NCBI GenBank assembly: GCA_963788655.1
Contig: CAWBHS010000076.1
Coordinates: forward strand, 96,001 to 160,000
DNA length: 64,000 nucleotides
Source of the DNA: an uncultured Verrucomicrobiae bacterium
GTDB taxonomy: Bacteria; Verrucomicrobiota; Verrucomicrobiia; Limisphaerales; JAFGQR01
Reading direction: 5' to 3'
Shown piece after piece: positions 1 to 64,000 of this stretch. Position 1 is the stretch's first letter. Each line of letters starts with the position of its first letter. The translations under genes were made by a program, and so were the position numbers. Below the pieces are notes generated by a model. It made no database searches. It was not told where the DNA came from and worked only from the letters and a program-made list of their open reading frames with translations.

Positions 1-2
1 GC

Positions 3-521
3 TTGGCGGTGGCGCGCATGGTGGGGCACGTGACGTATCTCAGTGAGTTCGCCATGAAGACGAAGTTCGGTCGGAACCTCCAACGTGAGACGCACCCGGA
101 GGATTTGTTCCCCGAATTTTTCGCCATCGAAAGTTACTTGCAGTATCAGGGTGAGAGTTTTGTCAAACGCTTTGATCCCAACTCGTATTTGTTCATTACC
201 AAGGCGCTCGACCGGTTCGAGCTCATGGAAGGCCGCCCCCCGCACGACGTGCTGGGCGGTGTCAAAGCGCGGTTCCTGGTCATCTCGTTTGCGTCGGACT
301 GGCTGTATCCGCCCGATCAATCGCAGCAACTGGTCCGGGCGCTGAAGCGCTCCAGTGCGGTGGTCACCTACCTGAACATGGAGACACCGTACGGACACGA
401 TTCCTTCCTGATCCACAACCCTGATTTTTCACAGGTGGTACACCACTTTCTCAACCGCGAGTATCACCGCCAACGCACGCCGTTGAAGAAAACCACGCAG
501 GTAGTCCGCCACTCGCCATAA
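3..521 (+). CDS. metX: Homoserine O-acetyltransferase, C-terminal part (runs off the window start)
   Basis: ESYLQYQGESFVKRFDPNSY, SDWLYPP and YGHDSFL catalytic His motif; adjacent to metW. Confidence 0.92.
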   Translation: MAVARMVGHVTYLSEFAMKTKFGRNLQRETHPEDLFPEFFAIESYLQYQGESFVKRFDPNSYLFITKALDRFELMEGRPPHDVLGGVKARFLVISFASDWLYPPDQSQQLVRALKRSSAVVTYLNMETPYGHDSFLIHNPDFSQVVHHFLNREYHRQRTPLKKTTQVVRHSP

Positions 522-527
522 GCCCCC

Positions 528-1130
528 ATGCCGTACCAACCGCTCTACGATACCGTGCTGGAATGGATCCCGCCCAAATCGCGGGTGCTGGACCTGGGGA
601 CGGGCGACGGTGAATTGCTGGAGCGGCTCATCAAGACGAAACGCGTCTATGGCGAAGGCGTGGAACTGGATTCCAAACAGGTGGCCCGGTGCATCGAACG
701 CGGCCTGGCCGTGCATCAGGGCGACGTCATGAACGGCCTGGACCAATACGGCAACGGCGCATTCGACTACGTCCTGCTGCTCGGCACATTCCAGGAATTG
801 AAGGCCTCCGAGAAACTGGTCAATGAAGCCATGCGCGTGTCGCGGCGGCTCGTTGTTTCCTACAGCAATTTCGGTTACGTGCGCGCCCGGTGGCAGATGA
901 TGGCGGGCGGCCGTTCACCGATGACGAAGGCATTGCCCTCGCCCTGGTACCGCACCCCCAATATTCATTTTTTCACGATCCTCGATTTCCAGGACTTTTG
1001 CCACGAAATGAATATCCGCGAACTCGAAACCGCCTATTTCAACGCGCGCGGCCGCGTGCGCTGGCTGCCCAACCTCCGGGCTGAAGTGGCGCTGACGTTG
1101 TTGGAAGGCGAACCGCAGCGGGCAGAGTGA
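528..1130 (+). CDS. metW: Methionine biosynthesis protein MetW (SAM-dependent methyltransferase fold)
   Basis: VLDLGTGDG SAM motif, WYRTPNIHFFTILDF signature; follows metX. Confidence 0.92.
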   Translation: MPYQPLYDTVLEWIPPKSRVLDLGTGDGELLERLIKTKRVYGEGVELDSKQVARCIERGLAVHQGDVMNGLDQYGNGAFDYVLLLGTFQELKASEKLVNEAMRVSRRLVVSYSNFGYVRARWQMMAGGRSPMTKALPSPWYRTPNIHFFTILDFQDFCHEMNIRELETAYFNARGRVRWLPNLRAEVALTLLEGEPQRAE

Positions 1131-1202
1131 GCGGCAACCAAACCGCTGGAAGGTTGCACGCCGAACCGCAAACCTCCCAGGAACCATCCGAGTGGCCGCC
1201 AG

Positions 1203-1285
1203 GTTTTGGAGTGCGGCAGTCCTCTGCCGCTGTCGAACGCATCGCCACCCATTGAAAGCGGCAGAGGACTGCCGCACTCCAAAAC
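1203..1285. repeat. REP-doublet-like inverted repeat (family A)
   Basis: Perfect 29-bp inverted arms 1203-1231 and 1257-1285; each arm has an internal GCGGCAG-N4-CTGCCGC hairpin. Confidence 0.9.
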
Positions 1286-1433
1286 GCTCGCGCGACTGGC
1301 AGAGGCGCCCAACCAGATGGTGCCCCGTTGCTTTCCTGGTTTTCCTTGTCCGGCGCTTGCCGCCGGCCACATGATGCGTCGCATGATGCCAATCGGCATT
1401 GACACTTAGAATGTGCAGCATAAGACTCAAAAT

Positions 1434-2475
1434 ATGAAGCGACTTCGCATAGTAGTTGGCGTGTTCATTCTCGGGGCGATTGCCGCTGGCTTATGGTTTT
1501 GGAATTCCCGCCAACCGACAACGGATGAGCACGAACTGGTTTTGTACGGCAACGTCGATATCCGCCAGGTGCAACTGGCGTTCAATGGCAGCGAACGGAT
1601 CGTCGCGCTGCTCGTTCAGGAAGGTGACCGGGTAAAATCCGGTCAATTGCTCGGCTTGCTGGATACGAATCGGCTGGCGGCGGCGGTCGCCAGTCGCGGG
1701 GCGCAAGTAGCCGCACAGCGCCAGGTGGTCGCCCGTTTCGACGCCGGCAACCGGCCCGAGGATATTCGCAAAGCCAAAGCCGATCTGGAAGTGGCTCAAG
1801 CCGAAGCCCGCAACGCGCAACTTACCTTCCAACGCGCCACCAATTTGCAGGCCCAGGGCGTGTTGGCCCCGCAACAACTAGATGACACCACGGCCGCCCT
1901 GAGCGTCGCGGACTCCCGAGTGAATGCGGCCAAGCAAGCGTACGACCTGATGGTAATCGGTCCGCGCAAGGAGGACATTGCCGCCGCCAAAGCCACCTTG
2001 CAGGCTTATGAGGCGGAGTTGGCGCTGGCGCAACGTCAACTGGCCGACGCCCGTCTCTTGTGCGCCCACCAACGGCGTCATCCAGAACCGCATCCTCGAA
2101 CCCGGCGATATGGCGTCGCCGCAAAAATCCGTGTTCGCCATGGCGCTGGACGATCCGCTCTGGGTGCGGGCTTACGTGCCAGAAACCGAACTGGGCAAAC
2201 TCCAACTCGGTATAAAAGCTGAGGTGACCACCGACACGTTTCCGGGAAAAACGTACGACGGGTGGGTGGGATTCATTTCTCCGACGGCAGAATTCACTCC
2301 CAAGACCGTCGAAACTACGGAAGTGCGCACCAAGCTCGTGTTTCAAGTTCGTGTGTTCGTGCGCAATCCACAGGACGAATTGCGACTGGGCATGCCCGCG
2401 GTCGTCACCATTCCGCTGACGGCGCCATCCACCGCCAATGCGGAGGCAAAACCGTCCACCACCAATACGCCTTGA
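1434..2475 (+). CDS. HlyD-family membrane fusion protein (YbhG-like), split by a frameshift near 2060
   Basis: N-terminal TM and LYGNVDIRQV in ORF 1413-2222; continues as APTNGVIQNRILEPG...ISPTAEFTPKTVET in ORF 1978-2475. Confidence 0.88.
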
Positions 2476-2487
2476 CGTTGCGACTGC

Positions 2488-4284
2488 ATGGATGATTCCG
2501 TCAAACTCGGGCCTCCGACCATCGCCTCCGACCCAGTGTTGGAGCTGCGCGGTATCAGCAAGAAGTTCGTCGCCGGTGGCCGCACCATTCAGGCGCTGCG
2601 CCAGGTTCATTTCAGTGTGCAACGCGGTCGGGTAACCGGCTTGATCGGACCGGACGGCGCGGGCAAGACCACCTCGATGCGGATGGCCGTGGGGTTGTTG
2701 ACGCCGGACGAAGGCCAGATCGTGGCGCTGGGCTTTGACGCAACCCGCGAATCCCTCGCGGTGCAAGCGCGCGTCGGTTACATGCCGCAACGGTTCGGGC
2801 TCTACGAAGATCTGTCCGTCCAGGAGAACCTCGATTTGTATGCCGACTTGCAGGGCTTGCCCCACCGGGAGCGCGCGCCGCGCTACGAGGAATTGATGCG
2901 CATGACCGGTTTGGCCCGGTTTACTGGGCGGCTGGCCGGACGCCTTTCCGGCGGCATGAAACAGAAACTGGGGCTGGCCTGCACGCTCGTGCGTCCGCCG
3001 GAATTGCTCTTGTTGGACGAACCCACCGTGGGCGTTGATCCCGTTTCCCGGCGCGAACTTTGGCAGATCGTCTATCGGCTCGTGCAGCAGGAAGGGATGA
3101 CCGTCCTGCTCAGCACTGCTTACTTGGACGAAGCCGAGCGCTGCGATGAGGTGATCCTGATGCATGACGGCGAAGTGCTTGGCCACGGTCCGCCGCAGGA
3201 ATTTCGCGAGCGTTCGCGGGGCCGCACTTACATGGTGTCCACCGCCGCGGTACACAAACGCGCGCTCCAGCATCAACTCTCCCACGCGCCCGCCGTGGTC
3301 GATGCCCTCATTCAAGGCGAACGAGTGCGGTTGGTGATGGACAGCACCGTGGTGCCGGAACGCGAAACCCTGCTGCCCGACGTTCCTAACGTTTCCATCC
3401 AACCAGTAGCGCCGCGTCTGGAAGACAGCTTTGTGGCCTTGCTGCGAAAACGAGAAACCAAAGCCGACTCCAAGCGGCCCGCGCACCCAGATCACGCGGA
3501 AGGCAATTCACCCGACCGCGAACACGGCGCGGTCATCGAAGTGGACGGGGTGAAACGGCGCTTTGGAGATTTCTATGCGGTCAAGGGATTAACCTTCCAA
3601 GTGGAGCGCGGCGAAGTTTTCGGTCTGCTGGGAGCCAACGGTGCCGGCAAGTCCACCACGTTCCGCATGCTCTGCGGATTGCTGCCCGCCACCGAAGGCC
3701 GTCTGCGCGTGGCGGGCCTGGATTTGCGGCACGCGGCGGCTGCGGCGCGGGCCCGGATTGGTTACATGTCCCAGAAATTCTCACTCTACGGCAACCTGAG
3801 CGTGTGCGAAAACCTCCGCTTCTTCAGCAGCGCCTACGGGCTGGCGGGCCGGCGCCAGCGCGAGCGAATGGACTGGGCCCTCGAACAGTTCGAATTGGCG
3901 CCGCTGACCGACGCGACCAGCAGCGATCTGCCGCTGGGCCACAAACAACGGCTGGCGATGGCGTGCGCCCTGATGCACGAGCCGGAAATCCTTTTCTTGG
4001 ACGAACCCACTTCCGGGGTTGATCCGCTGGCGCGCCGCGAATTTTGGAGCCGCATCAACGCGCTGGCGGCCCGGAAGGTCACGGTCATGGTCACCACTCA
4101 TTTCATGGAAGAAGCCGAGTATTGCGACCGGCTGGCCATCATGGCCGACGGGGAAATTCTCGCCCTCGGCACGCCCGAAGCCATCAAAGCCGCGCAACGT
4201 TCCGAAGCTAAACCGGACCCGACCATGGAGGATGCGTTCATTGCGCTGATCGAACATCAAGACGAGCAAACGGAAGCCGCATGA
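2488..4284 (+). CDS. ABC exporter ATP-binding protein with two NBDs (YbhF-like)
   Basis: GPDGAGKT and GANGAGKS Walker A motifs, LSGGMKQK signature, two LDEPT motifs. Confidence 0.93.
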   Translation: MDDSVKLGPPTIASDPVLELRGISKKFVAGGRTIQALRQVHFSVQRGRVTGLIGPDGAGKTTSMRMAVGLLTPDEGQIVALGFDATRESLAVQARVGYMPQRFGLYEDLSVQENLDLYADLQGLPHRERAPRYEELMRMTGLARFTGRLAGRLSGGMKQKLGLACTLVRPPELLLLDEPTVGVDPVSRRELWQIVYRLVQQEGMTVLLSTAYLDEAERCDEVILMHDGEVLGHGPPQEFRERSRGRTYMVSTAAVHKRALQHQLSHAPAVVDALIQGERVRLVMDSTVVPERETLLPDVPNVSIQPVAPRLEDSFVALLRKRETKADSKRPAHPDHAEGNSPDREHGAVIEVDGVKRRFGDFYAVKGLTFQVERGEVFGLLGANGAGKSTTFRMLCGLLPATEGRLRVAGLDLRHAAAAARARIGYMSQKFSLYGNLSVCENLRFFSSAYGLAGRRQRERMDWALEQFELAPLTDATSSDLPLGHKQRLAMACALMHEPEILFLDEPTSGVDPLARREFWSRINALAARKVTVMVTTHFMEEAEYCDRLAIMADGEILALGTPEAIKAAQRSEAKPDPTMEDAFIALIEHQDEQTEAA

Positions 4285-4342
4285 GCCACGCCGATTCCAA
4301 CCCGCACCATCCTGGCCCTGCCCCCGCGCGGGGGGCGGCCGC

Positions 4343-5453
4343 ATGCGGCTGCGCGGCTTGATCCGAAAGGAGTTTTACCAAATCCTGCGTGACCCCAGCA
4401 GCATCGCCATTGCCTTCCTGCTGCCGGTGGTGTTGCTGCTGATTTTCGGTTACGGCGTTTCGCTGGATGCGGAGCACGTGCCCATTGCGCTGGTCGTGGA
4501 ACAGCCCAGCGCCGATACGGCGAGCTTCACCAGCGGCTTTCAGCAGTCGCGTTATTTTGCCCCGGTGTTCATGCGCAACTTGCGCGAGGCCGAAGCGGCT
4601 TTGATGCAGCGGCCGTGTAAGCCATCGTGCATTTGCGCGCCGATTTTGCCCGGCAACTGCGCCAGCCGGACGGCGCGCCCATCCAGGTGATCGTCAACGG
4701 CGTGGACGCCAACACCGGCCGGCTCATTCTCGGTTACGTGCAGGGCGTCTGGCAAAAATGGCTGCAACGTCAGATGCAAGCCGAATGGCGAGGCGCTCTC
4801 CCCGCCGGTCCAACTCGAGCCGCGGGTCTGGTTCAACAGCGAACTGCGCAGCCGCAACTTTCTGGTGCCCGGGCTTGATCGCCATCATCATGACCTTGAT
4901 CGGCGCGCTGCTGACGGCGCTGGTGATGGCGCGCGAATGGGAACGCGGCACGATGGAGGCGCTGATGGTGACGCCGGTGACGATGCGCGAAGTGCTGCTC
5001 GGCAAAGCTGGTGCCGTATTTCCTGTCTGGGCCTGGGCGGCATGGCGTTGTCCGTAGCCATGGGCGTCTGGCTGTTCGGCGTGCCGTTGCGCGGCTCGCT
5101 TTGGGTGCTTGTTCGGCAGCGCCGCGCTGTTCCTGCTGGCGGCGCTGGGCATGGGACTGCTGATTTCGACGGTGACAAAGAACCAGTTCGTGGCCGGGCA
5201 GGTGGCGATCATCACGACGTTCCTGCCGGCGTTCATCCTGTCGGGTTTCATTTTCGACATTGGCAGCATGCCGCCGGTCGTCCAGGGCATCACTCACGTC
5301 CTGGCGGCGCGCTATTTCGTGGCGATGCTGCAAACGGTCTTCCTGGCCGGCAACGTGTGGTCGGTGATCCTGCCCAACGCGCTGGCGCTGCTATTGATGG
5401 CGGCGTTCTTTCTGGGCGTCAGCCGGCGCAAATTGCGCAAACGTTTGGAATAG
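4343..5453 (+). CDS. ABC-2 permease (YbhS-like), multiple frameshifts
   Basis: [35 protein letters not shown] and LSGFIFDI segments spread over successive frames. Confidence 0.85.
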
Positions 5454-5461
5454 GAGCGCGG

Positions 5462-6574
5462 ATGTTCCGGCGAATTCGAGCGCTCATGATCAAGGAGTTT
5501 CTGGCCCTGCTGAAGGACAAGCGGAGCCGGACGGTGGTCTTGATTCCGCCCATCCTGCAATTGCTGGTCTTTGGCTACGCCGCAACGTTCGATCTGAACC
5601 GCATTCCGTTCGCGGTTCTATAACGAAGACCTGGGGCAAGCCTTCGCGCGACCTGGTGGCGCGCTTCGCCGGTTCGCCCAATTTCCATCAGGTGGCGGTG
5701 TTGACTCACGAGGACGCAGATCGCGCCTGAGGTTGACGGGCGGAACGTGCTGATGGTGCTGCACATCGGACCGCAGTTCAGCCGTGAGCTGCTCGCGGCC
5801 GGTCGGGTCCGGTGCAGGTGATCGTGGACGGACGCAACTCGAACACCGCGGCGATTCTGTTGAATTACGTCAACACCATCGTCGCCGCGTTCAACGTGGA
5901 CTGGCAGCAGCGAACCGGCAGGGGGACGGCGCTCGGCGCATTTGGAAACGCGGGCGTGGTTCAATCCCAACCTGCTCAGCCGCTGGTTTATCGTGCCGGG
6001 CATCGTGGGATTGCTAACCCTGGTGGTGACCACGCTGGTGACGGCCCTTTCGGTGGCCCGCGAACGCGAGCAAGGCACCTTCGACCAGTTGCTGGTCACC
6101 CCGTTCCGCCCGGGGGAAATTCTCATCGGCAAGGCGTTGCCCGGATTCATGATCGGCTTTTTCGAGGCCACGCTCATCATCCTGATCGCGACCTTTTGGT
6201 TCCAAGTGCCGTTGCGCGGCAGTCTGTTGACGCTTTACGTAGGGCTGTTCTGCTTTGTGCTTTCGACCGTCGGAATGGGCTTGATGATTTCTTCCCTGGC
6301 CGTCACGCAGCAACAAGGATTGCTGGGCGCGTTCCTGTTCCTGGTGCCGTCCATCATTCTGTCCGGTTTCGCCACCCCCATCGCCAACATGCCGCATTGG
6401 GTGCAACAGATCACGTACCTCGATCCGCTGCGCTATTTTCTAGTAATCCTGCGGGGGGTGTTCCTGGAAGGCACACCGTTCCATCTATTGATCGATCAAT
6501 TCTGGCCCATGGCCATCATCGGGGTGGTCAACCTGACTTTGGCCGGATGGCTGTTCCGCCACCGGCTGTATTGA
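5462..6574 (+). CDS. ABC-2 permease (YbhR-like), multiple frameshifts
   Basis: MFRRIRALMIKEFL, VDGRNSNTA, AREREQGTFDQLLVTP and LSGFATPIANMP segments in successive frames. Confidence 0.85.
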
Positions 6575-6803
6575 GGGAGCCAACGGTCGAGTTATTCCCC
6601 TTTTGGCCGATAAGGAACCAGACGAGCCATGGCCGCCGCAATGTGCGAAGCAAGGGGCATTCGGCTCCGGCGTTTTGATCCAGTATCCTTTTCTGGCTGG
6701 ACAAAGCCCATTGGAGCCGGTTGAAATGGACAGGATGTGTTTCCGTCCTGCTGGTTGCGGCTCCTAGAAGCCCATGCTAGGTTGGCGCGCACATTAATTT
6801 AAG

Positions 6804-8843
6804 ATGGCTGACGATAGAAAACGCAAAGACGACGGAAATCAACGAAAGAACGGCGAGTTCCGAGTGCCGCCGCGTTCGTATATGCTGTGGATTGCCCTGC
6901 TGCTGGCGATCCCGCTATTGATGTTTTTCAAAAGCAGCACCTCGTCGCAAGGGAGATCCATCTCCCAGGTTGATTTCATGCGGTTGGTGGATTCGAACCA
7001 CATCGCCAACGGCGTGATCGTGTACGATCCCCAATCACCTTATCTCCAGGAAATTCACGGCAACTTTTACGAAACTGAACCCAATGGCGAGGTTAAGATG
7101 GACAAAGGCAAGCCGGTGGAAGTGCCTTTCAACGCCAAAGTAAGGCTGACCGACACCCTGGAGGACAAGGTTCTGAACAGTGGGGTCTTCGCCACCAAAC
7201 AAGCCAACGCCGTTCTGATGGGTTTGGTTTATAGTTTGGGACCAATCCTGCTCATTGGCTTGTTTATTTGGTTCTTCTTTATCCGCCAACTCAAAATGGC
7301 GGGCAAAGGCGCCTTGAGCTTCGGCAAGAGCAAAGCGCGCATGCTGGCCAAAGAAAAGAACAAGACCACCTTCAAAGACGTGGCCGGAGTTGAAGAAGCC
7401 AAAGAAGAAGTCCAGGAACTGGTCGATTTCTTGAAGGATCCGAAGAAGTTTCAGAAACTCGGCGGTCGTATTCCCAAAGGCGTCCTCATGGTTGGACCGC
7501 CCGGCACCGGCAAAACGCTGTTGGCCAAGGCCATTGCCGGCGAAGCGGACGCGGCTTTTTTCAGCATCAGCGGTTCGGATTTCGTGGAAATGTTTGTCGG
7601 GGTGGGCGCCAGCCGGGTGCGCGACATGTTCGAGCAGGCGCGCAAAAACACCCCTTGCCTGGTGTTTATTGACGAAATTGACGCCGTGGGCCGTAGCCGC
7701 GGACACGGTTTGGGCGGCGGCAATGACGAACGCGAGCAAACCCTCAATGCCTTGCTCGTGGAAATGGACGGTTTTGACACCACGGAAGGCATCATCATCA
7801 TTGCCGCAACGAACCGGCCCGACGTGCTGGATCCCGCGCTGTTACGACCGGGCCGATTTGATCGGCAAATCACCGTCAACCTGCCGGACGTGCGCGGACG
7901 CGAGGCCATTCTCAAGGTCCATGCCAAGAACGTGAAACTGGACATGGGCGTTGACTTGGCCGTCATCGCGCGCGGCACCCCGGGCTATTCCGGCGCGGAA
8001 CTGGCGAACCTGCTCAATGAAGCGGCGCTGCTGGCCGCCCGCATGGGCAAGAAAGCTGTGGGCATGGCGGAACTCGAGGAAGCGCGCGACAAAGTCCGCT
8101 GGGGCCGGGAACGCCGCAGCATGGCCATGACGGACGAAGAAAAGAAATGCACGGCTTGGCACGAGGCCGGTCATGCGCTGGTCAACGTCATGCTGGAGCA
8201 CACTCATCCCCTGCACAAAGTGACCATCATTCCGCGGGGCCAGGCGCTGGGTGCCACCATGTATTTGCCCAAGGACGACGTGCTCAACCGCAAACGCAAA
8301 GAGTTGCTGGATATGATCGCCGTGACGATGGCCGGCCGGATTGCCGAGGAAATCGTGTCGGAAGACATCTCGAGCGGCGCTGCCGGCGACATTCAACAGG
8401 CCACCCAGATGGCCCGGGCCATGGTAACCCAATGGGGCATGAGCGACAAAGTGGGCATGGTGCAATACGGCGACAACAGCGAATACGTTTTCCTGGGCCG
8501 CGAAATGATGCGGAGCAAAGATTATAGCGAGCAAACCGCCCAGGAGATTGACCAGGAAGTCAAACGGATCATCAACGGACAGTTCGAAATCGCGCGGCGC
8601 ATCATTTCGGAGAACCGGGACAAGTTGGAATTGATCGCCAAGAGCCTCCTCGAATACGAGACGTTGGAAGGCCAGCAAGTCGAAGAAATCGTTCGCACCG
8701 GCAAGTTCACTCCACCGTCGGAAAAGGCGACGCCAGCCGGCCCGCTGACCGGCGCGCCAGCCGGTACTCCGTTGCCCGAAGTCGTCAAGCCGGCGCCTCC
8801 AACCCTGCCGGGTTTGGGTTCTCCCGCGCCCGCGACGGCCTGA
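6804..8843 (+). CDS. ftsH: ATP-dependent zinc metalloprotease FtsH
   Basis: Two TMs, [11 protein letters not shown] ([19 protein letters not shown]), HEAGH zinc motif. Confidence 0.98.
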
Positions 8844-8922
8844 GTCCTATCATTTCCATCAAGACGGGGCATTTCCGCCCACTTTGCTTTTTTCCGCGCG
8901 GATCCAGCCAACGGGCTTCTTT

Positions 8923-9161
8923 TGCGGTCGCCAATTACTGGTGAGCAGGCAATGCAGGCTTTCCTGCAGTCAGTATCACAGCCTCAACAATGACTCCGGG
9001 CCGCCGGTGGCCCACTCCCACTTGGAGCACGTCAGCACCGCGTGACACAACAGATACTCCCGGGGCCGACCTCGCATACTCACTCCCAGCGCGTTGAGAT
9101 TGCTCCAGTCCAACTGCACGACGCGGCTGGGCAGAGGTTTCAATTCAAAGAACATTGCCAC
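8923..9161 (-). mobile_element. Degenerate IS21-family (istA) transposase remnant with possible terminal repeat
   Basis: FFELKPLPSRVVQLDWS..LGVSMRGRP..YLLCHAVLTCSKWEWAT..ESLL resembles the IstA core; stops follow; TGCGGTCGCCAATTA at 8923 resembles an IS21-type end. Confidence 0.6.
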
Positions 9162-9281
9162 AAGGGCGCAGGGATGCAGGTGCAGACAGGCAAGCCAGCG
9201 AAAAATAGTTTGACCGGGAACCAGCGATTTCGCGCTAATTTCCGGTCAAACCGAGAGAGATGGTAACCTGTGGAGAAAGAA

Positions 9282-9491
9282 TTATTGGAGAAACTCGACC
9301 AGCACCCAATAGGTCAACAGCACCAGCAAAAAGGAGATGAGCAACGGCCGGACACTGGTGTGCGTGCCCGCTTCCGCGGCTTCCCTTTGTGGACGCAAAC
9401 CGACTTCAGGCTTCGCCGGCCCAGCAGGCTCTTCCGGAGTCAGGACTCGCAGCGGCCTCTCTTCCAGGAGTTCCAAGATGCTTTGTTTCAT
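9282..9491 (-). CDS. Small hypothetical protein with C-terminal TM helix
   Basis: 69 aa ATG ORF ending LLISFLLVLLTYWVLVEFLQ. Confidence 0.5.
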   Translation of the reverse strand: MKQSILELLEERPLRVLTPEEPAGPAKPEVGLRPQREAAEAGTHTSVRPLLISFLLVLLTYWVLVEFLQ

Positions 9492-9606
9492 GGAGCAATA
9501 TCCCTTGCCGGCCAGTCCGTTACAATTGGAGGGATTACCCGCCGCCAGCTCCGTAAAACTACGATTCCCAGCTCCGTAGCCCGCGGAGTCCTGGCCGGCC
9601 TTCTGT

Positions 9607-10551
9607 TCAAGCCGGGGAATTCAACAACGCTCCAAACCGAAGGCCGCGGGTGCTGACGTAGATTTCAGGAAAATGAAGATGCTCCATCACCGCTTCATAA
9701 ATCGCCACGCCCAGTGGAAGAATATCAGCCCGACTGGGAGGCACGCCGACGATCTGCTTGCGTTCGGCCAACGGCAGACTCCAAAGCATCACCAAATGAT
9801 CCAGCACCTGGCTCTTGCTCAGGCGGGTGCCCTCCAGATGTTGCCGATTGAAGGTGTTCGCCTGCTGCGTCATCCGGGCCAGAATGGTGGTGGTGCCGCC
9901 CGTGCCAATGAGCCGGATGTTCGCGTGGATAGGCTCGCGCAGTAATCCTTCCAAGGTCGGCGCAAGCTGCTGATTGAAAAAATCCGTGAGCCAGCTTCGG
10001 CAATTCGTCAGGTCCCGCAAGCTAGGTGGGTCGGGAGGACGCAGAAGTTCCATCAACCGCACCGTGCCCAAGTTGAAGCTCTGACTGAAGGAAAGGTGTT
10101 CCCCGGCACCCAGAATGAATTCGCTGCTGCCGCCCCCGACGTCCAAAATCAGCAATGGCTTGCCCCCCAATAGCGGGTCCGTGTTGACACCGCGATAGAC
10201 CCATTCGGCTTCCTGGTCGCCGGAGATCACCTCGAGCGGCAATCCACAGGCTTGCTGAATGGACGCCTGGAGTTCCGCTTGGTTCTCCGCCTCCCGCGCG
10301 GCGCTGGTGCCGATGACTTGCACGGACTGCGCTTCCAATTGTCGCGCCAGCTTCGTGAATTCCGCCACTGCCAGGGCCGTTTGCTCGATGGCCTTGGGGT
10401 CCAATCGCCGCGTGGCATAGAAACCTTGTCCCAAGCGGGTCTGCCAGCTTTTTTCAATCACCGGCTCAACGGTCACGCTCCGAACGTCCGCCACGAGAAG
10501 TTTAACGGAGTTGGTGCCGACATCGATCACGGCCTTGCGAACGGGTAGCAT
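9607..10551 (-). CDS. ppx: Ppx/GppA-family exopolyphosphatase (short form)
   Basis: IDVGTNS, GTSAAREA, EVISGDQEA, DVGGGSSE and GLRFG motifs. Confidence 0.93.
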   Translation of the reverse strand: MLPVRKAVIDVGTNSVKLLVADVRSVTVEPVIEKSWQTRLGQGFYATRRLDPKAIEQTALAVAEFTKLARQLEAQSVQVIGTSAAREAENQAELQASIQQACGLPLEVISGDQEAEWVYRGVNTDPLLGGKPLLILDVGGGSSEFILGAGEHLSFSQSFNLGTVRLMELLRPPDPPSLRDLTNCRSWLTDFFNQQLAPTLEGLLREPIHANIRLIGTGGTTTILARMTQQANTFNRQHLEGTRLSKSQVLDHLVMLWSLPLAERKQIVGVPPSRADILPLGVAIYEAVMEHLHFPEIYVSTRGLRFGALLNSPA

Positions 10552-10668
10552 CGTAGCGCCAAACTACATCACGACTGGCCGACCAACCCAAGTCAAAACT
10601 GCTCCAACACAAAAGGCATGCTTGACACCCATTGGGCAAAGCGGACGATTGAGCCAATCGTACCGCTT

Positions 10669-11178
10669 ATGGAACTCTACTTTCTCAGGCATGCCAAAGC
10701 TGTGCCGCGCACTGGGCGCCTGGCCCACCGGGACGCCGAACGTGCGTTAACCCCGGACGGAGAGGAGAAGATGCGACTCATCGCCATGGGCCTCCAGACC
10801 CTGGATTTGCGCTTTGACCGAGTTCTAAGCAGCCCTTACGTACGGGCGCGCCAAACGGCGGACATTGCGGCCAAAGCCCTCAAATGCACCAGCAAACTCT
10901 CTCTCACCGAACAGTTGGCTCCCGCCGGCGATCCCAAGGGTTTGATCGCCGAAATCATTCGGCCCTCTCCCAGTCTGGGCAGCGTTTTGCTGGTCGGTCA
11001 TGAACCCTATCTCAGTGAGTTGATCTCCAAGTTGACGACCGGCACCACCCATCTGCGTCTGGACATGAAGAAGGCTGGTTTGGTCAAACTGAGCACGGAT
11101 GCCTTGCGCTACGGCCAATGCGCGACGTTGGAATGGCTGTTGCCTCCGCGCCACTTGGTACTCCTCTCGAAAGTATAG
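10669..11178 (+). CDS. sixA: Phosphohistidine phosphatase SixA
   Basis: LYFLRHAKA, SSPYVRARQTA and LVGHEP motifs. Confidence 0.92.
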   Translation: MELYFLRHAKAVPRTGRLAHRDAERALTPDGEEKMRLIAMGLQTLDLRFDRVLSSPYVRARQTADIAAKALKCTSKLSLTEQLAPAGDPKGLIAEIIRPSPSLGSVLLVGHEPYLSELISKLTTGTTHLRLDMKKAGLVKLSTDALRYGQCATLEWLLPPRHLVLLSKV

Positions 11179-11353
11179 TTCGACCGCCGTCCTGGGGTCC
11201 CGCATTGCCAAGGCGGTTCCTCGTGTCGATGGCCGTTGGCCGAAAGGTTGGTGCGATCAATGGCATAGGGCAGATGGCAAACATCGGAGGCCGGACCATT
11301 TCCAAGCTTGCTGCCCGTCCGGTTTTCGATTATCCCCTGGGCAAAGGCAAATC

Positions 11354-13507
11354 ATGCAGTCATTTAAACCAGCTCATTTAATCAATCGCGAATTGAGCTG
11401 GCTGGAATTCAACCAGCGGGTGTTGGACGAAGTGTTGAATCCAGCCACCCCGTTGCTTGAACGGGTCAAGTTCTTTTGCATCGTCAGTTCGAACCTCGAT
11501 GAGTTTTTTGAGGTGCGCGTGGCGGGCATCAAACAACAGATCGAGAGCGAGGTGACCGAGCGCAGCGTCGATGGCCTGACGCCGACCCAAACGTTTCAAG
11601 CGATTGTCCAACGAGTGCATCGCATGGTGGACGACCAATATCGATGCTGGCGGGAGAACCTCTGCCCCGCCCTTGCCGTCGAAGGGATCCGCTTCCTGGA
11701 CTTTAGTGATTTGAGCGCCGAAGACCGCGCCTGGCTCGACGAATACTATCACGCCGAGGTCCGGCCGGTGCTAACGCCATTGTCCATCGATCCTGCGCAC
11801 CCGTTCCCACAGCTCCTGAACAAATCCTTGAATCTGATCGTGCAACTGGAGGTGGCTTTCTCCGGCCAGCCCATGCGGCACATGGCCGTGGTGCAGGTGC
11901 CGCGCATCCTCCAGCGACTGGTACCGTTGCCCCGCCACCAAGGCCCGCGGGACTACATCTTCCTGCGCAAGGTCATTGGACATTATCTGGCGGACCTGTT
12001 TCCCGGCACCAAGATTCTCGGCTATTGGCAGTTCCGGATCACCCGCAACAGTGAGCTGTACATCGAAGAAGAGGAACTGGCCAACCTGCTCAAAGCGGTG
12101 GAAAATGAACTCCACAACCGGCGGCGCGGCGACGCGGTCCGGTTGGAAATCGAGCCGGATTGCCCGACCGAAATCCGCCACGCCCTGATGAGCACCTTCC
12201 GGTTGACCATGGACGATGTGTACCTGGTCGATGGCCCGCTGAATCCGGTCCGGCTGATGACCTTGTGCGAAGGGGACCATTCGCCCGAACTGCGCGATCC
12301 GCCCTTCATCGCCCTGGTCAGCACTCAACTGCGCGGACGCTCGAACTTGTTCGCCGCCATTCGGGAGCGGGACTTTTTGTTGCACCACCCGTACGAGAGT
12401 TTCCACACCGTCGTTGAGCTGTTGGAACAGGCGGCCGCCGATCCCCAGGTGTTGGCCATCAAACAAACCCTTTACCGCACCGGCGGCGACACGCGCCTGG
12501 TGGACGCGCTCATGAACGCCGTCAAGAACGGCAAACAAGTAACGGTGGTGGTCGAATTGCGCGCGCGCTTCGATGAAGCCAACAACATCCAATGGGCCCG
12601 CGCGTTGGAAGAAGCCGGCGTCCACGTCGTCTATGGGTTGGTCAGTTACAAAATTCACTGCAAAATCTGTCTCATCGTGCGGCGGGATGAAGACGGCATT
12701 CGCCGCTACGTCCATCTCGGCACCGGCAATTACAATCCCCACACCGCCAAATTATACACCGACCTGGGCTTGCTCACCTGCCGGCCAGACTTTGGGGAAG
12801 ACGCCACCAATCTGTTCAACCTGCTCACCGGCATCTGCCAGTTCCGGGGCCTGCGCAAGTTCCTGACGGCCCCCTTCGACCTGCACGACCGGATGCTGGC
12901 TTTGATCGAGCGCGAAACGCAGAATGCCCGCAACGGTCTGCCGGCCCGAATCATCGCCAAGATGAATTCCCTGGTGGACGAAAAAATTATCCAGGCGCTC
13001 TACGAAGCTTCGCAAGCCGGCGTCAAAATCGACTTGATCGTGCGAGGGATATGTTGCCTGCGCCCCGGAATTCCCGGTGTCAGCGAAACCATTACGGTTC
13101 GCAGTATTTTGGACCGTTTTCTCGAACACAGCCGTATTTTCTACTTTGACAATGCCTGCCAGCCCGAGGTTTTCGTTGGCAGCGCGGACTGGATGCCCCG
13201 CAACTTTTTCCGCCGGGTGGAAGTCGTCTTTCCGATTGAAGATGGCAATCTGCGGGAGCGGTTGGCCAACGAGATTTTGACAGTATCATTGGGCGACAAC
13301 GTGAAGGCCCGTTTCCTGCAAGCCGATGGCACCTACCAAACGCCGCCGTTGCCCAAAGGTGCCCAGCGGCGCCGCAGTCAATGGGAATTCATGGAGCTGG
13401 CCCAACGTTCCGAACTGAACCAACCGTCCAGCGCGAAAGGCCGGCCGCGCTACCCCAAAGTCAAACTGGCTCCGCGGCCTGGAGCGACGAAGCAGAAGCC
13501 AGCGTAG
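11354..13507 (+). CDS. ppk1: Polyphosphate kinase 1
   Basis: NRELSWLEFNQRVL, LHHPYESF, KQTLYR, HLGTGNYN, RFLEHSR. Confidence 0.97.
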   Translation: MQSFKPAHLINRELSWLEFNQRVLDEVLNPATPLLERVKFFCIVSSNLDEFFEVRVAGIKQQIESEVTERSVDGLTPTQTFQAIVQRVHRMVDDQYRCWRENLCPALAVEGIRFLDFSDLSAEDRAWLDEYYHAEVRPVLTPLSIDPAHPFPQLLNKSLNLIVQLEVAFSGQPMRHMAVVQVPRILQRLVPLPRHQGPRDYIFLRKVIGHYLADLFPGTKILGYWQFRITRNSELYIEEEELANLLKAVENELHNRRRGDAVRLEIEPDCPTEIRHALMSTFRLTMDDVYLVDGPLNPVRLMTLCEGDHSPELRDPPFIALVSTQLRGRSNLFAAIRERDFLLHHPYESFHTVVELLEQAAADPQVLAIKQTLYRTGGDTRLVDALMNAVKNGKQVTVVVELRARFDEANNIQWARALEEAGVHVVYGLVSYKIHCKICLIVRRDEDGIRRYVHLGTGNYNPHTAKLYTDLGLLTCRPDFGEDATNLFNLLTGICQFRGLRKFLTAPFDLHDRMLALIERETQNARNGLPARIIAKMNSLVDEKIIQALYEASQAGVKIDLIVRGICCLRPGIPGVSETITVRSILDRFLEHSRIFYFDNACQPEVFVGSADWMPRNFFRRVEVVFPIEDGNLRERLANEILTVSLGDNVKARFLQADGTYQTPPLPKGAQRRRSQWEFMELAQRSELNQPSSAKGRPRYPKVKLAPRPGATKQKPA

Positions 13508-13611
13508 AGAGCGCTAGGTTCCCGGTCAGCGTGGCGCGCGAGCCTCCGCATGTCGGCTCCTGCGGCGCTCCCAAGGAGGGACGAGAAAAGCCATTATCGT
13601 GGAAGGGTTAT

Positions 13612-15006
13612 TCACTGGGATTGCGCAGATTGGAGCGCCGGGTCGTCAAGGTCGAGACGATAGAGGATCTGGTTGTAATCGTAGCGAGGGGTGGGCGGCG
13701 GATGATTGGCGAACTGCATCGTGTAGGTGCCTTCGAAGAGAAGAATGGGGGAATCGGCCGGAGTGAACTCAGGGTGCAGACGGGGATTGTAGAACGTATA
13801 GTTCTCGTGGCTCAACACTTTGACCGCGGTCCCCCAAGGACCCATCGGGGCGTCGGCTTCGGCATACCACAATTCGCCGAAGGCCGAGGGTTTGCCGAAG
13901 GCTTCCATGAACACCGTCACCCAACGCCGCCGCCACGGATTCCAGGCAATCGAGCCGGTGTGCGGTTTGACGGCTCGGCCACCGTTGGCCGCTGCGAAAG
14001 TGGTCTGCGGTTTCAGCACTTCCCATGTACTGGAATCCTGCCACGCCTCGAAGGTGGCCGGGCAACGTAACTTGGGCAGCGGATTGCCGAAGCACACCCA
14101 ATCCTTGCCGCCAGCATCCTTCCAAAACGCTGGATGACCTTCGGGGAAGGGCGGCGGCTTCGGCGCCTGACTGGACTTGGTCCACACGGTTCGGAGCTTG
14201 TCGAATCGTTCGGTCTGATCATTCCAGACGCACAAGCTCCATTCGTAGGCCTCGAGGGGTGGTTTAATCTTCGAATACGACGCAACCAAATGCGGAACAC
14301 CATTTTTGTCGGGCAAGGTCACATAGCCGGTGAGCCAGGTCGGACCGTTGCCCGGCATTTTGGCCACGCCTCGCGGCCGTCCTTGTTCATCGCGAAAATA
14401 GTTAAACGGCAATTGCAGCGGCGGTTCGAATGAGGTCAACGGACGCACTGGTGTGGTGGCGCTGGTGCTGTCAAAGATGCCCAAGGGATACCGGGCCAGC
14501 GTGGTGTCGCCCCACAACCAAAACATTTTTCCCTGATACACCGCGTTTTGCACGCTGTCGCAGCCGAGCACCCCGGATTCCTGCCAATCCAGTTGCTCGC
14601 CCAGTTGCTGGCTTTCCGCGAACAAACCGGCGCCGGTGATCCGCCCGAGGCGCTTGGCGATGATGGTGCGTTTCACTTCCACTTTCAAGGTCTTGCCCGG
14701 CTCGGGCGTCAATCGCACGCCCCGATAGCCAAAACCGTCTTTGGGCCGTTCGTAGCCATGGCCGATGACATCGAACCAGGTTTCGCGCCCCATCAGCTCG
14801 GGCAGGTCAAAAGCAATGATCCCCGCGTTGTCCGTGACCAACCGCACTTGGTGCGTGGTACGCAATTCAACGAGCGGCACCGGCCACCCACTGCCCTGCT
14901 CGACGACTTGGATGCGACAGGGTTCGCTGGCACGCGCCAATTCCGAGGCCATGCAGAAAGCCAAAAGGCAAGTAATGATGAGCCGCACGGGCGGGAAGCA
15001 CCGCAT
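13612..15006 (-). CDS. Secreted hypothetical protein, possibly DUF4185-like beta-propeller
   Basis: Signal-peptide-like MRCFPPVRLIITCLLAFCMASELARA; FWLWGDT and FYNPRLHPEF motifs. Confidence 0.7.
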   Translation of the reverse strand: MRCFPPVRLIITCLLAFCMASELARASEPCRIQVVEQGSGWPVPLVELRTTHQVRLVTDNAGIIAFDLPELMGRETWFDVIGHGYERPKDGFGYRGVRLTPEPGKTLKVEVKRTIIAKRLGRITGAGLFAESQQLGEQLDWQESGVLGCDSVQNAVYQGKMFWLWGDTTLARYPLGIFDSTSATTPVRPLTSFEPPLQLPFNYFRDEQGRPRGVAKMPGNGPTWLTGYVTLPDKNGVPHLVASYSKIKPPLEAYEWSLCVWNDQTERFDKLRTVWTKSSQAPKPPPFPEGHPAFWKDAGGKDWVCFGNPLPKLRCPATFEAWQDSSTWEVLKPQTTFAAANGGRAVKPHTGSIAWNPWRRRWVTVFMEAFGKPSAFGELWYAEADAPMGPWGTAVKVLSHENYTFYNPRLHPEFTPADSPILLFEGTYTMQFANHPPPTPRYDYNQILYRLDLDDPALQSAQSQ

Positions 15007-15147
15007 GGCGAACGGAAGCGGAATTGAATGACGACTGGGAGCGGAACGAGTCCAAGCGACTCGCTGAACAAAAGGAAGTCTCTTTTGTGTTGCGTCTGTC
15101 AAAACGGCTTTGGCCGACAGGATGGGGGAATCAGAATTCAGTTTGTT

Positions 15148-15264
15148 GGTTTTCAGCGTCCCATAAGGTGGTGAAGTGACAACCAAGTGAAAACTCTCGT
15201 TCGCAATAAATGGGAGGTCGCGGGCGTCGCCGCAGATCAAGCGATGTTCGGTCTGAACATCCAC
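15148..15264 (-). pseudogene. N-terminal fragment of an N4/N6 (beta-class) DNA methyltransferase
   Basis: HRLICGDARDLPFIANESFHLVVTSPPY includes catalytic motif IV (SPPY); the rest of the enzyme is absent. Confidence 0.75.
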
Positions 15265-15538
15265 GCTCTCATTCGTCACGATCAGCGGGTCGCTAGATCT
15301 TTCATTTGCCTCAGGAATCACAACGAACGAGAGCATTGCAGGATGACCAGAAGCACCGCAAGTTGATTCCACGGGTCACGGGTGAAGCAGTCCGGCAAGC
15401 AGAATTGCAGCAATATGGCGAAGCGCAGCCGTCTTTGGCGGCGACCGGTCAGCGATGCAATACGAGAACGGTATTGCAGAGGTCGCTGTCTGCCGACTTT
15501 CCGTTGGCTATAAGCTGAAGCAGGCGTAAAACAATGGC

Positions 15539-16960
15539 GTGGCAATCAATCCGTGCCAATCGGATGTTCCGCCGGACAGAAGACGTCGGCGATGGATTCT
15601 CGGCATCGTTCTGGGGATGCTGTCCGTTGGACTTGTGGTCGCGGTGATGGTCATCAAGGTGCAGCAAGCAAACAGTCGCGTTCGAGCACGCCTCGAGCAG
15701 AAGCTGGCCGCCCTTAAAGCCTCGGGAATGCCTACCACCGCCGCCGACTTGGCCCAGCGCTTTCCGGATCCTTCGGACGCCGAGGATGCGGCCCTGTTGT
15801 TGCAGGATGCCTTGTCACTGTTGGTGGCGCCCACTAACGGCCACATCCCGTTCCTTTCCGGCGAGCTGCCGCGGGGGACGAACCGCATGAACGCCGAGAT
15901 GACCAAGGCGCTGGCCCAATTGGCGCAAGACAATCAAGACGCCTTGAAGGCGCTGCCCAACGAGTGGCCGGCCAATGCTCGATTTGCCGCGGGTTTCGCC
16001 AATGGGTTCCCCCTAAACCAGTCGATGAACCTTGTCCAACTCCGCCGATTGGAGCAGACCCTGGCCGCCATTGCGGTGTATCAGGCGGAACAAGGCGACG
16101 CCACCGAAGCCACCCACAACCTCGCCCAATGCCTGCGGGTCAGCCTTACGGTGAAGCCCTATTCGCTGTTGAATTACATGGTACAACGCGCTTGCCAGAG
16201 TCTATCGTCAACGCGCTGGAACGGTGTCTTAATCAAACCGACTTTGCTGATCCGGACTTGCACACTCCTGAACCAGCCGCTCGCCGCCGCCATCACCAAC
16301 GAGATCGGAACCGTGATGATCGCCGAGCTCTGCCAGAGCATATGGGGTTTCGAGCTCGGACGCAACTCACCAATGAGTTCGCACTTTGGGGCTCCCGGCC
16401 AATCCACTCCACTGGCGGTTTTGCGCGAGGTGTTAGGACTGGATCCGCCGATCTATTCCGATGCGGGTTACCTGCAATATCTGGAATGGATGGAGATGTG
16501 TCTGGCCTCCGCGGGTGCGCCATACCGCACCCAGATAAACAAGTGCAATCCCTGGAGCAGAGACGCTCTCGCCGTCGCCTATGTCTGCTGGCGCAATCCG
16601 TAATGCCGTAATCTGGAGCGAGCGATGAAGCATGACGCGGAAATCATTTCGCGCCTCCAAACTGCACGCACCGCCCTGGCCATTGAACGCTACCGATTGG
16701 CGCACGGTGGCAGATTACCGGATTCACTTGAGTAGTTGGTTCCCGAGTTCCTTCCCGACTTGCCGATGGACGCCTACGGTGACCAACCGCTGCGCTATCG
16801 CCAACTCGGGCAAGGTTATATCGTTTACAGCCTTGGCTTGGATGGTGTGGACAATGGTGGAAAGGAGAAGCCCGCAAAACCTGGCGAAACCGAGCAATAC
16901 GATCTGACGTTCACCGTCGAACGTCCAACCACCACCACCAATGCCGGAGGATTGAAGTAA
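15539..16960 (+). pseudogene. Membrane-anchored hypothetical protein with GspG-like C-terminal motif; frameshifts and an in-frame TAG (16733-16735)
   Basis: N-terminal TM; C-terminal ALAIERYRLAHGGRLPDSLE*LVPEFLPDLPMDAY...YSLGLDGVDNGG across frames. Confidence 0.65.
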
Positions 16961-17063
16961 TGGCGCGCCCGAGCCGGTCAAACCGCAAAAGCTTGGCGCC
17001 CATTGGGAAATTGCTGGGAAATTGAGGCGTTGACTTTCGGGCCCACTGCTTAAATTTTGTCCT

Positions 17064-17309
17064 ATGCCGCTTTATGAGTATGAGCGTTGTGAAGGGGAGT
17101 GCAAAATCTGCGGCGGCAATTTTACGCTCCGCCGGCCGATCAGCGCCCCCGAATTGACAAAATGCCCGCTGTGCAAGGCGCCGGTCCGCAAAGTCATTAC
17201 GGGATTCAGCACTCCCAAGATCCTGAAACCGGTTTCCATTTCGGACGCCAAGAAGGCCGGGTTCACCGTGTTAAAGCGGGTCAGCAAAGGCGAATACGAG
17301 CGCCAGTAA
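17064..17309 (+). CDS. FmdB-family zinc-ribbon protein
   Basis: MPLYEY..CKIC...CPLC pattern. Confidence 0.85.
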   Translation: MPLYEYERCEGECKICGGNFTLRRPISAPELTKCPLCKAPVRKVITGFSTPKILKPVSISDAKKAGFTVLKRVSKGEYERQ

Positions 17310-17351
17310 GCCGGCTGGCGCGGACGTTCGGCAGGCGCCCAAACCTCGCGA

Positions 17352-17480
17352 AACGTCTGGAGTGCGCCCGGCTTGCCGGCGCGTTCGCCGACCGGGTGGG
17401 GACAAGCCAGGTGGACGCGGCGGTTGACCTCGGAGAGCGCTCTCCCTTCGATGGCGGCGGAGGACCGCACGCACTCCACG
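17352..17480. repeat. Degenerate family-A REP doublet
   Basis: GGAGTGCG-hairpin arm at 17359 and inverted CGCACTCC at 17470-17477. Confidence 0.55.
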
Positions 17481-17658
17481 ACCTGGCGGAGGTTCGAAAA
17501 ATCCCAGTCGGTCGCGTTAGACGCCCTGCTTGCCCGCAAAACTTTTTGCTGCTGAGCCGTGACATTTTTCAGATTTTCGGCCCTGAGGTACTTGGCAGGC
17601 GTGGCGCGACCAGCGACTATGGGAGCAACCGTTGCGGCCGCCAGCACAGGCAACGTGT

Positions 17659-20600
17659 ATGAAGAACGATCATCAGGACCGCCAACCGAAGCAGCCCGCC
17701 GGAGCGGGAGACACGGTTCCGATCAAAACTCCGTGGGAGAGCGTTTCGGAACTGGCCGGGCTTTTGGACCAATACCTGGCAGACTTGCAGGCCGGAATAC
17801 GACCCGACCGCGCCCGTCAGGTCGCCGACCATCCCGAGTTGGCGCCGCATTTGGAAGAGGCGCTGACGGGAATCGAGTTCATTCATGGCGCCGAACCGAC
17901 ACCCGGCCAACCGCCGGCGCAACTGGGGGATTTCCGCATCGTTCGTGAAGTCGGCCGGGGCGGGATGGGCGTCGTGTACGAAGCGGAGCAGATTTCCCTC
18001 AAACGTCGCGTTGCGCTCAAAGTGTTGCGACTGGGCGCGGTCGCTGACGAGGTGGCGATGCAACGCTTTCAGCGTGAGGCGGAGACCATTGCCCAATTGC
18101 ACCACACGAACATCGTTCCGATTTTCGCGGTCGGCTGCGAAGCGGGCGTGCGCTACTACGCGATGCAGTTCATCGAAGGCCGCGACCTGGCCGCCATAGT
18201 GCAAGCAGCCCAGGCCAGCCAGGAGGCACTTGAACCTGTAGCCGTCGCGCGCTGGGCATTGCAAGCCGCCGAGGCCTTGAGCCACGCCCACGCCCGCGGA
18301 GTGATTCACCGCGACATCAAACCGTCCAATCTGATCCTCGATGCCGACGGACGCATCTGGCTCACCGATTTCGGTCTGGCGCGGCGGACGGAAGATGTCG
18401 CCCTCAGTTTGACGGGCGCGCTGTTGGGGACGCCGCGTTACATGAGTCCGGAGCAGGCCAATGCCGCCAATCGCCCGATCGATCACCGGACGGATCTTTA
18501 TAGTCTGGGCGCCACGTTGTACGAACTGGCCACCCGCCGTCCGATCTTCGATGCCGCTACTTCGCACGAGCTGATTCGATTGATTCTGCAAGAAGAGCCG
18601 GTGGCCCCGCGGCGCTTGGTGCCCAACGTGCCGCGCGATCTGGAAACCATCATCCTCAAGTGCGTGGCCAAGGAACCGGCGCAGCGTTACGCGTCGGCCC
18701 AGGCGTTGGCGGATGACTTGCGGGCGTTCCTCGAAGGCCGGGCCATCAATGCCCGGCGGCCGAGTCTGCCGGAACAGGCCGTGCGTTGGGCGCGGAAGCA
18801 CCGACGCAGTAGCACGGTGGCGGCGGTGTCCGCGGCGGCGTCCGTGGCGGTTTTGGCGGCGGGTATCCTGGGGTGGAAACTCTATCGGCAAACCCAGCTC
18901 GGTGAACTCAAGTTGGTCACTGGCGAAGCACTGCTCCAGGCGGAAGTGCTCGAACCCAACCAGAACGCCGGCGTTCTGCCGGTCTTCTCGCTGCCGACCA
19001 AACAGCCGGTGGCCTTGCCCGGTGGCGCCTACCGGGTGCGGTTGTCCGGCGAAGGCCGGTTGAGCGAGACGCTGCAAGTCCAGGTCGATCGTGGCGCGCA
19101 GCAGCAATTCGACGTGGCACTTGCCCAAACGGGAGTTGTTCGAGCCGTTTTCCATTGCCACGCGCGATACCGTCGAGGTGGTGGACTTCGCCGACGGGGC
19201 GGATTTTGTCAGCGCCCGCTTGTGGGAGATGCGGCGCATCGACGGTGCCACCGGAAAGGAGTTGTGGCGCGTCGGGTTGAAGCCGGAAGACAATCGCCAG
19301 TGGTGGCAGAGCGAAGCCCAACGCCAAGGCTGGTTGCAATTCTTTAACCGGCACAAGCGAGGACCCAAACTCGCTCGGCCCCTTCCAGATTTGAACGGCG
19401 ACGGGGTCGGGGATCTGGTCTGGGCCAGCGAAGCTAATCCGACGCTGCTCGCGGTTTCCGGCCAGACCGGCGACGTCTTGTGGTGGCACATTGGACAATG
19501 GCCGGCGGAAGCAACAAACCTGCCTCCCGATCAGATTTTCCAGCCGGGGCCTTTCAGAGAAGCTTGCGCTCCGGCGGTCGCGGACATGGACGACGACGGG
19601 ACGCCGGATGTGATTGCGATGTTTGCGAATCGCGGCTGGTATTGGGTGGAAGCCGTGTCGGGCAAGACCGGTTCCAATGTGTGGCAACGCACCCTGAACA
19701 GCCGGTGGTTCCAGGCGCCGCAATGGACCAGCCAGGTGAGCGCGTTTGCGCCGCAACTCGCCATGGTCAACGGAGAACCAGTCTTGGTGGTGGTGGCCAG
19801 CTTGCGGTTGCTGGTGTTGTCGCTCCGAACCGGGGAATCCCTATGGGAAACCGAGTTGCCCCACGTGACGCTGCAAACTCCGCGAATTGCTGATCTCGAT
19901 GGTGACGGACAAGATGACGTGCTGCTCCTGGCCGAACTGGGCCAGCGCCGGACCTTGCTGGCGGCCTTTTCCCTGGCTGCCCGCCGGCAACTGTGGCAAC
20001 AACTGCTCACCGCCCCGTTCGAGCCGACTACCGAAGAACCGGAACAGCTTGATTGGCCGGTGGTGGCCGACTTGGATCATGACGGCAACCCCGAAATCCT
20101 GGTGCCGGCTTTATACGCCAGCCACCCATTGGTGGAATCACACCCGCCCACGCCCTGGGCCGGTCTGGACGTGTTGAATGGGCAGGACGGCTCGCGGCGT
20201 TTTCGGCGGGTGCTCGAACGTTCCACCCGATTGCTGGCGCCGGTCAACCGCTTCATCGTCGGACCGGACCTCGATGGCGATGGCGTCGATGAAATCCTGG
20301 CGGCCTCGACGGTCACGGAGTCCTGGCGCCACCACCAGACCTGGCTGTACGTGGACGCGGTTTCGGGGCGCGACGGCCACTCGGTGTGGTGGTGGCGGAC
20401 ACCGTTGAAAATGTGGAACGACCGGCCAGGACAATTGGCGCTGTGGACCGAAGGCCCGGACGGTTTTCCCCTGGTCGTGGTTTCCGCGATAAGCTGGCCC
20501 AAGAAGGCCGAAGGAATCTATGTGTTGGCGGGCGGCACGGGCCGCTTGCGGAACCAAGTGGCCGGCAGTTTCGCGCCGCTCATCGCCGATGGCGACGGCG

Positions 20601-22773
20601 ATGGTCTGCCGGACTTGGGCTATTGCGTGCCCGAGCAATCCGACATCCGGTTCGGGCGCGCCGGCAAGTCCTGCTGCGCGGCGCCCCACCGATGGCCTGG
20701 GCCCGGCTGAGTGCTTCCTTCGGCAATCAAACCGCCGTTCCCGATCTCGATGGCGACGGGGTTCAAGAGGTGCTGTTCGGCCATCCCGTCCAGGCGTTTT
20801 CCGGCGCCACCGGCCGACCGCTTTGGCGTTCCTCAAATCAGGCCGGGCATTTCATACCATTGCAATTGCCCGAGGGCGATCTCGATGGCGATGGCGTTCT
20901 CGACGCCCTGACCGTTCAGCGTGGCGTCAGCAGTGACATGTTTTCCTTCGAACCCGTCGCCGCAGTCTCCGGCAAGACAGGGCGCGTGCTGTTGGACGGC
21001 CGTCGTTGAAAACGCAACGCGTCGGTGAACTGCACCTGGCCACGTGCGTCAATCTCGATCACCAGGGGCCCGCGGAAATCGTGCTCAGCCTGGGCATTGG
21101 GCTTGACCGTCCGCCAGCCGAATCAGATTCCAGGCCGCCGCAATCCAATCGGCTTTGGCTGGTGGTGCTGTCGGGGCGGGATGGTTCGGTGAACTGGAAG
21201 CAACCGTTGAGCGAACCGTTCCTCGCGGGCGACAACGACGGGCGCGTTACTCCGGCGATTGCCGATCTGGACGGCGACGGCGTGGACGACATCATGGCGG
21301 GCGCGCTCACCGCCACAAATTCGTGGGACGCGTGCGCTTTCAGCGGCGTCAATGGCCAAGTCTTATGGCGGCAACCGTTGTCCCGTGAGCGGAATGTTCC
21401 TGTCGATCGCCTCCTGCGTCTCCGGCCCGAACCGTTGGTGGGCGACTTGGACGGCGATGGCCTTTCGGAAATTGTCGTTGTGGATCACGCGCCGTTGGAA
21501 CAAGCCGGACCCAATGGGGAGCTGATGGATTGCACGATGCTGGTGCTCGACGGACGTACGGGGCAGCCGAAATGGAAGTGGACGTGGTCAGAGCGTTCCG
21601 ACGACCGCCGCGTCTTGCCCCTGTTGATCAACTTTCGCGGCGGGCACGAACGCGACGTGTGCCTGCTGACTGGACAATTCGACCGGTCGGAAATCGTTTT
21701 GCTGGACGCGCGCGGGCAAGTCGTCGAACGCCTGCGGGTGAACCTCAGGCAATGGCCCGGCCGCCTGTGGCAAGGCGACCTGCTGGGGGACGGACGAGAG
21801 GAACTGTTGTATTTGACGAATGACGGGCAGTTGCAGGCAGTCCGGGGCGGTTTGCGGCAGGTGTTGTGGCGCCAGCCAGCGGACCAGGTGCATGGCATCT
21901 ATTCCTTGGGTGGCGAAGCCGCGACGGTCGTGGTGCAACGAGGGCGAGACATGGTCGGCTTATCCGGTGCCACGAACAGCGCGCTCTGGCGTAGCGAGTT
22001 CGCCAGCTCGCAATCGGGCGCGCCGGTTCTCCTGGCCAGCGCACAGCGAGATGAGTTGCCGCTCGTGGTTGCCGCCGATCCCAGCGGTGTCGTTTGCCGT
22101 CAAGTGCTGCCGACCTTGGCCTCCGGCGAATACCGGCCACCGGCGGGCGGGCGACCGGTGCCGTTGCCTGTTGCGCGCGATCCTCGATTGGTACGGGCAT
22201 TACCGTGGGACTTGCTCGGGGAAACAGGAACGATTCCCGGGCAACGGTTGCGGACTTTTGGCCGGGGCGCGTTGTTGGAGGGCGGTGTCCTGGCCGTGAT
22301 TCTGGCGCTGCCAACGATGCTGGTCTGGTGGATTTGGCGAAAATGGTCGTGGAAGGCAGGAACCGCCGCAACAATTTTGGCGGGCGACACTGACGGGCCT
22401 GTTCCTGCTTTCGATAACGGCCAGTTGGCAGCAGTTGGCGTTGAATGTGACGCTACGTCCGCTACTGGGGCTGCCGCTGCTGCTGTTTCTCGGCGCTGGT
22501 TGGGTCGCGGTGGGAAATCGCAACTGGCGGCAATTGGCGTTATTGCTGGCGGTCGCGGGGGCCTTGACCCTGTTGCTGGCCGTTGTCTGGTTGCTGCTCG
22601 ATTGGAGGAGCAAGCCGCCGGGTGAATACTACGCGGCAGGTGGTTGGTACTTCGCGCTGCTGTTCGGGAGTTACTTCGTCGGCCTGGCACTGGCGGTTGC
22701 CTGGATCGGGCGCAACCTCGGGCGACGCTTTCGCCGGATTGGCCGATCCGCCGCGGCACTCGCTTCCACTTGA
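17659..22773 (+). CDS. Hanks-type Ser/Thr kinase with TM, FG-GAP/PQQ-like propeller repeats and C-terminal TM bundle (about 1700 aa if about 4 frameshifts are joined)
   Basis: GRGGMGVVY, VALK, HRDIKPSN, DFG, GTPRYMSPEQ; about 11 DxDGDGxxD/E motifs in successive ORFs; hydrophobic tail. Confidence 0.85.
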
Positions 22774-22787
22774 GTCAGCGGAATCCG

Positions 22788-23414
22788 ATGGAAGCCGCAA
22801 AACCCAGCCTAAGCCAATTGTTGAACGCCTACCGTCAGGGGCGGACGGAGGCGGGGAATCGTCTGCTCGAACACTTCGAGCCGTGGCTGCGACTGCTGGC
22901 GCGCGTGCAGGTCGAAAGCCGGTTCCGCGCGAAATTTGATCCGTCCGATATTGTGCAGCAAACGATGCTGGAAGCGGTGCGGGCCTTCCCGCAGTTCCGC
23001 GGGAACACTGAGGCCGAATTGGCCGCGTGGCTGCGCCGGATATTAGCGCACGTGCTGGCGCATGAAATCCGCCGTTACCACGGCACGGCCAAGCGCGATC
23101 TGGACCGCGAGGTGCCGCTGGACCAGCAATTGACCCAAACGTCGCAACGGTTCGGTGATATGCTGGCCGGCACCGGCACTTCGCCCAGCCAGGCGCTCGA
23201 CCGGCACGAACAGCAGACCTTGCTGGCCGCCGTCCTCGACCGGTTGCCCGAGGACTATCGGGAAGTCATCATTTTGCGTCACCTCGAGGGCTTGTCCCAT
23301 GAAGAAGTGGCTCAGCGTATGGGCCGCAATCCCGGGGCCGTGCGCATGCTCTGGGTGCGGGCCCTGGCCCGTCTGCGGCAGGAATTGGCGACGCGGGGCC
23401 AGGGGCCAGGGTAG
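22788..23414 (+). CDS. ECF RNA polymerase sigma factor, Planctomycete kinase-associated type
   Basis: KFDPSDIVQQT, FRGNTEAELAAWLRRIL, KRDLDREV, SPS, LPEDYREVIILRHLEGLS. Confidence 0.9.
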   Translation: MEAAKPSLSQLLNAYRQGRTEAGNRLLEHFEPWLRLLARVQVESRFRAKFDPSDIVQQTMLEAVRAFPQFRGNTEAELAAWLRRILAHVLAHEIRRYHGTAKRDLDREVPLDQQLTQTSQRFGDMLAGTGTSPSQALDRHEQQTLLAAVLDRLPEDYREVIILRHLEGLSHEEVAQRMGRNPGAVRMLWVRALARLRQELATRGQGPG

Positions 23415-23437
23415 TGCGGGAACACGCGCTAACAAGC

Positions 23438-23552
23438 GTAGGACAACCGTCTCGGCTGTTCCGAATGGGCAGGGCTGCTCGCCGGTTGACGGGTGTTCTG
23501 CACAGAGGAGATAAGCATTGGTCATTTGGGACAGGCGAGACGGTTGTCCTAC
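23438..23552. repeat. REP-doublet-like inverted repeat (family B)
   Basis: GTAGGACAACCGTCTCGGCTGTTCC and inverted GGGACAGGCGAGACGGTTGTCCTAC, 2 mismatches in 25. Confidence 0.85.
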
Positions 23553-23699
23553 GATGCTTGGTGCGGGTGCGGTGGCATTTCAGTGCCCGGGATGAAAATC
23601 GAAACGCCCCTTGACACTGCCTTTATTTCTTTCGGAAGATGCGGCTGCGTCCCCTGGATTCGATTCAGGGATGGATTGTCAATATGCGAAATCGAAATC

Positions 23700-25052
23700 A
23701 TGCAAACTCCAGCAACTAGCAGCGGCGGGCCAAAGCAAAGTATCTTTGAAGGAGTCACCCCCTATCACTGGCTGGTGGTCATCATCGCCTCGTGCGGCTG
23801 GCTGTTCGACTGCATGGATCAACGAATCTTCGCCCTGGCTCGGGAACCGGCGCTCACGGAAGTCCTGGGCAGCGAAGTGGCGGCTGCGTTGGTCAGAGAA
23901 TGGGGCGGTTGGGCGACGGCCTCGATGATGATCGGTTGGGCCACCGGCGGCATCATTTTTGGCATCATGAGCGACCGTTGGGGCCGGGTGAAGACCATGG
24001 TGTTCGCCTTGTTGGTGTACTCTGGGTTCACGGGGTTGTCCGGATTGTCGCGCACCGGTTATGAGTTCCTGTTCTACCGGTTTTTGGTCGGCCTCGGGGT
24101 GGGCGGCATGTTTGGGGCGGCCACGACGCTGGTGGCGGAGAGTGTGCCCGGGCGGTTCCGTTCGCTGGCCCTGGGATCCTTGCAGGCGCTTTCCGCCTGC
24201 GGAAATATTGTTGGCTCACTGCTAAGCACCCAGATTCAACCGAGCAAAGCGGATTTCCTCTTTGGGATGTCCGGTTGGCGGATCCTGTTTTTCGTCGGCA
24301 TCCTTCCCGCCTTGCTCGTGGTGCCCATTGTGATGGTCTTGCGGGAACCGGAAGTATGGAAGCAAGCCAAGCAGCGCGCCAAGGAAACGACGGACAAATC
24401 CAAACACATTGGCTCGATTCCCGATTTGTTCAAGCACCCCCGGTGGCGGCGCAATACGCTGGTGGGGGTGTGTCTGGGACTGGCCGGCATGGCGGGCTTG
24501 TGGGGCATTGGATTCTTTTCGCCGGAACTCATTTCCACCGCGCTGCACGGCGAATCGCAGCAGGTCATCGATACCGTGAAAGGTTATGGCACGGCGTTGC
24601 AGGATGTTGGCGCATTTCTCGGCATGATGACATTTACGATTGTCGCCACGTTCATCGGGCGACGCATTGCCTTTCTGGGCGCGTTCATTCTGTGCCTGTT
24701 TACCACGATTTTTGTCTTCAACAGTCTGCGCACCGGGACGGACGCGTATTGGATGCTGCCCATGATGGGGTTTGCGCAGCTTTCCGTGTTCGGTGGTTAC
24801 TCGATCTACTTTCCGGAATTGTTCCCCACTCGATTGCGCGGCACCGGTGTGGGATTCTGCTACAATACCGTGCGCTACTTGGCGGCTGGTTTCCCGCCGA
24901 TGTTGATGATTGCGAACCGGATGTTGCTGGAAAGCAATGTCGCCGAACCCTTCCGCAAGGCCGCCACGATTCTGTCCTTCATTTTCGTGCTGGGCATCAT
25001 CGCCCTGATCTGGGCTCCGGAAACCAAAGGCCAGCCGCTGCCGGAAGACTGA
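23700..25052 (+). CDS. MFS transporter
   Basis: About 12 hydrophobic segments, GIMSDRWGR motif A, PELFPTRLRGTG, PETKG. Confidence 0.93.
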   Translation: MQTPATSSGGPKQSIFEGVTPYHWLVVIIASCGWLFDCMDQRIFALAREPALTEVLGSEVAAALVREWGGWATASMMIGWATGGIIFGIMSDRWGRVKTMVFALLVYSGFTGLSGLSRTGYEFLFYRFLVGLGVGGMFGAATTLVAESVPGRFRSLALGSLQALSACGNIVGSLLSTQIQPSKADFLFGMSGWRILFFVGILPALLVVPIVMVLREPEVWKQAKQRAKETTDKSKHIGSIPDLFKHPRWRRNTLVGVCLGLAGMAGLWGIGFFSPELISTALHGESQQVIDTVKGYGTALQDVGAFLGMMTFTIVATFIGRRIAFLGAFILCLFTTIFVFNSLRTGTDAYWMLPMMGFAQLSVFGGYSIYFPELFPTRLRGTGVGFCYNTVRYLAAGFPPMLMIANRMLLESNVAEPFRKAATILSFIFVLGIIALIWAPETKGQPLPED

Positions 25053-25312
25053 ATGGGACTGGCGAGCAGTTCCAAGCTTCCACGATAAAGCTTATCGATC
25101 CCGTTGAATCCAGGCGGCTCGGTTGCGCCATCTTGGAACGGTCAGAAACCTCTGGATTACCTCTACCGGGTGCTTCGCAAATTGTTACGAGTCCGGCCAC
25201 GCCCCTTCAGGTCAGCAGCGAGGCGTCGTTGACGGCACCCGAGGCGGGCGCGTGCTTCCTGTCATCAATTATGTTTGCTGCTAACACTACAGCGACACTT
25301 TCACCGATAGGC

Positions 25313-25395
25313 GCGTGGCCTTTAGGCCGCTTCAAGCACCAAAGGTCAACCAGCGGCTTGCGGGATAGTCCGATGAAGCGGCGTAAACGCCGCGC
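25313..25395. repeat. Inverted palindromic pair (family D)
   Basis: GCGTGGCCTTTAGGCCGCTTCA and inverted TGAAGCGGCGTAAACGCCGCGC with compensatory stem changes. Confidence 0.7.
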
Positions 25396-25599
25396 TCCTG
25401 CCGCGATTCGACGGAACTGTCGCTGCATGTGCTAAGCCGCGCAGTTTCCTAACGCAAGTTCCTTCCAGATAAAGCCGGTCAAAACTCATCAAGTGTCTCG
25501 CGCCGGAGCAAAGAGTCTTCCGGAATGACTCAATCTTGGACACTTCTCTCGCCCTGCAAGTGGCTGAGTATCAATTGTCAAAAAAATGAGGAAGATGAC

Positions 25600-25626
25600 T
25601 GAGTGACTCCGGGGAAGTGCCGATGA
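25600..25626 (+). promoter_or_regulatory. Sigma28 (FliA)-type promoter of flagellin 1
   Basis: TGAG-N15-GCCGATGA versus consensus TAAA-N15-GCCGATAA. Confidence 0.7.
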
Positions 25627-25644
25627 TGTCAGTGTCGGTAAACA

Positions 25645-25766
25645 AGGTGATTGGCCACCTGCAAGGGCCAAAGGGTCAACCGATGGACGCCCGAAACACA
25701 AAGGTCCATCACGCGGAAAGGATGACGCTCGCAAGGGCACACCTGTAAAGGTGGCTCACGGAAAGA
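25645..25766 (+). ncRNA. Structured flagellin 5' leader, copy 1 (predicted tandem pseudoknots and two GGA-loop sites)
   Basis: Same stems and spacing as copy 2, with compensatory changes. Confidence 0.7.
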
Positions 25767-25776
25767 GTCAACATAT

Positions 25777-26586
25777 ATGGTTATTAATACAAACGTATCC
25801 TCAATTAGCAGCGCCCGGCTGCTGGCAGAATCCTCGACGATGCTGTCCAAGTCGCTGGCCCGTTTATCCTCCGGTTCAAAAATAGTGTCCCCGGAAGACG
25901 ACGCGGCCGGTTTGGCGGTCTCGTTGCGGTTTGATGCTCAGATCAACCGCACCAACGCAGCCAACGCCAATGTCGGCAACGCGATCTCATTCAGTCAGAC
26001 GCAGGATGGCTTCCTGCAAAAAGTCGGCAAAGCCCTGGATCGGATGAGCGAATTGGCCATCCTGGCCCAAGACGTGACGAAGACCGATGACGATCGTGAC
26101 CTCTACAACACCGAGTTCTCGACGTTGAAAGACTACATCAGCAGTACGTCGGGCAAGGACTTCAACGGAGTCAGCCTGTTCAGTGCCACCGCCCTGTCGG
26201 TGACCATTGATTCGGACGCTACCGCGTTCTCCATGTCGAGCGTCGATCTGAGCACCGGCGACATTTCCACCGCAATTGGCAGCGGGATTAACATTTCGAC
26301 CACGGCCGCGGCCGCGACGGCATTGACGAATGTGAAAGACGCGATTTCCGAGTTGGCCACGAACCGATCCACGGTCGGGTCCAACATTTCGCGGTTGACT
26401 TACACCAGCGAACAGTTGTCCGTCCTGCGGGACAATCTGGCGGCGGCCAACAGCCGGATCAAGGACGTTGATGTCGCTGACGAGAGCACGCAGTTTGCGC
26501 GCTACAACATTCTGGTGCAGGCGGGAACCGCCATGTTGGCGCAAGCCAACGCGGTGCCCAGCGCGGCCTTGCGTTTGTTGTCTTAG
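25777..26586 (+). CDS. fliC: Flagellin 1 (269 aa, D0/D1 only)
   Basis: INTN, RLSSG, DDAAG, SRIKDVDVA, AMLAQAN. Confidence 0.97.
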   Translation: MVINTNVSSISSARLLAESSTMLSKSLARLSSGSKIVSPEDDAAGLAVSLRFDAQINRTNAANANVGNAISFSQTQDGFLQKVGKALDRMSELAILAQDVTKTDDDRDLYNTEFSTLKDYISSTSGKDFNGVSLFSATALSVTIDSDATAFSMSSVDLSTGDISTAIGSGINISTTAAAATALTNVKDAISELATNRSTVGSNISRLTYTSEQLSVLRDNLAAANSRIKDVDVADESTQFARYNILVQAGTAMLAQANAVPSAALRLLS

Positions 26587-26623
26587 TCCCTGGCCCTTCT
26601 TCTCAACAGAAGTGAGCTAAATC

Positions 26624-26662
26624 CTCGGGCGGTGCCCTGGCGCCGTCCGAGTTTTGGTTTTT
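26624..26662 (+). terminator. Intrinsic terminator after flagellin 1
   Basis: CTCGGGCGGTGC / GCGCCGTCCGAG stem followed by TTTTGGTTTTT. Confidence 0.8.
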
Positions 26663-26680
26663 ATCCGGACGCCCTGAGTC

Positions 26681-26797
26681 GCGCTGAATGTCAGTGTCAA
26701 AACCGTGGAAGTCCACCGGCACCGGATCATGGAAAAGTTGAAAGTGCATAGTGTCGCGGAGTTAACCAAACACCTCATCCGCGAGGGCTTGACTGCG
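26681..26797 (+). pseudogene. LuxR/NarL-type HTH C-terminal remnant
   Basis: LNVSVKTVEVHRHRIMEKLKVHSVAELTKHLIREG with no receiver domain upstream. Confidence 0.75.
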
Positions 26798-26924
26798 CTC
26801 GGAACCGGCGGCCTCCAGGCACTCCTCCCGCCACGGAAAATCCCCCCGCGCCACTTCCTGGCACTTCACCGGGCTAAGCCGTATCCATTCAGTAGCTGGA
26901 GCAGCGATGACGCGATTCGGCGCG

Positions 26925-27057
26925 GTAGGACAGGCGTCTCGCCTGTCTCGAATAGCCCAAAACATCCTCACCGTTTGGTGACATGAAAAAACTCGCGGCG
27001 CCGTGATACAAGTTGTTGGTTTGCACTTGTTCGGGACAGGCGGGACGCCTGTCCTAC
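26925..27057. repeat. REP-doublet-like inverted repeat (family B)
   Basis: GTAGGACAGGCGTCTCGCCTGTC and inverted GACAGGCGGGACGCCTGTCCTAC, 1 mismatch in 23. Confidence 0.88.
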
Positions 27058-27488
27058 TGAATAGTCACGCCTACGGTCCGCGCACGCTCCGAGACGGCGG
27101 CCGCATCCGGCGGTCCCGTTCAGGAATCTGGCAACTTCCGATAAGGAAAACCGCAGCCGAAATAGGGTTTTCCCATGAAGAGATGGCCACGCTCTTGCTA
27201 CCCACAGCCGCATGAGTTGCTGGTCCATGAAGTCAATTGCGAAGGCGCTGAACACGTTGCGCCCCCGGGCGGTCCCGTCGGCTGGATCGCGCCATCCCGG
27301 CCGCTCCCGCCGTGCAAACTGAAGCGCAGCAACCCTCTCCAAAACCCCGCGGTAAGCCAAAACCAAACGAAGAATAACATGAAGCCAATCATACCAGACC
27401 ACAATATCGCGCTGGGAATCGGCGTGGGCATCCGGATGCCGGTGGGGCTTGGGGTGGTCCGCTAATTGAAGAAGGAAAGCGCCGAATT

Positions 27489-29915
27489 ATGGATGACATC
27501 ACGAAAGAGTTCCTCATTGAGAATTACGAAAACCTCGACCGGCTGGACCGGGATTTGGTCATGTTGGAAAAGGATCCGCACTCCAAGGAGACGCTGGGCA
27601 ATATCTTCCGCACGATTCACACGCTCAAAGGCACGAGCGGGTTCCTCGGCTTTGGCAAGTTGGAAGCCGTTGCCCACGTCGGGGAAAACCTTCTGAGCAA
27701 GCTGCGCGACGGCGTGTTGACCATCAACCCGGAGATAACCAGCGCCCTGCTGGCCATGGTGGACGCCGTACGTTACATGCTCGGCCAGATTGAGGCAACC
27801 GGCCAGCCGGGCGAAAATGCCTTCTCTGACTTGATCAAACGGCTCACGCGGTTAAACGAAGGGAACAGTTTGCCACCATTGGAAGCGGTCCCGGCGGATC
27901 CGGCGGCTGCAAGCCCCGCTGAGCCCGTGTCCGCAGGCAGCGAACCCGCCCAGCCGGTCGCCGCCAGCGTGGAAGTATCGCCCCTGACGGCCGTGTCAGA
28001 CGCTCCCGTTCCGACTTCCGAGAGCACGCCGCCTACGGTCAATGCTGCCGTTCCCGCGCCCATCCCTCCCGCGCCGGAGCCGGCATCCGTCGCCAGCGAA
28101 GCGCCCGAGGCACGCAACTCGGCCGTATCGGACAGCAACATACGCGTGGATGTTGGGTTGCTTGACAAGCTCATGAACCTGGTCGGGGAACTCGTGCTGG
28201 CCCGCAATCAAGTTCTCCAATACACCAGCCAGTGCGCGGACAGCGCCTTTCTCGCCACCTCCCAGCGGCTGAACCTCATCACGACCGAGCTGCAAGGGAG
28301 CGTCATGAAGACGCGTATGCAGCCCATCGGCAACGTGTGGGGCAAATTGCCGCGCGTCGTGCGCGACTTGGCGGCCGCCTGCGGGAAAGAAGTGCGCATC
28401 GAGATGGAAGGCCAGGAAACCGAGCTGGACAAGACCATCATCGAAGCCATCAAGGATCCCCTCACGCACATCGTCCGCAACTCGATTGATCATGGCATCG
28501 AACGGCCGGAGGCCCGCGCCGCGCACGGCAAGCCGGCGGAAGGCTGCTTGAAAATGCGCGCCTACCACGAAGGCGGCCAGGTGATCATCGAGATTAGTGA
28601 TGACGGCTGCGGCATCGATTACGAGCGGGTCAAGCAGAAGGCCCTTCAGCGCGGATTGGTCACCGCCGAACAGGCCGCCCGCATGAGCGATCACGAGTCG
28701 CTGCACCTCGTGTTCCTGCCGAGCTTGTCCACTGCCGAAAAGATCACCAATGTGTCCGGTCGCGGGGTCGGCATGGACGTAGTGAAGACCAACATCGAGA
28801 AGATCGGCGGCACCGTGGACCTGCAGAGCCAGCCGGACGAAGGCACCACGCTCAAAATCAAGATCCCGCTGACCCTGGCGATCATCCCGGCGCTGATCGT
28901 GACCAGCGGTGGCGACCGCTTCGCCATCCCGCAAGTCAGCTTGTTGGAGCTGGTGCGGCTCGAAGGGGAGCAGGCGCGGCAACAGATCGAGTCGATTCAC
29001 AGTGCGCCGGTGTACCGCCTGAGGGGCCAACTGCTTCCGTTGGTTTATCTCAACAAGGAGTTGAAACTCGACGCAACAAGCACGGCAAGTCCGCTCGGCG
29101 AGACGGCCGCCGAGTCGCGCCCCGTTGGGCTCTCAGGCGACAAGGATGTCACGTCAACTGGCGGGCAGGAGGCCGGCCCCTCTTCACACGCAGACGCGGT
29201 CAACATCGTCGTGCTGCAGGCCGACGGCCATCCGTTCGGCCTGGTGGTGGACGAAATCAATGACACCGAGGAAATCGTCGTCAAGCCCCTGGGCAAACAG
29301 CTCAAAGGAGTCGCTTGCTTCGCCGGGGCCACCATCATGGGCGATGGCCGCGTCGCCTTGATTCTCGACGTGCTGGGTTTGGCCCAAGGAGCCAGCGTGG
29401 TTACGGAGGTACGGGACCGGACGTTGTTGGAAAACACCGCGCAGACCCGCAAAACGACCGATCCGAGGCAGACCCTGTTGCTGTTTGACGCCGGCCAAGG
29501 CAGTCGGATGGCCATTCCGCTCTCGATGGTCGCCCGGCTGGAAGAGTTTCCGCCGTCATCCGTCGAGCATTCCGGCGCCCAGGAAGTGGTGCAGTATCGC
29601 GGGCAGATTCTGCCGCTCATCCGTGTCTCAAAACATGTCCCGGCCGTGAACGTTACGGCCAGCGACGACCCCCAACAGCCCATGCAGGTGGTGGTTTACG
29701 CCGAAGAAGGCCGCAGCGTCGGGCTCGTGGTCGGGCGCATCAGCGATATTGTGCAGGAAACCATCACTGTCAAGCGTCATGCCTGCGGCAACGGCCTCTT
29801 CGGCTCGGTCGTCATCCAGGACAAAGTGACCGACCTGCTCGACGTGCAGGCGGTCATCCGCGCCGCCGATCCGGCATTTTATGGCGGCAAGGATCTCGTC
29901 CAACTCGCGGCGTGA
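27489..29915 (+). CDS. cheA: Chemotaxis histidine kinase CheA with two CheW-like domains
   Basis: FRTIHTLKG Hpt, Pro/Ala linker, HIVRNSIDHG, SGRGVGMDVV, tandem CheW domains. Confidence 0.97.
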   Translation: MDDITKEFLIENYENLDRLDRDLVMLEKDPHSKETLGNIFRTIHTLKGTSGFLGFGKLEAVAHVGENLLSKLRDGVLTINPEITSALLAMVDAVRYMLGQIEATGQPGENAFSDLIKRLTRLNEGNSLPPLEAVPADPAAASPAEPVSAGSEPAQPVAASVEVSPLTAVSDAPVPTSESTPPTVNAAVPAPIPPAPEPASVASEAPEARNSAVSDSNIRVDVGLLDKLMNLVGELVLARNQVLQYTSQCADSAFLATSQRLNLITTELQGSVMKTRMQPIGNVWGKLPRVVRDLAAACGKEVRIEMEGQETELDKTIIEAIKDPLTHIVRNSIDHGIERPEARAAHGKPAEGCLKMRAYHEGGQVIIEISDDGCGIDYERVKQKALQRGLVTAEQAARMSDHESLHLVFLPSLSTAEKITNVSGRGVGMDVVKTNIEKIGGTVDLQSQPDEGTTLKIKIPLTLAIIPALIVTSGGDRFAIPQVSLLELVRLEGEQARQQIESIHSAPVYRLRGQLLPLVYLNKELKLDATSTASPLGETAAESRPVGLSGDKDVTSTGGQEAGPSSHADAVNIVVLQADGHPFGLVVDEINDTEEIVVKPLGKQLKGVACFAGATIMGDGRVALILDVLGLAQGASVVTEVRDRTLLENTAQTRKTTDPRQTLLLFDAGQGSRMAIPLSMVARLEEFPPSSVEHSGAQEVVQYRGQILPLIRVSKHVPAVNVTASDDPQQPMQVVVYAEEGRSVGLVVGRISDIVQETITVKRHACGNGLFGSVVIQDKVTDLLDVQAVIRAADPAFYGGKDLVQLAA

Positions 29916-29936
29916 CCCCCTCAACTCCACACCCCT

Positions 29937-30398
29937 ATGACTGACAACAAACAATTCGCAACGTTCTTCCTCAACGGCCTGTTCTTCGGCGTCGAAGTCC
30001 TCAAGGTCCAGGAGGTCATCCGTTACCAGGAGATGACCCGCGTGCCGATCGCGCCCACCATGGTCCAGGGTCTCATCAACCTGCGCGGGCAGATCATCAC
30101 CGCGATCGACTTGCGCCGCCGGCTCGAGATGCCGCTGCGCGCGGAGGGCCAGCTCCCCATGAACGTCGTTGTCCGCACGGAGGACGGGGCGGTAAGCCTG
30201 CTGGTGGACGAAATCGGTGATGTCGTGGAAATCCAGGACGATACCTACGAGCGGCTGCCGGAGACGCTCACCGGCGTGGCCCGCGAACTCATCCGAGGCG
30301 TCTATAAGCTCAAAGAGCGTTTGCTGCTCATTCTCGACATCGAGCCCACGGTCAACCTGCCGGGTGGATTCAAGCGCGCGCCGTCGCCCGGGACTTGA
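29937..30398 (+). CDS. cheW: CheW
   Basis: VQEVI, GLINLRGQI, LLVDEIGDV. Confidence 0.96.
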   Translation: MTDNKQFATFFLNGLFFGVEVLKVQEVIRYQEMTRVPIAPTMVQGLINLRGQIITAIDLRRRLEMPLRAEGQLPMNVVVRTEDGAVSLLVDEIGDVVEIQDDTYERLPETLTGVARELIRGVYKLKERLLLILDIEPTVNLPGGFKRAPSPGT

Positions 30399-30620
30399 CC
30401 GTCCTGCTTGAGATCCCCCATCGACCCAGCCGGAAGCTATGGACAACATCAAGATTGAAGGCGCTAAAAACTCTGCCCCATTGAATCGGCCAGGTAATGG
30501 GGAGGGCGGGGCTGGCCAGCCCCGGAACGGTCACCCCCTGGCGATTAAGTTCCCACTCCAAATAAACCAGCGAACTCGCTTATCGCACAAAACAATCCCA
30601 CAAAACAAATACACACTCCT

Positions 30621-32663
30621 ATGCAAACTACACTGATTGCCCCCAAGAAAAACGGTGGCACCGCCGTCCGCCCCACTGCTAAAACCGGGCCCGGCACCGT
30701 GCCCAATGAGGCCGAGCACGAACTGATGGAACTGCGCGGCCAACTCGCCGCCATCAACAAGGCCCAGGCCGTGATCGAGTTCAACCTCGACGGCACGGTC
30801 ATCACCGCCAACGACAACTTCCTGAAGACGCTCGGCTATTCGCTCGACGAAATCAAAGGCGAGCATCACAGTATGTTTGTGGAGCCCGCCCACCGCGCCA
30901 GCGCCGATTACAAACAATTTTGGCGCGACCTCAACGACGGCAAGTTCCAGGCGGCGGAATACAAGCGCATCGGCAAAGGGGGCAAGGAAGTCTGGATTCA
31001 GGCCTCCTACAACCCGATCTTCGACGCCGACGGCCAGCCGTTCAAAGTCGTCAAATACGCCACCGACGTGACCGCCACCAAGTTGCAGAACGCCGATTAC
31101 CAGGGGCAAATCGCCGCTATCGGCAAGGCCCAGGCCGTGATCGAGTTCAACCTCGACGGCACGATCATCACCGCCAACGACAACTTCCTGAAAACGCTCG
31201 GCTATCGGCTGGAAGAGATCAAGGGCCAGCACCACAGCCTGTTTGTGGAGCCCGCCTACCGCGCCAGCGCCGAGTATCAGCAGTTCTGGCGCGACCTCAA
31301 CGACGGCAAGTTCCAGGCGGCGGAATACAAGCGCATCGGCAAGGGGGGCAAGGAAGTCTGGATTCAGGCCTCCTACAACCCGATCTTCGACCTCAACGGC
31401 CGGCCCTTCAAAGTCGTCAAATACGCCACCGACGTGACCGCCAACAAGTTGCAGAACGCCGACTACCAGGGGCAACTCGCCGCCATCGGCAAGGCCCAGG
31501 CCGTGATCGAGTTCAACCTCGACGGCACGATCATCACCGCCAACGACAATTTCCTGAAGACGCTGGGCTATACGCTGGACGAGATCAAGGGCAAGCACCA
31601 CAGCCTCTTTATCGAGCCATCGTACCGCGCCAGCGCGGAATACCGAAATTTCTGGCGCGACCTCAATGACGGCAAGTTCCAGGCCGATCGTTTCAAACGC
31701 ATCGGCAAAGGCGGCAAGGAAGTCTGGATTCAGGCCTCCTACAACCCGATCTTCGACCTCAACGGCCGGCCCTTCAAAGTGGTGAAGTATGCCACGGACG
31801 TCACCGCGGCGGTGCAGCAGGAAGAAAGCCTCAAAGTCACCTTTGCCGGCGTCACTCAAAACGCCCAGGCCCTCGGGGCCGCCTCCGAAGAACTGTCCGC
31901 CAACAGCCAGCAAATGGTGAGCAACGCGGAAGAAACCGCCACCCAGGCGGGCGTTGTCTCGGCCGCGGCCGAGCAGGTCAGCAAGAACGTTCAAACCGTG
32001 GCCACCGGCACGGAAGAGATGAGTGCGAGCATCAAGGAGATCGCCAAGAACGCCCAGGACGCCGCCAAGGTCGCCGCCACCGCCGTCAAAGCGGCTGAGA
32101 CGACGAACGCGACGGTGACCAAGCTGGGCGAAAGCAGCGCTGAAATCGGCAAGGTCATCAAGGTGATTACTTCGATTGCCCAACAGACCAATCTGCTCGC
32201 GCTCAATGCCACCATCGAGGCCGCGCGCGCCGGCGAGGCGGGCAAGGGCTTCGCCGTCGTGGCCAACGAAGTCAAGGAACTGGCCAAGGAAACCGCCAAG
32301 GCCACCGAAGACATCAGCCAGAAAATCGAGGCCATCCAGTCTGACACCAAGAGCGCCGTCACGGCCATTGCCGAAATCAGCACGGTGATTAACAAGATCA
32401 ACGACTACCAGAACACCATTGCCAGCGCCGTGGAAGAACAAACCGCCACGACCAACGATATCAGCCGCAATGTGGCCGAAGCCGCCAAAGGCAGCTCCGA
32501 GATCGCGCAAAACATCACCGGCGTGGCCCAAGCCGCCAAGAGCACAACCGTCGGCGCCAATGACACGCAACAGGCCTCGGCCGAACTCGCCAAGATGGCC
32601 GCCGAACTCCAGCGACTGGCCAACCAATCGAAGCAATCCTCCAGATCCTCGGTTGCATCGTGA
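30621..32663 (+). CDS. Soluble methyl-accepting chemoreceptor with three tandem PAS/PAC domains
   Basis: No TM; three AVIEFNLDG...WIQASYNPI repeats; [27 protein letters not shown] hairpin. Confidence 0.95.
30738..31805 (+). repeat. Three near-identical 366-bp PAS-coding tandem units
   Basis: Identical motifs recur at +366 and +732. Confidence 0.9.
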
Positions 32664-32873
32664 CTCAGCCACACGGGAACAATGCCACCCTGCGATCTGA
32701 GGCTTCCCGGGCCTTCAGGCGCTGCGTCGGCGCGCGCAGAAATGCGCTCGTCGGCGCCCGCCAAGTGGCGTCTCAGGCCCCCAACCCGGGGCTAAACCCC
32801 GCTCCCCGAAGCCGCGCGGCTTGGCCCTCCCTCCAGTCAACGGCTGAATCAGTTTCAAATCATAGGAAAGCAG

Positions 32874-33239
32874 ATGCGCGCACTCGTAGTTGATGATTCC
32901 AAAGCCATGCGAATGATCCTGGGAAGATCTCTCAAAGAAATCGGTTTCCAGGTCACGGAGGCGGGCGACGGCCGGGAAGCCCTCGCCCGCCTGAACCAGG
33001 GTGAGGCGGTGGACTTGTTGCTCGTGGACTGGAACATGCCGGTGATGAATGGATACGAACTGGTTTGTGCCGTTCGCGCCAATGTCCTCCTCGGCAACGT
33101 CCGCATTATGATGGTTACCACCGAAACCTCCATGAGCCAGCTCGAACAAGCTCTGGCCGCCGGGGCCAACGAATACCTCATGAAGCCGTTCACCAAAGAA
33201 CTGCTGCTCGAAAAACTCGCCTTGCTGGGCCTGAATTGA
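32874..33239 (+). CDS. cheY: CheY
   Basis: VVDDS, DWNMP, MVTTE, KPFT. Confidence 0.93.
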   Translation: MRALVVDDSKAMRMILGRSLKEIGFQVTEAGDGREALARLNQGEAVDLLLVDWNMPVMNGYELVCAVRANVLLGNVRIMMVTTETSMSQLEQALAAGANEYLMKPFTKELLLEKLALLGLN

Positions 33240-33245
33240 ACCGCT

Positions 33246-34379
33246 ATGCCCAAAATTCGCGTACTCATCGCCGACGACGCCGTTGTCATTCGGCGGCTGG
33301 TGTCCGATTGCCTCGCCGAGGATCCGGACCTCGAGGTCGTTGGCACGGCGGCCAATGGCCAGATCGCGCTCGCGAAGATCGAGCAGGTCAATCCTGACCT
33401 TATTACTCTCGACATCGAAATGCCGGTGTTGGACGGGCTTCAGACGCTGGCCGCCATCCGGAAAACGCATCCGCGCCTGCCGGTGATCATGTTCAGCACG
33501 CTCACCGAACGTGGCGCGAGCGCCACGCTGGACGCACTTTCCGGTGGGGCCAGCGACTACGTGACCAAGCCGGCCAATGTGGGCAGCGTGGGTGCCGCCA
33601 TGCAGCGCGTCCGCGAGGAATTGATTCCCAAGATCAAGAGCCTGTGCCGCCCCATGCCGGTTCGGACGGCCAATGACGCCTCCCGTCCGAGCGCTCAGGT
33701 CCAACGGACCATTGAGTTCCGGACCGCGATCCTCGCTCGCGCTGAGATCCTGGCCGTCGGCGTTTCGACCGGCGGTCCGAACGCGCTCTCGGCGCTGCTT
33801 CCGGAATTGTCCCGCAACTTTCCGGTACCCATTGTGATCGTGCAACACATGCCGCCGTTGTTCACCCGGCTCCTGGCCGAACGCCTCGCGGCCGTGTCGG
33901 GTGTGCCCGCGCGCGAGGGCGAGGCGGGCGCCCGGCTGCGTCCCGGAGAAATCTGGGTGGCTCCGGGTGGTTTTCACATGGAGGTCGAAGGCAGCACGGA
34001 TGGCACTCGACTGCGCACCTTCGAGGGGCCGCCCGAGAACTCCTGCCGTCCGGCAGTCGATGTGCTGTTCCGCTCCGTGGCGCGAGTGTTCGGCCCCCGC
34101 GCCCTCGCGGTTGTGCTCACCGGCATGGGACAGGATGGTCTGCGAGGCTGCGAATGCATCCACGAGGCGGGCGGCCAGGTGTTGGTCCAGGACGAAGCCA
34201 GCAGCGTTGTTTGGGGCATGCCCGGGGCGGTGAGCCAAGCCGGTTTGGCCGACAAAGTTTTGCCCCTGGGCGAACTGGGATTTGAGATTAACCGTCGCGT
34301 CTGCACCGGCAAAACCCGGGGGCAAATCCCGTTGTCGGCCACGCTCCCTTTGCCGCCTAAACTGGCCCGAACGTCATGA
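33246..34379 (+). CDS. cheB: CheB methylesterase (REC plus catalytic domain)
   Basis: [25 protein letters not shown]. Confidence 0.96.
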
Positions 34380-35194
34380 GCCCCGCCGACTTCGACTACA
34401 TCCGCGGTTTCGTCCGCGACCAGGCGGCCATCGTCCTGGAACCGGGCAAGGAGTACCTCGTCGAGTCCCGGTTGCACACCCTGGCGCACAAAGAGGATTT
34501 TGGTTCGGTGGACGCCCTCATCAGCAAGCTCCGCTCCGAGCCGATGAACGGCCTCCATCGGAAGGTGGTGGACGCCATGACGACCAACGAGACGTCGTTC
34601 TTCCGCGACCTCCATCCCTTCGAGACCCTGCGGAAATCGGTGTTGCCGGAGTTGATGGCCCGGGGCGCGCAACAACGGCAGTTGCACTTTTGGTGTGGCG
34701 CCGCCTCGACCGGTCAGGAGCCTTACAGCATCCTGATGCTGATCGCGGAACACTTCCCCGAACTGCTCGCGTGGGACTTCAAGTTCATCGCCACGGACCT
34801 TTGTGGCGAAGTTCTGGCCCGCGCCCGGTCCGGCCGCTTCAACCAGCTCGAAGTCAACCGCGGCCTGCCCGCCACGCTGTTGGTGAAATACTTCGTCCGC
34901 CAGGGATCCGACTGGGAAATTCGAGAGGATTTTCGGCGGCGAGTGGACTTCCGCGAGATGAACCTGGCCAAAGAGTGGCCCTGGCTGCCGCCGCTGGATC
35001 TGGTGCTTCTTCGCAATGTCCTGATCTATTTCGATCTCGAAAGCAAGAAGGCCATTCTCGCCAAAACGCGACGCTTGCTGCGCCCGGGTGGATTTCTTCT
35101 TCTGGGAGGCACGGAAACCACCTTCAACGTGGATGACGAATTCGAGCGCGTTACGTTCGACAAGACGACGTGCTATCGGTTGAAGCAAACGTGA
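34376..35194 (+). CDS. cheR: CheR methyltransferase
   Basis: [25 protein letters not shown]. Confidence 0.96.
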
Positions 35195-35200
35195 AACGCC

Positions 35201-36052
35201 ATGCTTATGATCGACCTCGCCCGCCTTATCGTCCAAGCCAATGAGCTGGCCCCGCTCCCGGCCAGCGCAGTGCGTCTGGCTGAACTGGTCGGCAGCCCGG
35301 AGTGTCATTTGGATGACGTGGCGGAATTGATCGCGTTCGATCAGGCCCTCACCGTCAAACTGTTGCTGGCGGCCAATTCGGCGGCCAGCGCCAGTGCGGT
35401 GCCGGTGGGCGATGTGCGGGAAGCCGTGTCCCGGATGGGCACCGCGCAAGTGCTGGCCCTCATCGTCGCGGCCAGCGCCCGGCCCTTCCTGCAAACCCGT
35501 GTGCCCACCTACGGTCTCGGCGAAGGCGCCTTGTGGCGGCATTCCGTGGCGGCGGCCGCGGCGGCGGAAACCGCGCCGAGTTTCTGTCAGGTGGAAGTGC
35601 CACCGGAAACCTTCACCGCCGCCCTCCTCCATGATGTGGGCAAGCTGGTCATGGGCCGCTTCCTTAGTCCCGAAATCCTCGGCTTCATCCAGCGGGCCCA
35701 CGAAGTCGATCATCTGGGCCAGTTGGAAGCCGAGTCGCTGCTGCTCGACGTGCATCACGGCGAGCTCGGCGGCCTCATCGCCCAGCATTGGAAATTGCCG
35801 CCCCGGGTCGTGCTGGGCATCACTTACCACCACAACCCGGAGCAGGGGCTGGATGTCATTTGTGACCTCACGTATCTGGCCAACCAGGTCGCCAAACGCA
35901 TCGAAGCCGGCCTCGACGGCCGGAAGTTCGACCTCGCTTTCTCTCCCGCAGTCGCCGAACGCCTGGGCCTGACGCCAAAAATGCTTAACAACCTTTGCCC
36001 GATCGCGGCGTCGCGCTTCCTCCAGGTGAGTCGCCGTTACAACGCGGTTTGA
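35201..36052 (+). CDS. HDOD domain protein
   Basis: LAPLP, DQALTVKLL..ANS, LWRHS, ALLHDVGK, WKLP, HHNP. Confidence 0.9.
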   Translation: MLMIDLARLIVQANELAPLPASAVRLAELVGSPECHLDDVAELIAFDQALTVKLLLAANSAASASAVPVGDVREAVSRMGTAQVLALIVAASARPFLQTRVPTYGLGEGALWRHSVAAAAAAETAPSFCQVEVPPETFTAALLHDVGKLVMGRFLSPEILGFIQRAHEVDHLGQLEAESLLLDVHHGELGGLIAQHWKLPPRVVLGITYHHNPEQGLDVICDLTYLANQVAKRIEAGLDGRKFDLAFSPAVAERLGLTPKMLNNLCPIAASRFLQVSRRYNAV

Positions 36053-36057
36053 AAGGT

Positions 36058-36549
36058 ATGAACGCCATCACTCCGAACCTCATCGACGACGTGTGCGACC
36101 TGCTGAGCCGCGGTGTCCGCGAAGTCTTCAACACCATGCTTGCTTTGGAGGCCGAGCCGGAGCCGCCACACGACTGGAGCGCTTCGGGCGAACCGCTCGT
36201 AGCCGGCTCCGTCGGATTTATCGGCGACGTCAAGGGCGTCGTCTATATCCAGGCGGCCGCCCCCTTCGCCCGCATCCTGGCCAACCGCATGTTGGGCTTG
36301 GCCGAGGCCGAGCTGGAGGGCGACGAGATGGTCAACGACGTTGTCGGTGAACTGAGCAATATGATCGTAGGTTCCGTGAAGTCCCGTTTGTGCGATCTCG
36401 GCGCCCCCTGCGTGCTGACCATTCCGTCCATCGTGCGCGGCCACAACTTCGAAATCGAGCCGGCCTGTTCGTCGGAGCGCCGCTCGCTGAGTTTCCGTTG
36501 CGGCACCGACCACATCGTGGTCGAACTCCTCATGAAACATTCCGCGTAG
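36058..36549 (+). CDS. cheX: CheX-family phosphatase
   Basis: SVGFIGDVKG, DVVGELSNMIVG (E-x-x-N), LTIPSIVRG. Confidence 0.9.
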   Translation: MNAITPNLIDDVCDLLSRGVREVFNTMLALEAEPEPPHDWSASGEPLVAGSVGFIGDVKGVVYIQAAAPFARILANRMLGLAEAELEGDEMVNDVVGELSNMIVGSVKSRLCDLGAPCVLTIPSIVRGHNFEIEPACSSERRSLSFRCGTDHIVVELLMKHSA

Positions 36550-36575
36550 CCTCGCATCAACCTCCCCGCAAACCT

Positions 36576-36962
36576 ATGAGCAAAAAGATACTGACGGTCG
36601 ATGACAGCAAGACCATTCGCATGATTATCAAAAGGGCGTTCCGCGCTCATGATTGCGCGTTTTGCGAAGCCGCCAATGGGGAGGAAGGCCTCGCCGCCGC
36701 CGCCCGCGAAAAACCCGACCTCATCATCCTGGACATCACCATGCCGGTGATGGACGGCATCACCATGCTCGGCAAACTCCGGCAGGACGCTGATCTCAAG
36801 ACCACCCCCGTCATCATGCTTACGGCCGAGTCCGGACAGGCCAACGTTGTCAGTGTCGCCCAACTCGGCATCAGCGATTATCTCGCCAAACCGTTTAAAG
36901 AAGAGCAATTGCTGGAAAAGGCCGGTAAAGCCATCCCGCTTACGATTAAAGCCGCGGCCTAG
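36576..36962 (+). CDS. Single-domain response regulator
   Basis: TVDDS, LDITMP, MLTAE, KPF. Confidence 0.9.
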   Translation: MSKKILTVDDSKTIRMIIKRAFRAHDCAFCEAANGEEGLAAAAREKPDLIILDITMPVMDGITMLGKLRQDADLKTTPVIMLTAESGQANVVSVAQLGISDYLAKPFKEEQLLEKAGKAIPLTIKAAA

Positions 36963-37039
36963 CCTAAGCTTCACCATCCTGACACGCCTGTCCGGAAAGT
37001 TCCATCCAAAGCCGACGACCTCGGCAAGCGGTACGGCTT

Positions 37040-37402
37040 GGAACCGCCTTCCGAAGGCGTGGTCCAACTCCCCCGGCTCGTCGCCCGATAGGACGCCAGC
37101 ATCGAGGAAGTCGCCCGGATTGCTTGCCATTACCGCGCGGCTCCTCTGCTCCGCCAATCCCCGCGCCGAGTCCGAGCAGGACTACGGCATCACCACCGCC
37201 GCGGAGTCCTTGATGCGCACCGGGATGGCCCCGGTGAGCCTGCTGGCCATGCTTGATCTGCTGACCCGCGCCATGATCAAAGCCTTCGCCATGTTCCACA
37301 CACCGATCGCTGCGGCCCCCGTGGAGAACTTACCGCCCTTCACCGGCGAACATGTCCTCGGCACGGTGGAATTCTCCGGCAAAGCGACCGGATGGATAAG
37401 TG
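37040..37402 (+). pseudogene. Decayed HDOD-like/CheX-like gene
   Basis: VVQLPRLVAR*DASIEEVARI, then frameshifted ITARLLCSANP...VLGTVEFSGKATG; truncated before the flagellin 2 promoter. Confidence 0.55.
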
Positions 37403-37498
37403 TTACCCCAAAACTGCAGGACCGCCCATTGTTCGTGTTTCAAAAATTCATTTCCTATCACTTTCAGCCAAGCCCGAATAAAAAAATGGAAAAAATGC

Positions 37499-37534
37499 TA
37501 AAGCCAGTGAACGCCCTGCCGCGCCTGCCGATGT
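37499..37534 (+). promoter_or_regulatory. Sigma28-type promoter of flagellin 2
   Basis: TAAA at 37499 and TGAA at 37508; GCCGATGT at 37527 lies 15 nt after TGAA. Confidence 0.7.
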
Positions 37535-37552
37535 CCTGAGTGTTGAGAAGAC

Positions 37553-37682
37553 AGGTGGTTGGCCACCTTGAAACGCCAACCGGGGCAACGGTGAGCCCCC
37601 GCCAAACAACCGTTCACCAGGCGTCACGGACGTCGCTTAACAAAAAGAAAAAACCACCTCCAAAAGGTGGCTCACGGAAAGA
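37553..37682 (+). ncRNA. Structured flagellin 5' leader, copy 2
   Basis: Same stems and spacing as copy 1, with compensatory changes. Confidence 0.7.
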
Positions 37683-37688
37683 CGAAGT

Positions 37689-38498
37689 ATGGTTATCAAC
37701 ACAAATATTTCCGCACAGAGCGCGGCGCGTTTGCTGATGGACTCCTCCAGCATGCTGGCTAAATCGCTGTCGCGGCTGTCCTCCGGGTCGAAGATCACCT
37801 CACCTGAAGACGATGCGGCCGGGATGGCCGTCTCCATGCGGTTCGATGCCCAAATCAACCGCATCAATGCCGCGGGCACCAATGTCGGCAACGCGATCTC
37901 GTTCAGTCAGACGCAGGACGGCTTCCTGCAAAAAGTCGGTAAAGCCCTGGATCGGATGAGCGAATTGGCCATCCTGGCCCAAGACGTGACGAAGACCGAT
38001 GACGATCGTGACCTCTACAACACCGAGTTCTCGACGTTGAAAGACTATATCAGCAACACGTCGAACAAGGACTTCAACGGGGTCAGTCTGTTCAGCAGCT
38101 CCGCGCTCTCGGTTACGATTGATTCGGATGGCTCCTCCTTCGCCATGGATAACATCGATTTCAGCACGGGAGATGTGGCGGACGCCATCACCAGCGGCGT
38201 CACGATTTCGACTACCACCGCGGCGGCCGCGGCGCTGGAGAGCGTCAAATCGGCGATCGCCGAATTGGCCAGTGACCGCGCCACCATCGGGGCGAACATC
38301 TCCCGGTTGACCTACACGAACGAACAATTGTCGGTGCTGCGTGACAATCTCACCTCGGCTAACAGCCGTATCAAAGACGTGGACGTGGCCGAAGAAAGCA
38401 CCCAATTCGCGCGCTACAACATCCTGGTACAAGCCGGCACGGCCATGCTCGCCCAGGCCAACACGGTGCCGTCAACGGCCTTGCGACTTTTGTCATAA
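37689..38498 (+). CDS. fliC: Flagellin 2 (269 aa)
   Basis: Same-length paralogue of 25777-26586; flagellin N- and C-terminal motifs. Confidence 0.97.
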   Translation: MVINTNISAQSAARLLMDSSSMLAKSLSRLSSGSKITSPEDDAAGMAVSMRFDAQINRINAAGTNVGNAISFSQTQDGFLQKVGKALDRMSELAILAQDVTKTDDDRDLYNTEFSTLKDYISNTSNKDFNGVSLFSSSALSVTIDSDGSSFAMDNIDFSTGDVADAITSGVTISTTTAAAAALESVKSAIAELASDRATIGANISRLTYTNEQLSVLRDNLTSANSRIKDVDVAEESTQFARYNILVQAGTAMLAQANTVPSTALRLLS

Positions 38499-38527
38499 AC
38501 ACGGTTCGGCACAAAACCTGTTGCACA

Positions 38528-38565
38528 AACCGGACGGTGCGTAAGTACCGTCCGGTTCTGATTTT
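38528..38565 (+). terminator. Hairpin between flagellin 2 and fliD (weak terminator or 3' stabiliser)
   Basis: AACCGGACGGTGC-GTAA-GTACCGTCCGGTT followed by CTGATTTT. Confidence 0.65.
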
Positions 38566-38628
38566 AGGCAAGCGCCGCCCCAGGGCGGCCAAAATGTAGA
38601 ACGGTATGAACGCAAATAGCAGATTATT

Positions 38629-40332
38629 ATGGAGTTAGGACTATCCGGCCTGGCTTCGGGATTCGACTGGAACTCGCTGGTGGACCAGTTGGCCGAAGTG
38701 GAACGGGCGCCCGAAAGGCGCCTGCAGAGCGAGCAATCTGTGCTCGGTCAGCGGAATTCCGCCTACGGCAGCATCGCCACCCAATTGACCACTCTGAAAG
38801 AACGCGCCGATGCGTTGAAAGACGTCAGCTTGTTTGACGGCCGCTCGACGCGGGTGGGCGATTCGACCATCGCCACCGCTACTGCGGAAGGGGCCACGGC
38901 CTTGGGCTCCTACACGTTGAACATCACTCAGTTGGCTTCCTCGAGTCGGCAACTAGGGACGTCGAATGTGGGGCAGCCATTGAGTGCGACCAATGATGTG
39001 TCGAGCCTGGTGCTGAGCGAGGCTGCCTTTGCGACCGCGATCACGGCGGGAACGTTCACCGTCAACGGCGCGCAAGTGGATATTGAAACCGACGACACCC
39101 TCCAGGAGGTGTTCGACAAAATCAGCGACGCCACTGGGGGCGAAGTCACCGCCAGTTACGACAGTTCCACCGACAAAATCACCCTGTCCGGTTCCGGTAC
39201 CATCGTTTTGGGCAGCGCCACGGACACGAGCAATTTCCTCACCGTCGCCAAACTGACGAACAACGGCACTGACACCGTCGCCAGCACCTACTCCTTGGGA
39301 ACCGTCGCCCAATCGGCCACCCTGGCCAATGCCCACCTGGCCACAGCCATTTCCGATGGCGGCAGCGGCGCGGGTGAGTTCATGGTCAATGGGGTGAGCA
39401 TCCGCTTCGACGCGGCGACGGATACGCTGACTGATGTGTTGGGGCGGATCAACAATTCCAGCGCGGGCGTGACCGCGAACTACGACGCCACCGAAGACCG
39501 GTTGGTGTTGACCAACAAAGTGACGGGCGACCTCGGGATTGGGTTGACGGACGTGACCGGGAATTTCCTGGCCGCCACGGGATTGTCCAGTGGTACGCTG
39601 GCACGCGGCAACAACCTGCTGTACACGGTCAATAATGGCAGCGAATTGAGCAGCCGGTCGAACACGATTACGGCGGACAGTTCCGGCATTGCCGGGTTGA
39701 ACATCATGGCGTTGGCAGAGGGGACCAGTACCATTGAAGTCACCAGCGACACCACCACGATCAAGAAGGCTATTACCGATTTCATCAGCCAATACAACAA
39801 GGCGCAGTCGTTGATCGACAATTACACCGCCAGCAGCACGGATGCGGACGGGAAAGTCACTGCGGGTTTGCTCGCAGGACAGAGTGATACGTTTGAATTG
39901 AGCTCGAAGCTCCGGGGCAAAGTCAATGCAGTCATGTCCGGTTTGTCCGGCACGCTGGACCAACTGGCGGACTTGGGGATCGTTTCCAACGGCACGGACG
40001 ACACCTTGACGCTCAGCGACGCAACCGCCCTGGACAATGCGCTGGCCAACAACCTCGGTGGAGTCCGGTCGTTGTTTGCGGACAGCGCCAACGGTTTGGG
40101 CACCACGCTCAGCGCGTATCTCGAGAGTCTGGTGGGCGACGACGGTGAACTGGTGACCCGCCAGTCCACCCTCACCAAGCAAATCTCGGACATTGATACG
40201 CAGATCAGCGACATGGAACGGATAGTCCTGGCGAATCGGAAACAGATGATCAACAGCTTTGTGTCCATGGAAAAAGCCCAGGCCCAGATCAACCAACAAT
40301 TGCAGTACCTCACCAATCAGTTTGGCAATTAG
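38629..40332 (+). CDS. fliD: Flagellar cap protein FliD
   Basis: GLASGFDW..LVDQL N-terminus, ITQLA, FISQYN, C-terminal F..ME helix; follows flagellin. Confidence 0.93.
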   Translation: MELGLSGLASGFDWNSLVDQLAEVERAPERRLQSEQSVLGQRNSAYGSIATQLTTLKERADALKDVSLFDGRSTRVGDSTIATATAEGATALGSYTLNITQLASSSRQLGTSNVGQPLSATNDVSSLVLSEAAFATAITAGTFTVNGAQVDIETDDTLQEVFDKISDATGGEVTASYDSSTDKITLSGSGTIVLGSATDTSNFLTVAKLTNNGTDTVASTYSLGTVAQSATLANAHLATAISDGGSGAGEFMVNGVSIRFDAATDTLTDVLGRINNSSAGVTANYDATEDRLVLTNKVTGDLGIGLTDVTGNFLAATGLSSGTLARGNNLLYTVNNGSELSSRSNTITADSSGIAGLNIMALAEGTSTIEVTSDTTTIKKAITDFISQYNKAQSLIDNYTASSTDADGKVTAGLLAGQSDTFELSSKLRGKVNAVMSGLSGTLDQLADLGIVSNGTDDTLTLSDATALDNALANNLGGVRSLFADSANGLGTTLSAYLESLVGDDGELVTRQSTLTKQISDIDTQISDMERIVLANRKQMINSFVSMEKAQAQINQQLQYLTNQFGN

Positions 40333-40369
40333 AGCCGCACCCGAAATCCGCCACCCGGACAAAACTCAA

Positions 40370-41173
40370 ATGCAAGAACTCCAAAACAGCATCCGTTCGA
40401 GCCAGCTCGCTCCGCCCGATGGATCGCGGCGAAAGCCCGGCAGGGTCCGACGCTTTTGGTTTTCGAGGCGACGGATTTCGAATCTCGGAATTCGGATTTT
40501 TGCGGCACTGAGCGGGTTGCTCACGGCCTCGCTGCTCAGCGGCTGCCTTAGCCCTTCGCAAATCGATCAAGCGCTGGGCCCCTCCTATCATCCCGACAAC
40601 ATCCATTGTATTTATCCGGTGATCCCCGACCAGTTGCGCCGGGTGGCCGTGCTGCCGATCAGCGTCAATCAGGGCGATTGGCAGGCCGCGCGCGAACGAG
40701 AGTATTTGCAGCCGGTGTTGAATGCGGAATTCGGCAAAGCCAAGAAATTCGAGTTGGTGATGGTAAGTCCGCAGCAACTGCGCGCCTGGACCGGACGCGC
40801 AGCCTGGCGCACCGAAGAACCGTTGCCCGACAACCTGTTGGGCCAGATGCAGGCGCAACTGGCCTGCGATGCCGTCTTGTTTACCCATTTGCACGCCTTT
40901 CACGCCTACAAACCCATGGTCATGGGGTGGAAGCTCGAACTCGTGGAATGCCGTAACCAACAGATTTTCTGGGCGGCCGACGAAGTGTTCGATGCCTCGG
41001 ATGAGCGGGTGGTGCGGGCCGCGCAGAAGTATTCCCAGCAGCACGGCGAGAGTTGGTGGCGGCCCTTGGCCGACCCGGCGAGCATCCTGAGTTCCCCGCG
41101 GCGGTTCAGCCAATACAGTTTGAGCGCCTTGTTTGCCACCCTGCCCGAACGATGTCCCAGTGAACCATTGTGA
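40370..41173 (+). CDS. Putative lipoprotein in the flagellar locus (start uncertain)
   Basis: Lipobox LLSGC; RRVAVLP alpha/beta domain. Confidence 0.7.
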   Translation: MQELQNSIRSSQLAPPDGSRRKPGRVRRFWFSRRRISNLGIRIFAALSGLLTASLLSGCLSPSQIDQALGPSYHPDNIHCIYPVIPDQLRRVAVLPISVNQGDWQAAREREYLQPVLNAEFGKAKKFELVMVSPQQLRAWTGRAAWRTEEPLPDNLLGQMQAQLACDAVLFTHLHAFHAYKPMVMGWKLELVECRNQQIFWAADEVFDASDERVVRAAQKYSQQHGESWWRPLADPASILSSPRRFSQYSLSALFATLPERCPSEPL

Positions 41174-41187
41174 AATTGCACCGATGA
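41161..41187 (+). promoter_or_regulatory. Sigma28-type promoter upstream of flgM
   Basis: TGAA-N15-ACCGATGA. Confidence 0.6.
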
Positions 41188-41254
41188 TCATTAATGGAAT
41201 GGTTGCCCCAAATACTAATGTAAATGAACGGACTGCCAGAAAGGCATTCAGAGT

Positions 41255-41527
41255 ATGCAAATCAATAGTGTTTCCCAGTCGGATGTAAACGCCGCCAGCG
41301 CCAAGGTGCGTCCGACGACGCGGACCGCCCCGGAGGCGGAACCGAAGATTGCGGCCTCGGACACCGGAGCCTCGCAAGAATTGTCCCGCGCGATGGACGC
41401 CGTGCCTGACGTTCGCGCGGAGGCCGTGGCGCGGGGCCGGGAGCTGTACCAGCAAGTCGCCTACCCGCCGACGGAGATCGTGAATGGAATTTCCCGGTTG
41501 ATCGCCCGCTTTTGGGAAGGTGCCTGA
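41255..41527 (+). CDS. flgM: Anti-sigma28 factor FlgM-like protein
   Basis: 90 aa, low-complexity N-half, PDVRAEAVARGR..Y C-terminal motif; lies between fliD and fliS. Confidence 0.7.
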   Translation: MQINSVSQSDVNAASAKVRPTTRTAPEAEPKIAASDTGASQELSRAMDAVPDVRAEAVARGRELYQQVAYPPTEIVNGISRLIARFWEGA

Positions 41528-41979
41528 TGTCCGCCCTGCCAACCATGCCGCAAATCAACCCCTGCCACTCCTACCGGGCCGTAGCGACGCAGACGGCAAC
41601 GCCCGGCCAACTGATCCTCATGCTCTACGAGGGTGCGATCCGGTTCCTGGAACAGGCCCGGGCAGGCTTCCATCACGAGGATCCGCTGGAATTCAACCAG
41701 ACCATCAACAATAACATCCAGCGCGCCCAGGCCATCATTCACGAGCTGAACGAGACGCTGAACATGGATGCCGGCGGTCAACTTGCCCGCACCATGCGCA
41801 GCCTCTACGATTACATGGACCGCCGCTTGCACGAGTGTAATCAGCAGAAGACTGAACCCGGCCTGATGGATGTGCTGGACCGGCTCGGCCAGTTGCGGGA
41901 CGCCTGGGCCGAGATGCTCCAAAAGCAGGCCATGGATTCCGAGGCCGAAACCACCTTTCGCCTTTCCGCCGCCGCCTGA
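41527..41979 (+). CDS. fliS: Flagellin chaperone FliS
   Basis: TATPGQLILMLYEGAIRFL, LNMDAGG..LYDY, LRDAW. Confidence 0.95.
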   Translation: MSALPTMPQINPCHSYRAVATQTATPGQLILMLYEGAIRFLEQARAGFHHEDPLEFNQTINNNIQRAQAIIHELNETLNMDAGGQLARTMRSLYDYMDRRLHECNQQKTEPGLMDVLDRLGQLRDAWAEMLQKQAMDSEAETTFRLSAAA

Positions 41980-41999
41980 ACCTGAATCCAAACGCGCCA

Positions 42000-42377
42000 A
42001 TGAACACGGAAGATCGATTACTGCAACTCTACGACCAGTGGCGTGTCTTCACCGAATCGGAGCGCGAGGCCATTCACGCCTCCGACTGGGTTAAAGTAAC
42101 CGCCGCGCAGGCGGAAAAGCAGCGGCTTCAGGAGGAGATTATGCTGGCGGGCGAAGCCGCGGCCGATCCGGCCAGAATGCGGCCGCCTACCCCACGGTTG
42201 CAGGCCGTCGGCGAACATCTGATTTTACTCGAACGCGAAAACGCCGCGGCGCTGGCGGACAAGCGCCGGGCGATGGAACTAGAACAACATGGGCTGGACC
42301 AAACCAGCCGCAACTTGCAGCAAGTTCACCGGGCGTATGCCCAAGGACGGGAACCCGCATGGCAATCATATTCCTGA
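42000..42377 (+). CDS. FliT/FlgN-like helical export chaperone (putative)
   Basis: 125 aa all-helical protein after fliS, ends with AY motif. Confidence 0.55.
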   Translation: MNTEDRLLQLYDQWRVFTESEREAIHASDWVKVTAAQAEKQRLQEEIMLAGEAAADPARMRPPTPRLQAVGEHLILLERENAAALADKRRAMELEQHGLDQTSRNLQQVHRAYAQGREPAWQSYS

Positions 42378-42423
42378 CCAGTCCAACGGGCCTCGCCGCG
42401 CGTGCCACTTGCTGCGCTGGACG

Positions 42424-43725
42424 ATGAATGCCCCACCAACGCAGGATAGACCTGCTGAACCAAGCAATGGTTGCGCCCGCATCCTGGTGCTGGATGACGA
42501 AGAAGTCATCACCCTGGCCTTGCGGGAAACCCTGATCCGGGAAGGCTACGAAGTCGTGGCCGAGACCGATCCGCTCCGCGCTCTCCAGCGGGTGCGTGAC
42601 ACGCCCTTTGCCCTGTTCCTGACCGACCAGCGCATGCCCGCGCTCAGCGGCTTGGAATTCTTCATCCAGGCCCGGGAGATCCAGCCGGACGCCACCCGCA
42701 TCCTCATGACCGGGGTGGTGAACCTCGACACCATCATCGAAGCGATCAACCAGGGGGAGATTTATCGGTTTATTGTCAAGCCCTGGTTGCGCGAGGAATT
42801 GCTGGTCACCATCAAGAACGGCATGCAGCGTTACCAGTTGATCCGGCGCAACCACGAGTTGCAACGGACCACGCTGGGCATGAACGAGGAGTTGGGCCGG
42901 TTGAATGCCTCGCTCGAGCAGCAGGTGGCCCGGGAAGCCGCCCAAAACCATAAACTCGCCGAACTCAACCAGGTGCTCGAACAGAACTTGCAACGGTCCG
43001 TCGAGCTTTGTTTGAAGACGATGGAAACGTTCCATCCCGGCCTGGGCACGCAAGCCCGGCGAGTACACGAATTGTGCCGTTTGATGGCGGACGACCTGCG
43101 GATGTCGCCCGATGAACGCGAGGTGTTCGAATTCGGCGCCTGGCTGCACGACATCGGTTTGATGAGCGTGCCGCGGCGGCTGATCAAGCTCTGGCAGCGC
43201 ACCCCCGAGAGCCTCAACCGGTCGGAACTCCAACAGATTCAACAGCACCCGGTGCTGGGACAGGAACTGGTCTGTTTCATGCACCATTTGTCGAACGTCG
43301 GCATCATCATCCGCGCCCACCACGAGCGGTTCGACGGCACCGGTTTTCCCGACCAATTGACCGGCGAGGAAATCCCCTGGCTGGCGCGACTGTTGGCGGT
43401 GGTGTGCGACTACGTCGAGAGTCATCGCCCCGAAGTCGAAGCGCGCGAACGCATCCAGAATGGCAGCGGCAACTGGTACGATCCCGAAGCCGTGCGGGCG
43501 CTGCTGCGCGTCGTCCGGCGTGCCCCCAGCTCATCTCGCGAGCGCGAAGTGCTCATGGCCGAGCTGAGTCCGGGCATGGTGACGGCCAACGGGATCTACA
43601 CCGCAAACGGCTTGCTGCTGATTCCGTCCGGCCAAACCCTCAGCGAGCCGTTGCTGGACAAACTCCGCAACCACAACCGGGTCAATCCCATTCGCCAGAC
43701 GTTGCTGGTGTACCTGTTAACCTGA
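42424..43725 (+). CDS. Response regulator with HD-GYP-like output domain
   Basis: VLDDE, TDQRMP, KPW; LHDIG, HHERFDGTGFP. Confidence 0.9.
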   Translation: MNAPPTQDRPAEPSNGCARILVLDDEEVITLALRETLIREGYEVVAETDPLRALQRVRDTPFALFLTDQRMPALSGLEFFIQAREIQPDATRILMTGVVNLDTIIEAINQGEIYRFIVKPWLREELLVTIKNGMQRYQLIRRNHELQRTTLGMNEELGRLNASLEQQVAREAAQNHKLAELNQVLEQNLQRSVELCLKTMETFHPGLGTQARRVHELCRLMADDLRMSPDEREVFEFGAWLHDIGLMSVPRRLIKLWQRTPESLNRSELQQIQQHPVLGQELVCFMHHLSNVGIIIRAHHERFDGTGFPDQLTGEEIPWLARLLAVVCDYVESHRPEVEARERIQNGSGNWYDPEAVRALLRVVRRAPSSSREREVLMAELSPGMVTANGIYTANGLLLIPSGQTLSEPLLDKLRNHNRVNPIRQTLLVYLLT

Positions 43726-43742
43726 ACGGCGCCGGTTTTGCG
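43726..43742 (+). promoter_or_regulatory. Possible sigma54 -24/-12 site
   Basis: CGGCGC-CGGTT-TTGC (GG-N10-GC) about 57 nt before 43799. Confidence 0.35.
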
Positions 43743-43798
43743 CCGATTTACCTAGTGGCGGCTGACGGCATCGCGCCCGGCCGGCAATTGAAGCTATT

Positions 43799-44335
43799 TT
43801 GAAGTCAATACGCGCATACCTCTACGGAACTGCCGTGGCAATCCTGGGTTTCCAGGCCATCTGCCTGGCGGCCTATCTGCCGGTCACCGGACCGGGCCCC
43901 TTGCGATTTCGACCGGCGAAACCGCGCGTAGCCACCGTGCCGGTTAAAGCGCCCGCCGTCGGCAACGACACCGGCGAAAAAGCGGAAACGGCGACCACGA
44001 CGGCCACGGCGTTGACCAACACCAACACCCCGGCAGTCGTGACGATTTCCACCAATCAGGTGGCAATGGAGGCGATCACCAATACCGTCCGTTCTCCGTC
44101 GCTGACCGAAGAAATGGCCTTTCTCAACAGTCTAACCAATCTGGACCAGTCCGCGGCAAACGGTGGGCCCGAAACTGGGAGCCTCACGCCCCAAATGATG
44201 CTGCATTTTTTCCAGAAAGACCGCGAGGGTAGGCGCCCCTCATCGGTTATTGCCGTCCCCTTCAGTTTCATACCGCCGGTGCCGTTTGCGCCGCCTGAAT
44301 CCAAAGCCACCTTCACGACGCCGGACGCGAACTGA
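43799..44335 (+). CDS. Secreted Thr/Pro-rich hypothetical protein
   Basis: TTG start, signal-like N-terminus, YLPVTGPGPLRF motif; fills the operon slot. Confidence 0.6.
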   Translation: MKSIRAYLYGTAVAILGFQAICLAAYLPVTGPGPLRFRPAKPRVATVPVKAPAVGNDTGEKAETATTTATALTNTNTPAVVTISTNQVAMEAITNTVRSPSLTEEMAFLNSLTNLDQSAANGGPETGSLTPQMMLHFFQKDREGRRPSSVIAVPFSFIPPVPFAPPESKATFTTPDAN

Positions 44336-44343
44336 AGCCCGCC

Positions 44344-45753
44344 ATGCTGCCCTCCGCCCATACGCCCGGACCTGCCCAATGCTTCCGTACGGCCCTGCTG
44401 CTGGCGGTTCTCGGACTGGGCCTTGGGGCCGCGTACGGGAACCGCCGCCCGGCGCCACCGCCCAAACCTGCGCCCGCGCCGACCCTCGAGAATCTGACGC
44501 ATGGGTGGTTGCCCGAGGCGAAAACGAACGTTGCGGCGAACGACCAGATGCTGTTGCCACCGCCAAATTCCGAAGAAATCAATCCGTCGTTGGTTGAGAA
44601 TTATCATCTCATCGCCAGTTCCAACCTGCTCACGACCACGCACCCGAACGCCTCAACGAACACACCGCCCACTTATGTCCTGTTGCTCAATCTGGCGCGA
44701 CAGCAACGGGCGCAAAAGAATTATTCATTTGCCATCCGGCACTACGCGTCGATTCTGGAAAGCGGCGCCCCGGAAGATTATCAACGCACCGCCATGGTGG
44801 AAATGGCCCTGGCCAACCAGGAGGCCAATCAACCCGTCAAAGCACTCCAGGTATTTGCCCAATACCTCCAGCACTGGCCGCAAGATCCTGCCGCCCCGGA
44901 AATCATGCTGCGCCAGGGACTGTTATACCGGCAGATCGGCGCGTCCACGATGGCGCTGGCGAAATTCTACTCGGTCATGACCAGCGCCCTGACCCTGAAA
45001 AACGGGAGTCTTGCTTATTACAAACGCCTGGTGCTGCACGCCCAGGCAGAAATCTCGGACACCTATTATCTGGAAGGCAAGTTCGACGAGGCGGTCGAGT
45101 ACCTGAATCGCCTGCTCAAACAAGACGCCGCGCACCTCAACCGGCCCATCATTCAATACAAACTCATTCGCAGCCTGGCCATGTCGGATCGGCACAACGA
45201 AACCATTGCCCAGGCCCGCGAATTTCTCGATCGCAATCCCCAGGCGCCCGAAGCCGCCGAGGTTCGGTTCCTATTGGCCAAAACGCTCAAGCAGAACCGG
45301 CAGAATGACGAGGCGTTGCGCCAGGTGATGTTGCTGCTCAAGTCGCAGCAGGCCACCCGCACCGCCAATCCGACCAACTGGGTGTATTGGCAACTGCGCG
45401 CCGGCAACGAGATTGGCAACCGTCTGTATCTCGAAGGCGATTACCTCTCCGCCTTGCAGATCTATGCGACCCTGGCCGAATTGAATCCTTCGCCCGCCTG
45501 GCAACTGCCCGTGTTATACCAGGTCGGCCTGGTTTACGAACGCCTGGAACAGCCGGAGAAGGCGGCGGAAACGTATCGGCGCATCCTGGCCCGTGAAAAA
45601 GAACTGGCACCCGAGGCCGCCCCAGGCTTAAAAACCGTCATGGATATGGCGAAATGGCGGAACAACTTTCTGAGCTGGCAGGTGCAGGCCGAGCGGTCGA
45701 GTCAAACCAATTACCAGGCCAATGCGTTTTCGCCCGCCCCGGCGACTCCATGA
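44344..45753 (+). CDS. Periplasmic TPR-repeat protein
   Basis: Signal peptide and repeated TPR-like helix pairs. Confidence 0.8.
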   Translation: MLPSAHTPGPAQCFRTALLLAVLGLGLGAAYGNRRPAPPPKPAPAPTLENLTHGWLPEAKTNVAANDQMLLPPPNSEEINPSLVENYHLIASSNLLTTTHPNASTNTPPTYVLLLNLARQQRAQKNYSFAIRHYASILESGAPEDYQRTAMVEMALANQEANQPVKALQVFAQYLQHWPQDPAAPEIMLRQGLLYRQIGASTMALAKFYSVMTSALTLKNGSLAYYKRLVLHAQAEISDTYYLEGKFDEAVEYLNRLLKQDAAHLNRPIIQYKLIRSLAMSDRHNETIAQAREFLDRNPQAPEAAEVRFLLAKTLKQNRQNDEALRQVMLLLKSQQATRTANPTNWVYWQLRAGNEIGNRLYLEGDYLSALQIYATLAELNPSPAWQLPVLYQVGLVYERLEQPEKAAETYRRILAREKELAPEAAPGLKTVMDMAKWRNNFLSWQVQAERSSQTNYQANAFSPAPATP

Positions 45754-46181
45754 GGGATCCAGTGACCATCGCCGCGGACCTGCGCGGACACCTGGCGCTG
45801 TGTGAGGAACTGCTGCTCCTCGTGGAACGTGAAAACCAGTTGTTGCGCGCGACCGGCGATTTCCCCGCGGGCGAGTTTTACCAGCGCCGCAAACGATTGC
45901 TGCCTCTCCTCGACGCCTCGGTGCAGAAAGTCAAAGCTCACCGCGTCGAATGGCAACGGGCGCCGGTGGCGGAGCGCCGGCAATCCTCGGAAGCGGCTTC
46001 GCTCATCCGGCTGATCCAGGATCTGATCATGAAAATCCTGATGCTGGATCGCGAGAACGAACAAATCCTCCTGCGCCGAGGCCTGTTGTCGGCCACCCGC
46101 CTGCCGCCACCAGCCCGCCAGCGGCCGCACTTTGTGGCGGACCTCTATCGGCGGCACAGCCAGGTTTCAACTTTGGAATGA
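45750..46181 (+). CDS. FlgN-like helical protein (putative)
   Basis: LLLVERENQLL...LMLDRENEQILL...Y pattern; ATGA overlap with upstream gene. Confidence 0.6.
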   Translation: MRDPVTIAADLRGHLALCEELLLLVERENQLLRATGDFPAGEFYQRRKRLLPLLDASVQKVKAHRVEWQRAPVAERRQSSEAASLIRLIQDLIMKILMLDRENEQILLRRGLLSATRLPPPARQRPHFVADLYRRHSQVSTLE

Positions 46182-46185
46182 TCCC

Positions 46186-47595
46186 ATGAGCATCGGCAAA
46201 ATTCTCATTCTCGAAAACGAAGAGGTCGTGGCCCAGCAACTTCTCGAACCGTTGCGCGAACGCGGCGAGGAAGTCCGCGTGGTCGCCACCGTCGCCGCCG
46301 CGCGAGCAAGCCTGGCCCAGGCTGAAGTGGACTTGGTGATCAGCGAAGCGACGCTCCCCGACGGCTCCGCAGCCGACCTGCTCGGGCTGCCGCAAACCAC
46401 ACCCGCTCCGCCTCCATTGGTGGTCATTTCCGAATTCGGTTCCGTGGAGTCCGCCGTCGAATGTCTGCGCCAGGGCGCGCTGGCTTATTTGCTCAAACCG
46501 TTCTCCGGAACGCAGGTGGAAGTGGTGCTTCAAAAAGTCGAAGAGCACTTGCGCCTGGTCCAGTTGAGCCGCCTGTTGAGCCGCGAGTCCGAGGCCGACG
46601 GCGGCTGGGAATTGCTCGGGGAGAGTTCCGCCATGCAGGTGTTGCGGCAGACCATCCGCCAGGTGGCCCGGACCGATGCCACGGTGTTGATCACGGGCGA
46701 AAGCGGTACCGGCAAGGAACGGGTCGCCCGGGCGATCTACCAGCAGAGCCCGCGCGCGCCTGCGCCGCTGCTCAAGGTGGATTGCGCGGGATTGCCGGAG
46801 GCGCAACTCGCCGTGGAAATGTTCGGCCAGGAAAAGGGCGCCGGCACGCCGGGTGGCGGGTCGCGTCCCGGACGTTTCGAATTGGCCGAGCACGGCACCG
46901 TTTTGCTCGACGAGATCAGCGAGTTGATGCCGGACATCCAGGGCGGACTGCTGCGCGTGCTCCAGGACCGCACCGTGCAACGGCTCGGCGGCAGCCGGTT
47001 GCGGCCAGTGGACGTACGGGTGCTGGCCACGACCAGCCGGCCTTTGGAAGATTTCGTCCAACGCAAGCAATTTCGCGAAGACCTTTACTTGCGGCTGAAC
47101 ATCGTGCCGGTGGCCATTCCCCCGTTGCGCGAGCGCAAGTCGGACATTCCACTGCTCGCCGAACATTTTCGCCAGCGCTTCATCCGCAAACATGGATCGT
47201 CCGCGCTCGCGATTTCGCCCGAATGCCTGGCCGCCCTCCAGCGGCATTCCTGGCCCGGCAACGTGCGCGAACTCAAGAATGTCATCGAACGGGCCGTCAT
47301 GGCCTGCGTGGCCGGCAATGTTCTCGAACCGGTTCACCTCGACTCGCTGGTCGGCCGCGCCAGCACCGCCGCAACCCCGGTCGCGCCAGCACCGGTTGTG
47401 GAAGTGCCGGATGATCTGGGCGAAGTGGAAAAGCGACACATCCTTGCCATCGTCCAGAAATACGGGGGCAACCGCACTCATGCCGCCCGACAATTGGGCA
47501 TCAGCATCCGTACGCTGCGGAATAAATTGAAAGAATACCGTACCGCGGACGCCACCGCGGACGCCCAGCCGAACGCAGCCGAATCCGAAGCTTGA
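46186..47595 (+). CDS. NtrC/FleR-like REC-AAA+-Fis regulator with degenerate receiver and GAFTGA loop
   Basis: GESGTGKE, LLDEI, WPGNVREL, NRTHAARQLGISIRTLRNKL; GAGTPG replaces GAFTGA. Confidence 0.9.
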   Translation: MSIGKILILENEEVVAQQLLEPLRERGEEVRVVATVAAARASLAQAEVDLVISEATLPDGSAADLLGLPQTTPAPPPLVVISEFGSVESAVECLRQGALAYLLKPFSGTQVEVVLQKVEEHLRLVQLSRLLSRESEADGGWELLGESSAMQVLRQTIRQVARTDATVLITGESGTGKERVARAIYQQSPRAPAPLLKVDCAGLPEAQLAVEMFGQEKGAGTPGGGSRPGRFELAEHGTVLLDEISELMPDIQGGLLRVLQDRTVQRLGGSRLRPVDVRVLATTSRPLEDFVQRKQFREDLYLRLNIVPVAIPPLRERKSDIPLLAEHFRQRFIRKHGSSALAISPECLAALQRHSWPGNVRELKNVIERAVMACVAGNVLEPVHLDSLVGRASTAATPVAPAPVVEVPDDLGEVEKRHILAIVQKYGGNRTHAARQLGISIRTLRNKLKEYRTADATADAQPNAAESEA

Positions 47596-47811
47596 TCCGG
47601 CGATACCGAACGGGTGGGCGGTATTGCCCACCGCACCGGATCGCGGATGGCTTCATCCGCACGAATGCCCCCCGGCGCGGATGCCAGCGGAGCTTGAACA
47701 ATTCAGCAGGAAGTCCAGTTCATCGAAACTTTGGCAGACAGAAATCAGAAGCACCGTGCGGATATCTTTATCGGTTAAAGTCCGGAAGCGAGGCGACGAT
47801 GAACCTGGTGT

Positions 47812-48636
47812 ATGCCTTTGGCCGTGCAGGATGCAGAAGCTTACCGCTTGATCAGCGCTTTGGTTTATGAGCGTTGTCGGATCCGTTTGGATGACAGCAA
47901 ACGTCAACTCATCAGCACCCGTTTGGGTAAGCGCTTGCGGCAATTGGGCTTGAGCAATCTGTCCGACTACTGCCGAGAACGGCTGCGTGGACCCGAGCGG
48001 GAAGATGAGATTACGCATGTCATCAACGCGCTCAGCACTAATTTCACCCATTTCATGCGCGAGCCGGACCATTTCGACGTGCTGGTCCATCAGGCGTTGC
48101 CGGCGCTGCTAGGGTCCACTCCCCGCCCCTTCCAAGTTTGGAGCGCCGCCTGCGCCACCGGCGAAGAACCCTACACGATCAGTTTCTTTTTGGAGGAAGC
48201 CTATCCATTGGCGGCAGGCTGGGACTGGCAGGTGCTGGCCACGGATGTTTCGACCAAGGCGCTGGACAAAGCCATTCCCGGCATTTACCCGGAAGAGCGG
48301 CTGCGGGGACTGCCGGCCGGTTGGGCGCGCAAGTATTTTCAACGAGGAGTGGGTAATTACGCCGGCCAATACCGAGTCAAACCGTACCTGCGCCAGCGCA
48401 TCCGTTTTCAGCAACTTAATTTGTTGGGGGATTACGGCTTTCGTGATTCGTTCGCGGTGGTCTTTTGCCGAAACGTAATGATCTACTTCGACCGGCCCAC
48501 CCAGGAACAACTCGTCAACCAACTTGGCCAAATGATTGCTTCGCAGGGTTTCCTGCTGATTGGCCATGCCGAAAGCTTGAATGGCTTGAACGTGCCATTC
48601 CGGTGTCTGCGGCCCAGCATTTATCGGAAAACCTAG
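47812..48636 (+). CDS. cheR: CheR methyltransferase (second copy)
   Basis: STNFTHFMRE, CATGEEPYT, CRNVMIYF, GHAES. Confidence 0.95.
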   Translation: MPLAVQDAEAYRLISALVYERCRIRLDDSKRQLISTRLGKRLRQLGLSNLSDYCRERLRGPEREDEITHVINALSTNFTHFMREPDHFDVLVHQALPALLGSTPRPFQVWSAACATGEEPYTISFFLEEAYPLAAGWDWQVLATDVSTKALDKAIPGIYPEERLRGLPAGWARKYFQRGVGNYAGQYRVKPYLRQRIRFQQLNLLGDYGFRDSFAVVFCRNVMIYFDRPTQEQLVNQLGQMIASQGFLLIGHAESLNGLNVPFRCLRPSIYRKT

Positions 48637-48643
48637 TTTTTGA

Positions 48644-49166
48644 ATGCCGTCGCCGTCGCTCACCGGATTTGCCCAACAGGTCGTCGTGGGGATCGCGGAT
48701 CTTGGCGGTGTCGAATAATCCGAATGTCGTGCTGACCACCTATTCGCTGGGCTCGTGCCTCGGGGTGACCATCTACGATCCGGTAAGCTGCGTGGGCGGT
48801 CTGGTCCACGTCATGTTGCCGGATTCCGGACTCGACGCCACCAAGGCCGCGGCTCAGCCGGCCATGTTTATTGACTCAGGCGTGGCGGCCTTGTTCCGCG
48901 CCGCTTACGGTCTGCGGGCGGAAAAACATCGCGTCCAAATCTGCGTGGCCGGCGGCGCGCAAGTGCTGGACCAAACCGGTTACTTCAGCATTGGCAAGCG
49001 GAATTACCAAGCCCTGACACAATTGCTCCAACAGCACGGGCTGGTCATCCGCGCCGAACACGTCGGGGGCTTGGTCAGCCGCTCGATGCACCTGGATTTG
49101 GCGACCGGCAATGTCCGTTTGAAAATCTCCGGCCAACCGCGCGAGGTATTGCTATGGAAGAACTAG
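48644..49166 (+). CDS. cheD: CheD deamidase, frameshift near 48700
   Basis: MPSPSLTGFAQQVVVGIADL then, in another frame, TYSLGSCLGV..HVMLP..AGGA..IGKRN..VGG. Confidence 0.88.
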
Positions 49167-50003
49167 ATGCCTTGATTGACCAAGTCGAACACTTGCCCCC
49201 GGCGCCGCGGATTTTGCCGGAACTGCTCACCTTGCTGAATCAACCGGACATTGACAGCAGCCGGGTGGCGCAACTGTTGACCTTCGACCCGGGCCTGACG
49301 GTCAATGTGATCCGCCTCTGCAACAGCGCTTTGCTCGGCGGCGCCCGCCCCGCCGAAGACTTGCAGGAGGCACTTGACGCGGCTGGGCTTTCGCCCAGTG
49401 TACCAATTGGTGGCGGCCATCAGTGGCTCGCGCGCGCTGACGCCGCCGCAACGCGGCTACGGGCTGGAACCGGGCGAATTGTGGCAGCACTCAGTGACGG
49501 CCGCCGTGGCGGCGCAATTGATTGCCCAGGATCGCAATGAGGATGATACCGTGGCCTTTACCGCCGGCTTGCTCCATGACGTGGGGAAGATCGTGCTCTC
49601 GGAATTTCTGGCCGCTAAAACCGCCCAAATTTTTGAAGAAACCGAAACCAACCATCATTCGATGCGCGAAGCCGAAAAGCTGCTGGTGGGGTGGGACCAT
49701 GCCGAAATCGGCGCCCGTTTGTTGGAGCGGTGGCACCTGCCGCCTTCCTTGGTTACGGCCGTTCGCCATCATCACGCGCCGGGCGAAGCCGGCGACTACA
49801 CCCGGTTGGCGTCGGTGGTTTACCTGGGCAACCTGGTGGCGCAGTGCCTGGGACGGACCTCCGGTTACCAGTCGTTTGCAATACACGGCCGGGCCGAGGT
49901 GTTCGACATTCTGAAGATCACGCCGGAACAATGGCCGCTCTATCTGGTGCGGTCCTGGGAAAAACAACAAGTGGTCCAGGCACTGCTGGACATCAAAGGG
50001 TAA
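49154..50003 (+). CDS. HDOD domain protein, frameshift near 49374
   Basis: LPPAP..DPGLT..CNSA then LWQHS, GLLHDVGK, HAEIG, WHLP, HHAP. Confidence 0.87.
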
Positions 50004-50005
50004 TC

Positions 50006-51112
50006 ATGAATTCGCAGTCCATCCGCACCTTGATCGTCGATGACTCGGCCCTGGTCCGAAGAATCCTGACCACCAGTCTCGCCCCTTACCGCGACATCGA
50101 AATCGTCGGCACCGCGGCCGATCCTTACGAAGCCCGGGAAAAGATCCTGGCGCTGAATCCTGACGTGCTGACGTTGGACATCGACATGCCCAAGATGGAT
50201 GGGTTGACCTTTCTCAAACTGATCATGAACCACCGGCCGATGCCGGTGATCATCTTTAGTTCACACACGCAAGCAGGTTCGGCCAAGGCGCTGGAAGCCT
50301 TGCAGTACGGAGCCGTCGATGTCCTCGGCAAACCCAGCGGCGCGAATTCAGCTTATTTGGACGGTTCCTTTTTGGCCGAGCGCATTCGCCTGGCTGCCCC
50401 GACCCGTTTCCGCGCTTGGTCCCCTGCTCCTGCGCCCGTCCCAACGACGGTCGTTTCCCCGCGTCCGCCGTCGCCGGGAATGGTCACGGGCCGGGCCTAC
50501 GCGGCCCGCCAGGTTATCCTGATGGGCGCCTCCACGGGGGGGACCGAAGCCTTGAAGGACGTGCTAAGCCGGTTGGGCCCGGACCTGCCGGGCATTTGTG
50601 TGGTCCAACACATTCCGGCCTATTTCTCGGCGGCGTTTGCCAATCGCCTTCACGAACTCTGCGCCCTAACCGTTCGCGAAGCCCGGGCCGGCGATGCGGT
50701 GCAGCCCGGGCAGGTGCTCGTGGCACCGGGCGGTTTTCATCTCGTGCTGAAATGGCGGGCGACCCAATATTTTGTGGAGCTTAGTGAAGCGCCGAAGGTG
50801 CATTACCAGCGTCCGGCGGTGGACGTGCTGTTCGAATCCGCAGTCCGCACCGGGGCTGGCCCGCACTGCCTGGCCGTGTTGTTGACCGGCATGGGTACGG
50901 ATGGCGCGGACGGCATGTTGAGTCTGCGCCGGGCGGGCGCGCCTACCATTGCCCAGGATGAAAAGACCTCCTTGGTTTTTGGAATGCCGCGTGCGGCCAT
51001 TGAACGCGGTGCCGCCCAACAGGTGTTGGGATTGGAGCAAATGGCCCCGGCCATCGAGCGATATGCCAGCGAGGTGGCGTTGAGCCAGGGTCGAAAAAGC
51101 GCCTTTTCGTAA
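50006..51112 (+). CDS. cheB: CheB methylesterase (second copy)
   Basis: LDIDMP, GASTGG, VQHIP, LTGMGTDG. Confidence 0.95.
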   Translation: MNSQSIRTLIVDDSALVRRILTTSLAPYRDIEIVGTAADPYEAREKILALNPDVLTLDIDMPKMDGLTFLKLIMNHRPMPVIIFSSHTQAGSAKALEALQYGAVDVLGKPSGANSAYLDGSFLAERIRLAAPTRFRAWSPAPAPVPTTVVSPRPPSPGMVTGRAYAARQVILMGASTGGTEALKDVLSRLGPDLPGICVVQHIPAYFSAAFANRLHELCALTVREARAGDAVQPGQVLVAPGGFHLVLKWRATQYFVELSEAPKVHYQRPAVDVLFESAVRTGAGPHCLAVLLTGMGTDGADGMLSLRRAGAPTIAQDEKTSLVFGMPRAAIERGAAQQVLGLEQMAPAIERYASEVALSQGRKSAFS

Positions 51113-51399
51113 TCCGCGCCTTGGGAACGCGTATGCGTTCGACTGCGCCAAGGGCCGACGGGGAAACACGCGGGTGAAGGCCCATCAGACCGTGGCCGGG
51201 CCTTCTGGCATTCAGGTGGGTGGTTTAGTGCTAGCTGACCGTTCAAATGCTTCCTCACAGTCGCGGCTTCAAACCGAGCCGCGTCCGTGAGGGTGCATCA
51301 CAAACCCATTCCCAATTGGCTCCGCAGTACCGGAATGCAGAAGGTGAGCACGCCCCGCAACGATTCCACCGCGTCATCCTTCACCCGCAACGCCCCAAA

Positions 51400-52539
51400 T
51401 CATGCCGCTTCTTTTCGGGCGAATGATGCCAGCGCGTCCTGCCAATTTCCGGCAAAACGCCAGCTTTGCGTTTCGGCGAAATTCACACACTCCGCGGTAA
51501 CGCCTTCCGAGCCGACCAAGGCGTAGCGCAAGCCGAGATCGCCGCAAAGCTTCACAATCCGGCTGCACAACTTGATGAGGACCGCGTCCGCCGTGCGCAA
51601 TTGGCTGAGGTCCACCACAACCTTGTCGCTGCCGGCATCCACGCTGGCGTTGATTTTCGGCTGCAGTTGTTTCTCAACTTCCTCGGCCACGTTCGCGTTG
51701 AATTCGGTGGGCAGCGTAATGGCCAGGGCGCCGTCGCGCGCGGCAAAGTATTTGCCCGAGGTGTCCAGGTTGAGCGCCTTGACCACCTTGGCGTGAACGT
51801 CCTGCGGATCGATGGGTTTGGTGATTATGCCCGCGAAGCCCAAATGCAAGGCCCGCTCCTGTTCCGGCAGCGCCGTCTTCACGCTGATGCCCAGGATGGG
51901 CACCTGGCGCGCCTGCGCCCCAGGCCGCAAGGCATCAAACAAAGCGAACGCCGCGCCGTCGGGCAGCGAGAGGCTGATCAACACCGCGTCCGGCAAACGC
52001 GTGTTGAAGAAATCCGTGGCGGCTTTGGGTTGGGCCTGACCTTCGATTTTCCAGGAGGTCGCGCCGAGGGCGGACTTGATCTGGTCCACGATGGCCGGTT
52101 TGTCGTCCACCACGAGAATTTTGAGCGCCTCGGTGTATTGCTTCTTGCGGCTGGGATCAACGGCCTTGGGCGGGAGTGAGATGACGCGGCTGACGCGTTC
52201 GATCACCAGGTCTTCCTTGAAGGGTTTCACCAGGTAATCGCGCACGCCCAGCTTGGCAATGCGCAACACGTTTTCCTTGCCCGCCTCGGCAGTCAGCATG
52301 ATCACCGGAATGTTCTTCAAGTCGGCCGATTCCTTGAGTTTGGTCAGCGTCTCGTAGCCGTCCATAATCGGCATGGTGATGTCCAGGATGATGAGGTCCG
52401 GTTTCTCCCGGGCGGCCACGTCGAGGCCCTCCTGGCCATTGGCGGCTTCCAGGATTTGCAGGTCGAACAATTTGAACGCGCGCGCGACGATCATGCGGAT
52501 CGTCTTGCTGTCATCAATGGTTAACAATTTCTTGGGCAT
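51400..52539 (-). CDS. REC + pseudo-REC + STAS-like protein
   Basis: First REC LDITMP; second REC has VLISLSLP (no Asp); tail KVVVDLSQL. Confidence 0.8.
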   Translation of the reverse strand: MPKKLLTIDDSKTIRMIVARAFKLFDLQILEAANGQEGLDVAAREKPDLIILDITMPIMDGYETLTKLKESADLKNIPVIMLTAEAGKENVLRIAKLGVRDYLVKPFKEDLVIERVSRVISLPPKAVDPSRKKQYTEALKILVVDDKPAIVDQIKSALGATSWKIEGQAQPKAATDFFNTRLPDAVLISLSLPDGAAFALFDALRPGAQARQVPILGISVKTALPEQERALHLGFAGIITKPIDPQDVHAKVVKALNLDTSGKYFAARDGALAITLPTEFNANVAEEVEKQLQPKINASVDAGSDKVVVDLSQLRTADAVLIKLCSRIVKLCGDLGLRYALVGSEGVTAECVNFAETQSWRFAGNWQDALASFARKEAA

Positions 52540-52559
52540 AAGACTTCGGGGACGGACGG

Positions 52560-53054
52560 TTACTCCGAGGGTTTGACCAGGATTTCGACCATGATCGAAT
52601 GCTCCTGGGCGCGGAAGCCAACTTTTCGGTTTTGAGTGCTGGTGACCGGTTCCACGCAAAAATTCTGGCCGCGGAGAATGGAGGGAATGGTCAGCACGCA
52701 TTTGCGGCCGCGGTCGCACAGCCGGGATTTGATCTGGCCGACGATCATGTTGGCCATTTCGCCCATCGTGTCGTTGACCATTTCATGGCCTTCGATTTCC
52801 GGCTCCGGCATGTCGAGCATCCGGCTGGTGATCTGGAGCGCGAGCTTTTCCGTCACGTAAATGTAAACCACGCCGGTGACCTCCCCGATGAAGCCGACCG
52901 AGGCCGCCACCAACCGTTCATCGGCGGCGAAGGCCACGGGCGGCTGGGATACGATGGGCATCGCCAACATGGTATCAAACGTCTGGGGCATGGCTTCGGT
53001 GAGCAATTGCTCCAGTTCGTCAATCATTGCGAATTCAGTTGTTGTTTGACTCAT
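52560..53054 (-). CDS. cheX: CheX-family phosphatase (second copy)
   Basis: SVGFIGEVTG, DTMGEMANMIVG, LTIPSILRG. Confidence 0.9.
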   Translation of the reverse strand: MSQTTTEFAMIDELEQLLTEAMPQTFDTMLAMPIVSQPPVAFAADERLVAASVGFIGEVTGVVYIYVTEKLALQITSRMLDMPEPEIEGHEMVNDTMGEMANMIVGQIKSRLCDRGRKCVLTIPSILRGQNFCVEPVTSTQNRKVGFRAQEHSIMVEILVKPSE

Positions 53055-53230
53055 AAAAGGGAAGGGAAGAAGAAATCCAAAGGCCGAAGGGCCAGACTCC
53101 ACCAACGGGCAGCCGGAGCGAAACGGCTCCCGGGGGCGCTATTCGGATTGCTCTGCCTCTGCATGTGCGTTTTGAAATTCGTTCGGATTTCGGATTTCCC
53201 AACGGCTTCCGCCGCCAGGTTCGGTTGCAC

Positions 53231-53247
53231 AGCAAAAACATGACCAA
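53231..53247 (-). promoter_or_regulatory. Possible sigma54 -24/-12 site upstream of cheX
   Basis: TTGGTCATGTTTTTGCT on the minus strand (GG-N10-GC). Confidence 0.35.
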
Positions 53248-53291
53248 GCCTTCAGGCTCTGGAATTCTGGGGTTGCAAATATTATTGCGCT

Positions 53292-53885
53292 TCATCGGAC
53301 TTCGCGGGCCAGCAGCGTGGCGATTTGTTCCGGCGGCAATTCATAATCCACGCACCCCAGTTTCACCGCGGCGGCGGGCATGCCGTACACCGCGCAGGTC
53401 GCCTTGTTCTGGGCAATCGTCAATCCGCCCAACTGCTTGATATGGGCCAGGCCGGCCGCGCCGTCCTTGCCCATGCCGGTCAGTAACACGCCGATCAACT
53501 TTTGCCCGGGCGCCGGTGGCCGCAGCGATTGCATCGTCACGTCGATGGCGGGACAAACATAATTAACCTGCGGACCGGCGTGCAGGCGCACCGAGCAGTT
53601 CTGCACCAGCGTGCAGTGGACCTCGCTGGGCGCCAGTAATACTTGTCCGGGCGCCAGTTCATCGCGGTCTCCGGCCAAACGCACCTCCGCGGCCGTGTGT
53701 TGACTCAGGCTACGGGTTACGGAAGCGTTAATGAATTTGGGCATGTGCTGAATGATGAGCACGCTGGCCGATGCCAGGGGCAGACCCTCCAGCAGATGCG
53801 GCACAACGCGCGTACCGCCCGTCGAAGCCCCGATCACAATCAGGCATCGCGGCGCTCGCGCTCCGTTGGCTCCGCTCAAGCTCAT
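53292..53885 (-). CDS. cheB: Stand-alone CheB methylesterase domain (no REC)
   Basis: GASTGG, IQHMP, LTGMGKDG; 197 aa. Confidence 0.9.
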   Translation of the reverse strand: MSLSGANGARAPRCLIVIGASTGGTRVVPHLLEGLPLASASVLIIQHMPKFINASVTRSLSQHTAAEVRLAGDRDELAPGQVLLAPSEVHCTLVQNCSVRLHAGPQVNYVCPAIDVTMQSLRPPAPGQKLIGVLLTGMGKDGAAGLAHIKQLGGLTIAQNKATCAVYGMPAAAVKLGCVDYELPPEQIATLLAREVR

Positions 53886-54259
53886 GCCGCCAGGTAACTT
53901 GAGGCATGCTGGACGAATTCCAGCAGATTGTTCCCATCAAATGGCTTGGGCAGGTAATCGAACACGTGCTCCTGCACGTCCTCCCCCTCGGCGCCGGGTT
54001 CGGCTTTGGCCGTGAGCATGCAGATCAGATTCTGTCCCAGCAATTGTTCCTCGGCCAGGGCGCGAATGGTTTCCCAGCCGTTCAAGCCCGGCATCATAAT
54101 GTCCATCAAGATGACCCCCTGGAACCCCTGGCGCAACGTGTCCAAACAGACCGTGCCACTGGGCGCCTTGATCACTTCGAACCCGTAGTAACTCAGCAAC
54201 AGCGAGACGGTTTCCAAAATGGTCGGATCGTCATCAACAATTAGAACGTGTTTCCTCAT
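53882..54259 (-). CDS. Single-domain response regulator
   Basis: IVDDD, MDIMMP, MLTA, KPF. Confidence 0.9.
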   Translation of the reverse strand: MRKHVLIVDDDPTILETVSLLLSYYGFEVIKAPSGTVCLDTLRQGFQGVILMDIMMPGLNGWETIRALAEEQLLGQNLICMLTAKAEPGAEGEDVQEHVFDYLPKPFDGNNLLEFVQHASSYLAA

Positions 54260-55928
54260 GGATTTTCTTGGTGTCGCCGGTGTTCGCCGCCGGCAGCGCA
54301 AAATTGATCAACGTGCCTTTTTGAGCCCCGCCGCTTTCCGCCCAGATTCGGCCGCCGTGCCGTTCCACGATGGCGCGCGTGATGGCCAATCCCAGGCCGG
54401 GCGCGCTGCGGTCGTGGCGCGACGCATCGGCTTTGTAAAACGGATCGAAGGCGCGCAGCAAATGCGGCGCCTCCATGCCCTGGCCATTGTCGGCCACCGT
54501 CACCACGACCTGGCGGCCCTGCAACTCGGCCCGCACGGCAATGTGGCCGTCCGGCGCGGTAAATTTCACCGCATTGTCCAGCACATGCTCGAACGCCTGC
54601 AGCAGCAGGGATTCGTCCACTTGCGCGACCAGGCTTTCCGACACTTCGTTGGTTATGATGCGGCCCATCAGTGATTCTTCGGGGTGATTTGCCGCCAGCG
54701 CCATGTCCACCAGATGGCGCAACGGCCGGGTGGTCAGGTTAAGCGTCCGGTCGGGCGCCGTCACCCGACATAACTCGAGCATTCGCCGCAAGGTCACGTG
54801 AATGCTGCGGGCACCGTCCAGAGCCAGGTTCAACATTTGCTTCCGGTGGGCGTCCGACTCGTGCGCCAGGAGCAACGGCAACAGCGACAACAGCGGGGAC
54901 AAGGGGGTCTTCAAGTCATGCCCGAGCTGGTCAATCAACAGTTGCTTGTCCATCAGCAGACGTTCGACCTCCCGCGTGCGTTCCTGAACGCGCGCTTCGA
55001 GTTGCTGGTTCAACTGGCCCAGTTCGGCCCGCGCGGCTTCCAATTCGTGGTTGCGGCAGCGCAACGTAAACTCCATTCGCTTGCGCTCAGTAATGTCTTC
55101 CTTGATGGCGACAAAGTGGGTGATCTGCCCCTCGTCATTCCGAATCGGCGCAATCGAGGCCGACTCCCAATACAGCGTGCCATCCTTGCGTTTGTTGTGG
55201 AATTCCCCCCGCCATTGATTGCCCGACTGAATGGTCTCCCAGAGTTGCCGATACCCTTCGGTTGGCATTTCGCCGGACTTGAGCACGCGTGGGTTTTGCC
55301 CCATGACTTCTGCGGGCGTATAGCCAGTGGCGGCGGTGAAATGCGGGTTCACGTATTCAATCCGACCCTGCGTGTCGGTGATCAGTACCGTGCTGTTGGA
55401 ATGTTCGATGGCAAAGTATAGCGTTCGCAATCGCTCTTCAGCCTGCTTGCGCGCGTTGATGTCAGAAAAGGTGCCAATGATTTGGCGCGGCTGGCCCTCA
55501 GTGGTCCGTTCCACCACTTTGCCCCGCGCGAGAAACCAGCGGTAGTTCCCGTCCTTGCAGCGAATGCGATGTTCGTTTTCATAAACCTCCGTTTCGCCGC
55601 GGAGATGACGTTCGAGCAGATCGTAACTGCGCGCTTTATCGTCCGGATGAACCCGCTGGTCCCATTCCTCAAGCGTGTCGCCAATTTCCTGCTCGTCGTA
55701 GCCCAGCAGGGCCAAACCCTGCCGCGAATAGGACGCGCGGTTCGTGGGCACGTCCCAGGTCCAAACCCCGTCCTTGGCGCCTTCCAGCGCAAACTGCCAC
55801 CAGACCTTGCTGGCCGGCCAATCCCCGTGATCGCCCCGCGGCCCTCCGGCGGGCCGTCCCCCGTTCGGCGCCGCATCCGCTTGCCGCTTGGCCCGACGAG
55901 GTTGACGTTTCTGCGCGTGGTTGGCCAT
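54234..55928 (-). CDS. Cytoplasmic PAS-PAS histidine kinase
   Basis: Two PAS/PAC domains, GHDLKTPL H-box, DNAVKF, DNGQG, GLGL. Confidence 0.92.
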   Translation of the reverse strand: MANHAQKRQPRRAKRQADAAPNGGRPAGGPRGDHGDWPASKVWWQFALEGAKDGVWTWDVPTNRASYSRQGLALLGYDEQEIGDTLEEWDQRVHPDDKARSYDLLERHLRGETEVYENEHRIRCKDGNYRWFLARGKVVERTTEGQPRQIIGTFSDINARKQAEERLRTLYFAIEHSNSTVLITDTQGRIEYVNPHFTAATGYTPAEVMGQNPRVLKSGEMPTEGYRQLWETIQSGNQWRGEFHNKRKDGTLYWESASIAPIRNDEGQITHFVAIKEDITERKRMEFTLRCRNHELEAARAELGQLNQQLEARVQERTREVERLLMDKQLLIDQLGHDLKTPLSPLLSLLPLLLAHESDAHRKQMLNLALDGARSIHVTLRRMLELCRVTAPDRTLNLTTRPLRHLVDMALAANHPEESLMGRIITNEVSESLVAQVDESLLLQAFEHVLDNAVKFTAPDGHIAVRAELQGRQVVVTVADNGQGMEAPHLLRAFDPFYKADASRHDRSAPGLGLAITRAIVERHGGRIWAESGGAQKGTLINFALPAANTGDTKKIHEETRSNC

Positions 55929-55958
55929 AAGGGTGGACTACTGTGATTGCTTCAAGGT

Positions 55959-57653
55959 TCAAGCCGCTTTCGCTGAAGGCTGCCGGGCCTGGGCACACCG
56001 GCCGGGACAATCCTTCAACTCGGTGTCCACCCCGCAAATGTGATTCACCAACCAGTCGGACACCATGCGTTTCAATTCGAGCAACAGGTGTGTGCTTTGG
56101 CTTTGCTGTTTATACGCGGTCAGCATACGGGTGAATTCCTGGAGGAAGTTCTGATGGGCCATTTTGTTTTTGGCGCGGGCTGGGCACTGGTGTTCTTCCA
56201 TGATGCCCTCTTCGTGTTTGAAATGCGTCTGCGCGTATTCCGCCAGGAAATCCACCATGCCCCCCAATTCTTCCTTGCCCTTGCCCAACGCGCAGGCCGA
56301 GTGCAGGCGATTGAGCATGCGGATCAATTCCTGGTGTTGCGCATCCACCGACGCCACCCCGGTGCTCATGCGCTCGGAATCCCAGCGAATAAAATCAGCT
56401 TCGTCTTGGCTGACTTGGCCAGGCGCTTCCGTCGGCGGTGGAGGCATGGGCAGGTAATCGTTGGTCGTCGAAGTTGCCGGCGATGGCGCCGCCACAGTGG
56501 ACGGCGGCAGAACTGCGGGCGGCCGACCCGGCCGGTGGAAGATTCCAGCGGCCGACCTCTCGAAATTGGCGGCGCCGGGCTCCGCAACCGTGCCGCCAGG
56601 GTTGGTGGCCACGTCACCGATCAACTGGGCCAGTTCGCCGACGGCGGTTTCCAGGGCCGACGCTTGCACATTAAGTTCATCGGCCGCCACGGCGCTTTCT
56701 TCGGCGCCCGCGGCATTGGCCTGGGTGGTCTTGTCAATCTCGGTGACGGCCACATTGATTTGCCGCACGCCGGTGCTTTGTTCCTGCGCGGCGGCGGCCA
56801 TTTGGGCGGCCAGTTCGTCCAATTGCTGCACCTTGCTCACAATGACCTGCAGGTTGGCTTGCACGCTGCGGCCCTGGGCATCGACGGTTGCCAAACTTTG
56901 CGCGATGGACTCGCTCACCTGCGTTCCCTGCCGGCTTTGTTGGACCGAGGCTTCGATTTTATCGGAAGTTTCCCGGGCGGCGTCAGCGCTGCGTTGCGCC
57001 AGGTTGCGCACTTCATCCGCCACGACCGCAAAACCTAGTCCGGCTTCGCCCGCGCGCGCGGCTTCCACGGCGGCGTTGAGCGCGAGGATGTTGGTTTGAA
57101 ACGCAATCTCGTCGATGGTCTTGACGATCTTGGCCACTTCATCGCCGGCGTGGCAAATCCCTTCCATCGCGGCGCGCAATTCCTGGCCACGGGTTTTGAT
57201 GACTCCCACCGCCTCGGCCAACGCCGCCATGCTGGCGTCGCCGGTGGTCGCGGTCTGCCGGGCTTGCTGGCCGAGTTCCTTCACCGCCTGGGCGTGTTCG
57301 GCGGTGCGCGCGGACATGCTCGAAAGTTCCTCGATCGACGAACTGGTTTCCTCGAGTGACGACGCCTGTTCGCTGGTGCGTTGGGCCAGGGCCATGCCGG
57401 AGGTGGCCATCTGGCCACAAGTCTGCGAAATGTGCAGCGACGCTTCAGAAAGCCGATCCGCCAGCGATTTCAGAGGCCGGCCGAGCCCCGGGGCGAGCCG
57501 CCAAAAAATGTAGCCGGCCAACGCCAGGTTCAATCCGATGACCACCCATTGAATGGCTTGCGCCCCCCAATAAAGGGAAGCCGCGTTGGCCAGGGTCAGC
57601 AGGAACAGACCGATCGCGGTGCGGCGCAGGTTGGTTTGAAAGGATAGATTCAC
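55959..57653 (-). CDS. Methyl-accepting chemoreceptor with C-terminal hemerythrin domain
   Basis: Two N-terminal TMs with no periplasmic domain; [46 protein letters not shown]. Confidence 0.92.
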
Positions 57654-57656
57654 AGC

Positions 57657-57881
57657 TTAAGCATTTTGAGAATTCCCGTTCCTCGTGCGGTCACTGCCGT
57701 TGAACACGGCGTTGAACGTGCGCGGTCTCCGAAGGGCGGCACCTGCGATCATTTGCTCGAAGCCGCGGTATATTTCGCCGGAGACAACCCCCCGGCTCAC
57801 GGGATCGGCAGCAATCTCGACGTTGACGGCCAGGCGGCCCTCGATACGGGTCACCGGATTCAAAGTGATTTTTGCGCTCAT
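57657..57881 (-). pseudogene. [NiFe]-hydrogenase large-subunit N-terminal remnant
   Basis: ITLNPVTRIEGR...SGEIYRGFE matches the PVTRIEGH...RGFE start; truncated before RxCGxC. Confidence 0.75.
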
Positions 57882-58116
57882 GCAACGGCGCTCGCTATTC
57901 GTACATCTATTGCGTGGGCGCTTCGGGATATGTCATTCGAAGCCGATAGCGCGCTTGAACGGATCAAGTTGCGCCGGAACCACGACACCACTGAGGCCAA
58001 ATGCGGAGCAAACTGCCGGCCAAATCCGCCCGGAGGAGTGTTATTGATGAGACAGCGCAATGGGCTGGGCATCGACGCAGCGCAGATTGCTAATCTGCTG
58101 CCGCTGCCGGGCTTCG

Positions 58117-58260
58117 GGGAGCGCGCCCGCCCCGGGCGCGGGGGTTGGCGCCTCGCCAACCACGTTCGAGGATCCCAGGGATTCACTATTCAGTGACTGC
58201 TCAGTTGCGGGGCCAACCGGCGAGGCGCCGGTTGGCAGCGCCCGAGGCGGGCGCGCTCCC
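58117..58260. repeat. REP-doublet-like inverted repeat (family C)
   Basis: GGGAGCGCGCCCGCCCCGGGCGC and its inverted copy (1 mismatch in 23), each with an adjacent 3-nt-loop hairpin; single related copy at 25211-25259. Confidence 0.8.
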
Positions 58261-58396
58261 CAAACCCAAATGCATAAATGCATAGATCCGGCTTGGGATA
58301 TCGAACGCGCTTCCACGCCGACCCAACGGGCCAAAGACGCCGAAAAATCAGGGCGGCGCGGCAGCGCCGCGCTACCACCAATTGGATTAAACCGAC

Positions 58397-60646
58397 TTAA
58401 AAATCCTTGAAATCCGCGTCCATCGGGATGTCGCCTCCCTTGAATACGCCCGGAACGACAATCGGTGAACGGTTGCTGCGTCCGTTACTGCCGGCCGACC
58501 GTTTGGCCGGCAGGGAGGGCTTGGTTTTCAAGGGACGGTGCCCGGTTGCGGCAGATTTGGTCTGAGCCGTTGTCGCCAAGCCGGAAGTTGAGGGGCGCTC
58601 GCCCTGCACCATCTGGGTCAGTTCCGCCGCGACCTGATGCACCGCGTCTGCCTGGGCCACCAATTCCTGGGCGGCACTGGAGCTTTCCTCGGCGATGGCA
58701 GCGTTGCTTTGGCTGACTTGGTCCAACTGGCTCACCGCCGTTTGAATGTGCGTGGTGCCCTGGTTTTGTTCCTTCGAGGCCAGCGCAATTTGGGCCATCA
58801 CCTTCTCGAGCGTATTGATCCGGCTGACGATGTCCTGGAACCCGCTCTCCACTTTGTGCGCCGTGGCTTCAACGGCGGTCAGGCTTTGGGCCACTTTCTC
58901 GCTCACGCCGACACTCCGGCGGCTGCGTTGCAGAGAGGTCTGAATTTTTTGGGCGGTGTCCTGGGCCGCGGCGGCGCAGCGCTGGGCCAGGTGGCGCACT
59001 TCATCAGCCACGACGGCAAAGCCCATGCCGGCCTCGCCCGCGCGCGCCGCTTCCACCGCGGCATTCAAGGCGAGCAAATTAGTTTGAAAAGCAATCTCGT
59101 CGATGGTCTTCAAGATCTTCCCGACTTCCTGGCTGGAGCCGTGCATTTCTTGCACGACCGTAGCCATCTCCGCCACGGCCCCCTTGATGCCCTCGACGGT
59201 TTGGCCCAGTTCGCGCAAGCGCTCCAGGCCGGTGGCGGCGGCCAGGTGCGATTGCTGACTGAGGTCCTGGCCCTGGGTAGTATGTTCGGAGTTGCGTTGC
59301 GTCCTGGTCGCCATTTCCTCGAGGGAGGCACTGGTTTCTTCGAGAGACGCCGCCTGTTCACTGGCCGCTTCCGCCAGTTTTTGACTGGCCGCCGAAAGCT
59401 GGCCGGCTGAGCCGGCGACCTGATCGGAGGAATTCCCCAGTCGTTTGACAATGGCTTGGATCGGACCTGCCAGGGATAATGACACCCGATAACTGACCAG
59501 CAACACCACGAGGGCTACGCCGATGGCGCCCGCCAAAATCCACCACATCATGTGCGCCATGGCCGCGGAGACCTTGTCCACCACCGCGGATGTTTCGTCC
59601 TCATAGGCGCTCACGCCAACCACCCAGTCCCACGGCGCGTAATACGTCACGGCGGCCAGCTTGCGGCGCCCGGTGTCTTCCCCGGGATTTTTCCACGGAT
59701 ACGATTCCAACAGCACCGAACCGTCCGTCCGCCGCACCGCTTGCTCCACGATGGATTGGATGACGTAGCGGCCATCGGCGTCTTTGGCCTGCCAGATGTC
59801 TTCGCCATCGCGCTTCCCGTCCTTCGAAATCAGGTAATGGCCGCGCTGCTCGCCGTGGCCGCCGAGCACAAAAACATACCCCGTCTTGCCGACCACCAGC
59901 TTGAGCATGGTGCGGCGCACCGTGCGGGTGAGATCGCTCTGCTTGACGCCGACGTACAGCATGCCCATGACGTTGCGGTGTGCCGCGTCCCAGACCGGTT
60001 CATAGACGGTCTCGTGCCATTCGTTCACGACGAAGGCACGTCCGCGATACGTTTCCCCGCGCAATACGGCGCTCACCACCGGGTTGGGGTTGCCGTCCGG
60101 ATTCTTGGCCGGGATGTAAGTGCCGATGGCGCGCCGGCCGTCGGTTTCGAGCACGGTCGTCGCCACGCGCAGCATGTCGCCGCCGGCGTTCATCCGCTGA
60201 AAGACGGTGCAGTGATCGCGCGTCAGGCGTTGGACGTCATCGACCAGCAGCGAGGATTGGTTGGTGGTCAGGTTCTGCCCGAACCATTGATTGCCCAACT
60301 GGAATCGGGGCAACTTGACGGAAGTGCTTTGTTTGGTGAACTGGTTGACAGCCTGCCAGGTGGCGGTTTCGGTCGCCAAGGTGAGGAACCCCTTGGCGTC
60401 AAACAATTCGCGAGCCACGGCCGCACTGTGGACAATGCGGTTTTGGTTCCGTTCATCTGTCGCGGAGCAAAGTTGGTAAAGCGTCTGCGCGGTCTGCTTG
60501 ACGGTTGCCACACTTTCCTGCTGCACGAGCGCGCGCAGTTGGGGTTCGGTGGTGTGCTTTTGATACCAGGTGACCACCGTCAAAGTGGCGGCACTGATTA
60601 AGGCCAGGCCGCTTCCCAACAGACTAATTTTGGTGCTGATTTTCAT
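58397..60646 (-). CDS. Methyl-accepting chemoreceptor with Cache_3/Cache_2-type sensor
   Basis: Two TMs; [41 protein letters not shown]; ends DFKDF. Confidence 0.93.
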
Positions 60647-60765
60647 GGTTAAAGCATGGTCAGGGTTGTCTCCGTCGCGGGAAAGCGCTGAACGATTGCA
60701 CCCCGTCGCGACGGGTGGGAGCGTGGGACGGCCACGATCATTGCGCCGACCGCGCGCCATCACGC

Positions 60766-62586
60766 TCAGAAATCCTTAAAATCGTTTTCCAGTGGAAGGC
60801 CTTGTCCAGCAGCGGCACCAATGACGGCCAATTTTCCGCGCGATGCCGGGCCCCGGCCGTTCCCCTGGCCGTTCCCGTTGGTGGCAGGTTTCCCGCGGGC
60901 GAGGTTGACCATTGGTTGGGGCGGCAAAATCAGCGGCTCCGCCACGGCAGGAGGTGCCGGCGGGAGGACCTCAGTCGCCGCCGCGTGCTCCCCTTGCACC
61001 ATCTGCCTCAAGGAGAACGACACCTGCCGGACCATTTCGGCCTGGCTGACCAATTCATGGGCGGCGCTCGAGGTTTCTTCGGAGATGGCGGCGTTGCTTT
61101 GACTGACATGGTCCAGTTGGCTCACTGCCGTTTGGATGTGCGCGATGCCCTGGCTTTGTTCCTTGGAAGCCAACGCAATCTGCCCCAGCATGGTGTCCAG
61201 TGAATTGATGCGGGTTACAATATCCTGGAAACCGCTTTCCACCTTGTGCGCGGTGGCTTCCACGTCGCCCAGGCTTTGCACGACCTTCTCGCTGAACGCC
61301 ACCCCCTGATCGCTACGCTGAAGGGAAACCTGGATTTTGTCCGCGGTATCCTTGGCCGCGGCAGCGCTGCGTTGGGCCAGGTTGCGGACTTCGTCGGCGA
61401 CAACGGCAAAGCCCATGCCGGCCTCGCCCGCCCGCGCGGCTTCGACCGCCGCGTTCAACGCGAGCAAATTGGTCTGGAAGGCGATCTCGTCAATGGTCTT
61501 GAGAATCTTGCTGACTTCCTGGCTGGACCCGTGCATTTCGCGCACGACGGTGGTCATTTCGGCGACGGCCATTTTGATGCCGTCGAGGGTGTGGCGCATT
61601 TCCTCGAGCCGCTCCAGTCCGGCATCGGCAGCCTGACGGGAAAGTTGGCTGAGGTCCTTGCTTTGGGCGGCGTGCTCGGCGTTGCGCTGGGTCATGGTGG
61701 CCATTTCCTCAAGCGAAGCGCTGCTTTCCTCGAGGGACGCCGCCTGGGCGCCGGCGCCTTCGGCCAAAGACTGACTGGCGGAGGCAATCTCGCGCGCGGC
61801 GACCGTGGTTTGATCGCTGGTGCTTTGAATTTCGTCGATGGCTTGGGAGAGCGGCCCCAGGATCATGCGGCGGTTCAGCAGGAAGAACCCTCCGGCAATC
61901 AACATGACGCCGGGCAACACCCAAAAGATGGCCTTGAACATCCCGGCCCACACGACGGCGTCCACCGCGTTGAATTTGGCTTTCAACACAAACGCGCCGT
62001 GAGTTTCGCCGGTTTTCCAACCTTCCATGGGGCCGCCCACGAGATCCTTGCCGTCGCCCGTGGGACTGCTTTTCGGGTCGCCATGGCAGGCCAGACAATC
62101 GGCGGTCAGCACGATGGGCCGCGCATACACCAACTCTTTGTTCTTGGTGTCCACCTGGAAATATTCCTCATGCGATCCGTCCGCCAGGTACTTCAGGATT
62201 TCCGCTTCGGCCGGCGTGGGAGTGTTGCGGGGATTGCGCGGTTGGTGCTTGGGAATGCGAAAATCGAAACCTTCTTTTTCGGCGGCCCGTTGGATGGCGG
62301 TCCAGGTGGCCACAATGGGGATGGTGCTGTAGAGCGTGGAGGCTTGGAGTTCGCCGCCCTGTTGGAATTCGGCCAGCAACTTCGGCCGGTCATAAGCGCC
62401 GCGGGCAAAAAGCTCCGACGCATGCTGGCGCATTTGCTCGGCTTCGGTGATGACCAAACGCATGGTTTGGTGGGTGAGCTCAATCTCGCGACGCCGCAGG
62501 ACACTGCGGTGGACGACTTGGGTGATGATGACTGCCAGGAGCACCGCCCCCACCGCGGCAAAGATGATTTTCGTGCCCAGTTTCAT
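60766..62586 (-). CDS. Methyl-accepting chemoreceptor with c-type heme (DUF3365-like) sensor
   Basis: Two TMs; PRNPRN, YARPI..CLACHG, GWKTGE; ends DFKDF. Confidence 0.93.
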
Positions 62587-62662
62587 GCCATCAAGACAAG
62601 CGACGGCTCATCGCTCCAGCCAGCTTCCGCATTCATACCACGCATATATCAAAACCACGCTG

Positions 62663-62679
62663 AGCAAAAGGACTGCCAA
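62663..62679 (-). promoter_or_regulatory. Sigma54 -24/-12 site upstream of the heme MCP
   Basis: TTGGCAGTCCTTTTGCT on the minus strand, about 77 nt before the ATG. Confidence 0.55.
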
Positions 62680-62764
62680 AGCAACTCCGCAGCAGGAGGT
62701 TTCTCCAGGCGATTAGAGGCACTCCGGAGAGCCGAAGCCGTTGGGCGGTTTCCGTAGCGCGCGC

Positions 62765-63206
62765 TCAGGCGGCCACGTTGAAAAGAAAGTCCTCGTCGAG
62801 AATCAGAAGGGTTTGCTGGTTCTTTAATCGCTGCCCGACCCGCCACGCCATTCCGGGTACTCGCCTGGGCCAACCCCACCGGCAATGCTTCAATGTTCTC
62901 TTCCGGAATCGGCTCCACCGCCTCCGCCAAGTCAGCACTGAAAGCCAGTGAACCATTACCGCGGGACAAAACAATGGCCAACTCCCGATGCCCTTCCGTC
63001 AATATGCGCCGCGATTCCTCGAACCGCCGGATCAACGCTGCCAACTCGCGGTTGCGGCGGGAGGCGATTAATTCGAGCGCCCCATCGGTATCGCCACAAT
63101 CGGCCCGGCGCAGCGCCTCGTCCGCCGTGGCATGAATTTGTTGATGGGGTGCCTCCATGCTGGGCAGCGTCATGCGCAGCAGCCGGTCTTCATCAGCAAG
63201 GGCGCG
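62765..63206 (-). pseudogene. Remnant of a CheW protein with an inserted CZB domain
   Basis: DRLLRMTLPSMEAPHQQIH (CZB PHxxxH), then a CheW-like C-terminal half ending TLLILDEDFLF after a frameshift; 5' part decayed. Confidence 0.6.
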
Positions 63207-63329
63207 TTAATGAAGCCTCGACTTTCGAGGGCGAGTGCTTACGTGCAATAACTGCGAGCGAAAAGCGGCTGTGATCCACGGTTCGCGGTTGGAGCTTTGA
63301 CTTCAGCACGGTGCAGGCGGGGCTCGATT

Positions 63330-63998
63330 CTAGGAATGCTTGAAATCCCCTTCCATCTGTAGTTCCACCCCGTTGACCACTCCACGAGTTTCAGACTGAG
63401 GCAGGATGCGGCGCCCGTTGCCGGCGCCGTAAGGTTTCACAATCATGGGGCCGATCAGATTGGAGGACTCCGCGCCGGTTGCCGCCACGTTGGGGGCGCT
63501 TGGGGGAGAACCGGTGGCCGGCCCGCGATGCCCGTCCACCATCTGTCGCAATTCGAGCACCACCTGTTTGACCGCCTCGGCCTGGCCGACCAGTTCCTGC
63601 GCGGCGCTCGCGCTTTCTTCGGCGACTGCGGCGTTGTTTTGACTCACCTGGTCCAATTGGCTGACAGCAGTTTGAATGTGGGTGATGCCCTGGCTTTGTT
63701 CTTTCGACGCCAACGTGATCTGCCCCATCATCGTGTCCAGGGAATTGATCGCTTGTACAATGTCATTAAAGCCGGCCCGGACCTTTTGGGCGGTGGCATC
63801 AATTTCCGCCAGCCGCTGGACGACTTTCTCGCTCTCGTTCACGCTCTGGTCACTGCGCTGGAGGGAAACCTGGATTTTGGAAGCCGTGTCTTTGGCGGCG
63901 GCGGCGCTGCGCTGGGCGAGGTTGCGCACTTCGTCGGCCACCACGGCGAAGCCCATGCCGGCCTCGCCCGCCCGGGCCGCCTCCACCGCGGCGTTCAA
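63330..63998 (-). CDS. Methyl-accepting chemoreceptor, C-terminal part (runs off the window end)
   Basis: [24 protein letters not shown]; close paralogue of the two downstream MCPs; ends DFKHS. Confidence 0.93.
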
Positions 63999-64000
63999 GG

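Follow-up and report, generated by a model that had tools for sequence, protein, structure and literature searches.

A flagellin mRNA leader in Verrucomicrobiota that appears to join CsrA-type control to a previously undescribed pseudoknotted RNA module

Few proteins are made by bacteria in such quantity as flagellin. Its CsrA-FliW checkpoint is regarded as ancestral among bacteria with flagella and, to our knowledge, has been worked out in detail only for Firmicutes, Campylobacterota and spirochaetes. In Bacillus subtilis, the leader of the flagellin gene hag carries two GGA stem-loops (PMC13443453). The Campylobacter jejuni flaA 5′-UTR likewise contains two ANGGA stem-loops, the second lying over the ribosome binding site; it shows compensatory changes and is under CsrA-FliW control (PMC4894983). 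The consensus for CsrA obtained by SELEX is ruACArGGAugu, with the GGA in a loop (PMC5694010).

Structured RNAs of other kinds also bear on the locus described here. Rfam includes flagellar cis-regulatory motifs such as Termite-flg and flg-Rhizobiales, and tandem H-type pseudoknots are known to stack into a rod in tobamovirus 3′-UTRs and in tmRNA. Simple 5′-terminal stem-loops stabilise bacterial mRNAs (work cited in PMC3997798), and a flaviviral xrRNA, a folded and pseudoknotted RNA, halts bacterial RNase J1 mechanically in vitro (PMC5760640).

The window, by which we mean the whole 64-kb stretch of DNA analysed, encodes two flagellins, each preceded by a leader of ~145 nt. The sequence words that an initial annotation had read in these leaders (AGGTG/TTGGC/CACCT/GCCAA, the P3 stem, GCG-N10-CGC and CACCT/AGGTG) and their spacing were confirmed at their coordinates in both copies. 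The parts are as follows, PK1 and PK2 denoting the putative pseudoknots.

25599-25626, + strand: copy 1, sigma-28-type promoter, with a weak -35-like CTGAGT (25599-25604) and the -10 element GCCGATGA (25619-25626)
25633-25644, + strand: copy 1, P0, a weak 5′-proximal hairpin, TGT-CGGTAA-ACA
25645-25671, + strand: copy 1, PK1, crossing stems S1 and S2
25645-25649 with 25656-25660, + strand: copy 1, stem S1 of PK1, AGGTG with CACCT
25651-25655 with 25667-25671, + strand: copy 1, stem S2 of PK1, TTGGC with GCCAA, an A separating AGGTG from TTGGC
between CACCT and GCCAA, + strand: copy 1, loop L3 of PK1, GCAAGG
25673-25710, + strand: copy 1, PK2, crossing stems S3 and P3
25673-25675 with 25690-25692, + strand: copy 1, stem S3 of PK2, GGG with CCC
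25682-25688 with 25704-25710, + strand: copy 1, P3, GATGGAC with GTCCATC, N10 after GCCAA and enclosing a 15-nt loop that begins with GCCC
25713-25728, + strand: copy 1, P4 hairpin, GCG-N10-CGC with loop AAGGAT and GGA at 25720-25722, the upstream CsrA-site candidate (BS1-like)
25740-25753, + strand: copy 1, P5, a variable spacer hairpin, CACCT-GTAA-AGGTG (CACCT 25740-25744, AGGTG 25749-25753)
25753-25779 including the ATG, + strand: copy 1, P6, GGCTC-ACGGAAA-GAGTC, GGA at 25760-25762, overlapping the Shine-Dalgarno region
ending at 25766, + strand: copy 1, GCTCACGGAAAGA, upstream of the ATG at 25777
25777-26586, + strand: flagellin gene 1, 269 aa (Pfam Flagellin_N 5.5e-24, Flagellin_C 1.3e-23)
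37527-37534, + strand: copy 2, -10 element GCCGATGT
37541-37553, + strand: copy 2, P0
37553-37557 with 37564-37568 and 37558-37563 with 37575-37580, + strand: copy 2, PK1, S1 AGGTG with CACCT and S2 GTTGGC with GCCAAC
37581-37585 with 37597-37601 and 37590-37596 with 37612-37618, + strand: copy 2, PK2, S3 CGGGG with CCCCG and P3 GGTGAGC with GTTCACC
37621-37636, + strand: copy 2, P4, loop ACGGAC, GGA at 37628-37630, followed by an A-rich linker
37654-37659 with 37665-37670, + strand: copy 2, P5, CCACCT with AGGTGG
37676-37678, + strand: copy 2, GGA of ACGGAAA at the Shine-Dalgarno sequence, the P6 stem almost absent; ATG at 37689
37689-38498, + strand: flagellin gene 2, 269 aa (Pfam Flagellin_C 1.4e-25, Flagellin_N 5.1e-25)

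Copy 2 (37553-37682) has the same layout as copy 1, its P3 loop beginning with CCCCG opposite CGGGG, and the P3 stems of the two copies differ by compensatory changes. By the standard of the family described below, both window copies are degenerate: P0 is weak, P4 is mismatched and, in copy 2, the P6 stem is nearly gone. Single-sequence minimum free energy folding of the two leaders gave unremarkable z-scores (-1.07 and -1.27), which are uninformative because pseudoknots are left out of the energy model.

To place the leaders in a wider context, we built a covariance model from 80 leaders and searched the window and 78 related Verrucomicrobiota loci. Of 256 confirmed flagellin relatives, the best 80 were used, and the phylogenetic range of the motif is therefore a lower bound. 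The model gave 109 matches at E<=0.01, 96 of them at E<=1e-20; 104 of the 109 lie directly upstream of a flagellin ORF, among them 27 of the 30 that fall outside the seed. The window holds exactly two matches, which are the two leaders already described, at 90.0 and 86.6 bits, the latter spanning 37529-37691. Because the same architecture stands before flagellin genes in 78 related loci, it is more than chance. This bears out the earlier reading of a leader that is conserved and structured, and the leader is specific to flagellin genes. The group of Verrucomicrobiota concerned is Limisphaerales/Pedosphaera-like, and in it the leader appears to be the 5′-UTR of flagellin mRNAs transcribed with sigma-28.

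Comparison of the 96 strongest matches supports every helix, including both crossing stems. In a 96-row alignment fitted to the model, 87.9% of cells are paired; shuffles that take the sequences as unrelated give 77.9% (0 of 500 reach the observed value), and sliding the partners gives 31-48%. With a MAFFT alignment made from sequence only, the corresponding figures are 82.8%, 75.2% and at most 47.4%. On both alignments, each of the nine helices pairs far more than in either control. Specifically, the fraction of pairs formed across the 96 leaders is 84.8% for P0 (double changes in all 4 pairs), 93.9% for S2 (double changes in 6 of 6 pairs), 83.1% for S3, 79.2% for P3 (double changes in 6 of 7 pairs), 97.9% for P4, 94-95% for P5, again with double changes, and 93.4% for P6.

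The crossing stems S1 and S3 are absent from the covariance model used for alignment, and they covary although they lie outside it. The outer pair of S1 is formed in 71 of 96 leaders (AT25 TA19 CG15 GC10), versus 34.8 +/- 4.3 in shuffles (0 of 5000 reach it). On a FastTree phylogeny of the downstream flagellins, which paralogue conversion could distort, this pair has switched among Watson-Crick types at least 21 times, and the tested pairs show 9-21 independent pair-type switches each. For S3, pair 83-108 is formed in 59 of 96 leaders versus 35.5 +/- 3.8 in shuffles, and at pair 84-107 the partner is T for 15 of 17 A's and for 22 of 74 G's (Fisher p 1.2e-5, without correction for the tree). 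Compensatory change in a wide alignment, the check set beforehand for the two H-type pseudoknots, was thus found for both. The AGGTG/CACCT stem of the initial annotation survives as S1 but not as five base pairs: most relatives have four (N-GGC/GCC-N′), and a fifth pair at columns 52-60 lacks support across the family (21 of 96 paired versus 24.5 expected).

The helices of PK1 (S1, S2) and of PK2 (S3, P3) run in the a-b-a′-b′ order of H-type pseudoknots, each helix covarying, and the junctions between them are nearly fixed in length. L1 of PK1 is 1 nt in 89 of 96 leaders, L2 is 1 nt in both pseudoknots in 96 of 96, L3 of PK1 is 6 nt in 72 of 96, and P3 and P4 are 2 nt apart in 94 of 96; 0 nt separate S2 of PK1 from S3 of PK2, and 2 nt precede P4. 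Covariation speaks for each stem singly and not for the coexistence of crossing stems. By general pseudoknot geometry, the loop lengths should allow the two helices of each pseudoknot to exist simultaneously without steric conflict: in PK1, L1 has 1 nt over the 6-bp S2 and L3 has 6 nt over the 4-bp S1, and in PK2, L1 has 4-7 nt over the 7-bp P3 and L3 has 6-8 nt over the 3-4-bp S3.

Class 3 flagellar promoters read by sigma-28 (FliA) carry TAAA-N15-GCCGATAA-like elements, which stand at a fixed spacing upstream of the transcript. Upstream of the pseudoknots, the family has a conserved promoter profile, CT[A/C]AAG-N14-GCCGAT, which agrees with this consensus. Of 95 upstream regions, 91-94 keep the CGAT and 68 have T[AC]AA[GA] within the interval searched, -25 to -14; the window copies match well at -10 and only partly at -35. 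Neither window leader contains a sigma-70-like promoter or a + strand terminator. In 76 of 96 leaders the first nucleotide of P0 lies 13 nt past the C of CGAT, where a sigma-28 start site is expected. Because this conserved sigma-28-type promoter lies 5′ of the pseudoknots, the transcription start site very probably does as well.

The 3′ half of the leader looks like a CsrA operator of the hag/flaA type, because GGA stands in two hairpin loops, one of them over the Shine-Dalgarno sequence, and because fliW-csrA pairs are found beside flagellin genes in some relatives. The suggestion that ANGGA hairpins mark CsrA sites fits the whole family: all 96 leaders have GGA in the loop of P4 and again in that of P6, over the Shine-Dalgarno sequence. 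P6 reads A.GGAA[GA] in 86 of 96, its loop and 3′ strand forming A(N)GGAAGGAG or, alternatively, A(N)GGAAAGAG; the ATG follows within a few nucleotides. The two GGAs are 33-48 nt apart, and the linker before P5 is 48% A. For P4, 68 of 96 leaders have CA.GGA[TC]G, which resembles the SELEX consensus (PMC5694010). Among 78 related loci, each taken with 4-kb flanks, a search for csrA and fliW, as had been proposed, located 5 in which a fliW-csrA pair adjoins flagellin genes, and 4 of these also hold a leader-bearing flagellin gene; neither csrA nor fliW was found within the 64-kb window by Pfam on 61 ORFs and a motif scan of six frames. The relatives' proteins match both families (CsrA: Pfam 2e-23, NCBIfam TIGR00202 at 90.1 bits against a cut-off of 70.1; FliW: Pfam 1e-34). 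Binding of CsrA to the leader is predicted from these features.

Set against the described systems, the leader appears to join a known type of flagellin control to an undescribed RNA module. It differs from hag in its length of ~145 nt, which accommodates the additional P0-PK1-PK2 module and the P5 spacer hairpin, and in that CsrA binding is here a prediction. For hag, we know of no report of a tandem pseudoknot domain, and the literature searched yielded none. Features shared with hag, the leader of the CsrA-FliW-Hag partner switch, are a sigma-28/SigD-type promoter and, in some relatives, the gene order flgK-flgL-fliW-csrA-flagellin (PMC13443453). The likeness to C. jejuni flaA lies in two stem-loops with ANGGA loops, the second on the ribosome binding site, and in compensatory changes that support the structure; however, the flaA UTR has 45 nt and two stem-loops only, whereas ~80 nt of conserved structure lie upstream of the corresponding hairpins here (PMC4894983).

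The 5′ module itself matches no described family, as had been suspected. Against Rfam 15 (4227 models), the window, 17 loci and a consensus-like leader gave no match to the leaders at gathering thresholds, and at E<=10 the window leaders and a consensus-like relative gave none or only chance-level matches, c-di-GMP-I/II not among them; the matches obtained overall were tRNAs and chance-level ones, including a partial CsrC (6.8 bits, E 5.3). Thus, the leader shares a position upstream of flagellar genes with Termite-flg, flg-Rhizobiales and c-di-GMP-I/II but matches none of the 4227 models. The literature searched describes neither a pseudoknotted flagellin leader nor a Verrucomicrobia flagellin RNA motif. 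P0 followed by two H-type pseudoknots is therefore a new module, absent from Rfam and from that literature and a candidate RNA family. It resembles the stabilisers of Escherichia coli ompA and papA and of B. subtilis aprE (work cited in PMC3997798) in that a highly expressed mRNA has structure at its 5′-end, here a predicted one, or within a few nucleotides of it, but those are simple hairpins and here a hairpin is followed by two pseudoknots. The likeness to xrRNAs (PMC5760640) is that of compact pseudoknotted folds acting by shape, nuclease resistance being predicted for the leader; the xrRNA is a ring-like three-way-junction fold rather than two serial H-type pseudoknots, and neither it nor the viral tandem pseudoknots have sequence or Rfam similarity to the leader.

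We propose a model in which a CsrA-type 3′ half is combined with a 5′ stabiliser or scaffold, and we give this model as a whole a probability of roughly 60%. A CsrA dimer would bind at A(N)GGA in the P4 loop and at A(N)GGAA in the P6 loop, which overlaps the Shine-Dalgarno sequence, and would thereby block ribosome binding, as in the hag and flaA leaders; export of flagellin would free FliW, which would remove CsrA and allow translation. The 5′ half, predicted to begin almost at the 5′-end of the transcript with P0 and to continue through PK1 and PK2, would form a compact nuclease-resistant block that stabilises the abundant flagellin mRNA while CsrA silences it, and may also present the P4 site on a rigid scaffold. 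A stabilising or scaffolding role is the most likely one for P0-PK1-PK2. It is possible, although we hold this only tentatively, that the domain represents a new class of regulatory RNA, either an RNase-blocking 5′ cap or a sensor of a flagellar protein or second messenger. If it is a cap, a rod-like tandem pseudoknot would stop 5′-end-dependent RNases as a bacterial analogue of an xrRNA and keep the CsrA-silenced mRNA poised; if it is a sensor, it would add a second checkpoint on flagellin translation besides CsrA-FliW.

Conserved structure of this kind is equally expected of a passive stabiliser, a scaffold or the binding site of another factor. Some factor besides CsrA could use the domain as its operator or docking site, which would give flagellin translation a second regulatory input; FliW, FliS, flagellin itself, a ~200-aa protein encoded between fliD and fliS, and the export or localisation machinery are candidates. 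Such a site would agree with the constant association of the domain with flagellin genes and with the localisation of C. jejuni flaA mRNA (PMC4894983), and the invariant G-C pairs in S1 and S3 together with the fixed junctions suggest a recognisable shape. The ~200-aa protein is conserved in 40 of 78 loci, within the same late-flagellar cluster, but it has no Pfam or NCBIfam family, its Atlas matches are Verrucomicrobiota hypothetical clusters only, and no candidate protein carries an RNA-binding signature. Together with the passive alternative, this makes a docking site rather unlikely. A small-molecule riboswitch, responding to c-di-GMP or another motility-linked signal and controlling translation via the downstream hairpins, is less probable still. 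Aptamers often fold as H-type pseudoknots that have A-rich loops, the domain is accounted for by no known family, and an HD-GYP-type response regulator and HDOD proteins are encoded near the flagellar genes in the window. However, positions in the domain conserved at >=85% are almost all paired (the only unpaired one listed is A121, 82 of 96), and this scarcity of conserved unpaired bases argues against a small-molecule pocket. We found neither a match to a curated riboswitch model, even at E<=10, nor an expression platform: there is no terminator in either window leader and no co-evolved pairing of the domain with the Shine-Dalgarno region.

The repetition of AGGTG and CACCT raised the further idea of a conformational switch, in which the pseudoknot stems and P5 exchange partners and alternately expose and hide the ribosome binding site. 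The P5 strands are indeed identical to the S1 strands in both window copies, but this coincidence of words is confined to these two copies and not conserved, because the relatives carry N-GGC/GCC-N′ in S1 and mostly CCCC/GGGG in P5. Permuting partners across the 96 leaders led us to reject the switch: duplexes of the pseudoknot domain with P5 have a mean energy of -12.45 when the partners are the true ones versus -12.54 +/- 0.17 when they are permuted, and the corresponding values are -11.02 versus -11.33 with the Shine-Dalgarno sequence and -15.44 versus -15.36 with P4. Conserved alternative pairing, as first suggested, is accordingly very improbable. Finally, the structure might have no function as RNA and reflect shared ancestry of duplicated flagellin genes or a leader peptide. 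The two window genes are paralogues with 81% protein identity, and an out-of-frame ORF of 65 codons runs through leader 2; a comparable + strand ORF is not listed in leader 1, however, and across the 96 leaders pairing is kept by compensatory changes while stem sequence varies and pair types are switched repeatedly. These covariation counts refute the ancestry or peptide explanation for practical purposes.

The stabiliser or scaffold model, joined to CsrA-type control, has implications beyond this locus. It would extend the logic of the CsrA-FliW checkpoint to Verrucomicrobiota, on the evidence of sequence, and would make the leader a testable case of protection, or further control, of a translationally silenced mRNA. 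The module is well supported in its own right, with ~100 examples and many independent compensatory changes. As a minor point, a GGA at S3a was considered as a possible third CsrA site and set aside, such a GGA being expected anyway from an A-rich loop following GG; it is absent from both window copies and occurs in 77 of the 96 leaders.

Each of the two flagellin genes in the window is preceded by a structured leader, with exactly the words and spacings proposed for it in the initial annotation. The genes are:

25777-26586, flagellin gene 1, 269 aa, Pfam Flagellin_N and Flagellin_C
37689-38498, flagellin gene 2, 269 aa, Pfam Flagellin_N and Flagellin_C

Both leaders (copy 1 and copy 2, respectively) read AGGTG-N-TTGGC-CACCT-N6-GCCAA, followed 10 nt further on by a stem of 7 bp, with the strands GATGGAC and GTCCATC in copy 1, GGTGAGC and GTTCACC in copy 2. 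This stem encloses a 15-nt loop, and the 5′ bases of the loop (GCCC or CCCCG) are complementary to an upstream GGG(T) or CGGGG. The leaders also contain a GCG...CGC hairpin with the loop AAGGAT (copy 1) or ACGGAC (copy 2) and, after it, a CACCT/AGGTG hairpin; GCTCACGGAAAGA precedes the ATG.

A relatives search with flagellin 1 as query gave 256 confirmed relatives in the genome collection, of which the best 80 were taken, as 78 loci (L0xx handles). Nearly all of these 80 have record titles naming Verrucomicrobiota, Limisphaerales, Pedosphaera or Limisphaera, and their flagellins are 63-76% identical to flagellin 1. When the 170 nt upstream of each relative flagellin were inspected, the window leader layout was found to recur in nearly all of the best 80.

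Layout of the leader family, from 5′ to 3′
1. Sigma-28-type promoter (presumptive)
2. P0, a short hairpin, often tgtcGCAAgaca
3. PK1 (S1 crossed by S2), N-GGC-G-GTTGGC-R-GCC-N'-N6-GCCAAC
4. PK2 (S3 crossed by P3), directly after PK1: RGGG, A-rich linker, 7-bp stem, loop start G-CCC/CCU
5. P4, two nt after PK2, CGGC-A(N)GGAY-GCCG
6. A-rich linker
7. P5, a variable G+C hairpin
8. P6, GACUC-A(N)GGAAG-GAGUC, then ATG

The more divergent leaders (L039, L041, L048, L071, L072 and L078) appear by their sequences to keep PK2, P4 and P6, with PK1 and P5 varied or lost. A Limisphaerales-type flagellin and leader also occur on several contigs with record titles naming Akkermansia muciniphila, Bifidobacteriaceae, Omnitrophota, Acidoferrum or Limnocylindria (e.g. 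L004, L007, L009, L014, L035); these MAGs were probably binned or labelled wrongly.

A covariance model (R1) was built from an alignment of 80 leaders (A1) using the nested helices P0, S2, P3, P4, P5 and P6 only, and searched against the window and the 78 loci (635,563 nt) on both strands. With R1, 109 matches reach E ≤ 0.01 and 96 reach E ≤ 1e-20. The seed accounts for 79 of the 109, which match by construction, and 30 are new. Directly 3′ of 104 of the 109 stands an ORF that matches the window flagellin by blastp, and 27 of the 30 new matches stand directly before a flagellin ORF. Within the window there are exactly two matches, at the two leaders. Among matches not assigned to a flagellin, that in L069 precedes a flagellin with a start reading ATC, and that in L072 a flagellin whose ATG the ORF calling overlooked. 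Two others are leader-like elements with a sigma-28 promoter and the hairpins P4 and P6: L048 1034-1150, in front of a 128-aa ORF (MIIQFNPS...) that is not a flagellin, and L041 3237-3355, in front of a 34-codon remnant (MIINIQS...); the fifth, a weak partial match on the opposite strand of L075 (18.9 bits), we take to be chance. No leader was found at seed locus L076, where the flagellin begins about 20 nt after csrA. The proposed leader is confirmed as a real structure that belongs specifically to flagellin genes.

The crossing stems S1 and S3 were entered as extra brackets on the 96-row alignment of the R1 matches at E ≤ 1e-20; because the model leaves them out, the alignment does not favour them. 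Standard pairs fill 87.9% of cells, versus 77.9% in column shuffles, which ignore phylogeny (0/500 as high), and 31-48% with slid partners; both-sided changes occur in 33 of 39 pairs. For all 80 seeds aligned by MAFFT from sequence alone, with L076 (no leader) and six divergent leaders included, the figures are 82.8% versus 75.2%, and 47.4% or less with slid partners.

Pairing in the 96-row alignment, and minimum Watson-Crick pair-type switches counted on a FastTree phylogeny of the flagellins downstream of the 96 leaders (an approximate tree; paralogue conversion is possible)
P0: 84.8% of cells paired
S1: outer pair, 21 switches
S2: 93.9% of cells paired, double changes in 6/6 pairs; two pairs, 19 and 19 switches
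S3: two variable pairs, 9 and 9 switches
P3: 79.2% of cells paired; two pairs, 14-20 switches
P4: 97.9% of cells paired
P5: about 95% of cells paired
P6: 93.4% of cells paired

In S1, the GG/CC core is nearly invariant, and the outer pair, between the base just 5′ of GG and the base just 3′ of CC, is formed in 71/96 leaders (AT 25, TA 19, CG 15, GC 10), compared to 34.8 ± 4.3 in shuffles (0/5000 reach 71) and to 31 and 24 in slid registers. In S3, a T in column 107 accompanies A in column 84 in 15/17 and G in only 22/74 (Fisher p 1.2e-5, not tree-corrected); columns 83 and 108 pair in 59/96 versus 35.5 ± 3.8, with G108 opposite C83 in 12/12. With 9-21 switches per tested pair, the covariation signal is more than a few inherited events. 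The junctions are nearly fixed: one nucleotide flanks the S2 5′ strand on either side (89/96 and 96/96), L3 of PK1 is six nucleotides in 72/96, none separates S2 from S3, one precedes the S3 3′ strand in 96/96, and the spacings are two nucleotides from P3 to P4 (94/96) and one from P5 to P6 (93/96). The wide alignment, shuffles and tree switches thus uphold the two covarying H-type pseudoknots first proposed from the window copies, and we conclude that both are real family features. Coexistence of the crossing stems, which is beyond proof by covariation, would be permitted by the loop lengths.

That the leader belongs to no described family, as first suggested, is supported: no Rfam 15 family matches it. 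Specifically, Rfam 15 gave no match in the whole window at gathering thresholds, none in leader 1 at E ≤ 10, chance-level matches only in leader 2 and the best-scoring relative at E ≤ 10, and two tRNAs only in 17 loci. A full-text literature search found no description of such a flagellin leader; the 5′ tandem-pseudoknot module is undescribed.

The profile upstream of the 96 leaders is C-T-[A/C]-A-A-G, 14 nt, G-C-C-G-A-T, which we take to be a sigma-28-type promoter. In the window the -10 elements are good (GCCGATGA and GCCGATGT) and the -35 matches only partial. In 76/96, P0 begins 13 nt downstream of the C in CGAT, and the transcript start is therefore expected at or just before P0. Neither a sigma-70-like promoter nor a plus-strand terminator was found inside either window leader, and a start downstream of the pseudoknots seems unlikely. 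Both window promoters share an A-tract, AAAAAAATG[AG] (25581-25590 and 37483-37492), with about 35-40 nt between it and the -10 CGAT downstream; it may serve as an UP-like element.

Conservation across the entire element is highest in two A(N)GGA motifs. GGA lies within the P4 loop in 96/96 leaders and within the P6 loop in 96/96, 33-48 nt apart; the P4 motif is CA.GGA[TC]G in 68/96, and the P6 motif, A.GGAA[GA] in 86/96, extends into the Shine-Dalgarno purines. PMC5694010 gives ruACArGGAugu, its GGA placed in a loop, as the CsrA consensus obtained by SELEX; judged by motif, the paired A(N)GGA loops are the signature of CsrA sites. Extracts of two reports describe the same two-site GGA arrangement: in B. 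subtilis hag, two GGA stem-loops block ribosome binding and FliW antagonises CsrA (PMC13443453), and in C. jejuni flaA the second of two ANGGA stem-loops lies over the ribosome-binding site (PMC4894983). From motifs, structure and gene content, we infer that the 3′ half of the leader is a further member of the CsrA-regulated flagellin leaders, a two-site CsrA operator that would act together with FliW in the manner of hag and flaA. P5 would bring the two sites effectively closer to each other.

The csrA and fliW genes, for which the initial annotation proposed a search, occur as fliW-csrA pairs in 5/78 related loci (L011, L020, L037, L053, L076; motif scan, then Pfam and NCBIfam), and neither gene was found within the 64-kb window. 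The gene order, where flanks show it (L037), is flgK-flgL-fliW-csrA; in L076 a Flagellin_N-only, flgL-like ORF precedes fliW. A leader-bearing flagellin is also present in 4 of the 5. In four of the five loci csrA is followed by a flagellin, and these fliW-csrA-flagellin stretches (L076 3212-4804; L011 1856-3624 (-); L020 1601-3319 (-); L053 1776-3609 (-)) lack an R1 match at the flagellin. Some paralogues of flagellin therefore do without the leader. No GGA or obvious Shine-Dalgarno motif was seen in the short csrA-flagellin gap of L076.

What the 5′ half does is less easily read. In the window the P5 strands are the same words as the S1 strands (25645-25660 with 25740-25753; 37553-37568 with 37654-37670), and alternative pairing of AGGTG and CACCT had been suggested on that basis; the identity is limited to these two copies, and with no family-wide P5-S1 co-variation the suggestion is not supported. 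Across the 96 leaders the 5′ half has no co-evolved pairing with the Shine-Dalgarno sequence, P4 or P5, which makes a partner-swapping switch unlikely; together with the near absence of conserved unpaired nucleotides, it makes a small-molecule aptamer unlikely as well. The 5′-end position, A-rich loops, zero-nucleotide pseudoknot junction and fixed P4 spacing suggest that S1, S2, S3 and P3 may form a rigid, quasi-continuous stack. Our leading, still tentative reading (probability roughly 0.4-0.45) is that the 5′ half forms a protective block at the 5′ end and, in addition, a scaffold for the CsrA site. An mRNA that has to persist while CsrA keeps translation off would be well served by such a block. 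Both parts of the protection idea have precedents: mRNAs are stabilised by 5′-terminal stem-loops, according to titles cited in PMC3997798, and RNase J1 is halted by folded pseudoknotted RNA, according to an extract of PMC5760640. The main rival to a protective block, that the 5′ half binds another flagellar factor, we consider rather improbable.

A terminator-like hairpin with a T-run on the minus strand (37651-37673 (-)) is leader 2 P5 read backwards plus the A-rich linker, and is probably incidental. The window has a G+C content of 60.8%; a chemotaxis cluster lies between the two flagellin genes, and fliD and fliS lie downstream. Other features are:

27489-36549 and 47812-63998, two chemotaxis gene sets
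42289-43725, HD-GYP-type response regulator
40571-41173 (+), inside ORF 40259-41173, an ORF of about 200 aa between fliD and fliS

The chemotaxis sets include CheA with three matched CheW-domain stretches, CheW, CheX, HDOD proteins, CheB and CheR twice or more, and several MCPs of PAS, Cache and hemerythrin types. The ORF between fliD and fliS has no family in Pfam or NCBIfam, and its nearest Atlas clusters are Verrucomicrobiota 'hypothetical protein'; it is conserved in 40/78 related loci (tblastn) and may be an uncharacterised late-flagellar protein.
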